From: Marsupella aquatica
Taxonomy: Eukaryota; Plantae; Marchantiophyta
Direction of reading: 5' to 3'
Assembly: GCA_973895155.1 (NCBI GenBank)
Contig: OZ316891.1
Coordinates: 2,927,801-2,991,800 of the forward strand
DNA: 64,000 bases
Shown here: positions 1-64,000 of the stretch, in pieces
Position numbering within the stretch: the first letter of the stretch is position 1
Layout: the number at the start of each line of letters is the position of its first letter
Translations under genes and position numbers: made by a program
Notes under the pieces: generated by a model
Database searches by the model: none
What the model saw: only the letters and a program-made list of their open reading frames with translations
What the model was told of the DNA's origin: nothing

Positions 1-824
1 TCTGTAAGTCGATCGTGCCCGGAATATTGAAGACCTCGTCCAAAAGGCGAAGCAGTGCCTCCCAACAACCGATGTATTTGCCTCCGTCGAAGAAGTACCC
101 TGATACCTCTTTGGGTCGGTAAAGCTCGCTCTGGGACGGGTACTCAAAGTTAAGGAGATAGTGGTGTTGTCCTGCTTGGCGGATGGCTCTCTTGTATTCG
201 CGTTCGATCTTGTAATGGCGCGGGTTAGCATGTTTCAATGAGTCGGCCAAGTGTCCTCCGATAGACAGGAACTGAGTCTAGAATCATATGGCCGAACTGG
301 AAAGGATCGTGTGTGACATTCAGAGGAGATAGCAGGTGACTAAGGAAAAGCGAGAGAGCTAGGATCGAAGTTGGCGCGTGGACTGGAGAGCTTGGTGCAC
401 TGCAAAGGATCAACCCCCTTTTTATACCCTGAGAGCTCGTCGATCGCCCGACGCCTCCTCGTCGCTTATAGGTCGAGCCTTTCACGCTTGCAATGTACCG
501 GCCCCTTCTCCAGTCCGGGTCAGCTCGTGTCAGTGGCCCTTTTCTCCAGTCCGGGTCCGGCTCCAGGTCAGTCAGTCCGGCTCCGGCTCCAGTCCGGGTC
601 AGCTTGTGTCAGGGCCCATGACACGCTCGCAACCCGGGCGTGCAAATGGCGACCCGCCGCCAGCCCGAACATGGATTCCCCTTATTGACTAATGATTTCC
701 TACTCATAATGGCTACCTAAGTACTGTTGTTATGCTAATAATAACGGCCTAAGATACCCCTAACCTGCGTGCTAAGCGTGGTTAGACCAAATTACTCATT
801 ACCCGCTGTACAGGCGGCGTCACA
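1..824 (-). mobile_element. LTR of a second LTR retrotransposon nested in the 3' LTR of the Gypsy element (continues beyond the window start)
   Basis: Similarity to the intact 5' LTR stops abruptly at 824/825. The minus strand starts TGTGACGCC at 824 (TG terminus, similar to the host terminus TGTGATGCC). A TATAAAAAGGGGG box lies at 426..414 on the minus strand, and short CCAGTCCGGGTC repeats lie at ~505-605. Confidence 0.75.
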
Positions 825-2519
825 CCCCTTCTCTCCTTGGCCCCGGTAAAGGGGTTTTCCCTGGTAAGTTGGCTAAGGCCAACTTTGGAAGCAGTATTTT
901 GTACTGGCCCCGTTGCCGCTGTCGTTCTCCTTTCCTTCTCCAGCAATTTCAGCAGATTCTGCATGCTGGTTGCTGCATGGGCAAGTCCTCCTTCCTCGGC
1001 CTAAACACTTGCTCGATTGTAGGACTGTCGGGCTGGGTCGGTTTCTCTATTGTCGGCCTTGGTTCCGGAACCTCCTCTGGTGATCTTGCCTGCAGGGGCA
1101 GTACCGGGGTGAATATCTGGCTTCGGGCATATCGGCACAATAGCGGCATGTGATAACCAAGCCGGGACACGCTTCCCATGCCAATCACCAGCTGTTCCTC
1201 CTTCAAGATCTTCTTTAGTTGGGTTAGGAGGTACCCATTGTAGTCTCGGCTTGGGTCTGGCCTCTCCGCCAGATAGACCTGTGCCTTGCCGATCTCTGCC
1301 CTCGGCAAGTTACAATGCATGGTCACCCACAAGAAATCAATCATTTCTCCTATGTGCGGGTTGGTGCAGGTATTTCGGAAGAAGCCATTCTTTGTTGATG
1401 GCCCTGGAAATGACCGGAACTCCTTGTCTGGCAAGGTCTTCCTGGTATCTACTTTGGTCTTATTGCCCATCGGCAAGCCAAACACTTTGGCAATCACCCG
1501 GGGAGTGAGATAGAAATCCTTCCCATACACCCTTGTGGAATTGGTCTCGGGCTCCCATGATCCCACAAATTCTAGTAAGTCTGAATCCGGCACCTCCAGC
1601 TTCAGCCATGGTAATTTTACGAATGCTTCCAAGCCGGATCTGGCCATGAAGCCCTGGTATTTCCGAGTCTACATAACCGTAAAGCATGCATCCTCTTCCC
1701 GCGCAAAGTGTAATTGCACCTCCTTGGGGAGGATCGCCGCCCAGCCTTTCCAGGTGTCATCTCTTGTTGGAACGACATTGACGGGGTCGACCTCCTCCTC
1801 TTTGGCTTCCGCCTGCCTCTGCTTCCCTACTCTGCTGGTTTCCTGGGTGCCGCCGACCTTGTTCTTTTCGCAGGGGTGGCTTCTTCATTGTTGTTCCCTT
1901 TCCTCTTCATAGCGGCTGCCATGGATGTTTCTCCTAGCACGGTTGCCTCCGTCCACCCCTCCGTGCCACCCTTCAAATCCCAGTGTATGTCGTTGCAGCG
2001 ATTGATGGCCTCCCGGATGCCGACTATCTTGTTCTCACAAAATAGAAGATCGTCGAGTTCGTCAGCAGTAGGCGTCCACAAGAATTCAGCTGTAATGAGT
2101 TTCCTTCCTAAGAAAGCAGACTTCTGCAGCTCCCACAGCCGAGCGAGCTCCTACCATTCTTGAGCTGCTCTCTCTGATTCTTCGTCCTGGTAGTAGGTCC
2201 CAATGTACTCAGTTTCCCGTTCTAATAGGCATCCCCAAAAATGAGCAGCTTGATTGACGTTGCTCATACCCCTCTTGAGTTGATCGTTGGTATTTGCTTC
2301 CACCCCGAGTGCTTGCCTGAGCAGCGGGCAGCAGTTGGCCTCCCGTAGTCGTTCGCTTGGCTTGTGTTTGCAAATGAGCCACCAGTCCTTGCGCTCGGTC
2401 CTTACCCCCCCCCCTTGGCTGGTCCTCCTTCCCGTTAGTAGCCACCGGTACCTAGCACGCCTTAACCCTAATCGTGTTTCCCCCAGTGTCCTTACTTTTG
2501 GCCTTGGCTTGGGTTCCAT
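825..2519 (-). pseudogene. Disrupted N-terminal half of the LTR-encoded protein (3' LTR copy)
   Basis: ORF pieces 2585..2151, 2081..1827, 1647..949 and 964..782 match the N-terminal half of the 1199-aa ORF. The ATG of MEPKPRPK is at 2519. Confidence 0.9.
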
Positions 2520-2639
2520 AGTCACCCTTAATTGTTTATATTTCCCTATTTTTGTTACTATACTAAGGTGTTTCCTAAGGTACACTGAGACCTGATTTTA
2601 CTAATTAAGCTGGCCTAATGTTCCTGGCTAGGCATCACA
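825..2639 (-). repeat. 3' LTR of the Gypsy element (first ~1.8 kb; interrupted at 825)
   Basis: Starts TGTGATGCC at 2639 directly after the PPT and is colinear with 13546..~11737. Confidence 0.92.
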
Positions 2640-4042
2640 TAGCTCCCCACTTAATTGTGAAGCGTCCTTGCGAACAACTTTATCTTCATCCATATAGTAT
2701 TTCTTGAGGCGGTCGTAATGAATGCGAACGGGGTATATTTCTCCAGTGATGTTGGCCAATTGCACGGAGCCATTGGAGAACTTCATGTTTACTCTGAAGG
2801 ATCCTAACCAGCGAGTGTAAAGTTTACCCGGGAACCTACTATACCTACTATCATAAAGTAATACAAGATCTCCTGTGTGGATACTAATCGGTTTCAATCT
2901 TTTATCGTATTGCTGCTTCATGGTATTCTGTCTATATTCTACTCTCTCGGCTGAAATCATTCTTGCTTCTTCTAAAGCTTCTAATCTATATTCTCGCTCC
3001 TTTAGGCTTTCCTCCTCAGAGACTCTTTCCTCAATTGTAATTTGAAATGTGGGTATCTCAAGTTGCATGGGTACCAGAGCTTCTTGGCCAAAGGTTAAGA
3101 AATAGGGTGTATGACCAGTAGTGGATTTATAGGCTAAATTGTAAGCAAAAACAACAGCAAATAATTTATCATCCCAATCGAGTTTGTTCTGAGCTACAGT
3201 TTTGTTTAATATTTTTCCTATAATCCCATTGGCTCGTTCTGTCAACCCATTTGCCTTTGGGTGGTAAGGAGTAGTAGGTCTATGTCTAACTAAATATTGC
3301 TGATTTAAACGACTAATTATATCATTCAGAAAATGGGTTCCTCTATCACTAACTAATTCTAAGGGTGCTCCATACCTGGTGAAGATCTGCTCATACATGA
3401 ATTGAGCCATAGTAATTGCGTCATCCTCGTCGTCGGCCTGGCCTCCATCCATTTAGTTGCATAATTCGTGGCCAGGATTATGTACTTGTTTCTCCGAGGA
3501 TGGGTCAATGGTTTCATAGGTCCCATGAAATCAATACCCCACTTCTCGAATGGTGCCAGAGGTAGAATAGGGTGCAGAGGATGTCTTGTGGATGCCCTTG
3601 GTCCTCCCGCTCGTTGACAAGGATCGCATTGTTTGATAAACTGATAGACATCTTTGTGCAAGGTGGGTCACCAGTAACCGGCATTTAATATCTTTTTAGA
3701 CGTGGTTACTGGAGCAAAATCTCCGTCGGCCTCCTCTCCATGCATAGCCCGTAAGACTCGTTTGACCTCTCCCTTCTCCAAACACCTTTGAATCGTGCCA
3801 CTGATTCCATACCTGTGTAGCACACCCTTAATGTACTGATACTGTCTGACCTTCCACAGAAAGACTACGGCTTGTTCTCGGGTTAGCCCTAGCTGTAATC
3901 TGGACGTGCTGAGAAATTGCAAAATCTCAGGGTACCATGTATCAGCTATTTCCACAACGAGTAGCTCTTCGTCGGGAAATTGGTCATCAATGCAATTTGT
4001 GGCAAGTTCACCTGTGATCCTTGAATTAAAAGAAGTCGGCAT
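2628..4042 (-). pseudogene. Gypsy integrase (three ORF fragments)
   Basis: HHCC remnant (MHGEEADGD...CDPCQR), KWGIDFMGP, LVSDRGTHF, TPYHPKANGLTERAN and a GPY/F-like C-terminus (RWLGSFRV). The stop at 2630-2628 lies inside the 3' LTR. Confidence 0.93.
2640..2652 (-). other. Polypurine tract of the Gypsy element
   Basis: AAGTGGGGAGCTA abuts the TG start of the 3' LTR. Confidence 0.8.
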
Positions 4043-5702
4043 TGGCGTGTAGCTTTCCCGGCTTGATTTTTAGCTCATAGTCAAATTCCTGTAATAACAA
4101 AATCCATCTTGCTACCCTGCCTGTAAGGTCCGGCTTATTTAGTAGGTATTTCAAACTTTCATGATCGGTATGAAAGATTACTTTGTACCCTAGCAAATAA
4201 TGCCTAAACTTTTCACATGAATAAATGACTCCTAAAGCTTCTCTTTCTGTGGTGGAGTAGTTCCGTTCGGCATCGGCAAGCTGGCGGCTTGCAAAGTATA
4301 TGGGATGGTCCCTTCCTTTCTCATCAAACTGACTTAGTACTGAGCCGATACAGAAGCCTGAGACATCTACGAAGACATGAAAATCTTTGTTCCAGTCTGG
4401 TGCTATCATGACTGGGGCCTCTACTAACTTTTGCTTTAATTCCACCACAGCTGTTACTCTTTCTGTTGTGGGTTCAAAGTTTGCGCCTGCCTTGAGCATA
4501 TTGGTTAATGGTAAAGCTAGCTTGGCAAAATCCTTGATGAACCGGCGATAATACCCAATGCACCCCAAGAAGGATCTCACATCTTTTATGTTTTTAGGTT
4601 GCATGATATCAAGCCATACTGCTAGCTTACCCTTGTCAATCTCAATGCCCTTCTCCGATACTTTGTGCCCTAGCAGCACACCTTATTTTACTCCAAAGAA
4701 ACATTTATCTGGGTGTAACTTGAGACCTACCTCTCTGCATCTCATGAAGGTCTTCCTTAGGTATTTAGCATGCTTTGATGCTTTCCCAAATACTGCAAAG
4801 TCATCAATGAAGATTTCCATGAACTTTCTCAAGTAGTCATGGAAAATGTTCACCATTAATCATTGGAACATAGCTGGTGCGTTGCAGAGTCCAAACAGCA
4901 TACGATTGAAGACATAGATCCCCCATTCTGTGATGAAGGCCGTCTTGATTTGGTCCTTCTGCCTAATCCTAATTTGGTTATAACTAGAGTACCCATCCAT
5001 GAATGAGTATAATTCATGATTGGCTACCATGTCTAGTACCATATCAGTAAAGGGTAAAGGAAAATGGTCTTTTAACGTAGCCTCATTCAACTTCCTGTAA
5101 TCCTGACAAACTCGGATCTTGGGTTTACCATCGGGTCCAGCTTTCTTGGGAACTATCACAATTGGAGACACCCAGTCTGAATGTAGGACTGGAGTGATGA
5201 ATCCGGCTTCCACTAGTTTGTCAATTTCAGTTTTGACCATCAGGGAATACTTAGGGTTCATCCTTCGAATTGGTTGTTGAAATGATTTGGCCCCTAACAT
5301 GAGATCAATTCGATGTTCTCCTAATTTTGGGTCTACTCCCTTCAGGTCTTGGTGACTCCATGCGAACACATCCTGAAATTCAATCAGTAATTCACTGATT
5401 TCTTTCTCAAGCTCAGGTGCTAGGTCCCGTCCCAAGTTCAGTTCCCTTCCTTCTCCTAAGTCAAGCTTTCGGTATTGCCGTGCTTGGATCATATTAATCT
5501 GCTTCTTTAAGTTTGGGTCCAATTTGGCTTCTAGCCTCTCCAGTCTCATACCTCCATAAATTGGAATCTCGGCCGTACTAGCCAAGTTGGTTTCTACCTG
5601 GTTATCCGTAGAGTGTCCCCTCGCCGGACTATTCGGTTTTGAATTGGTGATCGGCTTCCCTTCCTGCCTAGGCTCTGGCTTATTTCTGTGTATCTCATCC
5701 AT
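4026..5702 (-). pseudogene. Gypsy reverse transcriptase and RNase H (disrupted)
   Basis: WVSPIVIVPKK, RVCQDYRKLN, FGLCNAPAMFQ, IFIDDF in the interval ~4810, VRSFLGCIGYYRRFI, NYSTTEREAL and TDHESL. Confidence 0.95.
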
Positions 5703-5848
5703 TCCTGCCTCCTAAGGGTCAGGTCGTTGTGCTCTTCCGGCTTCTAATAGGGCCTCAATTTGTTCTGCCCTTGTAATCGGCTTGTATGCCGATTCCATGG
5801 TATTTATTTTATTGCCGATGATAGACGGCGTTGTGGATCCTACCGGCT

Positions 5849-6814
5849 CTACCACAACGCCCGAGGAAAATCCATTGGCTCGGGTGCAGCTCCCCACTTA
5901 GCCGTTTCATCCAACTGGTCCACTTTTTGTGCTTCCTCCAGAATTGAAGCTAAAAAGGTGGACTCTATGGCAAAGCAATCCTCGGTTTCGTCTTCATATT
6001 CCTCCAAGTCACTCTCCATAGGTTCTTGCCATAGTCCGCTGGGGGATACCTCTGGTCCAAAGATACTTTCTTCGGTCAGGTTAGTGAGGCATTCTAGCCA
6101 ACGTACCTCATCTGCTGACTCCAGTCCACTATCATACCCGTCTACCTCCCTGATGCTTCTCCTTCGGTCATCCTTGGTTTCCCAAGATACCGTGATAGCG
6201 GGGTTTCCAAAAGTGAACTCCTTCTTCCCCCAATCCTCTATTACCTTGGCTAGATACAGCCATGGCCTGCCAATCAATAGCCAAAATGATGTAGGGTTTA
6301 CCGGCTTCATTACTACATAGTTAATGCTAAAGAAGATCCCTCCTATCATAGTCTTGATGCCGGTTAACACTCCCGTGGGAATGACTTGATACCCATTGGC
6401 CATGTTCAACACTCTTCCAGTCATCTCCGGCGTTAGTCCCCATCCTTTTGCTGTTGAATCAATCATAATGCATACCCCTGATCCTCCATTGATGGGTACC
6501 CTTAGTAATATTTCTCCTTGAATCATTAATGGTAGTGTTGGGGCTCCTTGATCTTCTTCTATCATTAGCACGTCGGATCTGTTTGCTACCTTGGGTAATC
6601 TCGGCTTGCAGGGAATGGCCTTCCTTAACTGCTTCCAGAAGTATGGGCTATTTTTCAATAGTTGACCTACTGTTGCCGAGACTCTAGATTCTAGTACATC
6701 TTTAGCCAAGTCATAGGGGACTATCGGCTTCTCTTCTGCCGGTGTCTCTGTATGGGCTTCTGCCGGTTTTTTCACACTAGTTTCCACATCCCTTGGATCC
6801 TCCAAAGCGAACAA
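5849..6814 (-). pseudogene. Gypsy aspartic protease region
   Basis: VPINGGSGVCIM (catalytic D apparently replaced by N) and LLIGRPWL. Confidence 0.8.
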
Positions 6815-6823
6815 CGCTTTGGC

Positions 6824-8810
6824 TCATTTCACATCCTTAGCTATGGCTTCGGTATTCTCCAGGGTTTCCAATTCTCGCAGTTGTTCCTTAACACTAGCCA
6901 TAATAGAGGGGTAAAACAACTTAGGGTGATCTTGATTGAAGTCGTTGTCCTGTGAAGGATTGGGCTCACTGGTGGGCTCATGGCTTACCTGTGTTGTCGG
7001 CGCCCTTCCTTCTCCTTCTGTTGATGTTGATGAAGAGTCGATCTTTTCTTCTTTAACCTTCCCTTTATTTTTGGCCAGCCCATCCCACCTTTCCTTCCTT
7101 CTCGTGGATTGAGTAGAGACCCGATAGCAATCATGATCTAAATCCTCTTCTGAAAATGTTGATAGGGCCTTGACCTCATCATTAGATGGTCCAAACTCTG
7201 CCTTGGCATCCACTTGCCATCCAAGTTTGATGTGGTTGATTTGAACTCCTCCTGGGGTAGTACCCGAAGGCAAGACCTTGACCGGCAAGAGCTTATGATT
7301 TGCGGCAAGTCCTGCCAACCAAGTAGGACATTGTCCTGGCATGTGACCTTCCTGTCGGCATCCCATACATAGCTGAGCTGGTTGTCCATCACCTTGTTTG
7401 CGTGCAAAATGGCCAGGTTGACCACCATTCTCTAGCAAAATGGCCAGGTTGACCACAATTATAGCATGCCGCAAATCGTTGCACATTTGGCCTAGGAAGT
7501 ACTGACAGATTCTGAATAATCCAAGGATACATTTCTCCCGGATTGTTCCTTAATCCTGACTAGAGAGATGCAGGTTGGTTGGATAAGTCTCGTGCTCCAG
7601 TCTCACTGATGCCAAAAACACTATCAGCGGCATCCCCTAGAAAGTACTCTACTTCTCCCTGACATGGTCTGACCTCAGCCACATGCCGAACATGACTAGT
7701 ATTAAGTTTAGGACATGCGTCTTTATGATGTCCGGTTTTATAACATAAGGCACACCATACAGAGCTATCCTCGAGTACTACCTTATTCTTTGGTTTTACC
7801 TCTGCTATTATAGCTTTAAGCTGCTTGGTAAGAGCTATGATGTTATCTGGCATTTTAGCTTCTAACTTGACTTTCAACTTCCCCCTCCTTCTACCCTTCT
7901 TTTTCCGAGATTTTCCTTCTTCAGAACTAGAAGATGACTCACTCTTGCTACTTCCACTATTCGAGCTTGAGTTATCACTTCTTGACTTCTTAGAATGTTT
8001 CTTTTTCTTATCTTTTTTCTTATGGGGTGATCCTTCCTCCGATGAGGAACTCTCAGACTTGAGCTATTTTTTCCGGCTTGTGATGTCCGCATTAATGTAT
8101 AATTGAATATCTCTAATTGCCTTGGCTAAAGTCTCTGGGTTCTTTTTCCTAATTGCAAAACTCATCTTCTATGGCAAAGCATTCATCAACCATTGAAGTT
8201 GCATACCTTCAGATGCATTGGTCTTTGTACGTCTTACCAGCTTTTGGAAGCGTTGCAAGAACTTTCTGAAGGATTTGTTCTCCTTGAACCGGAGTCGTCC
8301 CAATTTCAGCACTACTAGCTGTGAGGTTCCAATGGGTTGAAACTCCTTTACAAATAGTGATTTGAAGGTATGCCAGATGGCTTGATCTTCCACATCCAAT
8401 GCTCTGTACTAAGGCCTAGCCTCACCCTTGAACAGGCCGAGAAGAATCTGCATCTTGATGGCCGATTCTCCATTTGCTACAGTGGTCCCTTCGAAGTCAT
8501 CCAACCATTCATCCGGATCATCATCTCCTCTTCCATGAAATGCCTTGTAATGAATGCGCGACTGTTGGCTCAGTCTGGTCCTAGGCCTCTCTTCTGGCCG
8601 TGCCTCTGGTTCCCCCATGTCGGTTGGGGACTCACTTCTCCCTACCGACTCCTCTTCTAGTATGTCTTCTTCGATGCCACTTTCAGTTACGGAATGACTA
8701 GCTCCTTTTGCCCCTCTCAGTCGCTGTGTATCATGCCACTTGGCGAGCTGCTGTAGACAAACTCTCTCCCGTTGAATCGCTCTTTCCTCCCTTGGCGTAG
8801 TTTCAGTCAT
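6824..8810 (-). pseudogene. Gypsy gag (fragmented) with several CCHC zinc knuckles
   Basis: FHGRGDDDPDEWL and WHTFKSLFVKEF retrotransposon-gag motifs. Knuckles CALCYKTGHHKDAC, CYNCGQPGHFARE(W) and CMGCRQEGHMPGQC. Confidence 0.85.
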
Positions 8811-8856
8811 TACCTACGTTTCCTCCCTGACTTCATATCTCACAGTTTAAGAAATG

Positions 8857-8875
8857 CCCCCTCCATCTAGCGCCA
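8857..8875 (-). promoter_or_regulatory. Primer-binding site (TGGCGCTAGATGGAGGGGG), not the tRNA-iMet type
   Basis: TGG-initial motif 4 nt (TTTT) after the CA end of the 5' LTR at 8880. Confidence 0.8.
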
Positions 8876-8879
8876 AAAA

Positions 8880-11800
8880 TGTGGTGCGTCCCATGGCTCC
8901 CTAAACCCAAGAAACCCCTCTGCTCAAGCCGATTCCCGCAAGTTTCGCTCTTGGCGAGGCTGATTTCGCGGCTTAGCGACATGGGACGCTGCTAACTTCC
9001 TTCTACTACTATTGCTATTAACATTTTACTCACATATACTGGAAAGATCCTTCATCAGGTCATGAGATATGTAGCTGGCCTATTCTTGGCCTTCCCTTGT
9101 CCTCCTCTCTCGGTTTTCCTTTAGGTATGTTTGGATTCCGCCACCGGAATGATCCCCAACTGGCTTGGGTAAGCCGCTAAGACCTTTCTCAGCTTGACAC
9201 ATCCAACTCTTACTACCTTGCTTACTCCCTTCTTGGTTGATGTGGGCAATCTTCAAACAAGTTAATGCGACACACAAATAGCAAAATGACTCCTTCTGAC
9301 TGAGTTATACCATGCACTTGCCATACAAACAGTACTCATATACAAGATCTGCGAACTAAGCCGTGAGGCTAACTCTATTCATTTCTTAGGTATGAGGAAA
9401 CATGAATATACACAAGGGTCACAGTATAACTAACCGAGAGCTTCTTTAACTACTTGATCCCAGTCCTGTTGGTGCACTAAAAACTTGCTAAGGAAGAAGG
9501 CCTTGAACTCCCCGCTGCCCAGGTACTTATCCTGGTAGTGGATCCGCCTAATTCCTTGCAGCGTAAGCCTAATCTACCTAACTGTAGTCTACCTATGTAC
9601 AGCAAGGCAGGAGCACAAGTGTTGCTCTTACCAGTGGATCCACAATCTCACTAAGCTAAGTGTTAGGGCCGCCCCTTGGTCCTGATCGTCCTTGGAGATT
9701 TGAGCCCGCCCTGCCCACTCACGCCTCCTCCCTCCACGTCTGCCCTCCTTAAAAGGAGCGACCCTCCTCCACCGTCATGGCAGCGGTGTCTGGTCCTCAA
9801 TGGACGCCCCCAACACTTCCTCCGCAGCCACTACTGTAGGTCCATCCTCTGACAGATTACCTGCTCCTGACCGAGTCAACTCTCCATCGGCCTGACTGGG
9901 TCCATCCTCGGCTTCGGCCACGGCCTCCTCGGCATGTTCTAGTGATGGATCCGGTACCCCGACTTCATCACCGAGTATCCTGGCCCCGACTTCATCATCC
10001 TTGCCTTCTAGGGCAGTGGGATCCTCTACCGTGACCCTGCCTGAGGTTGGTGTTGGGTTTACCTCCTTGGTCGCGATGACTTGAGGAGCCGTATTACTCC
10101 TTGACCCAAAAGGTTTCCGCTTCTTCTTCTTTGGTTTGGCAGCTGGCCCCTTCCCCTTGCCACTTACCTCCGGCACCGGTGCGAGTGTCTTGGCTTGTCC
10201 TTCGGCCAGTACTACACCAGGTAACTTGGTTGCCCCAATTGGAGTTGGTCCTGAGGAAGCCAAGCACTTAAATACTGCGGCCTGTTTCTTCAGCCGCTCC
10301 GTTTGGTTGTCGGCTTGCCGTTGTAAGTTTTCTATCTTCCGCGTGCTTTCCTCCAACTCCTCCTGCAATTCATCCAAGTCCTTGCGCGCCTCCTCCCGCT
10401 CCTTCTGGGCTTCCTCCAATTCCTTCTTTAAGGTCGCCCTCTCCTCCTGGGTTGCTCTCAGCTCCTTGTCGAGCTCCGTAACAACCCCAGACTCCATTTT
10501 ATTCATCTTGGCATAAGTCTGGTCGAGCTGGTTGTCTTTCTCACGGAGGTCGGCCTTGAAGCTGGCCGTCATGGATGTGAGCTCCTACCGCAGCACGATA
10601 ATCGCCTGATAGAATTTCCCTAACTCGGTCTCCTTCTGCTCAAGGGCTCCGCGAATATCCTTGAGTTCCCCCTTCGGCGCCCTTTCCCTTCTCTGAGTTT
10701 CTGCCATGGCCCGATTGTTGGCTGCTATGTGGGCCTCCTCTACGTCTCTCAGCTCTTGCTTCCACTTCTCCTTCTCCTTGATCAAATTGGCCAGATCACA
10801 TTGGGTCCGAGTCAGTTTATCCTTGATAATCTGATTATCAGACTGCGCGATATCCAATTGCCCCTGCATGATGTTGAGCTCATGTCGCTTAATCCGCATC
10901 TCATCTTGGGCTTTCTTGGACGCCTTCAGGTCTTCTACCTCGGCTTCTCTTGCCCTAAGCCAACGGATGACCTCGTCCTTCTTGCTTCTTTCCAAAGCCA
11001 CCGCTTCTTCTAATCGGTGCTTCTCCAATATTTTCCTCTGGAAAAAAGGTCCCTGCTCCAACTCCTCCCCAAGGATGTCGAGCGCAAGTTCCCCACACAT
11101 CTCCCCGTACTCCATGGCTCGTTCTTTAGCATAGGCGGAGTGAGCAGAAGTCATCGACATCATCCACAACGGCCTTTGTTCCCAGGCAGCCTTGCGAATT
11201 TCTTCTATCGTGGCTGGCGGGTTGCTTTGTTTTTCTGCAAGCCGCCGGATGTCCTCTGGCCATTCTCCTCCTGGTAAATCCTTCTCCCTTGCCAGGGCTC
11301 CCTCCTCTTCCTCCCTGCGTCGTTCCTGAAACTCCTATGCCGTCTGTTTTATGCCGTCAAAACTCGGGGGAGTGACATCTGGTGGGGGAGATTCGGGGTT
11401 GCTCTGCTGGGTCGGGTCCCCTCAAACTACTCTTGGAATAGTGGGGATGAACCTGCCACACGTCCTTATTCCTGGAACATGATGGTCCGACCCGTAGCCG
11501 GAGTCATCATTGTCGTAGCCTTCTACCGCCTCCTCCTCGGCTTGGACTACCGGCTCTCCCTGCTGCTGTCCTGGTCCTACCGTGAACGCAACCCCAGAAA
11601 TCATGGGTCTTGGTTCCTCTGGCTTCCAGGTTGATCTCATCTTCTCCCTGTCATGACCAGGGGCCTCAGGCTGCTTCTCCTCGGCTTCGGGACTTGAAGC
11701 TCCTACATACATTTGGACTCCCGGCTTGTGTTCCGGCCCCCTTCTCTCCTTGGCCCCGGTAAAGGGGTTTTCCCTGGTAAGTTGGCTAAGGCCGACTTTG

Positions 11801-13546
11801 GAAGCAGTATTCTGTACTAGCCCCGTTGCCGCTGCCGTTCTCCTTTCCTTCTCCAGCAATTTTAGCAGATTTTGCATGCCTGGTTGTTGCATCGGCAAGT
11901 CCTCCTTCCTCAACCTAAACACCTGCTCGATTGTAGGACTGTCGGGCTGGGTCGGTTTCTCTGTTGTCGGCCTCGGTTCCGGAACCTCCTCTGGTGCTCT
12001 TGCCTGCAGGGGCAGTACCGGGGCGAATATCTGGCTTCGGGCATATCGGCACAACAACGGCATGTGATAACCAAGCCGGGACACGCTTCCCATGCCGATC
12101 ACCAGCTGTTCCTCCTTCAAGATCTTCTTTAGTTGGGTTAGGAGGTACCCTTTGTAGTCTCGGCTTGGGTCTGGCCTCTCCGCCAGATAGACCTGTGCCT
12201 TGCCAATCTCTGCCCTCGGCAAGTTACAATGCATGGTCACCTGCAAGAAATTGATCATTTCTCCTATGTGCGGGTCGGTACAGGTGTTTCGGAAGAAGCC
12301 ATTCTTTGTTGATGGCCCTGGAAACGACCGGAACTCCTTGTCTGGCAAGGTCTTCCTGGTATCTACTTTGGTCTTATTGCCCATCGGCAAGCCAAACACT
12401 TTGGCAATCACCCGGGGAGTGAGATAGAAATCCTTCCCATACACCCTTGTGGAATTGGTCTCGGGCTCCCATGATCCCATGAATTCGAGTAAGTCTGAAT
12501 CCGGCACCTCCAACTTCAGCCATGGTAACTTTACGAATGCTTCCAAGCCGGATCCGGCCATGAAGCCCTGGTATTTCCGAGTCTGCATAGCCGTAAAGCA
12601 TGCATCCTCTTCCCGCGCTAAGTGTAATTTCACCTCCTCGGGGAGGGTCGCCGCCCAGCCTTTCCAGGTGTCATCTCTTGTTGGAACGACATTGATGGGG
12701 TCAACCTCCTCCTCTTTGGCTTCCGCCTGCCTCCTCCTTCCTTGCTCTGTTGGTTTCCTAGGTGCCACCGACCTCGTTCTTTTTGCAGGGGTGGCTTCTT
12801 CATTGTTGTTCCCTTTCCTCTTCATAGCGGCTGCCGTGGATGTTTCTCCTAGCACCCCTCGTCCACCCCTCCGTGCTACCCTTCAACTCCCACTGTATGT
12901 CGTTGCAGCGATTGATGGCCTCCCGGATGCCGACTATCCTGTTCTCACAAAACAGAAGATCATCGAGTTTGTCGGCAGTAGGCGTCCACAAGAATTCAGC
13001 CGTAATGAGTTTTCCTCCTAAGAAAGCAGACTTCTGCAGCTCCCACAGCCGAGCGAGCTCCTGCTGTTCTCAAGCCGCTCTCTCTGATTCTTCGTCCTAG
13101 TAGGTCCCAATGTACTCAGTTGCCCGTTCTAATAGGCATCCCCAAAAATGAGCAGCTTGCTTGACGTTGCTCATACCCCTCTTGAGTTGATCGTCGGTAT
13201 CTGCTTCCACCCCGAGTGCTTGCCTGAGCAGCGGGCAGCAGTTGGCCTCCCGTAGTCGTCTGCTTGGCTTGTGTTTGCAAATGAGCCGCCAGTCCTTGTG
13301 CTCGGTCCTTACCCCCCCCCCTCTTGGCTGGTCCTCCTTCCCGTTAGTAGCCGCCAGTACCTAGCGCACCTTAACCCTAATCGTGTTTCCCCCGACGTCC
13401 TTACTTTTGGCCCTTGGCTCGGGTTCCATAGTCACCCTTAATTGTTTATATTTCCCTATTTTTGTTACTATACTAAGGTGTTTCCTAAGGTACACTCCTG
13501 ATTTTACTAATTAAACTGGCCTAATGATTCCTGGCTAGGCATCACA
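8880..13546 (-). repeat. 5' LTR of the Gypsy element, 4667 bp
   Basis: TGTGATGCC...GCACCACA termini, followed by the PBS. Homologous end to end with the solo LTR at 54070..58705. Confidence 0.93.
9775..13429 (-). pseudogene. Disrupted full-length copy of the LTR-encoded protein (5' LTR copy)
   Basis: Fragments 12855..11422, 11169..10585 and 10572..9775 are colinear with the 1199-aa ORF. Nonsense changes at ~13098, 11422, ~11336 and 10585, and a frameshift near 12856. Confidence 0.92.
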
Positions 13547-16500
13547 ACGCGTTTCTGGATTTTCAGAAAGGTCGAAGGGTGCCGTGGAGGGCCCACGTCG
13601 CGCATCCTGCATCAAAAATCTGTTGGGTTTGGGATCAATCCGTCTGTTTCTGCTTGGTTCTCCGCGAGTGCCTAATCTTCTCTTCTATTTGCTGCCTCAC
13701 TATAGCTGCGTCCCCACCCTCTACCTCCCGTCGTACCTGAGATTCGGCCAGCGCTATGTCCAGTGTTAGCGGCAGAAAATCTTCCAGCCGGGTTCGTAGA
13801 ACTCATCGTGCGTATACCTAACGTTTCCTTTAGTTCGACTAGAGTATCTGAGTACCGCCGTGTCTATACAATAGTAATGCCAAGGAGAGCTTCTTTCTGG
13901 ACACAGGTGAGACCAGGTGTTAGATCCCCCACTTCTCCAAATCGAAGAACGAGGTACAAGCTCCACCGACGAGGACCAACCACCGAGTATCTAGTTCCCC
14001 AATCTCCACCGATTAGCCCCGATCCTCGAGCAGTGGAGCACAAGAGATGTCCCCGGATGTCCCCTTCTCCCTTGGCTTCGGTCATGAGTTCGTGTTCAGC
14101 CTGGATACCAAATCATTCAGGCAAAGGCTCTCGAATCGGCATCCGATTACCTCTTCTCGATGTAGAAATGAAATCCAAATCTTTAGTGCAAATCCAGCCA
14201 TATACATTCGAGATCCAAAGCTTGCATCCTCGAGCTCGCTCCGCTCATGCTCCGCTCTCTCAGCTCCCTCCAACTCCGTGAGACTCACTTATTATACTCT
14301 AGTATTTCATAATGAAATGATGAAGTTAGAAAAACTCTAAAATATTGCCTAATAAACCAAAATGTCCATGTACCTAAATGTTTGACAAAATGTCTACATA
14401 ACCAATATAACTTAGATGGATGACAATAAATCTCATTGTGTATTTAACACTTGGTCTTTGAAAAACAATCCATTATTATTTTTAATACTAACACAAGCCT
14501 GGTCCATCCTAGCCTAAATTTAGTTTGGACACATAAAACATTTAGTTTTCATAAAATTATTATCAACTATGTGTAGCAATTAGTATAGTTGGGAGTTCAT
14601 GATCATCAAGCTTCCACCGTGATCATTAATAACTTACTATCTATCTACTTCTATAATATGCAATCCCATCAAAAATTGAAAATGAAGAAAATCAACCTGA
14701 GCCATCAGATTTTTAAGAAGTTTTTGTGTATTCTTGGATTGATTGACCAAGAGCGTCAAATGATATACTTCTCTTTATAGTAGAACACAGAGTACATGAG
14801 ATGATTCTTATGTGTCATTCTTATGTGACACCATCTAGAATGTGACTTTACCACAACTTTTTTCTAGGGCTTGGATGTTACATACTATGAATGAATGGGC
14901 AAATAAATTTGATTAAAACCTTGATGAGTGAATTATTTGTGTATTTCTCTTGCAAACTAGGATAACAAAATCCATGATGAGTCAAATACTTCTATACTAT
15001 AGAATTACCCTGGGGGTCTCAATATATGGGGACCTCCCGTAATCACTAAAATCTATCTATCCACCACTCTTAACATTACAGCTGATTATGGGTCTAGTTA
15101 GAGACTGTTGTAATTCTAAATTTTTTGTGAAAAATACACATCATCCCAAAAATTCTAAACCATTGGATCAGTATAATTGGACCATCTAGATTCATTTCAT
15201 GTGTGAACATGGTGTGAACACTAGTGTGGAACAAAAGTAAAAATTGACTCTCAGTTATTGTGGATGTTTCTAATTGGAGCATCTAGATTTCTTGCATGTG
15301 TGAATAGTTGTATGCATAATCATGTGGGGACAAAAACGATAACTGGTGTCAGATTCCATTCGAATGTCATACCAAAATAGATGCATGTCGATTTCTCATC
15401 ATTCCTCTCAACCATGCCATGCCAAAATTTTTATATCCAATTAACTTACCCCCAATTCCATGCCTCCACATCTATTTTCCATCAACTAATCATCAAACAC
15501 TATAAGACACTATCCATCCAAAAAGTATTGTAGTCTTTTACAATATACTGAGAAAAAATTGAGAATCAATCAGACCTGCTTTTTAATCAAAACTTGAATT
15601 TTTTTGGTACCATCAGATCCACCTAGACACTCCTCCCACCTCAAATGTCTGTCCAATGCCTGCCCACATCTGCCCAAAATGGAAATTAAATAATTTTTGG
15701 AGACTATGAATATATAAACTTTTATTAAAATATGTATTCAAAGTAACTTAAAAAGTAATATAATTAAAATACACTCCCCCATATTGTGCAATCATGCTTG
15801 AACACCCATCACGCGTGCCCATGCACTAACCTTCGCCCTCCCCAACAACAACATTTTCACAACAACAACCTTGGGGGACTCACGCCAAAGGGGGTCTCAC
15901 ATCACATGCAAAGTTTTGGAGGAATAATACCCTAAAATATAAGTAAAAAATATTTATCACATTTTTGCAACCCTGACCTTTTAGTATAAACTTGGAATGT
16001 TCCCAATTCAGTTTTTTATTTTTATTTTTTTAAGGCAAAATCTATGAAACCCCACAAAAAAGAACAGGCAGTCACAACATTTGAACCCAAGACTTATCAG
16101 TCTTTACTCAAGTGAGCTAAAACACAACCATGCTTCCCTGGGCCCAAAAACCATTATTTTAACTCTTATAAATTTCAAAACTTGATTGAAACACCTCTAA
16201 TTCTCTTCCACAATAATTTATAAGTCTTTCACTAAACCCAATAAAAAATCATATACTTATTCATGCATTATGGGTTAAAAGAAATAAGTGAGGACCTTGG
16301 GACAACAACAACAATGACCAAAATGATCACATTAATTTTTCAATACCAACAACCCAACCAAAATGAGGAAACTTTTGCCCATGAAGTATAGCAAACTGTC
16401 CCGTGCTTTTTACTCTATCGCTCTATCATGGTCGTCTTCCAAAATTTGGCGTCTTACGTACCAATGAAAGACAGTGAAGAAAAACATGGAAGGAGAGACC

Positions 16501-16689
16501 TTGCAAGTAACAACTTATTGGATGCCGTGCAAATCTTTAGAACTTTTCTTATGAGTACTCTCAAACCCTCCAACCAAGCAAAACTTGCTATGATTCCCCG
16601 CCAACCGAGCAAAAGCACTGAAGCTGACTAAGCCAGCTTCATCATTTAGATGATTTTTGTGCTTTCTAAATTCATTTCTATTGCAATGG

Positions 16690-17645
16690 ATACAAATAGC
16701 TGCAAGTTTATCACTTTCAGAATAGACACGATGGTCTATTTTGGTGGAATCTTAGTACCAATGAAGGCCAAAGTTGAGAATTAAACATATGCAGAGTCAG
16801 TCAATGATTAGTTTTCCACATACGATACACATTGGGACATGAATGCCTTCTAAGCCAATTTACTTAAGCCAACTTTAAGCCAATTTGACCTAGGAAAATT
16901 AGACCTGAGCTTACCTCACCTAAGCCAATCTGACCAGGGAAAACCTTGGCTAAGCCAAGTTGGCCTTTGCCAACCTAATTATCTAAGCCAACTTCAAAAT
17001 TTAGATCCAACTTTGCGGATTTTTAATTTCATTTCTATTGGATAAAAAAGGTGTGAGTTTATTGCCTGATAGTGTAGACATAGTCGTATATTCTGGTAAA
17101 AGATCAGTATCACAGCTTGAAGTTGAAAAATAAAAATGTACAAAGATATATAGAATAGACTCAGAAATAGACGAAGCTAACCAGTGATCAGTTTGCCGCA
17201 CTACACAAATGTCTTCTATATAATGTGACACCTAAGATGATTTCACCTAAGCTGATTTACCTAAGTTGACCTTAAGTAAGTCAACCTCACCTAAGCAAAT
17301 ATGACCTCTGCCAACCTCACCTAAGCCAAATTGACATTGGCTCATGTTATCTAAGCTGAATTCAAAATTTAGACCATGGTCGTGTATTTTTACTTTAGTT
17401 CCAACTTGATGTAAACCCTAAAAATTTCTGAGCTCACAGAATAGACATGGTGGCTATATATTCTGGTAAAATTAATCTTAGTACCAATGGCACTCGGGGT
17501 CAAGAATTAAAAATAAGCAAAGATCCCCAACATTTATCTGGTTAGTTTGTCCACAAAAGACATAATCAAATGCCTTCTAAACTGATTTTACCTAGGCAGA
17601 TCTGACCTGAGCCAAGCTCACCTAACATGATCTGACCTAGGAAGT
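16690..17645. repeat. Degenerate ~360-bp tandem repeat (~3 units) with internal ACCTAAGCCAA-type subrepeats
   Basis: TAGACA...TATTCTGGTAAAA blocks recur at ~16720, ~17075 and ~17440, each followed by arrays of CCTAAGCCAA-like units. Confidence 0.6.
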
Positions 17646-18472
17646 AGGACTTTAAAAAAACATTTTCATTATGGGAGTGTTTGTGCTCTTGTTGTTTGGG
17701 TTTGATTGGTCGTCGCCTTCTTTCCACCCTTTATTCTTAAACAAATGGATTTTCAGGGAAACAAAGAAAAACAATTCAATCAATCTAGGAATTAATGTGG
17801 CCTGGAAGAATTAGTAAAAAAGGAAACTTATTGCTAGTCGTGTTGATATAGATGTATTGAAGAGCCAATGTACAACATACAAAGTATCTTGACTTAGAGA
17901 CATTTCATTCACCCAATTTAGGGTGTGTCCTTGATCAACATAAAAAATTCATTATACATTAACACCATACATTGGTCATAGTTTTGGCAAGTCACAAAGT
18001 CAGCTCCGTGACACAATACTCTTGAGTTCTCCCTCCAACTCTTGACCATTAATATCTAGTGTGAACACAATGGAGTGTTACTCAAAGGTATAGGCCCTCT
18101 CCTCTAGTCCAACCTCAGCAGCACTTAAACATGGTTAAGTTTTGCTCAGACAGTTAACTTATTTAGCTACTTCCTAGAGTTAAGTATCAACAAGTTGTTA
18201 ACCCTTTGTATTTCAACAATGTTATTTCTATTTCAACAATGTTGTAATGGATGGAGCACTTGTAAAAGAACCCTACACTCTAATTCTCCCCTGCCCCCTT
18301 CCCCTAATCATATCAAACAACTTTACTAATTTTTTAGTACCAAACAGATTTTGCCTTTGATTTGGTAGAGGCCATTTGATACAAAAGTGATTGGAAAATT
18401 AAAGGTCAATGTTACTAACAAATCCCAACTAGACCCACATACTGGCTATAGTAATCACTAAAATCTATCACA

Positions 18473-20126
18473 TTACAACTGATTATAAGGTGCCCAGGAA
18501 CTAGAAGCCTGCTGCTGCTGATGCATTGAACTGAAAAATGGGAACTCCGAATTGTCCGGTTTCACTTGATTCGACAGTTGTGTTATTTGCCCTTGGCCAC
18601 CAACTCCGTAAGCAAATTGGCTTGTGTCTTCAATTTTGGTGGCGTAATTAGACCGCAGATCAAGATCATTGCTGTACACAGGTTGCAGCTCAGGCCTCCT
18701 CTGGTAGAAAGAAGAACTTGACGCTTCAAAATCAGATCCTGTCGATTCTCTACAACCACAAACACAACCATACCAAGCATTGTTAGGGCCCCGAACATAT
18801 GTAGCACGAAGAAATGAGGCAAGATCAGCTCAATACACAAATCGCTGCAAAGAACGAATCCCACGAGGTCTATCAAGAGCAAAGTACCTCAACTGAGAAC
18901 TGGACAGCATAGCTGCACCATTGTCGAGTTGCAGTCCTGCCCAAGAGCCATGCATCTGCACGCCTTGGCCAACATCCGAACTGCTAGCGACATTCGACCC
19001 ATCATTCAAGCTGGAGGGCCCTTCTCGCCCCGACATACCAAGCATTTCATAGGCCGAAGTCTGCTGCACTGCGCCCTACAACACCCAAAGTAAGCCAGGA
19101 AATCAGTAACGCCAATTGTAGCACACTTAACGCGTGGTTCAAAGAGCCCAAAGACCTCGACGAACGGAAGTGCAGCGGGACGTACCTGTCTATAAACATT
19201 CATATCATTCGCCCCCAGCTCGCCAATCCGCTTTGTGACCTTTCCCAGGGCTTGTGCCAACTCATCCCTTATCTTTACCAAGTGTTCGAGGGAGGAGTAA
19301 TTGTCAAGTAACTCGTCACCGGCGAATAACCTGCAACTAACCAGCGCCCAGACACTGGGATCAAACTCCATGTTCTTTACCAGAACCCATCTCCATAGAC
19401 TCAACAATTTAAGCGAGAACCTGTAAGTCATCCATTGGCGTCCACTTACCTCGCCTTTTGTTCGTAGAAATTTTTTTCTTGCATGACCTTGTGATAGCTG
19501 GCCTTCAATTCCAGATTCTGCAACAGCAAACCTGGTTCTTTAGTGGGTGAGGACAGCAGAAGGTCAGCCATGGGAAAATGGCACACGCTGTACAGTAGTC
19601 CTCAAGTGAGGAGAAGGTTCCGATCAGAGCAGAATGTGATCCATCAAACCAGCCCTAAAAACCCACACCCGCACAACTCTTACCTGCGACTGAAGGTCTC
19701 CATATCCGATCCTCGCAGGTTCTCCGCCTCGCTCATCGTTAAGCTTTTGCAACACCTTGTTGAGATACTCCACGTTCTCAAACTTCCGTTTGACCCTCTC
19801 ATGCTGTGGCGTCGTCGCGTACCGACCTATGACCTCCTCAATTCTGCGCGACGCATTCCAGATTGCGTGAGACCAAGACCTCGGACGAGAAACAGCCCAG
19901 AACAAGACGATCATCATCGACGGGGGGGACGAGAACCATACCTGTCGTCCTTGGAAAATGCTGTCAGCTTTCCAGACGGCGAGAACATAATCACGACAAT
20001 GTCAATATCGCACAGCACCGAGAGCTCATACGCCTTCTTCATCAACCCATTCCGCCTCTTCGAATAGGTCACCTGCCGGTTCGTGGGATTCTCGATCTTC
20101 TTAATCTCCAGCTTCACTCTTCCCAT
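18473..20126 (-). CDS. MIKC*-type MADS-box transcription factor, 340 aa; exons 20126-19942, 19843-19684, 19517-19450, 19330-19186, 19075-18888, 18749-18473
   Basis: [54 protein letters not shown] is an MIKC*-like MADS domain. The I region reads IEEVIGRY...ENVEYL. Five GT-AG introns give a phase-consistent 1023-nt CDS ending in TAA. Confidence 0.9.
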
Positions 20127-20218
20127 GATGACTGCCGCACGAACGAAACGAACGCTAGGCGCTTCGAAGACTGCGACGACTGTAGTCGAGAGAACGCCTT
20201 ACTCCGCCTTCCAAACTA

Positions 20219-20625
20219 TGCTCACTCTCTCTTCCCTTCACTGACAGCTCTCGCTCTTCGCCCTCTTCTAATAAATTGCTATTTCTCTTTCTCCTTCACT
20301 GACACCTCTCCTCGTCGCCCTCCTCTAAATTCCTTACTCTCCTTCACTTCGCCCTATTCTAATAAATTGCTCTTTCTCGTTCTCCTTCACTGACAACTCT
20401 CCTCTTCGCCCTCCTCTAAATTCCTCACTCTCCTTCACTGACAGCTCTTCTCCTCACCCTCCTCTAAATTGCTCAACACTCTCTCGCTCTCTCCTTCACT
20501 GACAGCTCTCTTCCTCGCCCTCCTCTAAATTGCTCACTCTCCTTCACTGACAGCTCTCTCCTCTTCGTCGCAAAGTCGAAAGACGCAAAGTCGAAAAGTC
20601 GAAAGACGCAAAGTCGCAAAGTCAG
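20219..20625. repeat. CT/GA-rich ~50-60 bp tandem repeat (~7 units) plus AAAGTCG short repeats directly upstream of the MADS start codon
   Basis: The unit CTCTCCTTCACTGACAGCTCTC..CTCGCCCTCCTCTAAATT recurs from 20219 to ~20570. Confidence 0.85.
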
Positions 20626-20681
20626 TCAGAAGCGCAAAAAATCGGCAGGCGAAAGTACCCTCGTACAGTACGCGATCGGGG

Positions 20682-20689
20682 TATAAATA
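20682..20689. promoter_or_regulatory. Candidate TATA box (TATAAATA on plus, TATTTATA on minus) ~560 bp upstream of the MADS ATG
   Basis: An isolated AT-rich box in a GC-rich island, inside the quasi-palindrome GGGTATAAATACCC. Confidence 0.4.
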
Positions 20690-22502
20690 CCCGTCCGCCT
20701 GCTCCTGGCCCACGCTGCTCAGCCCGCGCTGTGCGGTCGCGCCTCGGGGCAGATCGCCGCCCTCGGTTCCAGATCCAGCCTCTCCCTGCCCTCGATCTCC
20801 GATCCCGCCCCGTCTCTTTCCTCCCAACTTCACCAGGATTGCTCTCCGGGCTCCCGAGGACCAGAATCTTTTCCACGCTGCCACGGCGGCTGCTCTCCAC
20901 CCGTGGTGCCCACTTATTACGGGGAATCAACCATCGGACCTGGCAGATTCGATTTGTGGTTAGCGATACTCACTGCGGGCCCGTGGATGCGGAGGATCGA
21001 CGGGGGAGCGCTAATCGTCAAGAATTGCGGCGTATAATTAGTCTCCACTACGGAGCCGGAACTCAACTGGCCATGCCCACCCTTGCTGCCCCTTACCCGG
21101 GGTGGTGGACGCGCCTACGTCGTCCTTCTGCCGTCGATTCTCCGGCCATCGGTGACGAGGCCCTGTGTGGGCTACGAGTTCGTCCATCTGCCGTCGATTC
21201 TCGGCCATCGGTGACGATATGGGTTGGGACCTTGCTCCGCTCACGGCGCTCCATTCCGATCCCGTCCGCGTCGCCGTGTAGTCGCTGCCGATTGGCCTGA
21301 TGCCCTTGCCCTCCTCCCCATCAGCCGGATCCCGTTGACCACTCCACGGGACTGTACCGCTGGCTGTCCATGCGGAGGAGAAAATACTGCACGGGATGAA
21401 ATATTATCTGACGGGTATCCGTACATAGGAAGGTTCGGCTGTGGACGAGCTGCCAGACTCGCCAGAGTACCTGGCCTGAGGACGACCCTCGGTCCGTTAC
21501 TGGTGGGCTGCTGCCGTTTGCTCTGATCCGCTGGACAACGAAGCTTGTCGTGTCCCTGACCTCGGCGGTGTTTTTGAGTTTCTTTATACGGTGCAGAGTG
21601 ATCCATCATAGGAATAGAAAGGTTCCTGCATAATAAAACAAACTAGCTCAAAAATCCCTGTTCCCCGTCCCCAGAATCCCTTGCCAGACCCTCCTAGCAA
21701 GTGTAATCTAAATATGCAATTGGCCTGAATGCACGAGTAACTGGATGATGAGTATATGCTCATTTCCAGTTCCAACTGTTCCCAAGAGTTATGATCTAGA
21801 GACTTCATGGATACCTTAGGCCCTTATCCCTTTGTCCTATCAATCCAAGGCACTTTATGAAATAGATATTGGCCAAGGAGTAAGGCAGTGGGGAATTTTG
21901 AGGGGTAGTTAGGCAAATTCTGTGTTTGCACAATAAAAAACTCACAGAAACAAGGTTTTGCGCTTATTTTGGGGGAAAACTGAAAGTAAATCAAGTCAAT
22001 CACATGAATCAGGTTAATTGGATGATGAGGATCTGTCTGGGCTTTCTTTTGCTAGAAGTATCATCCACTTACATGTATCTCATCCACATGTGAAATAAAC
22101 CACACAATGCCCTGAGGGCTGAACCCAGATCAACTCAACTGGAACCCCAATAATCACCAAGGCCACACTTTGGGTCACACACATTGTTGATGCTATAACT
22201 TTGATTTTTTTAAGGTCTCATTTGTGCCAGTTTTGTTTAAAATACAACTGCCACATACTATGAAAGAGGCCTTGCCCCTAGCCTGCCTCTACTCATTTGC
22301 CTAGGTGTACAACAGATTTACCCTACAGGCTCTCCAACTCACTTTTCATCATAAAACCCTTGGACCCTGGAAATATGAGCTATATGAAAATATTAGCGGC
22401 ACAACAATGCATCCTCAAGAGGGTTTAATATATATATTTTACATCCTATGAAACATCAAAGTCTGTACTTGCAATCAAAGCTTCAAAAATGCGTTGAATG
22501 AT

Positions 22503-22573
22503 TGTCATCGTCGGGATTAAAACCTCGGACCTCCTGGTTGGCATCCAGACACCCTGACCAGTAGGATATGAAG
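22503..22573 (-). pseudogene. Degenerate tRNA-like sequence (Gly-GCC-like loop), probably a SINE or repeat head
   Basis: The minus strand shows an A-box-like TATCCTACTGGT, a stem-loop CTGG-ATGCCAA-CCAG and a B-box-like GGTTTTAATCC. Acceptor and T stems pair poorly. Confidence 0.4.
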
Positions 22574-25500
22574 AGATGTTCGACTAGAATGCCTTTGACT
22601 ATGTATTTATTCAAGAGAAAGTTTTAGTTACTCAGTAAGAACTCACCCTCACATTTTCTCATCCTCCCTCAATTGAGTTTGTGGCGGGCTTCGGGTCCCC
22701 ACTAAGGGTTCACATGTAGATACCATTTGTTGCAGAATCTTCGTTTTGAGTATCACCACATGATAAAAACCAATGACTGACACTGGGACTCTGAAACTCC
22801 CCATAACGTGATTTAATTTTACTTATACGTGATTGTGCTTCGTGTGAAATGACTATTATGGGTTATCCAGAGTACTTTGATAAAATACTTTGTCTAAGAC
22901 AAGTACCGCCACATTCAATACAAAAGTATAAATAAATAAAAAATACACATACTTTATACAGAAAAAGGCCAAATAGAGTACAAAAGAATAAACAAAAGAG
23001 GTCCCAAGTGGACAAAACCAAACGCAAAAGAAGTGAGCAAAAGGAAACCCTAAAAACCAAGAAAGAGGAACTAAAAGAAGTGAGCAAAAAGAAACCCCTA
23101 AAAACCAAGAAAGAGTAACTAAAACTACCGCAAATGGACCGAGGTCCTCATCATACCTAGCAAATGTGGCAACAAGCTAGTGGGCTACATCAAGTGTCGA
23201 AACTAGATCGGCAAGTGGGACAGGAATGTCCTCTAGGGGGGCTAGCCGCTGCGGAGTCACACTAGCACCCATTGTCAGAGATCGACGATAGACGGCCCGA
23301 GCTTGAGCACGTTGTAAGGTGACTGAAATGCGTTGGCGAAAGTGCGTGGTCAAAACAGATAGCGGGGGCCCGGTGGGAATCCTATGGTTCGTTGGCCCAG
23401 CCCCCCTTTGTCATAGTGCTCGAAAAGGACCAGTTGACTCAAAAAAATTACAAAGGAGAAAAAGCAGAGAGGACAATAAACCCGCGCTAAAAGTGCAATC
23501 ACATGATATAGGATTATCCATCAATGGAACTGTCCTTTGAAGGGCTTTGACTGGTCCCAATGAACCTTTTTTGATCTCCAGAGTATCGATAGCATTTTGT
23601 CAATGATTATATCGCATTATTTTCCCCTTATTTTAACGTGTTGATTCTTTTTTTTTTGTATAATAGGACTAGGCAGTAGTTGTTTTTTCTTCACAAAGGA
23701 AAAAGGCCGTTTTTGTGGTGGGGGTCCAAGAAATCCATTATTTAATTTATTGCGTTTTGATTTGTTGCGAAGAAGAGAGTTGGAAGGAAAGCCCAGGAAT
23801 GGACGTGGAACTCACCTTGAAGGGGGGCCATCATATTATCTATCTATAAATAAATAAATAAATAAACCACATTCAAGCGTTGGGGGAAATGGACAATAAT
23901 AAGATTGAAAGAGTTGTCACTCACCCAAGATTGCAGATCATTACTCGGCTTGCCTGCCTTGGCAGGGTAGATTTTCCCTGGCACGCAAACAATAAGAACA
24001 ACAATGACTGAGAAGACCTGAACTGAGACCAGGCAGGTTAACAGCATCCACCGGTCCCGGCTACACGCTGCTATTGGGACAATTTTGATGCGCCAATGCA
24101 GGCCGGTAACATCACATCCTCCCCACAGAAGAAACAAATTGTACCAATGGCTGTCATTGAGCCCTGCATCCTTTGAACTCTTGGGTTCCAACCGGTCACA
24201 AACCCACGAGATAGCAAGGAATGTGAAGGCAATGCAGGCAACTTTTGTTTTGCCGAGGCAGGGAAAATACATTTGGCTACCCAGACAACAGCAGAAATGC
24301 CAGTCAGCATTCCAAGTTGGATCTGTGCCTGGAAAAAGGTCAGGATGCATTCATTAGTGCCTGACTTGTTGTGCTCCAAGAGTTACCCTTATCATGATTA
24401 GGGTTGCACATGAAAGAAACAATTAAAAATCTTCATTAACAACCAAAAAGCGGGGTAGGACAGGATGTAGCACAGGGAGGAAAGGTTTAGATCTTCCAGA
24501 AAAAAGTTGGTCACTTGCTTAGTCTATCTCCTTGATTTTACTTTCCTCTTTTTATTTATGTAAAGAACAGGGAAACCAAGCCTGAGTAGAGCTGCCATGC
24601 AACTGGTCGAGTGCCTCCAGGGAGGAAGGCTAATAAGAAAAATCTCGCTTGTTGAACTTGGCTTAAGTCTCAAGTCTCAAGTCTCAGGTTCAAGTTAAAC
24701 TCCCCTCTTTCACTGGGTGGGATGGTGGGTTGGTGGGACCGTGGGACCGTGGGTTTAGTCAATTTGCTTTCCAAATCACTTGCAAGTGAAATAAATGTTG
24801 TTACGAAATTACACAAGGGTCTTATGTTTCCCCCAAACCAAATCTAGTTAGTAAGCTGCAGCGTGGATTAATCTCAGCCTCACATTCCAACTATTACTGA
24901 TTTGTGCCCACCCGCTTTCTTAGGGGGGAATAGTAATTTAATTTGTCTAGTGGGCAGCTTAGTAAGTTTGTTCAATCTTCGGGCAGGCATAGTAAAATCT
25001 ATAATGAAATATAATCTGGTTTAGAAAACAAAAACTTGGATTTGCTGAGCGGACCTTTCCAAGGTAGATGCAAAGGAGTGTGTTTTTGAAGTTGCTTTTT
25101 CATTGGCTTTCCTTTGAATTTGTCCTTTCGAATCGTACTCTTATGTACTACCGATTTCCGCATTGTGTGCAACGCACGAAAGGATATTTATTCCACAAGT
25201 TTCCTCAGATTTGTTGCCAGGCGTAGCACGACGACAAAAAATGCAGTTTCCAGAGTTCCACTTGAAGACATAAAATTGCCTCGGAAATATATATCACATT
25301 TGCCAATGAATACAAATGCCAAACAGGATCACAAAGGCGGGAAAACAAAGAGGGGGCAAAGGGAAAGACCCTCACAGCCGAGGAACACAAATCCCAAAAA
25401 GGATCACAAGGCGGAAATCCAATAATAAAGAGGCGAACTAAGGGAACGGGCAACGACACTCAGAAGGCGGCTGAATAAAAACAATTGAGCGTTATCAATA

Positions 25501-28010
25501 TTTTAGAATTGATTTTGAATTTAGCTAATCCAGGTGGGGCTCAATTTCCAGTTTGCTTTGTCGAGAAACTTTACTGGTTTTTAGTTGTTCTTAGAAGATT
25601 TTGTTTAATGGTTTTCTAGAATTTCAAATTTATTGCATGGAGACATAAAGAATATTGCTGGCCGGGGGCTCATTTGCCATATAGAACAATTTTAATGAGC
25701 AATAAAAAGTCAAACAGGGGTCCCAAGAAATGACCAAAATAGGCGGCCATAGGACAAGGTGAGTCAAACCGCAAACAACAATGTGTAATGCAGCCAAGGT
25801 AGCCAATGGAAATATATAGCCAAGATTGTGTTGAACAAAGACGATAATCACAACGATAAGCCCTTGAACATGTAACATACAAGTATTGACACAAAAAGAT
25901 ACAACATTCACCTCAATTCAGACTACGATCATGGAAACACACGAGAGCTTTACTTCACTCTAGGTCTGCCGACTATACCAAGTCTCCGTAATACAAGATC
26001 TCCCTATTTCTCAAGTGGTTGTGTAAGAATGAGTGTGAGTTCCTTCTATCCAAGAAAACACATCTTGGGATATAGTGTGCAACCTATGTAACCTAACCTA
26101 GCCTATGACTAAGGTCAGCCCTAACTACCATTACAGAGGTAACCCTAGACCTAAGAGTAAATGTCTAGTAGATTGGCGGGGAATGAACTGGTAGATTACA
26201 GACCCCCATGAGGGGTTCTTTCCAAAATTCTAGGCACCATAGCATGCCACATCATCATGACGCGCACCAAACACTACTACTCTTTGTCAGGAATCAAAAT
26301 AATTGTTGCCTTCATGTTTGTGTGAGTTTGGGCGTAAAGAAAACAAAAACACAAAGGACTAGAACATATAACTGTTTTAATTACTTTTGTTATTTTCTAG
26401 AGATTAAAATTAATAAATTTATTACATAAAAAGAGTGTTTAACAATGGTGAAACCATGATCATGTAAAAAGGAAAGTTAGTTATATAACTACCCAAATGT
26501 TGTCTAGTTTTTCACACCTAGAGAGAATAATCTAACCTAGTTGGAATATGCTGAAAATGTAACTCAAAATGTACAAAAATAGGAAGAACCAAGGGATATA
26601 TCTCAGATATGGGGAAATTGGACTCACTACCACTAGTCTGCACTTGACCACAATTTCCTTACTAGACTGCAATGAAGTCATGTAAATGCAAAATCTGTGA
26701 ATGCTTGAAGGCATTCAACATCTTCCTGTACTTGATCACAAAGCTGGCCATGCATTGATCCCCATGGCTGAGCTTGTGTCTGTGTGTCACCACAAAATTG
26801 TCAAGGTTTTAAGGACCAGAGGTCTTCTAAGCTTGAGCCATGGTTAACATTGAGACAGCTTGCAACGTTCCCCAACAGTCCTCGATTCACCAATGTAGTA
26901 AATCTATATAAGCTCTAATATTGTAATTCTCTGAAGACATGCCCTTGAGCTCCACTCAAAGCAAGATTAAAAGGTTGCATGCCGTTTGCTTTTTCCCCCA
27001 AACTTCACTCAAGGGATCAGCAGGATTTTGTTGGTTCCTATTTTCCCCAACTAGAGCTTTGCTCAATGCTTGACACACAATACAATTTTGTCCAATTGTT
27101 TTACTTTTTTCACTCATATTTTTTTCATCTCATAAAATAGTGAAATTCTAGAGAGAGTAAAACACTCGGTGACAATCTGGCACATGTATGGGAATGTCGA
27201 CCAAACACAGGATGGATGATTGGATAATGCTGGGCAAAGCCATGTATGGGAATGTTGACTGAACACAGGATGGACGGATAATTCTGGGCAAAGCATTGAA
27301 TGGAAAGTAAAATACTTAGATGCTTCATTTTCCAGGAAAATCCAAAATAGAAGAAAGAGTGGAAGATCAAGACTGATGATTTAAGGCATGTATTGAGTTG
27401 AGTGGCAGAGCCTCCATGATTGTTTTTTCCAAGCTTCAACGATCTCCCTCGTGTTCTCTATTGGCCCCCAAAGCCTAATATCCACATTTTCAATATAAAT
27501 AATGCAAGCTTATCTTTGATGGTATTATGGAATATGGTAGGTATATATAATATCCCTATCTTAGAGAGATTTATACATAATTGGATGACACGGATCCTAT
27601 TTGCATAAAGAGCAATATTTGGATAAATTGAAGCCGTCCTACACTCTTGGGTTAATCCAAAATTATTGCAAAGAAGATAGATGACACTCATTTACGATTG
27701 AGATGTGTGATCTAGAGATCTGCACCCTTTCAAATTTCAAATTGCTCTCAATGCCTCTTGGATGCAATGCACTGGCTAGTAGTAATGCGCTCATTCATAC
27801 CCTGTACTGGCTTGGTCAGGGCCCACACAACCTTTGATTCAGGAATCCTTTTTGCTCTACATCCAGAGGCACCAAATAATACAAATACTATTTATGTACG
27901 ACTCTATAATACAATTAATGTGCAAACTGGGAAGATGATATGACAATGTATGGGTATTTTAGATGTTGAACAGCATGGTAACAATTGCGCCTGATGTATA
28001 TAGGGGTGAT

Positions 28011-28034
28011 CTCTCTCTCTCTCTCTCTCTCTCT
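28011..28034. repeat. (CT)12 microsatellite
   Basis: Read directly. Confidence 0.95.
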
Positions 28035-29398
28035 TGTAGTGGCACTTGTTTACTCCTACTTGAGTCTTGCTAAGCAAAATAGGTAGGGGGCCACAAACTA
28101 ATGTAATTATATCCTTTTGTTCAGATTCAAGGGTGGTTTCATACTTAGGGATTAGGTTGTATGTGACTCGATCTTCTGGTTGCTGATATCAGCTTTTGCA
28201 CTTAATTTTACTCCTCCTATTTGAAACCCCCTAGCAACTGCAGCAATTTTGTTGATGCCCTACTTCAGCCGCCCTGTCTAGCCCTTTTTTCTTGGTGAAT
28301 CTATCTAGAACTAGTACAAGCTAAGGGCTCATTAAACATTACTCCTCTACCTGCTAACACCTAACCAAAAACTAAATATACATGGTCACATAATTATCCA
28401 AACTGGGGAAAACCATCCTCAACCATCAGGTCTATGTGCCAATTTCAAACTACACTTGGATTCACAAAACTAAGGAGGAGATAATCAGGTAGGTATATTA
28501 TCCATGAGGTCCACCAACAATCTAGGACCAGACAGTGTGGCAGTCAGTTATTTAAACAAACAACTTTTCACTACTTTGCCATGTAGCATGTTCATCCTAA
28601 TACATGCCTATTTTGACTTATCCCAAAGAATTGAAACAATCAATATAAGAGTTCATGTGAGGAGACATTCTAATTTCAATTGACTAGTTTATGAAACACA
28701 AGTATTCATTGAAAGAATGATTATAAAAAGCTAATGAAGAAACTGCACACCTTTTTAAAAGTGAGTGAGGTAGAGTTTTTTCCGGGTGGGACAAAGCACT
28801 AAAGATAAGATACTCACAAAAAGTCACCCCATTTCACGTACAAGGGTAAGACCTTGCCTAAGTAAGTGGCTAGAGAGAGCCAGGGATGGAGATGGCAAAG
28901 ATGGGGTTTTGGAGGGTTTTGAGGGTTTGGAGGTTTGGGATCATTTTGGACTTTGGGGGTTTTGAAGGTTTGGCACTTTAATGACTTGGAGAGCTTGAGT
29001 CCGTTTGGAATAGTGTGAGATATAGACAAGCAACAACTATACATAGATTGCTTTGCACCTAAGTACTATGGGGGGGTGCACCTAATTAAGGTCTATCTCG
29101 CTTTGTAGTTTTGCAGGTTTGATGTATTGCAGCCGCTACTCCTGTTTAGCAAGAACAGTCCCAAACTCTCCAGAACGTGACCCTAGTTTAAGATATACCA
29201 GCCCTCTCCATACTCATATTGTTGGACAGCCAAAACTTCAAGCCAACTCAAAGGACTTCTCATCTGTGTTTTGGAGGTATAAATGGAGCTTTAAGGTTTT
29301 GAAGGATTGGAGATTGCTGTCACTTTCTCATCATCATCCACAGCTCATGGATAGCCGCAGGGAAGCCATGAGAGACAATAGCGCTTTCAAGCAGTTTG

Positions 29399-29577
29399 GA
29401 GTTATTTGCTTGATCGACCTCCAAAATGAAACTTGTTACTTGATCCACCCCCTGAGTTCTATCAACGGTCCAGATCTGAGATCGAAAGGTCCATCAACGG
29501 TCCAGATTGGTGAAAAGTATCGAGGGGGTTGATTAAGCAAATTTTTTCCAAAAGGGGGTCTACTAAGCATATCTCTC
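29399..29577. mobile_element. Mutator-like MITE, 179 bp
   Basis: Imperfect TIRs (GAGTTATTTGCTTGATCGACC...GGTCTACTAAGCATATCTCTC) and a 9-bp TSD AGCAGTTTG. A second copy lies at 36003. Confidence 0.85.
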
Positions 29578-32569
29578 AGCAGTTTGCCATGTTGATCCTT
29601 TTGTTGTACAGAGCGCAGCAAAGAATGAATTTTTTGTTGTAGAATATTCAATAGACCTAACAACCATAGATACTTTCTTCAGACATTTATAAATGTTTGA
29701 AATGTATGAATATTTGTCAGAAGTAACATCTCAGGTAGTGCAGTCTACCTGAGATTTCAAATTTCAGTGCTAATCTAGTTACCAATCCAAAGTAAAAATT
29801 ATTATAAGTAGAGCAAAAGCATTTTGAAGTTTTGGAGCTTTGGCGGATGGATTCACGATGAAGGGCAATCTTGAGGTTCATTAAGAGCCTCGGGTACACC
29901 TGCCTGCACCTACTGCCGGCCCCCTTCCACTTTTTTTTTGGAATTTTACTAGCATCAATGATCCCTACTTTTTGGGTGGGGTAAATGTTAAAAGGCATTC
30001 TGGAGCGCCGCAGGTTTCAAACCTAGGACCTGCCATTCCCCACTGAGCTGTGCTACCAGTGAGTTTTTTCCCAATTCGTGTCAACATCCAGCACCAGGTA
30101 TTTAACCTGAAATCAGATCCAACACATGCGGGCAGCATTGACGGGGTAATTAATGTGGATTAGCATTAATTGCCCTTGAGATTGGCTTTCATCATTAATT
30201 TTGGCGGGGCCCAACACTTACAAACATTTTTGGGTTGTGCGTCTTCAGTCTTAACCCGTACCTCTTGAATTGTAGAAAAGTGTGAAATTTTCTGGAATGA
30301 AGACTATCATGTATAGTAAAAGATATATCAGCACTCTTTTAGATATAGAATTTAGTAATTCTAAATTAGCTAGAGATTCTGTTTTATCATTTTGTTTGGA
30401 GAAGTGCAATGGCCTTTGGCACCTTAACTTTGTTTCTGATAGTTTACCCTTACAGAAGCATGCGTTATTTAGATTTCTAGGTACTACTGTAGTACTCTTT
30501 CATACCTCTGTTTTAGATCAGGACCCTTGATTTGAATGGGTATGTACTTCACACTCCTTTGTCTTTGGGTTCCGAGTCCTATATATAAGCGGTTTTATTA
30601 TTTGTGTTGTAGTGAACATTTTATCAGAAGTATGAAACTTTCCCTCCTTTTGCACTCATCTGTTTTTCATGAAATTAATAAGGGAAGTGAAACTCAGCTC
30701 CGGTGTTGTGTACACTCCCAGAATAATGAGTCTGGTGCCTAAGTTTGACAAAAGCTTCAGATTTATTTGAATTCATTAGTAGGCTTGCTATTGGGGTAAA
30801 AAGCATTTGCTGGATGATTCCCGGGACACATACAATTAGAGGATACCTGTTGAATGGAAGAAACAAGACCCCATTATAAGGGTATCAAAGTACTGTTATT
30901 TTGCTTGGGAATACATATTAGATTTTGATTTGAGTTGCATATTGCCAATAATCAAAGAATGTGGATTACATCTGAATGTATATCTTAGTAAAGGCAACCC
31001 AAAGGGTGCTGTGGGTTTGGTGAGTGTTAATTTTCCTATGACAGCTACTCATGGTGACAATGAAAAAGCACTTGTGGCAAGATTCTTTCTAAGCTCTTTA
31101 ACATTCTAAATCCAAATTCCTTTTTGAATGAGTGGTGACAGAGTTTAGAATCTTGGAGACCTCAATTCCAAAAAACCTTTTTACAAATTCTCATTGGAAT
31201 CTCCTTCCAAAATCCCTGGAAGCACGTGCAATTACATCAACACTATTGGTTACAAACAAAAAGGTTTGTTATGTAGGAGAATCAAACTTCATTTATGTGT
31301 TTGAGGCAAGTCAAAGGACAAAAGTTAAACCCTAACCCTAAAAGTAATGGAAAATGAATAGTAACACTTCAAATAAAAAACTAGATGGGATTGTTGGTCA
31401 ATGATATATCAATATTTTCCAATAAATTATCGGAATGTTCTACTTAATTGGCATTTGTTTGAAATAACCACGGGTAGAAAGAAACATTTACCAAGATAAG
31501 ATAACAAAATCCTTTAGTTATTATGCATAGAGGAATACCAAAGGAATGTATGAACTTTAACTGCTATAGCATATTTGCATGGACAGTATGAAATGTTACA
31601 TGGAATTTATGGACATAAAAGTAGCAAAGAAACGTTTGCGTGTACTCTTACCCTGAATAATCTCCTCTTTTTTTCCTCACACCTCCATATTCAAACCTAT
31701 TCTAATGTGCAACTCTTCATTGACTCTAACTTGCTAACATCAAACTTACATAACCAAGGGGCTCTTGAACTGATTTGATCAATGACTCAGAAGTTTTCTT
31801 TCTCTTGTGTTTCATTAACTCCTTCATTTGTTTTGACCTTGTATGTGTGAGAAGTTGAGAGTGAGAGCTCTAATTCAATGTTATAAATATTCAACCTAAT
31901 CAGAATTTGTTACCAAAAATCCAACTTTATAACATATATATTACTTTTTGTTTTGCAGTCTTATATTGCTTGTCTTAAAATGAACTTGCTCTCTGTGAGA
32001 ACCTTTTAAATAAGGGCTTCCTACTGCAATCCTCATCACTATAGTTCAAACGTAGGTTCCAAAATCTGTTTCAATTGCGCATACTCAAAAAACCAAGTTT
32101 TGCCAAAGGCGATGCCAATTCGCAGAACCAGCCCAATTCTCCACCTATACAATTCTCCACCTATACAAAAGTCCAGATCTGGAAAAAAGTGTGGATGGAT
32201 TTGCCATTCAAGCTTTTGACTCCTAAAACTAACGTCTCAACTATCATTTCCCAATGTGGCGGGAGTGGAACAGCCAGTGGGTAATAAGAGAAGAGACTCC
32301 TGCTCTCGATTGGCACCCCTTAAATCACGGGTTTCTATGATAAACCAGGCCACTGTAATTCAGATGTACGTTCCCAAAGGTAGTCTAATGTATTGAACCC
32401 AAAAAATTCTATCTAGGAATAGCTTTGGATGAAGATGACATTAAACCACAAATCCTTGTACAAGAGGCTCTGCGAGTGCTCACTCTGAACTGATTCCTCC
32501 TTGAAAAACACTAGGCTCGCCTCTTAGCAGCCGTCGGATTCACGTTCGCCCCTTCATCTATGCTCAACC

Positions 32570-32880
32570 ATGCGATGTGATCAAGGGCTCAAATGAAAGA
32601 GCTCACCAAGATCTACGGATGGTAAACATTCCAGCCAAAAATATAAAGTATTGAAGGAGAAAAAAGGAAAACAAATCTCTTCTATCTTCTTGGTCTATTT
32701 CAAATTCCTTAGATTTGGGCCATCCATTGCAAATTTGAATTCCTTCTATCTTGGCCATCCATTTTTTTTGCCTCTAGCTATCTCGTCCGTCCATTTCAGA
32801 AGGCGATGTAGGGCTCAAAAGAAAGATCTGAATGAGATCTACGGCTGGTTTTTTTCCGTTTCAAAATGAATAAAGTTTTT
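32570..32880. repeat. Dispersed repeat with GATCTACGGCTGG/TCGTCCGTCCAT motifs, related to 38040..38380 (probable DNA-transposon remnant)
   Basis: The block TCTCGTCCGTCCAT...GCTCAAAAGAAAGATCT...AGATCTA(C)GG is shared by both loci. Confidence 0.5.
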
Positions 32881-34921
32881 CGAGATTAAAATTAGAAATA
32901 AATTCGTTTTTGGTCTGCCCGATATCCGCCCATTACGTTTTGTCTTCCTGGGTGCAAGAGTTGAACACTTGAACACGTAAAATACCGTACACTGTATGAG
33001 AGTGCCCTTTTATACCCGTAGTAGTGGTTTAGAGCTCTGACGTCTCAAAACCAACGTTTAAGATCCATTTTTCAAGGTGGATAAGTCACGGAGTAATACG
33101 ACAAGAGAGTGAGCCGGTGGCGTTCCAGGTAAACGATAAATAATTATTCCCTCCCTTTTTCACTGCCAGCTAGTTATTATTGTACTTTGATCTCATGAGT
33201 CATGACGGCACATTCGTAGGCGTAGCACTCATATAACACAATCATTACCTATCTGCTCTGGTATATAAGTCAGCGCCAGAATGCTGTCATCAGCTTGAAA
33301 GTACACACAGCTCAAGAGGTTTATTTTGTTTGCATAAGAGGGGGCTGAGATATTCAATGCACTTTGTAGTGCCGTCTTTCAAATTCATCGTTGTGACTCT
33401 CGAGCGAGATTTATTACTTTCGGAGGTTAGAAGCAATTCTGCAAGTGGTTTTAAGGGTTTGGGTAGATGCTCTTTAAGACTGTCCTATCTTCATTATTCG
33501 TTATAGAGTCTAGATTATTTGTTTTAGGCCAACCTCCTGTCTCTGTCACTCTTATTATGCGGTCTTGGAGTTTTAGCAGGTTTTGCAGTTTGCCACTTAG
33601 TAAGGTTATAGTGTTGTCTTTGCAGTTGTGGGGACGCTTGTCAGGGACTCTTTGGATCTTTGGTATTGGATTTCTTGCCTTGGAGATCCTGTCTTTGTCT
33701 CCAGGATTGAGCTTTTGGCAGTGTGTTATATGTACTTTCTGCTAGGGTGGCCAATGTCACCTCTGAAGGTGCAGATGCTAAAAATATTCCTTATCAAGTT
33801 TTACTATATTTATTTTGACCATTTTATCCCTCTAAATTTAAGATCAGCTGTCAAATAGTGGGGTCTGTGGCTAGGTGAGAGACTGCTAATTGAAGACAAA
33901 ACCTGGGAAAGTGTCGCTGAAAGGAGGCAAAGGTTTTCTGGTGAGATAGAATTTTGCCAAATTTTTGCCAAACTTTTGCCACTAGACAAAGTACTGCTGG
34001 CCACCATACCAAAGTGCACCCTTGATCACTGAATTTGGCAGTCAAGTACACTTTGTAAATGCACCAAAAAATGCAGTGTAAGGGCATCTGGACCTTCACT
34101 AAACACAAATACCTAACTGCATTACGTCTATAAGAGTACACTTGCATTTATCTGTTACTGCATAACATCTACAAGATTACACTTGCATTATCTGTTACTG
34201 CCTATAATAGACAAGATGCTTTCATTACAAGTGCTTGCAGCGATTACATAGAATACTTACTAGCACTTATCTACAAGAACCTGCTACCATCACATAGTGT
34301 ACTTAGAAGCAGTTTAGGGTATGAGTAGTTTAAGGTGCGAGTAGTTTAGGGTGTAACCTGACAGCATAATCCCATGTGAAACACGTGCACTTATTTAGAG
34401 AGAATGCTCTTTCATGTCAAATTTGGAAATTCTTGTGTAAATTACCTTACCATACAAGGACAGAATGGTTACCTAAACAAATATGAGATGGATGCTGATT
34501 TTGAGAGTAAACAGTATGCATCTATGCAACGCATCTGCCACCATCTGTAAATTTTTCAAACGGCGCAGTGTCATTAAGCACTTAGATATCAGTTAATAAG
34601 ACGAGTGAATTGGGTCAAACATATTTCCTAGCTTTGATATCTTTCTTAGCTTTGGTATCTGTTTTGGGTCCCACTGGTCTCCTCTCTCTCTCTCACTCTC
34701 CAAGTTTGGTAGTGTCACATTTCTTGTACTCTAGTTGTTTCTGCCCAAATCAGGCATTGCCATCATCAGAGTACGCTAGTGCTAGACCCACTTTGGATTC
34801 TGGACTTTTGTTTGTTGATTTTCTCTGGATAAGTAACATCTCTGCATGTACGTATATATTAAGCTAGTCTATTCTAATCAGGTGAGACCAACAAACTAAC
34901 TAACTAACTAACTAGATCATC

Positions 34922-35851
34922 ATCCATCGTTGTTCAACTAAAGGGCATATTCTAAGTTAAGGTTTCTTTTCAATATAAGTTGAGTTGTCTGAAACCCATT
35001 GGGATGTTTGAGAATATAATTGTAATTTAATGGTTTACTTTTATTAGCTTCATGTCTGAAGAAAGCTCCTTACCATAGTGCCATCTCTCCGTCATTGTTC
35101 AACTAAAGAGGACATTCTAAGTTGAGATTATGTTTTCAATATAGATTGACTTGTCTGAAAGCCAGTGGGATGCCAGTGAGAATATAGTTGTACTTCAATA
35201 GTTTGCTTTTATTGGCTTCATGTTTGAAAAAAGCTTCATGTCTGAAGAAGTTCCTTACCATAGTGCCATCCTTCCATTATTGTTGAGGTTTTCTTCAATA
35301 CAAATTGAGTTGTCCGAAACCCAGGGGGATGTTTGAGAATACAATTCATTTAATGGTTTGCTTTTATTAGCTTCATGTCTGAAGAAAGCCCCTTACCACA
35401 GTGCCATCCTTCCATCATTGTTGAGGTTTTTCTTCAATACAAATTGAGTTGTCTGGAACCCAGTGGGATGTTTGAGAATACAATTCATTTAATAGTTTGC
35501 TTTTATTAGCTTCATTTCTGAAGAAAGCTCCTTACCATAGTGCCATCCTTCCATCATTGTTGAGGTTTTTCTTCAATATAAGTTGAATTGTCTGAAATTC
35601 AGTGGGATGTTTGAGAATACAATTCATTTAATGGTTTGCTTTTATTGGCTTCATGTCTGAAGAAAGCTCCTTACAATAGTGCCATCTTTCCGTCATTGTT
35701 CAACTAAGGAGCACATTCTATGCTGAGGTTGTTTTTCAATATACTTTGAGTTGTCTGAAAACCCAGTGGGATCTTGAGAATATAGTTGTAATTTAATGTT
35801 GTGCTTTTATTGGCTTCATGTTTGAGAAATCTCCTTACCATAGGGCCATCC
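34922..35851. repeat. Tandem array of ~138-165 bp units (~6 copies)
   Basis: CCTTACCATAGTGCCATC-like motif recurs at ~35068, 35253, 35390, 35529, 35668 and 35833. Confidence 0.9.
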
Positions 35852-36002
35852 AGGTTCGAGCAGGATCTGTGCAAGACATGATTTTTTTTCATTTTTAGAA
35901 AATATACAAGGGGAGAGAATAACTCCTGTTTTCATATTTCACATATAAAAAGAATGGGATACACTGAAAGTCAGTGTTTACACTTTGTTGCATAGAATAT
36001 TA

Positions 36003-36187
36003 GAGGTATTTGCTTGATCGACCCCCAAAATGAAATTTGTTACTTGATCGACCCCCTGAGGTCTATCAATGGTCCAGATCTAAGATAGAAAGTTCCATCA
36101 ACGGTTCAGATTGGGGAAAAATATGGAGAAGGTTGATTAAGTAAACTTTTTCCAGAAAGGGGTCTACTAATATTAAGCATATCTCTC
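36003..36187. mobile_element. Mutator-like MITE, 185 bp (same family as 29399..29577)
   Basis: Same TIRs, with a 10-bp TSD TAGAATATTA. Confidence 0.85.
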
Positions 36188-38039
36188 TAGAATATTAAGA
36201 TTTGCCTGTAAAAATCCTTTGTAGGGTTCACCAGGACCTCGAAATACTTTGGACGTCGGCGCACCCTTCATGATTACTTATTTTGCGCTCGCAGTATGGT
36301 AATCTATCTCTATTGACACCTGTCAGCTCAGAAACGAACTTCACCGGGAAGATCATTCCCCCTCTCATTGTTGAACGAAGGAGCACATTCGAAGTTGAGG
36401 TGTCCCAAATCTAGTGGGATATGTTAGAGTGAAATTGTACTTTAATCGGAGCTGTCAAGCTCTCCTCAAACGGCGATTGGTTTGGGCGTGGAAGCAGGTG
36501 AGATTCTCGCAACTGGGTTTTGCCAAATCTATCCAGATTCTATCCTGAAAAAACAACGCCAGCCTTTCTCACAATAATGGAGGCAGATAAAATACCCTAA
36601 AAATAGGGTTGTGATATCAGAACTCGACCTTAAATTCCTCGTTACGTCAATGCGATCTTGTTGTACTATGATTATAATGATGACAAGATGAACTTACAGC
36701 ATCTCCAAAGATGCAGGAAAATGGGAGTCGTTTCAACTGCAACTTCGTAGGAAGTGAGCAAAATCTGAAAACCTTTTGAAGCGTACCTTGTGGTTAATTA
36801 TACTGGCAGTGCAATTTCTTTTCCAGACACGATGCACGATGTGACAACTTACTCATGATTGGTTTGGCCTCGGGCGTTAACGAGAACATATTGTGGAAAA
36901 GTTTATATTAAGCCCGCAGCATACTGAAAAGACAGCTATGCAAGGAAGAGGAAACTTTCCAATCTCCTCTAGCAAAAACGTCAAATCTAACACTATAATA
37001 GACAATCCCGTCCATTTGGCCATTTTTGTCCGTCATCCCGTTACGAATTTGAATATCAACGGGAATGAAACTGAACCGTCAATTAAAGCATCTCTTTTTT
37101 CGTATCCATCCGATCGTGAAACGAGACATGCACCAGATTTTGCTCCCTTCCGTGCACCCCCGTGCACTCATTATGCCCCTCCATTCCCACCCGCAGCAAG
37201 GACCTCCGCATAGGGCTTCGCGACCCACGTTTACATTCCATGCACTTTCTCCCTATGGGACCGGCCCTCCTTGCACAGTGCAACGCACTGGCATAGGGCT
37301 CATATATCATATAAGAGACAAACAAAGACTTTCCATATCCATCTTGGCAATGGATGAGAACCTCCTCACAAAAGGAAGTATCAGAGGACAAGAATCAGAC
37401 ATCACTTACAATTTATTTATTTATTTATTGCCTAAAGGGCCAAAACAAAGTGTATACACACGGCCAAATAAGGGGAGCCCATGTCCAAACATTGGAAGGA
37501 GGATAGGATGATGATGGGTCCCACTGATATGAACAAGACGTAGAGGTCAGAGTGTAGGAAATTAATCTGGATCACCCAACTACTTTCAAGAAATCAAATG
37601 CAAATTTGAAGGAGTCCTACTGGATTTCTTCCTGGGGAGGGGTCACTTCCAAAGAAGTAACAGATCACATGTGACAAATTATATAGTCAATTTAATCATT
37701 TTGAGCAAGACCTATTGAAATGCTGAGGGCAATAATGAGTTTTTTTATTGAAAAATTCATACGCATTATCATATGGTTGGTGCACCCTTACAAATTTAAA
37801 TTTAAAGTGATTAAGGGGGTCATAAATAACCCAACTTTTTGATGTGATATATGACCGTTCAAATAGTCACCCCAAGGATTTCTTTTCTAGCTGAAGGTGA
37901 GGTGTTGTCAACAACCTTTGCAACCCATGAGAGATTTTCTTTGAATTGACTTCCTTTCTTGGTATGTTGAGCAACATTAAAGAGAAACGTCAATCGGAAA
38001 TTAGTTCGTGGACCCCTTGGCTAATAAAATCAGGGGGAA

Positions 38040-38380
38040 GAGTCGATCTGAGACATCTCCATTTCTTATCTCCGGAAATCTCGTCCGTCCATCATAATGG
38101 CCAATCTATGGCTCAAAAGAAAGATCTCAAATAGATCTATGGATGGATTCTGCCCGTTTTGCAAATGGGTTAATATTTTTCAAATGAAAAATTCAACAAA
38201 TCCAAGCCTTCCTAGCCGTCGATTTTGTTGATTTTATGATCTTTGCTGTCCATTTTGTAATGCCTCTAGAAATCTTATTCATCCATGTTAGAAGGTGATC
38301 TAGGGTGCAAAAGAAAGATCTCAATGAGATCTACGACTGGGTATTTTTTGTTTTGAGAATGAGTAAATAGTTTGAGTATA
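38040..38380. repeat. Second locus of the GATCTACGG dispersed repeat (two subunits)
   Basis: Similarity to 32780..32880. Confidence 0.5.
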
Positions 38381-39375
38381 AAATTCAATGAACTTTCAAG
38401 ATTCCAACCACTCCTCCTCCCCGATCCTGGGTTTCTATGTGCTCTTCCCAGCATTAATGGCCATACAATACGAGAGGTCCTTACATACCGGGAGTTGCGG
38501 TTTAACAAGGAAGTTATCAAGTTAGTTATTAGTCATTATTTATTATATGAAAAATACTTTTTATAAATCTTTGAATTTAAGTTTTAAAATTGGAAATGTA
38601 ACTAAAACGGTTACATAGTGATAGTTTTAACCGTCTTGCTCTTTGCATTTCCAATGTTTTTACTTTTCTTTTTATGGCACGGCGTCCCAAAATTTACACC
38701 CAAATTGACACAAACACGAATGAAAACTATAAGTTTGATTCACAAAATCGACGAGTCTTGTTTGTTGCGGTTGTTGTTGACATGGCACGTTGTGGTGCCA
38801 GGAATCTTAGAAGGGACCTCTAGTGGGGTCCGTAATGACGATAACTTTTTTACGGGAAGTTTGTTGGAGGACTTCTTGGATGCGTTGGAAATCTCTTGAG
38901 AAGTACTACATCCTCCTGAGCTCATTTGGGTCTGAGGGTGACTTTGGGTCTTGAGGCTTGTGGAGGTATCGCGCCCGCTTGCCAAATCTTGCCGAAACAG
39001 CAGCCAAGCAACGTTCAGTTTCCCATGGGAGCTTGTGTTGGGGAAACATTACAGAGTAGGCACAGGTGTTGAGGTCCAAGTGCATTTGGCCCCTAGACTC
39101 TCGGTTGGGTGGAACCTTAGAGATGGTTGCTAGAGTCAAAGTCAAACTGGTCCCATCATTTAGGACAAGCTTTAGGACAAGCTAGCTTACTTGGGCTATG
39201 AGCATATCCTGGGGCAGGGCTGTCAGCTAGTGATGAATAGGAAGTGGGGAAGCATGGGCAACACCCGTAGAGGGGCTGTTCTGGACAAACAGGGGGTGTC
39301 GGCTCTGACTTTGGCTTATGGCAAGGCCATGTGGTCCTGAGAGGTTCTATTCGCTAACCTATTTACCGATGTCTA

Positions 39376-39850
39376 TGTTGGGTATTTACTCTTACGTCTA
39401 GGTTAGGTATGACGTGGTTGGTACAACAACGTGGGTTGGTACAACTACGTGGTTAGGTACAACTACGTGATTAGGTACAACTATGTGGTTAGGTACAACT
39501 ACGTGATTAGGTACAACTATGTGGTTAGGTACAACTACGTGATTAGGTACAACTATGTGGTTAGGTACAACTATGTGGTTAGGTACAACTAAGTTGCACA
39601 CTATATCATAAGAGGCATGTGTGCTTGGAGAGGTAGAACCAAGGCTCATTGTTATGGAGCCACTTGAGAGATAGGGAGAGCTTACACTGTGGAGACTCGG
39701 TATAGCCGACGGGCTTAGAGTTCAGTAAAGCTCTCTTGTGTGTTCTCGTGGACGTAGCCTCAAGGAGGTGAACCACGTATCTCTTGTGTCGACTATTGTG
39801 CGTTGGATGGTTCATGGGCTTGTCGTTGCGATCGTCGTCTATGCTCAAAA
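39376..39850 (+). repeat. Copia 5' LTR (475 bp) containing ~10 copies of an 18-bp unit (GGTTAGGTACAACTAYGT, 39401..39590)
   Basis: Both ends match the 3' LTR. The terminal CA appears mutated to AA. Confidence 0.9.
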
Positions 39851-39852
39851 AT

Positions 39853-39864
39853 TGGTATCAGAGC
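39853..39864 (+). promoter_or_regulatory. PBS complementary to tRNA-iMet (TGGTATCAGAGC)
   Basis: Canonical plant PBS motif 2 nt after the LTR. Confidence 0.95.
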
Positions 39865-40984
39865 ATGCTTGGGAGGTGACGTGTGTTCGTGACGGGATTT
39901 CATGACGGTTTTCCCAGCGTTGAGTGTTGGTGGATTTTCCAGAGTTCCATCGCATGGAACTTGGAGTTTATGGGCTCAACGGATAGATCAGGGCAAGAGC
40001 TTTCTAACGGTGTGAAGAAATCGTTGAACGGAGCTCGTGGTGCAGAGAGATCTAAGTTTTCGTCGTTCTGGATTTTGTGAAGAAAGTTGGCAATCGACTC
40101 AGAGGGAGAAGCGTCAAGTGTTTTGACTCAACGGAGAGATTGAGGCAAGACGATTGTTTTTGAGTCCGGGATTGGCTCTTTGATGCAAAGAGGAAGGCTA
40201 AGCAAAATCAATTACCTTGTTGGACTTGGTGACGGCACCAAGTGCAATTGATCAACATTCATTGTTGACAAGGTACCATTTTTTTCTCTTTGAAAAACTG
40301 ATTCGAAATTGGCTATGGCAATTGAGAGAAATCTGTCATCTTTACCAATTTTTTTCTCCCTCGTTCTTTCCTCGTTTTGGGTGCTTCTTATATCGATCTT
40401 CATCACCTCGGAGTCTAGTTTCCAAATCTGAAATCGGATCTTGATTTAGTCAAAACCCGAGTGAGATATCTTGCGTTTGGTGTCGAGGGGTATATTCTGC
40501 CGTGTGTATTTTCTGCGCGCGCGACCAGATTTCGACGACGAAGGGTGGTAGGGGGTTTTGGGGGTTCGAGGACACATGTCAGCCCCTCGATTGTTCTTCC
40601 AAAATTCCCACAGGGCCTGTACAAGGGTCATAGAATATTCCAAAAAACCAGAGAGCTATTTTTTGACCGTCCGACGGTAACTTTTTTGGTTATTTTTCGG
40701 CGAGGTCGTAGCCATTGAAGTTGGCAATGCAGCGCACCAATCACATCGCAATTCCGACAACGGGTTGTACTTGGTATTTCGGTTATTCCCTGAGGTGGTC
40801 AAAACGGGGGAGTTTCCCAAGGTTTTACCCACCTCGACCGAAATTTGAATAACTTTTCTGTCAAATTTCGATTTTGATTTTGGTTTTCAGTATTGGACTC
40901 CTAGCTTTGTGGGCTACGTGGCGGTGTTGAGTTTCAAGTTTTTTGAGAAGTTGTGAAAAACAACATTTTTTGTGACTTTCTCAT

Positions 40985-43900
40985 ATGAGTGATTCGGAGG
41001 AGTTTTTCGAAGATGTGGAACTTGAAGCACGAGGGTCACCGCAGAGGTTTCAGGGGCAGAGAGAGGAGCAGGAGGAAGAGCACGTGACACCGATACCATC
41101 ACCGGTGCGGCGTGTGGTGGAGGAAGCAGTACTACTACCGGAGCTCACGGTAAAGAAGAAGATGGGGACTTTCAAGCTTGGGGGACCCAAGTATGAAGTG
41201 ACAAAGTATGATGGGCGCTCTGACTACTTGCTATGGGAGAAGCAGGTGAAGGGAGTGCTTTATGCGTCAGGGATGGGCCAACTGCTGAGCCCTCGTGAAG
41301 ACAATGTTGATGAGAAACAATGGGACCGCATGCAGGAGCAGGGAGTGTGGTGTGTTACACTCTATCTCATGCCTCCCATCATCAAGCAGTTGGGTGCACA
41401 TAAGGATTGCATGTCCTTATTTGCGGAATTGCAGAGCAAGTATCACCGCAAGGAGTTGTCGAACCGGCTCTACACTTCCTACAAACTGATGAGTTTCAGG
41501 ATGAAGGAATCTGGTACGAAATTGCAAGACCATGTGGATGCTTTCAACGACATGGTCGTTGACTTGGAAAACCTTGGGGAGACTTTGAATGATGAGACGA
41601 AGGCTCTGCAGCTTCTTAGTTCATTGCCTCCATCTTACCAGTCCCTATCACGAGTGTTGTTGCATCGTGATAGGGATACCATTTCATACAATGACGTGGT
41701 AAGTTCTCTGCTTAGTGATGATCTTCAGCAGAAGATGCACATCACATCACAGCCTTCATCATCTGGTGCTGCCCTCAATGTTAACCGTGGGAGGAGTATG
41801 CAGCGACCAACTGGGGACCGTAGAACCCAGTTTAGATCTAAATCCAGATCTAAGTCCAAGGGTAAATCCCCTCAGAGGAGGCAGGTGACATGTTGGAAGT
41901 GCAACCAAGTTGGACACTTCAAGCGAGACTGTAAGGGAAAGGCAGCGGAAACTTCATCGGCAAATGTGGCTAGGGCTGATGGAGAAGCTGATTTACTCAA
42001 TGATGAGTATGTTTTATGAAGCCGGGGGTATGCCCTGTGCACGTCATCTAGGAGAGCAGATGATGTGTGGATTCTTGATTGTGCTTGCTCTTTTCATATT
42101 TGTTACATTCGTGAGTTTTTCAGTTCTTACTCTATTTCAAACGGTTCAGTTCTGATGGGAAATGATCACTCCTGTCAAATTGAGGGAATTGGGTCTGTGA
42201 AGATTCAAATGTTTGATGGCGCTGTGCGCACAGTGTCCGGAGTCAGGTTTGTACCTGGCATGCGTAAGAATCTGATTTCACTCGGTGTGTTGGATTCAAA
42301 TGGTCATCAATGGAGCGTTATTGATGGTGAACTTCAAGTCAGGTCGGGAGAGACAGTGATTTTGAAGGGGAGTAGACAAAAGAATTTGTATGTGTTACAG
42401 GGCAATACTGTATGTGGAGAGGCCAATGTAACCAAGTCTCACGAGGAGATGACTCAACTGTGGCATTCACGGCTAGGCCACATGAGTGAGAAGGGTTTGG
42501 CTATCTTACGGAAGAATGGACTCATTTCTGATTTGCAATCTTGTAAATTAGAGTTTTGTGAGCATTGCATTCTTGGAAAGCAGCATTGTCGTGCTTTTGG
42601 TGTTGGAACTCATCGTTCCAAAGCGGTTCTTGAGTACATACATAGTGACGTGTGGGGTCCATCCCCGACTCCCTCACACTCTGGAAAGTTGTACTATGTA
42701 TCATTTATTGATGATTACTCAAGATTTGTGTGGATTTATTTCATGACGCATAAGTCTGATGTCTTGTCCATTTTTAAGAAGTGGAAGGCCCAGGTGGAGA
42801 ATCAGACTGGAAACATGATCAAGTGTTTGGATACAAGGGTGAAGAGTCTGAGGTCAGACAATGGCGGGGAGTACACTTCAATGGAATTTGAAGAGTACTG
42901 TTCAGAACAGGGGATAACTCGCCATCTCACCACAGTTTATACTCCGCAGTAGAATGGTGTCGCTGAGAGGCTCAATCGGACACTGTTGGAGTGGTCACGG
43001 AGTATGTTGAGCCAATCAGGTTTACCACAAGAATTTTGGGCAAAAGCTGTCAATACCGCAGCTTATTTGGTAAATCTTTCTCCTTCTAGTGCTATCAATT
43101 TCAAAACGCCGTTTGAGATGCGCTATAAGCGGCAAGCAGACTATCATGGCTTGGTAATTTTTGGAAGTGATGCATATGCTCTCACACCAAAGCAGAATAG
43201 GACCAAGTTGGATCCTACCTCCAGGAAATGTGTTTTTCTTGGGTACCAGAGTGGTGTGAAAGCCTATAGGCTATGGGATCCTATTGCCTGTAAGCTCGTT
43301 GTCAGTAGGGATGTTTCCTTCAATGAATCCAGATTATTGAAGGAGGGGGAGAATACTCAGGTCTCCCGTACTGACAAAGGAAAATCTCCTATCCCGGATC
43401 TCGTTGAGGGGGAGATTGGTTATGAGGTGCATGACCGGAGAGAAGGAGTTGCTCCAATTATGGAGCTGGTTCCTGTGCCAGAGGAACCAGAGGAGTTTGT
43501 TGATGCTGGTGAGCAGCAAGTGGATGCTGTTGAGCTTCAAATTGTACCAGCACACGCAGATCAACCGGAGTCATCGGCTAGAAGAACATCTGGTCGCACT
43601 GTACGCGCTCCATCAAGGTATGGACAGTGGGTTGATTCATCTCAACTGCAAGAGGATGATTTTACAGCTGATGATGAGGGTGATGCGTTAATTTTGGAAG
43701 AAGGAGAACCTTCTTCATTTCATGAGGCAAGTGCTTCAAAGGAGAAGCAGAAGTGGACTGCAGCAATGCAAACGGAGATGCAGTCACTAAAGGACAACAA
43801 AACTTGGGAGCTTGTTAAGCTGCCTAAGGGTCAGCAAGTGGTGGACAGCAAGTGGATTTACAAGCTGAAGGATAATTCCATAGGAGGTGGATCGAAGGTC

Positions 43901-45292
43901 TACAAGGCTAGATTGGTAGCAAAGGGATTCACACAAGAGAAAGGTGTGGATTACAATGAGGTCTTCTCACCAGTTGCTAAGTACTCTACAATACGACTAT
44001 TGTGTGTACTTGTTGTAATGTTTGGTCTGCTCCTAGATCAGATGGATGTTGTCACAGCTTTCCTCTATGGCACATTGGAAGAGGTGATCTTCATGAGACA
44101 ACCGCTAGGTTTTGTGAAGAGAGGACAGGAGGAATTGGTTTGCAGATTGCTGAAATCCTTGTATGGGTTGAAGCAGTCACCAAGACAGTGGAACAAGCGG
44201 TTTGACGATTGGATTCGGTCACAAGGTTTTCACATAAGTGTATTTGACCCTTGTGTGTATTTGAAACCGGTGAAGAATGTTGTCTTTGGGTTCATTGTTT
44301 TAGTACTTTATGTGGATGACATGCTAATTGCAGCCAATGATAGGTCTGAGATTGTTAAGCTCAAGGCACTGCTTAGGGCAGAGTTTAAGATGAAGGACTT
44401 AGGGCCAGCTAAGAGGATTTTGGGTATGGAGATCACTAGGGACTTGGAGGCTGGCAAGCTATGGTTGACGCAGAGCAGTTATGCGAGGAAGGTAATTGCA
44501 AGGTTCAACATGGAGAATAGCAAGCCAGTAAGTACCCCGTTGGCTCCACACTTCAAGTTATCATCAGCGTTCTGTCCTACGGATGACACAGAGAAGGGGT
44601 TGATGTCAAAGGTTCCATATGACAAGGCAGTGGGGAGTCTCATGTATTTGATGACTTGCACTAGACCTGATCTTGCCATGGCTATGGGCAAGGTGAGCAG
44701 GTACATGTCGAATCCAGGGAAGGTACACTGGGAAGCAGTGAAGTGGATTATCAGGTACTTGAAGGGTACCGTGGATCATGGTCTTTTATTTGATGCGAAT
44801 GCAAAGAATGCTAGATCATTGATTGGCTATGTAGATTCTGACTATGGACAAGATTTGGACCGAAGGAGATCAACAACAGGATACGTGTTCACACTTGGCG
44901 GTGGATGCATAAGTTGGAGGTCTACTTTGCAGAAGTGTATTGCTCAGTCTACTACAGAAGCGGAGTATGTTGCAGCTGCGGAAGCAGCAAAGGAAGCGAT
45001 TTGGTTGGATAGACTTATCACTGAAATGGGATTGCCACAGGGGAATGTGAAGCTCCATTGTGATAGTCAAAGTGTGCTCCACCTTGCTGTGAACCAGGTG
45101 ATGGACAGCAGAGTGAAGCACATTGACGTCAGGTACCATTTTATCAGGCAGGCTGTGTCTGATAATTTGTTTGAGCTAGTCAAGATTGATGGTAAACTCA
45201 ACCCGGCTGACGCATTTACCAAAGTGATTCCTTTGGAGAGTTTCTCTAGACACCGTGACGTATTGCAGGTTTTGCAATTGCATCACAAGTAG
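40985..45292 (+). pseudogene. Copia gag-pol in a single reading frame with two in-frame stops (42017-42019 TGA, 42950-42952 TAG)
   Basis: CWKCNQVGHFKRDC, WILDCACSFH, WHSRLGH, HSDVWGP, LRSDNGGEY, YKARLVAKGF, LYVDDML and KHIDVRYHF. ORFs starting at 40985, 42065 and 42986 share one frame. Confidence 0.95.
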
Positions 45293-45472
45293 AGTTTTCT
45301 TAAACATTCATTGTAATTACTGATATATGCTCTTCCTCATTCCTATGTATTAGGCTACGGCTTAGTTCTGGTTTGCTCTAGTTAGAGAGGGAAACCGGTT
45401 TGGTTTCTGTCCAGAACTTCCCGCTGAGGGATCATATACATTGGCAGTATTATTCTCCCCTAGACCAGAGTC

Positions 45473-45483
45473 AAGGGGAAGAT
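45473..45483 (+). other. Copia polypurine tract
   Basis: AAGGGGAAGAT immediately before the 3' LTR. Confidence 0.8.
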
Positions 45484-45542
45484 TGTTGGGTATTTACTCT
45501 TACGTCTAGGCTTGCCGTTGCGATCGTCGTCTATGCTCAACA
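45484..45542 (+). repeat. Copia 3' LTR, internally deleted to 59 bp
   Basis: The first ~27 and last ~32 nt of the 5' LTR are joined directly, then followed by TSD GTCTA. Confidence 0.9.
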
Positions 45543-47428
45543 GTCTATTGAGCTTGAGTCAAGACACTAGTATTGAATTTCATAGATCCTATGGGGTTAC
45601 TTATCGAGGTGTTTGGTTGCTTGTGCAAGCAATGAGGACTGTTGAACGACGGTCGTGTTAGGGAGCAAGTAAGGCTTTGTATGGGAGTTGCCGCCAAAGG
45701 TGCGAAAGGTACTAAGTTGATTGCTCAGGGAGTTCTGTGTAGGCATTCAGGCACCAATGGTAGTACTTAGGCGAGGGTGATGAGATTGGTGAGGGTGCTG
45801 GGTGGCTAGGTCCACCACTAAGGGCAAGGTAAAAATTCTGATTAGCTTACCATTTCTTAGTCTTGTTTACATGTTTATTTGATGGGTTGGAGGCCACTCA
45901 GGTAAATCCAATGTTTGTGGCAAATGTAATGTTGGTTTGACTCTATTGAGATAGATTTGCTACTCATCGTTTGTTGCACATTGCCCTACCATTCTTCTCC
46001 CCCGTTTGATACCTTTGAGTTAGTCACCATGATGTTGGGTCTAATGTTGATGCGACATAGCATTGACTGTCCATTCTTCATGTCACGGTTACACTTGACT
46101 ACATGAACTACTTTTATGATGTCATAGTTTGGCATGTATTTGATTAATTATGTAGCTTCATACTTAGGTAGTTCACACATATGTCATGTAGTTGAGTAGA
46201 ACCAGTTGAGTATGGTTCTGCTCCAATTTAAGATATAGTTAGTTTTGGGCAGTTCCAGGAGTTTAAGCTAGTTTCTTGGGTGTGTCTCCTTGGATCATGT
46301 TTTCTATTGCTCCCTGTTGGACATCAATGTGATATGAGCAAATCCCAAACCATTTTGTTTAGTGATAGGTGGTCTTTTGCAACTCATTGTAGTAAGTTCC
46401 TTCCTTTATGTTGAAAGTTAGATTCAAGATTGAGGGGGAAGCTAGTTTGGCTCGAGAGTTCTGAGCACCTTTAAGTTGTATCAAGGAGATTACACTCCTT
46501 ACCATGTTTGCTGAACTTGCTATTAAAGTAAAATATTTGTGTACAAGTGTTTCTCATTGCACCTAGAAGATCCTAGAGATGGTGCCTATTTGCAGTTGCA
46601 ACCTCATTTTGTTATGTAGAACTTGTATTAAAAATTACTATGCAAAGTGAAGTAGAATTTTGTATGAATTTGTAACAAGAATTCTCTTTGATTCCATCTG
46701 GTGCTGCTTGATCATTGAAGGTATACACACTAGTAGTTCTTTCTAAATTATGCATCATTCTGAAAGAACTCATGACTGTTGACGGCATTGTAGCTTGGGG
46801 GTCTCACTTTATGGAGTCCCCCAATCACCTGTGACAGTTTTAGGTTGAGTACACCTAAAACTTAACAAAATTTGAAAGTATTTTATCCCTATTAACTTTG
46901 AATGTTCTTTGAATATTCTATAAATTAATTGGGTTTAAATTCTATCTTCTCCTATGAATTGCAAAAAATTGATTTAAAAGACCTTCATGTTCTCAAAGAA
47001 TTTTATTAAGTCTTTCCTTTGAACCAATAAAACTACCTTATGCTTTATCACAAATGACATGCATGCGACCCCCAAGCATTGTAATGTTGATCCTTCTTCA
47101 AATTTTAGCCAGAAAGGTGTGGTGGATTGGGTGAGCCAACAGAGCAAATTCAAGGAATTCGTGGCAAGTAGAATCTGCTAATTAAAAGCTAAATTTGTCT
47201 CACCCCAAATATCTTAAAATTGCCAGAGTTCTTGTGTAAGAAGTGGAGACGTAGTACAAGTACTTCTGATCTTGATCTTGATTCTAAAAGTCACTTTGTC
47301 ATTCCTACACAAATGAGTTTGTTTTGGTGTGTTTTGTTAATTGCCAGCATTTATTTAAATTCTGTTTTGCCTACGATGTTGAATAAACATCTAAAACTAC
47401 TCAAAACATGCACTAAGCTATACATTTC

Positions 47429-47736
47429 TTTTTTTGTCTTGAACGGAAATGGGGAGGAAATACAATTAGACTCCCCCCATCCCAATGTGACAGTTTTTCT
47501 GTAGGGAACCCAGACCAGGGTGAGCCCCAACGGATCCGACAGGGACCCGCACCAGGAAGGAGAGAGGATTAAATCAGGACCACAAAGTGGACGACCAGGG
47601 GCCGAACAGGTAATCAGAACTCCAATCCACTACCCACAAAACCCATCCCACCCACACACAAATACCCTCCACACCCCAGTGTGTGGAGGGGGGATTGAAC
47701 CTGAGAGGTTCCAGACAAATCCCCTAGCCAATTGGT
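47429..47736 (-). mobile_element. tRNA-derived SINE, ~308 bp
   Basis: 15-bp TSD TAAGCTATACATTTC (47414-47428 and 47737-47751). The T-run at 47429-47435 is the A tail. B-box GGTTCAATCCC lies near the 5' end on the minus strand. Confidence 0.8.
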
Positions 47737-49060
47737 TAAGCTATACATTTCATCCTTACTTGTTCCTTATGAATTCAAACACTTGGTTTTAATTCAGATA
47801 TTGGCATATTGACATACTACCAAAACCCCTAGTGGCAGCAAACTGAAAAACCTGGTGAAACTTTGGAGTAAGCCACATAGGGGGATCTACGTCTAGAGGA
47901 ATGCGTCTACTTAGAGACCCTCAAACCATCAGCCTTGGTTGTACTAATGGAATAATGAATACCAGAGCACTGTGGGGTGCAATAGACACCCACTGTCTGA
48001 ACAAGGTAGTGATGAAACTAGGGGTTAAGGCCCCCGCTCTGTACAACAGACCACATGTGCTATTAGAAAACTAAGTACCATGGAAAATCAAAAGAGGTTA
48101 CAAGAGGATAAATACTAAACTCAAAAAATAGGGCAAATGCAACCCCACAAACCAAGAAAAAGGAAAACTAAACTAGGAGTCAGATAAAGATTTACCACTT
48201 CAATAGTGTGATGAGCTAGTGATCCACATCTAGAGAGTAGGGTTGCATTGAGCAAAATCAGCCTAAACTCACTCTGGGTTTCAAGGAGTGAACAACTAAG
48301 TAACATAACCATGCAAGAATCTTTCTGACCCAAAAAGGGAATACCCACCTCTTTCACAGACCTAACTACAAGCCGGGGAGGAAGAGGAACATTGACAGTC
48401 AGACATATTCAGAAGACATCAAAAAGTAGAGATTGAACATTGATATATAGTAATTACGCTTTCAGCTCCTAAATAACTGAGCAGATGCATGTTGAAGTCT
48501 AGGTCCAGATTCTCTGGGATTCGTGACTTCGTTTCTTCTCAGGTGTTGGTACATTGAAGTTCTCAATTGAGAAACTTTACAGTTTACATAATCGTTTCAG
48601 CCTCATGAACATCTAGAGATAGAAAAAGGGATAAACGAAGACAGCTGTAGAACCCAAGCTGAGTTCAAGTGCAATGCTCGCTAGTATCTTTTGCGCATGG
48701 GGACATCTTTAGCTTAAAACCAGTAAAAATGTTCCATGTTATCCAGTCTAGTGCCCCAGCATCTCACCGTAAGTACTTCCACCTGCAGTGATCACTCAAT
48801 AGACTTGCACTCCAGACCCTTCTCAGCCAACTAGGGAGGTGGTTCGCCATATAACTGGACACCCCGGGATTGTACAGAGCGACCATCCCCTACATCTTTG
48901 CAACCCTGCGTGATTACATTGAATTTGACCTGAGTCGGTCGGAGAGTCGATAAGACCTGAAAATTGGCACATGCCCAAGGGTAAAACCTAAAGTCTAGGT
49001 GTCCCGGTCACCTTTTACAACAAGAGTTTCGCGATTGCCAACCTGGTCAGTAAACGGTAC

Positions 49061-50812
49061 CTAGGCAGAAAACTTCACACCATCGTCATCTGCAGCACTT
49101 CCTTTGAACATAACTGCTTTTCCGGAATTCTCTAATACCTTTATAGCACGGACGAGCACGATCCTGTCTATCCCAGCAAGATCTGTGAAAAACCACAGAC
49201 AAAATGTGATGACTTCTTAAATAGGAAAGGCACGGAGCCCTGGTCCCAAACTAGCTAAGATGAAAAAATAAAATTTACCAGACAGGACATTCAAAGAACC
49301 TATCACTGAGCAAACGTTCAGGCCCGTTCGCCACAGCATGGATGAAGCACCATACATAGACAACATGCTTGCTTATGGAACGCCACCTGCTGGATAAGAA
49401 GGAGACTCTATATGACCGATGCACAAAACTGAAAGTAAAGAGGTCGCGAAGAGGTATGTACTGGGAAAAGAGATACTATGCTCGCTGAGATTCCTGAGTT
49501 TCAAATTTTTGAAATGTTTCGCTAACCCCCAAACACAATCAGGACCACAGCTCAACAAGAAAGACCACACATATTGAAGGACTCGTAGCAAACAGGGGCT
49601 CCGCGGCTAGGTCAAGGAGAGCACCTGTGCCACGAGTCTCATCTCCCGACTGGATCTCCTGAATAGTCATAACTCCATCCTCAAATCCGTACTCTCTGAC
49701 CTGCAAATTTTCCAGTGACAGAATTCATTAAGAATATCACTGAGGTTTGAGAATCTCACTAGAATAGGAAAGACCAATTGACCATATTTGCTTTCCACTA
49801 GCAAAGTCAATCAGGTAGCCATGACTTACCAAAATGGGATTCTTAACAGTGTTAGAATCCAACTTAAGCAACGAGACAAATGTAGGCCCATCATGCAAGC
49901 CCAAGGAACTCAGCGCATACGGAATTCGATGCTAAGGAAGGCTATGCTCACAAAATATCAGCGCACACGGAGATCGATGCTCTGGAAGGCTATGCTCACA
50001 AAATCTAGAAGCACTTTGGCCCATTCGTTTACGGTGCGCCAGAGAATGAGGCACTTTCGATGCCCTTTGTCTAACCATTCCGCCTTGCCTGCATAGTTTT
50101 CAACAGAGACAGATCCCGGAATCTGGTTCACAACGGAAAGAATGCGCGGTAATCGACGGACAAAATGAAAACAGTAGTCGACTCATTATCAAAATTTAGA
50201 GCACGAAAGTCCGGTCACACACCAACCTTCACTCACAAGGGCTCGGAGAAAAAGTTCTCGGGCTTCATGGCTCAATTTTCCTGCTCATGACAGCAAAGCC
50301 ATTAACGAATTATTCAGTAGAATACAGAAATCTTGGAGGACACCAATTAACTCGCGACTCGCAGGATATAGTCAGAGGCACACCGTCAGAACTCAATTTA
50401 ACCTAAACGAAAAGCTCGACCAGAATGGGACCGGACCACTTACTATCAATGGAAGAGTTCACAAAAAGGGGAAACTCTTCGTCCAAACTGACAACGAAGA
50501 TCTTGTAAGCTTTGCAGTACTTGAGAATAAGCTCCTTCCAGAGCTGAATTTGCTTCTCTCTCGTATCCCTAACTGGCTGCAAACTGCGGAACAAAAGCGG
50601 ACACCAAGCACACCCCCAAATTCCGCTCAAACTCAGACCCTAATCCAGAGACGACCATTATCACGAGTTCAAGGAAGAACAATGTCCAATTCATCCAGCG
50701 AGCTGGCAGATACCTGCCCAAATGCTTGAATTCATCAACAAATATACCTAAGAAATCCTTACGTGAAGTAGGGCGGATAGTTGTAGAAGTATGGCAACTT
50801 GAATTGCTCCAT
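49061..50812 (-). CDS. VPS25: ESCRT-II subunit VPS25, 176 aa; exons 50812-50763, 50583-50444, 50280-50227, 50088-50000, 49700-49625, 49182-49061
   Basis: Spliced translation MEQFKLPYFYNYPPYFTLQPVRDTREKQIQLWKELIL...KAEWLDKGHRKCLILWR...DDDGVKFSA* has the Vps25 PPxFTLQP and GVKF hallmarks. All introns are GT-AG and the 531-nt CDS is phase-consistent. Confidence 0.93.
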
Positions 50813-51999
50813 GAGCTCTGGCTCTAGACCGCCTCTGCTGGCTGGATGCTCCACAGTCCAGCCCAGCCCAGACCACTCTAGTACAATCGATTCGGAAGTG
50901 AGGCAGTTCAACATGCACCGCAAAGACGAACAGATCGGCCGAGTTCTCTTCTTCCGTAATTCAACTGTTACTGAAGGATCTCAGTTATTGAAGGATGTCA
51001 GTTCGAGCAAGGAATTCTTTCCACTTCTTTACACACTCAATCTCTCAACCCAAATCTTGACAACACCGTCTACGCCCGAGCAAGCAGAAAATTTCAGAAG
51101 AGAGATACCGTAGCTTAATTACAGTTGTGAAGACTTTCTTTGCAGAGCTCAAGAACCACTCTAGAATATTTTGCTGAAGACTTTCTTTGCCAATAAGAAT
51201 AATATGCTTACAAAACACTCATCAATGATAAAGTACATAAGGCGTTCCTTTGTATTTTTTCATCTCATTTCAGCGTCCGAGTGAGTGAAAAAAACAATGA
51301 TATGTATCACAAGCTGTGCGCACATCAAAAATGTTTATTTTCATCATGTAGCATCATGTTTAGGGTTCCTGCACAACCTGTGCACACATCAAAGTATATA
51401 TATTTTCACCTCACCTCTAGCATCTTTTTGGTGTTCTTGCAGGGGTCTCCCAGCACTGGGGTACTCCAACATGAACCACAAAGACAAATCCTCTCTGCCA
51501 TGATTAAGGTGTTATGGAAGGATCTTTGTGTGAGCAAGAACTTCTTTCCACTTCTGGACAAACTCAGGATGGCTTTACAAGACAAGGAGGCTGGGCAAGG
51601 GGAGCATTATCTTGTTTTTATTCTCTCTAGGCTCACTCAGATTAAATCTGGACCATGTATAAGTAGAAACCTTAGCATTGACTTTGCAAAAACTCGAGGG
51701 CCCATTAATAAAGGTGTGATATGATATGATATGATATGAAAGTGCAAGAGATTATGTACAAGGTAACTATGGCAACGTAGGGAACTGAACTCCTTCACTC
51801 TAATGAGCACCTGGCCGTTGCACGTACATAAGTGGGGAATCCACTAGAAACCTTCTACTCCTAGTCAAACGTATATTAGAGACTGCCAAAAACGTTATAC
51901 AACTAAATATAAATGTTTCATATGTATCCATCAGGGTTTTACATGTCCATCTGAGCTTCCACTTGCATTTGTTTTAGTATAATCTGTACAGGAGTTACT

Positions 52000-53620
52000 A
52001 TTTCATGTGAATGGCTTTTCTTCCCCCTATCGGCATTCCCATTCGCACATCTTGCATTATGGCCTTGGGGGTGCCTTTCAGCGAGGTGGCCTTTGAGCAG
52101 GATTCTTGCAGGTCGCACTTTCACAAGATATTCTCCACATTGACCAGCTTGTGGCTTTGGGGAATGTCCATATTGCCTTCATGATTCTGGTCAGTGTTTT
52201 GCCCGATGCCCGTCCTACCTTCTTTGGACTGCCTCCCGCCCCCCAGTCCAGGGTTTTGACTCTACTCTTGTCCTTTGACACCTCAGTGATGACTACTTTT
52301 GGTCTCATTGGCCCTGGAGCCCTTGATGGAGACGGTGGTTCTTTTGCAGCCCAACAACACATCTTTGCCTCCTTCTATAGGAGTCCTGGCATTTCTTCAG
52401 TTGTTTCTTCTGCCCCCTGTGCTTTCCTTGGTTGTTGGGCATAGGTGGCTCCCGTTCTGGCTCAGTTTCGGGCTGCCCGGTCCCTGTTGCATGAGGTGGT
52501 CAAGAGTGTTGTTCCTGCATTTGAGGAGGTTGTTTTGGATAGTCTGGATTGTGCTTAGCACGTGATTTCGGGTCACATGCACAGTGACACCCTTTCTAGC
52601 ATGCTCTCTGAGTCCATCGGACACCGTTCGGGTACAAGGTGGGGGCCTGGCTATCGGCTCTTCCTCTATGGGCCCCATTTTGTATGAGCTCTTTTATTTT
52701 CACTACATCCTTATGCCTTCGACTTTGTCTCCCCCATCCCTGCCTCCTAGGCCAGCCCATCCTGTGTTTGTGGGGTGTCCTTGTTCCCCAAGGAGTCCAT
52801 ATTCTTTGGTGCTGCCATGGTAGCGAGAGGACTGCGACCTATGATGGCACCCGTGATGTAGTGGCCCGCAACTCTGGCTCGGGCTCTGGCTATCATGTTA
52901 CGATGGAGGAGCTCCATGTGCTGCTCCCTCAGATTGGTGTTCCTTTCAACGCCCTGTTGATCTGGTCCTTTCCCAAGCTAGTGTACGGGCCATTGGCAAT
53001 GGGGTCATTGCAGATCTTACTGGTGGGACTCATGTTTTGGTTGCAGCCCATGTTTAGGCCATTTTGCAGCCAAGGCAACACTAATGAAGGAGGAGCCTTA
53101 TGCTATTTGTTACCCTAGGGATATTTTTTATCCACTTGTTGTGGAGGTCTCCGGGTCCCTACACCCAATTTTTGACTGTTTTCTCCATAACTGTGCACTC
53201 TTTTGTGTTGAGCAACGGTCTTATCCCCCTGTTTCACTCCTCACTAGCTTCTTTGGCAACAAGTGTTTGTTGCTCTTTAGCGGTCCCAGGCTTTCACTAT
53301 CTTTCGGCGGGCCAAGCTGGTTGGTTTTAGGGCTTCTAGTCAAATCCCTCTTTGTGACCCTCCTATGTTGTTCACCCCAAAGCTCTACCAAGTGTTTCAG
53401 AGCTCAATAGTGCTTTTGGGCCATTGTCATTCAGACTTTTGAGCTTTGGCTGTTTGGACTTTGGCTGTTGGGCTTTTTGGCCCTTTGGGCTTCCTTGCTT
53501 TTGTCCTTTGTTTGCCCCCCTTCTATTGGATTTTTGGCCATTGGGATCCTCTCTCCCGGTCTAGTGTTTTTGTTCCTTTGCAGTTACTTATATACAGTAG
53601 TAGAGTTTTCCATCAAAAAC
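52000..53620 (+). mobile_element. Highly decayed LINE-like 3' fragment (boundaries approximate)
   Basis: Trp/Cys-rich remnants resembling an L1 ORF2 C-terminus (C..C...HLLW), a T-rich 3' UTR and an end in CATCAAAAA. No intact RT motif was seen. Confidence 0.3.
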
Positions 53621-54069
53621 TATAATAAGTGGTCCCGCCACTTTTTAGAGTGGTCGTATTACAAATTAACTTCAGGGTTTCCAGGAAAGCAAGACGCGGA
53701 GGGGGAAGAATCTTTCTTGATCCTCCACTTGAAACTCCTTAGTCTCTCCCATTGATATCCTCATTTTTCCAGTAGAGTCAATGCTCCAATCCCTAGCCAA
53801 TGTCTTCTTTGTATCCTCCCTTGCCCAATGTACTCCCCATGTGCCATGCAATGCAAGGCAAGTGTGTTACTTTGCCCCCTCCCTTTGGTACTCCCATGAA
53901 ATGAGTACATTTGGTGAAATATACTTGGCAAAATTGAATATGTATTTGAATGAAATAGCAACTGGTTGGAGGCCAATCTACTATGGGCTGGGGTGGCAGG
54001 GTTTAGAGATCAATATATGAGGGGATCACCTCATATGACACCATCTTTTACATAACATCATGGTTTGTG

Positions 54070-57000
54070 TGTGATGCCTAGACAGGAATCACTCGGCCGG
54101 TTAAGTGGGTAAAGCAGGAAGGCACCCTAGGAACACCTTAGTATAGGGACAAAACAAGGAAAATATAAACAATTAGGGGCAACCATGGAACCCGGGCAGA
54201 GGCCGGAGGTAAGGCTGAGGGTGAAAACCCGATTAGGGTTAGGGCGCGTTAAGCGTCGGCGGCTAGGAAGGATCAACGGGAAGAAGGACCGGCAGAGGAG
54301 AGGGGTAAGGAGCGCTTGCAGGAGATGGTGGCTCATTTGCGAGCACGAACTAGGCAGACGACTACGGGAGGCCAACTACTGTCAGCTGCTTAGGCAAGCA
54401 CTCGGGGAGAGAGTAGATACCGACGATCGACCTAAGGAGGGTATGAGCAACGTCAATCAAGCGGCACATTTCTGGGGATGCCTGTTCGAACGGGCAACTG
54501 AGTACATCAAGACTTACGAGGACGAGGAGTCAGAAAGGGCAGCTCGAGAACGGCAGGAGCTCGCTCGATTGTGGGAGCTGCAGAAGACGGCTTTCTTAGG
54601 AGGCGAACTCATCAAGGACGAGTTCCTGTGGACGCCTACTTCCAATCAACTCGACGATCTTCTGTTTTGCAAAGACAGTGTCGTCGGCATCCGAGAGGCC
54701 ATCAAGAACTGCAACGACATACACTGGGAATTAAAGGGTAGCACGAAAAGGTGGACCCAGGCAACGGTGCTAGGAGAAACCTCCACGGCAACAGAGATGA
54801 AGAGGAAGGGGGCCGTCAACGATGAAGCCACCCCGGCAAAAAGAACGAGGTCGGCGGCACCAAAGAGGCCAGCCGAGCAGCAGAGCAGGAGGCAGGGAGA
54901 AGCCGAAGAGGAGGAGGTCGATCCCATCAAGGCCATTCCAACCAGGGATGACACCTGGAAGGGCTGGGCGGCAACCCTACCGGTGGAGGTGCAACTACAT
55001 TTTGCACGGGAGGAGGATGCATGCTTTACGGCCATGCAGACCAAGAAGTACCAAGGCTTCATGGCCGGATCCGGCTTGGAGGCCTTTGTAAGATTACCAT
55101 GGCTGAAGCCGGAGGTACCGGAGTCAGACCTATTAGAATTCGTGGGGTCATGGGAACCCGAGACCAATTGCACGAGGATATATGGGAAGGATTTCTATCT
55201 TACTCCCAAGGTAATTGCCGAAGTGTTTGGCTTGCCGATAGGCAATAAGACCAAAGTTGATACCAGGAAGACCCTACCTGACAAGGAGTTCCGGTCGTTC
55301 CCCGGGCCATCAACGAAGAATGGCTTCTTCCGGAACACCTGCACCAACCCGCACATAGGAGAGATGATCGACTTCTTGCGGGTGACCATGCATTGTAACT
55401 TGCCGAGGGCAGAGATCGGCAAGGCACAGGTCTATCTGGCAGAAAGGCCAGACCCAAGCCGGGACTACAACGGGTACCTCCTCAACCAATTGAAGAAGAT
55501 CTTAAAGGAGGAGCAGCAGGTAATCGGCATGGGGAGCGTGTCGCGGCTTGGCTATCACATGCCGCTGTTGTGCCGGTATGCCAGAGGTCAGACTTTTGCC
55601 CCGGTACTTCCCCTGCAGGTAAGGGCACCCGAGGAAGCTCCAACGCCGAGGCCGTTGGCTGAGAAGCCTCAACCACCTGTTAGTCCTACGATCGAGCAGG
55701 TGTTTAGGCCCAGGAAGGAAGACTTGCCGATGCAGCAACCAGGCATGCAGAGTCTGCTGAAACTACTGGAGAAAGAAAAGAAATCGGCATCGGCAACAAC
55801 AACGGCAACGGCAACAATGCAGGACACTACTACAGAGGTAGGCCTACACCGGCTCACAAGAGAAAACCCCTTTGCTGGAGACAAGGAGAGAATCAGGCCG
55901 GAATCCAAGCCAGGTGTTCGAATGTACGTGGGAACCTCAAGCTCCGAATCTGAGGCAGAATTGCCTGAAGCTCCTACCGACGAAGAGGAGAGGGAGAAGC
56001 CGGACGTCCAAGAGGTAGAGGAGGCAGTGGAGGACTGCAGCCATGATAATTCCGGCTATGGGTCGGACCATCACGTTCCAGGAGTAAGGACCTGTGGCCG
56101 GTTTGTCCCCACACTTCCAAGGGTAGTGCGAGGGGACCCCAACCAGCAGAGTAGCCCTGAGTCTCCCCCACCAGATGTTGCTCCCCTGAGCTTCGACGGC
56201 ATAAAACAGATGGTGCAGGAATTTCAGGAGCGAATCAAGCAGGAGGAAGAGGCCGCCCTGGCTAAGGAAAAGGATTTACCAGGAGGAGATTGGCCGGAGG
56301 ACATCAGGCGGCTAGCCGAAAAAGGAAGCAAACCTCTAGCCACGATTGAAGAGATCCGCAGGACGGCTTGGGAGCAGAGGCCACGATGGGCGATGCCGAT
56401 CACTTCTACTTACTCCACCTACGCTAAGAATAGAGCCATGGAGTATGGTGAGATGTGTGGGGAACTTGCGCTCGGCATATTTGGAGAGGAGTTGGAGGTA
56501 GGACCCTTTTTCCATAGGGAGCAGTTGGAGAAGCACCAATTAGAAGAAGCGGTGGCTTTAGAGAGAAGCAAGAAGGACGAGGTCATTCGGCGGCTTAGGA
56601 GGATGGAAGCCGAGATTGAAGATCTAAGGGCGGCCAAGAAAGCCCAAGATGAACTGCGGATTAAACGACATGAGCTGAACATCATGCAGGGGCAGTTGGA
56701 CACCGCGCAGGCTGATAATCAGAATATCAAGGATAAACTAACTCAGACGCAGGGAGAGTTGGCCGACACGATCAAAGAGAGGGAGAAGTGGAAGCAAGAG
56801 CTGAAGAATACAGAGGAGGCCCACATAACAGCCAACAGCCGGGCCATGGCGGAGACCCAAAGAAAGGAATGGGCGTTGAAAGGGGAGCTCAAGAAAATCC
56901 GCGGAGCCCTTGAGCAGAAGGAGGTCGAGTTAGGGAAATCCTATCAAGGGATTATGGCGCTGCAGCAGGAGCTTGCGTCCCTGACGGCCAGCTTCAAGGC

Positions 57001-58705
57001 CGACCTAAGGGAGAAGGACGAGATGCTCGAACAGACTTACGCCAAGATGAACCAGATGGAGTCTGTCATCATTGCAGAGCTCGACAAGGAGCTAAGAGCA
57101 ACCCAGGAGGAGAGGGCTACCTTGAAGAAGGAATTGGAGGAAGCCCACAGGGAGCAGGAGGAGGCCAAAAACGAGCTGGAGGGGGCACGTAAGGACCTGG
57201 ATGAAACCCAAGAGGAGTTGGAGGAAATCACGAGGAAGATGGAGAACCTACAGCGGCGGGCCGACAACCAAACAGAGCGGCTGAAGAAACAAGCCGCAGT
57301 ATTTAAATGCTTAGCTGCAGCAGGTCCATCTCCCGTTGGGACAAACCAGTTACCAGGGGTGGTAATTGCCGAAGGACAAGCCGCGCCAACTGCACCAGTG
57401 CCGGAAGTAAGTGGGAAGGGGAAGGGACCAGCTGCCGAGCCACCAACGAAGAAGAAGCGGAAACCTTCAGGGTCAAGGAGTAATACGACTTCACAGGCCG
57501 TGGTGATCAAGGAGGTAGACCCAGCACCGACCCCAGACAGGGTCACGGCTAAGGATCCAACTACCCTAGGGGAAGGGGAGGCCGAAGCCGTGGGAGTGGC
57601 TGAGGCCGAAGCCGTGGGTATTGCCGAGGCCGGTGTCGAGGCTGAAGCCGAAGGTGGACCCAGTCAGGCCGATGGAGAGTTGACTCAATCAAGGGCAGGT
57701 AATCTGTCAGAGAATGAACCTACGGCAGTGGCTGAGGAGGAAGCGTTGGGGGCGTCCATTAAGGATCCACCACCGGTGTCGTGACGGTGCAAGGGCGCCG
57801 TTCCTTTTAGGGAGGGCGGACGTGGAGGGAGGAGGCGTGAGTGGGCAGGGCGGGCGCGGATCTCCACGTTTAGGATTAGGATCAGAACCAGGAGCGGCCC
57901 TGACACTTAGCTTAGTGGGATTGCGGTCCCACTGGTAGGAGCAACACTTGTGCTCCTGCCTTGCTGTACATAGGTAGATTCGGGCAAGTAGATTACTGTT
58001 AAGTAGATTAGGCTTACGATGCAAAGAATGGCGGATCCACTACCAGGATAAGTACCTGGGCAGCGGGGAGCTCAGGGCCTCTTCTTTAGCAAGTTTTTAG
58101 TTTGCACCAGCCGGGCTGGGATCAAGTAGTACGAGAAGCTCTCGGTTAGTCATACAGTGACCCTTGTGTATATTCATGTTTCCTCATGCCTAAGAGCTGA
58201 ATAGAGTTGGCCTCACGGCTTAGTTCGCAGAACTTGTGTATGAGATGTACTGTTTGTATGGCAAGTGCATGGTATGACTCAGTCAGAATGAGTCATTTTG
58301 CTATTTGTGTGTCGCATTAACTTGTGTGAAGAGTGCCCACATCAACAGAAGGAAGGAAAGTAAGCAGGGGAGTGAGAGTTGGATGTGTCGAGCTGAGAGA
58401 GGTCTTAGCGGCTTAACCAAGCCTATTGGGGATCATTCCGGCGGCGGAATCCAAACATACCTAACAAGACAGAGGGGAAGACAGGGGAAGACAGGGGAAG
58501 GCCTATATTAGGCCGGCTACGTATCTCATGACCCGATGAAGGATCTGTCCAGTATATGTGTGTAAAATGTTAATAGTAGTAGTAGAAGGTTAGCAGCGTC
58601 CCATGCCGCTAAGCCGCAGAAACGGCCTCGCCAAGCACGAAACCTGCGGGAATCGGCTTGAGCTGGGGGGTTTCTTGGGTTTAGGGAGCCATGGGACGCA
58701 CCACA
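54070..58705 (+). mobile_element. Solo LTR (4636 bp) of the giant-LTR Gypsy family
   Basis: TGTGATGCC...GCACCACA termini identical to those of 13546..8880. Perfect 5-bp TSD TTGTG at 54065-54069 and 58706-58710. No PBS or PPT adjacent. Confidence 0.95.
54185..57784 (+). CDS. LTR-encoded 1199-aa protein: Arg-rich N-terminus, NLS-like motifs, plant-transposon/PMD-like core, long coiled coil, acidic tail
   Basis: Uninterrupted 3.6-kb ORF with a good start context (AACCATGG). Amino-acid sequence is conserved against two diverged copies in the window. Confidence 0.85.
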   Translation: MEPGQRPEVRLRVKTRLGLGRVKRRRLGRINGKKDRQRRGVRSACRRWWLICEHELGRRLREANYCQLLRQALGERVDTDDRPKEGMSNVNQAAHFWGCLFERATEYIKTYEDEESERAARERQELARLWELQKTAFLGGELIKDEFLWTPTSNQLDDLLFCKDSVVGIREAIKNCNDIHWELKGSTKRWTQATVLGETSTATEMKRKGAVNDEATPAKRTRSAAPKRPAEQQSRRQGEAEEEEVDPIKAIPTRDDTWKGWAATLPVEVQLHFAREEDACFTAMQTKKYQGFMAGSGLEAFVRLPWLKPEVPESDLLEFVGSWEPETNCTRIYGKDFYLTPKVIAEVFGLPIGNKTKVDTRKTLPDKEFRSFPGPSTKNGFFRNTCTNPHIGEMIDFLRVTMHCNLPRAEIGKAQVYLAERPDPSRDYNGYLLNQLKKILKEEQQVIGMGSVSRLGYHMPLLCRYARGQTFAPVLPLQVRAPEEAPTPRPLAEKPQPPVSPTIEQVFRPRKEDLPMQQPGMQSLLKLLEKEKKSASATTTATATMQDTTTEVGLHRLTRENPFAGDKERIRPESKPGVRMYVGTSSSESEAELPEAPTDEEEREKPDVQEVEEAVEDCSHDNSGYGSDHHVPGVRTCGRFVPTLPRVVRGDPNQQSSPESPPPDVAPLSFDGIKQMVQEFQERIKQEEEAALAKEKDLPGGDWPEDIRRLAEKGSKPLATIEEIRRTAWEQRPRWAMPITSTYSTYAKNRAMEYGEMCGELALGIFGEELEVGPFFHREQLEKHQLEEAVALERSKKDEVIRRLRRMEAEIEDLRAAKKAQDELRIKRHELNIMQGQLDTAQADNQNIKDKLTQTQGELADTIKEREKWKQELKNTEEAHITANSRAMAETQRKEWALKGELKKIRGALEQKEVELGKSYQGIMALQQELASLTASFKADLREKDEMLEQTYAKMNQMESVIIAELDKELRATQEERATLKKELEEAHREQEEAKNELEGARKDLDETQEELEEITRKMENLQRRADNQTERLKKQAAVFKCLAAAGPSPVGTNQLPGVVIAEGQAAPTAPVPEVSGKGKGPAAEPPTKKKRKPSGSRSNTTSQAVVIKEVDPAPTPDRVTAKDPTTLGEGEAEAVGVAEAEAVGIAEAGVEAEAEGGPSQADGELTQSRAGNLSENEPTAVAEEEALGASIKDPPPVS

Positions 58706-58895
58706 TTGTGCAATGCCATCTTTTATACATTGACATCTTTTGTACAATGTCATATTTTACACATTGACATCTTTTGTGCAACAATGTAATTTAATTGACA
58801 ACATCTTTTGTGCAAAGACATCTTGGACTTAATGACATGTTCTGGGCAACCGTTTATGCAATATCTTTTACACAATGACATCTTCTGTGCAACAA
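58706..58895. repeat. Degenerate minisatellite (ACATTGACATCTTTTGTGCA-like) into which the solo LTR inserted
   Basis: Repeated ACATCTTTT units; a related CCATCTTTTACA lies on the left flank at ~54040. Confidence 0.6.
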
Positions 58896-61394
58896 GTGGA
58901 GATTGAACTCATAATGCCATAAAGGAGGGTGAGTTAACAGAGTGAGTAGGGTAATGAGACAGTGAATGTAGCCTAAAATGCCAGCCTGGCTCCAGGATAC
59001 CCTGATTTAAATATAGATGTTACTCTCATGGATCAGAGTGGTGATTCCTTCCAAGTATTGGTTTCTATTTAATATGCATTTGTTGGTTTATACTCAAGTA
59101 ACTCATTCTCTCCATGGGCACCAGGGCTTGTAAACCTCTCGAGAGACCAGATTACTGTAAACATCTTTACAATCATTTTCATGACTGCGAGTTCTTGCTC
59201 AGTTTTGCCAGCTCCAAAACTAGTCCCCCCACCCTCCCAAAATGACAAACGACAAGCCATATCTTCACAAGTCATCTTGAAATGCTAGTCTCATGAATAT
59301 TTATTATTACCTCTTCTTTGGACAACTGTTTGGCCTTTCGTACTGTTTGGCCTGTAATGTGATGCATGTTACAGGTCACTAAAGTACATTTTCAAACCTA
59401 AAACAGAAAACAAATGTCGTATGCTATCAAAAGCAAATATCATCGAATATATGCTAAAAACTTGGTGTTCGTTCCTGTGGAAGAACAAGAATGGGATGAA
59501 AAGATGTTTTAAAGTGTTTTGAGTGGTTTAGAGATGGTACTCAACATCTAAAAGAAAAATAGAATCTTAAACAAAACACAAGGAATTAATAAAATAAGAA
59601 CAAAGTGACATTTGCTGGATAACAGAATCTTAGAGCTTTTAGAGATATAGTTTAGCAATATTTAACTTCGTCACCATGTCTTAAGAAAGAGCTATGGCAT
59701 TATTTGAGACGTTAATAAGTCAAACATAACCTTGCTATAACTGCTCTCTAGGTTTCTATCATAAATCGATGTTTAAGAAGTGTCTATGCTCACAAAACCC
59801 AAGATAAGTTTCGGATTGTGTATATAGTAGTGTGTCATTAAAATGCCGGCAACATGTTTCCTTCTTCAGCGATGCGCAATTCTAAAGAAAAACTAATGCA
59901 CATTCAGTATACCACAATGGTACTTCAAATCCGTGAATTAAGAATGTCGCTACTTCTTAACATATAGATTTCTATTCCTTGATTTCATGCAATACTTATC
60001 TTCCAAAGATAAATCCTTCATGTAAATACAGAAATGGACAACAAATGTTGTAGTTTGGATTAGGCACCGACCAACGGATCTTCTAATACATTCCACAAAC
60101 TGTATTTTTATGGGTTTTACTTCTTACGATAATTGCAACATGCATTACCATACGAAGGAGGGGTAGACTCCTAGCACAAGTAATCAAATTCCAAGGTATG
60201 CGAATCTTCCTTGCAAAATTGCATTACACGTACAAGGGACAAAACTCCAAGATGAGGAGATGCAAATAACTATCCACACTGTCTCAAAATGAGACTGATA
60301 TCACAATAAGTACATGAGATTGCCCACAGGCTAAGGAGAATGAAGAGACATGCCTCTTCATTTCCTAAGTCTAAACTAAGTAAAGTAAAAGTCAACTTTG
60401 ACTAAGGGATAGTCAAATGGTCAAAGCTAAGTATAAGTTGTCGTATAGTGCTAAGTATCAAAAGTGACTCTTCTCACCTAAAACCAGGGTTTCGATCCCT
60501 TTAAGAACAGATTTCAGAATGAATTGTATAACTTTTATCACTCCGAGTGATTTAGAGTCTTGAGCTCTATGTTGACTTCACTTCTCAATAAAAAAAATCG
60601 AATAAACAAACAACAAAGTAACTGAACTTCTGATTTATGAATTAGAGAAGAAATGAGTAAGGATTTAGAGACTACAAGCTGCTACTGCCACTCCTTCAGA
60701 AAGGATTTGGGCTCAGTATAGACATGAAATCTATCTCATAATTCATCCATCTCACTCTTCAAAACACAAAGGTTAATGATAATGGAATTCTCAATCTGAT
60801 GAAGCAGAAGCTTTCTGATTGCAAATGAATGATATGATTTAAAATGCCGTCAACATGGTTTGACATCAGCGATACACAATTCAGTCAAACTCTAAACCAT
60901 ATTCCAGAATCAAAGCAACAGTACTAACTACTCTGAGAATCAGAATTTACTTCTCATTTATCATTAACTATTCTTGAATTGGCTAGCGAATCCCGACTCT
61001 GCAAGCAAGCCTAGCAGTGAATTCAATACGAGTTTCAGAAATCTGCAACTAAATTCAATCACCACAGGAATCTCTTGAATTCAATCTTAACTTCAATCAA
61101 TATAGCTTTACTTCCATACAAAACACTCACAGCATGCCTTGTTACAATGGAAGGAGGAGAAAACTATTCAGAAGACTCAATTCTGAATACAGTATTAACT
61201 CTATTTCTCTCTACTTCAAATGAGCATTCTACTCTGTCTTATAAGTGCTGGAATCCTAAAATGGAGGAGGTAAGAACAGTCGTGCCTTTCCAAGCTTAAA
61301 ACTAAACAAGGGAGAAGCACAGCATAAGTACTTCAACAAGGGTGGTAGAATACTACTTTACTAGTAATCTACTTCAAAAACTAAGTGTTGAGCG

Positions 61395-61660
61395 GACGCT
61401 GCTAGAAGCGTCGGGAGAATCTGGACGCTGCTAGAAGCGTCTTAAGTAAAACCAACGGACGCTGCTCACACTGCTCACAGCGTCAATACTAGGGTGGACG
61501 CTGCTCACAGCGTCGTGTGTTGAAGCTGACGCTTTCCACAGCGTCGGTCGAAATCCTCATAGAGTCTTGGTGGCGGTCGGGCGCTGCCAAAAGCGTCATG
61601 AGGAGGTTGGATGCTTCCGCAGCGTCTTGAGTAAAAGAAACGGGCGCTGGTCACAGCGTC
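61395..61660. repeat. Eight short palindromic repeats GACGCT-N6-AGCGTC with variable spacers, in the putative U3
   Basis: Read directly, e.g. GACGCTGCTAGAAGCGTC, GACGCTGCTCACAGCGTC, GACGCTTTCCACAGCGTC. Confidence 0.85.
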
Positions 61661-61829
61661 GGGCAAAGTACACTAGGAATCGTCAGGAAAGCCGGAGATG
61701 TCAAATATTTCTATAAGTGTCCAGAACAAGTAAATGTTGGCCGGAAGGTGTCTAAAGTGTAAGTAAATCTTGTGATATGCTAAAAATAAACAAGTTTCCA
61801 GAAAAAATTGCAGGGACACCCATACCACA

Positions 61830-61842
61830 TAGCCCTCCACTT
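61830..61842 (-). other. Polypurine tract
   Basis: AAGTGGAGGGCTA abuts a TG LTR start and is nearly identical to the PPT at 2640..2652. Confidence 0.65.
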
Positions 61843-61906
61843 AAATTTCGCCGTGTCCCCACAAGACATGACCGAATTGAATCAGAAGCGAGTGACATGT
61901 TCTTCA

Positions 61907-62272
61907 TTAATAATATTCTGGCTTAATAATCCAAGTAGTGCTCAAAATCATTGACGGGAGTTGGGAGATATCCGAATCCAGAATATAAAAATCGAGGTCA
62001 TGGAATTCTTCTCCGATCTGTATTGGGACTCCTTTAACTCTTCCCCAAAGATTAATGATTCGTCCATCGATTGATATCTGAGCAGATATCGGTTGTACTT
62101 CTTGATGAACAAATTGCTGGCACAGTCTGTGGGAGAGGAAATTAATTCGAGAGCCTGGATCAATAACAAAGTGTTGAATAGCATGTCCTCCCAGTTTGAT
62201 CTTGCCTTCAAAGGAATGTTGGAAAGCACGGGGTAAAGAATTCCAACAATCCATAGTAGCTTTGATGTCCAC
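61907..62272 (-). CDS. Retropepsin-like aspartic protease ORF (121 aa)
   Basis: FVIDPGSRINFLS, GRVKGVPIQIG, LDFYIL and MILSTTWI follow the retropepsin motif spacing. Confidence 0.6.
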   Translation of the reverse strand: MDIKATMDCWNSLPRAFQHSFEGKIKLGGHAIQHFVIDPGSRINFLSHRLCQQFVHQEVQPISAQISIDGRIINLWGRVKGVPIQIGEEFHDLDFYILDSDISQLPSMILSTTWIIKPEYY

Positions 62273-62394
62273 ATGAGCAGATAAATATCAATTCGAAGGA
62301 GAAAGAAGGAAACAATTGCAGGATGCTGCAAAAGTAACGGCTTATATACATATAAATGACAACACCGTTTGATATCTCTCATAAATGGTGTCCT

Positions 62395-63993
62395 TCAAAT
62401 CTGTGTCCTAGATAAAACACCTTGAATAATCACATCCGGATAAGAAGGAATAATAGGTAGGAACGCTAAACACCTAAGCGACTTGAACCCTTGGGAAGCC
62501 GGTAGCATACATTGTTTTGTAATCAACTGCTCCCTTAGCTTAACAAGCTTCTTCTCATATTTAATTGGAATAGCAAACCCACCAGGACAAACCCAAACAT
62601 AGTATGGATAGGGCCATGGAATTTCCGGCACAAGGGGCGGAAATGGAGCTTGAGCTCGTCGAAGCATATACACCCAACACCAAATTTCGAACTCCGAAAA
62701 CTTATGTCGTCTGTCCTTATCAATGGGAGGAACCGCCTTCCCAGGTTCATATGTGCAAATCAAACTACGAATCCTCGGATGGGATGTCATTGGCAAAATC
62801 TGCTGCTGCTGCAAAATGCTCTCCATCTCCAGATGTCGAAAAGCTACTCGAAAATGTTTCTTCTCCCACCTGTGAATTGAAGCCAAATTAGGGATAGGAT
62901 TTCGGGGTGGCAAATCCACTGTATGCCGAAGTCGAGGAGGTACTCTGATAATGCGAGGGTCTTCGTCTTCTTCTCCATCACTTGGTGCTCCTATCCAACG
63001 GAAAATTACATCTGGCATAGCGGAAGGAATCACTGACTCCTTAACTGGTCGAATTGGCAATGTAACAGGAGACGAAGGAGCAGAAGGTTCGGGCTCCAGT
63101 GGTTCAAATTCTTCTCTTGCAACAGTAGCTGGTTGATCTGCAGTGGGATGCATTGGTACTAAAACAGGAAGTTCTTCTTTAAAATTATCGCTAGGTAAAG
63201 AGACTTCCTGGTTAGTTCGATCTGCCAAAAGTACAGGAAGGGGTAGCTCGTCTGTTCCGATAGGTGCTTCTCCCTGTTCAAAATCCTGGGAAGATGCTTC
63301 AGGAAAGATCTGTCGACTGATAGCATGGCGCAACCGTTTCCAAGATTTTCGAGTATACGTCACTGAAAACTCCTCCCGAATGTTTTTATCCTCGTTTGTA
63401 GCCAATGAAACTGGTGCTGAGCTGGTTGTCGAAGCGGGTGTCTCGGGTACCAATATGGGTACAGATATACCCATATTACCAGATACCTGATTGCGACTCG
63501 GAAAACCAGCAGAGCCTCCTTCAATCAACTCATCTTCAGGAGAAACCCATTTTACAGGCGGAAATGAAGGAGCTCCTATCGCGGCTATTGCCTCATCTAA
63601 TTCCTTAGTTATATCCAAAGGAATCGATATGAGTGAACCAGGTGTAGACCAGGCAGGGTATCTTGCGACAGATTGGGGAGAAGTCACTGGTTCACCTACT
63701 TCGTCTATATCCACAATTGCATCCTCCGAATCAACTTTAACCAGCTTCACAATTTCTGAGCTTAATATTTCTGACTCCTGGACCAGAGGGATTTCACCTA
63801 TATTTGGGCTAGAACTAAGAGAGTCGGACGAATCATACTCCTGTAAAGCCTGCAAAGCATCACTATTTGCCTCTATGGGAACCAAAACAGGGGTAGAAGT
63901 AAATCCATCATACTCGTCCTCAGCAGTAGAATGTTGAAGAGGTTCCCCTGAAAAACCTTCTTCATCCACCCTCACCTCATCTTCAACATTCAT
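62395..63993 (-). CDS. Retroelement-associated ORF of unknown function (at least 532 aa; acidic/Pro-rich N-part, Trp/Cys/basic C-part; may extend beyond the window)
   Basis: Long uninterrupted ORF directly upstream of the protease-like ORF. No recognisable gag or pol motif. Confidence 0.55.
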   Translation of the reverse strand: MNVEDEVRVDEEGFSGEPLQHSTAEDEYDGFTSTPVLVPIEANSDALQALQEYDSSDSLSSSPNIGEIPLVQESEILSSEIVKLVKVDSEDAIVDIDEVGEPVTSPQSVARYPAWSTPGSLISIPLDITKELDEAIAAIGAPSFPPVKWVSPEDELIEGGSAGFPSRNQVSGNMGISVPILVPETPASTTSSAPVSLATNEDKNIREEFSVTYTRKSWKRLRHAISRQIFPEASSQDFEQGEAPIGTDELPLPVLLADRTNQEVSLPSDNFKEELPVLVPMHPTADQPATVAREEFEPLEPEPSAPSSPVTLPIRPVKESVIPSAMPDVIFRWIGAPSDGEEDEDPRIIRVPPRLRHTVDLPPRNPIPNLASIHRWEKKHFRVAFRHLEMESILQQQQILPMTSHPRIRSLICTYEPGKAVPPIDKDRRHKFSEFEIWCWVYMLRRAQAPFPPLVPEIPWPYPYYVWVCPGGFAIPIKYEKKLVKLREQLITKQCMLPASQGFKSLRCLAFLPIIPSYPDVIIQGVLSRTQI

Positions 63994-64000
63994 CCGAGAA

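Follow-up and report, generated by a model that had tools for sequence, protein, structure and literature searches.

LTRs are annotated as non-coding as a rule, and the formation of a solo LTR normally strips an element of its coding capacity. The sag gene of MMTV lies mostly in the LTR, is preserved in solo LTRs, has a dN/dS of 0.289 among endogenous copies and is provided with an internal U3 promoter, as described in PMC4667437. In plants, the additional ORFs of LTR elements are described as internal, lying 5' of gag or between pol and the 3' LTR (PMC7264820; PMC6317226, PMC11963269, PMC11728184). PMD-C is reported to resemble the DNA-binding anti-silencing protein VANC (10.1101/2024.09.27.615353; PMC13547354), and coiled coils are predicted to mediate the oligomerisation of VANC and Athila domains (PMC13547354). 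No plant retrotransposon gene inside an LTR was found in the literature searched, which comprised main texts only and few subscription papers; the eORF tables of PMC6317226 may be relevant to novelty. PMC6673714 and PMC1560396 were considered as precedents and set aside, as the phrase in the passages concerned meant the whole element.

The window analysed here is a stretch of 64,000 nucleotides from the liverwort Marsupella aquatica (contig OZ316891.1). It contains a damaged full element (13546 to 825, minus strand) and a solo LTR, whose parts are as follows.

54070 to 58705, plus strand: solo LTR of 4,636 bp, TG...CA, with the 5-bp target duplication TTGTG on both sides
8880 to 13546, minus strand: 5' LTR of the full element, with a primer-binding-site-like sequence after it
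2640 to 8879, minus strand: degenerate gag-pol in the order RT-RNaseH-integrase
825 to 2639, minus strand: 3' LTR of the full element, its end cut off by another element

As with sag, a coding frame is found inside the repeated terminal unit, is kept in solo LTRs and has been selected. Sag is an animal retrovirus superantigen, whereas the gene in the window belongs to a plant retrotransposon and encodes a 1,113-residue soluble coiled-coil protein wholly in the LTR; no sequence relation is suggested, and the likeness is one of layout. Athila ORF1 (PF03078), Transposase_32 (PF20167), Ogre PMD (PF10536) and Retand Transposase_28 (PF04195) are likewise non-chromovirus accessory genes, and these plant additional ORFs share with the window gene a globular domain, a coiled coil and NLS-like motifs, and include its nearest language-model neighbours. 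They are internal, whereas the window gene lies inside the LTR and its core is reached by no Pfam model. What appears to be new here is a putative accessory gene of a plant element in an MMTV-sag-like position.

The family belongs to Ty3/gypsy but not to the chromoviruses, and liverworts are the source of its nearest named relatives. Pfam RVT_1, RT_RNaseH and rve were found in Ty3/gypsy order on the minus strand of the full element, together with TG...CA LTRs, a primer site, a purine tract and a target duplication, the last seen at the solo LTR only, the 3' end of the full element being missing. The integrase frame crosses the purine tract and ends 12 nt into the 3' LTR, and thus leaves no internal room for an extra gene. 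In an RNase H tree of 45 selected rows, with lineage labels inferred by ourselves, the window element joins liverwort and environmental rows (support 100/96) and does not group with Athila-type elements, and the angiosperm rows, two of which bear PF20167, form a separate clade. The additional archaeal-type RNase H that is a Tat trait was not found in the five internal frames scanned of this degenerate element; Tat Z clades without aRH are reported to occur in liverworts (PMC10508981). RNase H scans of viral contigs and genome contigs gave no matches. The 5' and 3' LTRs differ by a K2P distance of 0.051. The LTR family is high-copy: sequence pieces from other runs match the solo LTR at 0-7 differences per 250-610 nt, and in runs X1 and X2 the LTR is covered hundreds of times more deeply than the flanks. 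For both reasons the solo copy is probably just young.

The selected frame occupies 72% of the LTR. The ATG at 54443, the first at the border of the selection signal, was taken as its start; a start at the upstream ATG at 54185 was rejected, as the frame behind it shows no selection and is interrupted in the other two copies. The features of the solo copy, all on the plus strand, are as follows.

54164 to 54169, plus strand: TATA[AT]A, candidate promoter of the gene, the sole match on this strand in the LTR and present in all three copies
54188 to 54442, plus strand: leader, likely the 5' UTR, open in the solo copy, with dN/dS 1.2-1.6 and frame-breaking indels
54443 to 57784, plus strand: selected reading frame of 1,113 codons, intact in the solo copy
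54926 to 55600, plus strand: conserved globular core, codons 266-490, dN/dS 0.11-0.15
55601 to 56530, plus strand: low-complexity linker with in-frame indels of 12 and 81 nt, dN/dS 0.19-0.29
56531 to 57400, plus strand: long coiled-coil region, dN/dS 0.23-0.37
57163 to 57183, plus strand: heptad segment of 21 nt, in the solo copy and missing from the 5' LTR, exact placement ambiguous
57401 to 57784, plus strand: acidic low-complexity tail with a KKKRK basic cluster, dN/dS 0.70-0.92, no detectable selection
57785 to 58705, plus strand: non-coding LTR tail, the site of 10 of the 11 indels that were listed for other copies

The 5' LTR copy of the frame carries four stops and one 5-nt frameshift, and the 3' LTR copy retains the first ~480 codons with three stops and frameshifts. 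The protein has three NLS-like clusters and no hydrophobic segment (maximum 19-residue hydropathy 0.98), and its coiled-coil region gave generic coiled-coil Pfam matches, all below cut-off. Rfam gave no match, and the LTR tail shows no conspicuous motif array specific to the family.

Purifying selection acted on the protein encoded by the frame during diversification of the family, as the original prediction had proposed. The three copies were codon-aligned and dN/dS was estimated per domain, pairwise and not per branch. Between the solo LTR and the 5' LTR, the value for the core was 0.11 (95% CI 0.06-0.17, kappa 1) to 0.15 (0.09-0.23, kappa 4) and that for the coiled coil was also low, whereas values of about 1 were obtained for the leader, over the final 127 codons and in the non-coding tail (0.87-1.22 over three frames). 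Four of the five alternative frames of the core and coiled coil gave 1.1-3.5, and the fifth, a minus-strand frame with third positions in common, mirrors the signal. When each observed change was reassigned at random to a site with matching trinucleotide context, synonymous changes were in excess in both the core (56 observed vs 34.4+-4.0, p=0.0003) and the coiled coil (68 vs 46.8+-4.9, p=0.0003). In the codon numbering that gives the core as 266-490 (54926-55600), the signal begins upstream of the interval first considered, at codons 105-265 (p=0.006), and is absent at codons 20-104 (p=0.82) and 1091-1217 (p=0.15). Indels in the frame kept register in seven of eight cases, against 5 of 15 in the non-coding LTR parts (Fisher p=0.027); the eighth is the 5-nt frameshift, which only the 5' LTR carries. 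Base composition is excluded as the source of the signal by the frame controls, together with the non-coding control and the permutation within trinucleotide context, and the claim that the frame encoded a functional protein and was no by-product of composition was borne out. Since insertion, decay of the core in the two sister LTRs has been neutral, with 12 of 27 differences synonymous (11.9 expected) besides the four and three stops, which places the selection on the replicating element.

The individual signs first read from the sequence held up for the most part. The synonymous codons for EAFV (GAG GCC TTT GTA vs GAA GCA TTC GTA) are present at 55079-55090, and 56 of the 85 core differences between the solo and 5' LTR copies fall at third positions; the core is conserved, but 'almost invariant' was slightly too strong a wording for 89% protein identity to the 5' LTR copy. 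Both linker indels are indeed in frame, and the coiled-coil difference is exactly one heptad, 21 nt at about 57163-57183. This indel is real but gives no independent proof of selection on the coiled coil. The DNA around it is a degenerate 21-nt repeat belonging to repeat family D1 (lag-21 identity 0.52 vs 0.29-0.38 at non-multiple lags), and it is weak evidence because it is a single event and slippage in such a repeat would give 21 nt without selection.

The core is ancient and conserved, as is seen on comparison with one homolog, P0231, which is 44% identical over 199 residues with the same core boundaries (phmmer E 5.8e-50 against 150 hits). Pfam contained no family matching the core at E up to 10 or P0231 at E up to 1, and no match to the Transposase_32, ATHILA ORF1 or PMD families at the curated cut-offs. 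Word-indexed protein searches with the core gave no matches, the metagenome and viral contigs scanned held no loci of the core and the genome contigs scanned none of P0231, and PDB sequence searches returned chance-level rows only. The Atlas language-model neighbours of the core were Transposase_32 (0.89) and ATHILA (0.88), below the bar of 0.9, and 9 of its 10 best family matches belong to one family or clan; these Transposase_32/ATHILA-ORF1/PMD-type neighbours may serve as a lead only. That the core has a fold of this type is nevertheless somewhat favoured. AlphaFold2 models of the core were of low confidence, pLDDT being 32 for the one built on the sequence alone and 41 for the one built on a 29-row alignment assuming homology to the L003 family, and fold searches with them found no match (Foldseek best E 6.1; best Z 3.1) and are uninformative on fold.

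A comparison gene of a more distant element family, sense-oriented and downstream of pol, was found at L001, L003 and L004, and is complete at the latter two (~980 codons; core, linker and coiled coil). These three and P0140 belong to an unnamed family of ~980-1,070 residues that accounts for 149 of the 150 matches listed. Its core is also selected (dN 0.117, dS saturated), and the L003 protein has no transmembrane-like segment (maximum hydropathy 1.11). It resembles the window gene in orientation, place after pol, length and core-linker-coiled-coil-acidic-tail build, but the L003 gene stops upstream of an LTR of ~450 bp, whereas the window gene lies inside its LTR. The top three Atlas clusters of the L003 gene equal those of the window core in length and size, and its Atlas model compares with the clusters at TM 0.70 (PMD), 0.55 (Transposase_32) and 0.53 (ATHILA). 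Sequence homology between the L003-family gene and the window core is suggestive only: hhalign placed 100 columns collinear at P=0.017 with a probability of only 2.7%, an L003-family profile built without window sequences scored the window core at 1.3 bits, under the best shuffles, the reverse search did no better than shuffled targets, and pairwise shuffle tests gave p 0.11-0.78. The L-family core had no loci in the viral contigs scanned, and the L003 family is not the sister group of the window element in the RNase H tree.

On balance we consider it an even call that this gene inside the LTR, selected while the family replicated, encodes a putative nuclear accessory protein that would oligomerise through its coiled coil, bind DNA or chromatin and raise expression of its own family, most likely against silencing. 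In the proposed model it would be like VANC of VANDAL transposons, with the host PMD proteins MAIN/MAIL1, in being an oligomeric DNA-binding protein encoded by a transposon and protecting its own family; the VANDALs are eudicot DNA transposons, and no sequence or structure match to VANC (DUF1985) was found, the low-confidence model of the core giving no PDB match. Action on transcription or silencing, and not on particles, is taken by itself a little short of even. CpG observed/expected is 0.63-0.81 in the LTR, only modestly above the 0.52 of gag-pol, which counts against an anti-silencing role, and transitions between the LTRs are more frequent at CG (0.19) and CHG (0.11) than at CHH (0.04); for these two reasons the LTR copies were probably methylated. 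The alternative that the putative protein serves the RNA or particle of the element, by exporting genomic RNA from the nucleus, assembling particles or tethering the integration complex to chromatin, is rather unlikely, although it fits the selection data equally and a long coiled coil with basic clusters would suit a scaffold. For the additional ORFs of plants, nuclear-import and Rev-like roles have been put forward (PMC7264820), and such an export protein is described in a nematode LTR element (PMC10309623), but the nearest domain leads are PMD/Transposase_32/ATHILA-type, and PMD/VANC-type proteins are tied to DNA and chromatin in the literature consulted.

An env-like protein for cell-to-cell spread, for which a sense gene downstream of pol in the genomic RNA would be in the expected position (PMC7264820), is highly improbable given the NLS-like clusters and the lack of a transmembrane-like segment here and in the L003 protein. 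Domestication of the solo LTR as a host gene would explain why its 1,113 codons are open and the other two copies broken, but it is very unlikely in view of the high depth and the near-identical pieces in other runs; of the differences close to fixation in other copies, 4 are synonymous and 6 non-synonymous (10 of 29 listed rows in frame), too few to show selection. The region is A/G-skewed, its last 127 codons look neutral and its 21-nt repeat can explain the heptad indel, all of which would suit an artefact, whether from purine-rich composition, from transition bias or from constraint on RNA or another frame; the controls, the in-frame indels, the distant homolog P0231 and the lack of an Rfam match have already largely refuted this, and it is exceedingly improbable.

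For the preferred chromatin-directed accessory protein, we judge it a toss-up whether transcription runs from the TATA near the LTR 5' end to the LTR tail, which would make each LTR a self-contained unit. The chances seem equally balanced that the gene entered the LTR when the plus-strand priming site shifted upstream of a gene lying between pol and the 3' LTR. It is a doubtful further proposition that a bryophyte retrotransposon lineage took a VANC/PMD-like anti-silencing gene into its LTR together with the promoter and terminator of that gene, so that solo LTRs would be free-standing trans helper genes. If this were true, each insertion would bring two gene copies, solo LTRs would seed the genome with many family-helping genes, and giant LTRs would be selected for. 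With a selected gene of 3.3 kb in the LTR, solo LTRs retain a full coding unit; long LTRs can owe their length to protein coding, and LTR-borne genes would escape annotation. The natural intact copy provides test material for the role of accessory proteins in plant non-chromovirus elements.

Self-comparison revealed three related long repeats within the window, which are a solo LTR and the two LTRs of one damaged full element.

54070-58705, plus strand: solo LTR of 4,636 bp, TG start, CA end, TTGTG on each flank
13546-8880, minus strand: 5' LTR of the full element, followed by primer-site-like sequence and degenerate gag-pol
2639-825, minus strand: 3' LTR of the full element, cut off by a different element

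The TG...CA ends and flanking TTGTG identify 54070-58705 as a true solo LTR. The degenerate gag-pol has the domain order RT, RNase H, integrase, and its integrase frame crosses the purine tract and ends 12 nt into the 3' LTR, so that two independent junctions set the LTR's 5' edge and place the extra frame within the LTR. The LTR leader (54365-54387) and tail (58195-58217) share an inverted repeat of 23 nt (78 %), which may be due to chance. The element truncating the 3' LTR (1-824, minus strand) has a repeat-like unit of ~510 bp bounded by TGTGAC...GTCACA and followed by an open frame; neither an obvious tRNA primer site nor a visible target duplication was found there, and it is possibly a self-priming element.

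The stop-to-stop frame of the solo LTR is 1,217 codons long. Counted from the ATG at 54443, where the selection signal starts, it encodes 1,113 residues and occupies 72 % of the LTR. The three copies were aligned and pairwise Nei-Gojobori dN/dS was calculated per region at kappa 1 and 4.

Pairwise dN/dS, solo LTR versus 5' LTR
Codons 20-104: 1.20-1.62
Codons 105-265: 0.20-0.30
Core, codons 266-490: 0.11-0.15
Linker, codons 491-800: 0.19-0.29
Coiled coil, codons 801-1090: 0.23-0.37
Protein tail, codons 1091-1217: 0.70-0.92
Non-coding LTR tail: 0.87-1.22

In four other frames of core and coiled coil, dN/dS was 1.1-3.5, and the minus frame with shared third positions mirrored the signal, as expected. 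A permutation preserving every change and its trinucleotide context gave p=0.0003 for core, linker and coiled coil each and p=0.006 for codons 105-265, with no signal in codons 20-104 or the tail codons 1091-1217. The selection signal is real, and the purifying selection on the protein put forward in the original prediction is borne out, both by this permutation and by the per-domain dN/dS, run pairwise.

Indel lengths also agree with the claim of in-frame indels, since 7 of 8 within the frame are divisible by three versus 5 of 15 in non-coding stretches of the LTR (Fisher p=0.027), with the limit that three of those seven cluster within a repeat and could count as fewer events. In other copies from four runs, 10 of the 11 indels listed fall in the 0.9-kb non-coding tail and one in the frame. 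Among the best 40 of 385 variant rows, 29 lie inside the frame; those nearly fixed in other copies comprise 4 synonymous and 6 non-synonymous changes, and the remainder 11 and 8. The predicted one-heptad indel measures exactly 21 nt and leaves a clear heptad run in register, with 3.5-residue periodicity peaking in the two windows covering it. The surrounding DNA is, however, a degenerate 21-nt repeat, for which slippage predicts the same length, so the indel is consistent with selection on the coiled coil but is no evidence for it. The LTR encodes a selected, soluble, coiled-coil protein, in which no membrane segment was found and which carries three NLS-like clusters.

The 5' and 3' LTRs diverge by K2P 0.051 (77 transitions and 11 transversions over 1,803 sites). 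In the core this divergence is neutral, with 12 synonymous changes among 27 against 11.9 expected; codons 105-587 show a borderline synonymous excess (32 of 70 versus 25.2 expected, p=0.05), and the frame holds four stops in the 5' LTR and three in the 3' LTR. A gene that the element needs while it replicates, and that may decay freely once inserted, leaves this pattern; most simply, the solo copy is young.

A MADS-box first exon (19914-20131, minus strand; SRF-TF E 1.9e-27), perhaps MIKC*-like, marks the host as a land plant; it lies in a CpG-undepleted region ~6.4 kb from the 5' LTR. The element's RNase H region is 67-69 % identical to Calypogeia (liverwort) proteins, 72 % to an environmental protein and ~48 % to angiosperm elements, and clusters with liverwort and environmental rows (support 100/96) in a tree of 45 selected rows. 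In two public runs, the contig depths summed over the LTR exceed those of the flanks by a factor in the hundreds; this ratio does not give a copy number, but it indicates a large family. The window also holds a nearly intact Ty1/copia gag-pol interrupted by two stops (40976-45292, plus strand), a tandem array of ~165-bp period (34923-35851) and an open frame of at least 534 codons (62395-64000, minus strand), acidic and proline-rich with a tryptophan/cysteine-rich end. The latter matched no Pfam family, is followed by a protease-like remnant judged by eye, and is probably another transposon protein.

Pfam and PDB sequence searches named no family for the core. An exhaustive HMMER search, seeded with five aligned rows of this core and the cores of a more distant element family, returned 168 proteins; among the 150 listed, P0231 is a clear core homolog (44 % identity across 199 residues, identical boundaries). 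The nearest ESM Atlas clusters were an unnamed one (0.91), Transposase_32 (0.89) and ATHILA (0.88), an affinity that is a lead only, and structure models made here were of low confidence. Loci of the distant family, found via RNase H (50 % identity), carry a sense gene after pol, built as in the LTR gene. At one of them, L003, the gene stops ahead of an LTR of ~450 bp, whose limits are given by a copy of 79 % identity with unrelated flanking sequence; no clear purine tract was found in front of this LTR. The L003 gene's top three Atlas clusters match those of the core in lengths and sizes, and its Atlas model reaches TM 0.53-0.70 against PMD, Transposase_32 and ATHILA clusters, all under the Atlas naming bar. 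Profile-profile alignment of the two cores gave P=0.017 (probability 2.7 %), or P=0.21 with thinner alignments, and three other tests detected no homology, which leaves their relationship suggestive. L003 (484-10073), L004, L001 and the protein P0140 represent an unnamed gene family with products of ~1,000 residues, located between pol and a short LTR; its core has 149 relatives among the matches listed, its Atlas model is PMD-like, no Pfam match was present in members scanned, and the family deserves its own description.

A single TATA[AT]A match at 54164 is present in all three copies. Behind it come a leader not under selection, the frame and a non-coding tail, an arrangement resembling a transcription unit complete in itself. 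PMD and VANC proteins (10.1101/2024.09.27.615353; PMC13547354) suggest by analogy that the core would attach to DNA or chromatin, with the coiled coil serving to oligomerise the protein. Such a bound oligomer would favour expression of its own family, but transitions in the LTR copies are biased to CG and CHG, as expected if the DNA was methylated, and no array of target motifs was seen in the LTR tail; the main rival is that the protein acts in RNA export, particles or integration. The gene likely originated when the plus-strand priming site shifted upstream and drew a pol-to-LTR gene into the LTR, although the RNase H tree does not establish the direction of movement.

In passages of PMC7264820, PMC6317226, PMC11963269 and PMC11728184, the additional ORFs described for plant elements lie either 5' of gag or between pol and the 3' LTR. 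The passages on non-chromovirus LTRs of up to ~5 kb (PMC6317226) mention no LTR coding. A literature search for a gene inside a plant retrotransposon LTR listed no plant case. The layout matches that of MMTV sag, a gene located largely in U3 that persists in solo LTRs and has dN/dS 0.289 (PMC4667437). The LTR-encoded gene belongs to a broad class of accessory genes that is already known; what is unusual is where it lies and how large it is.
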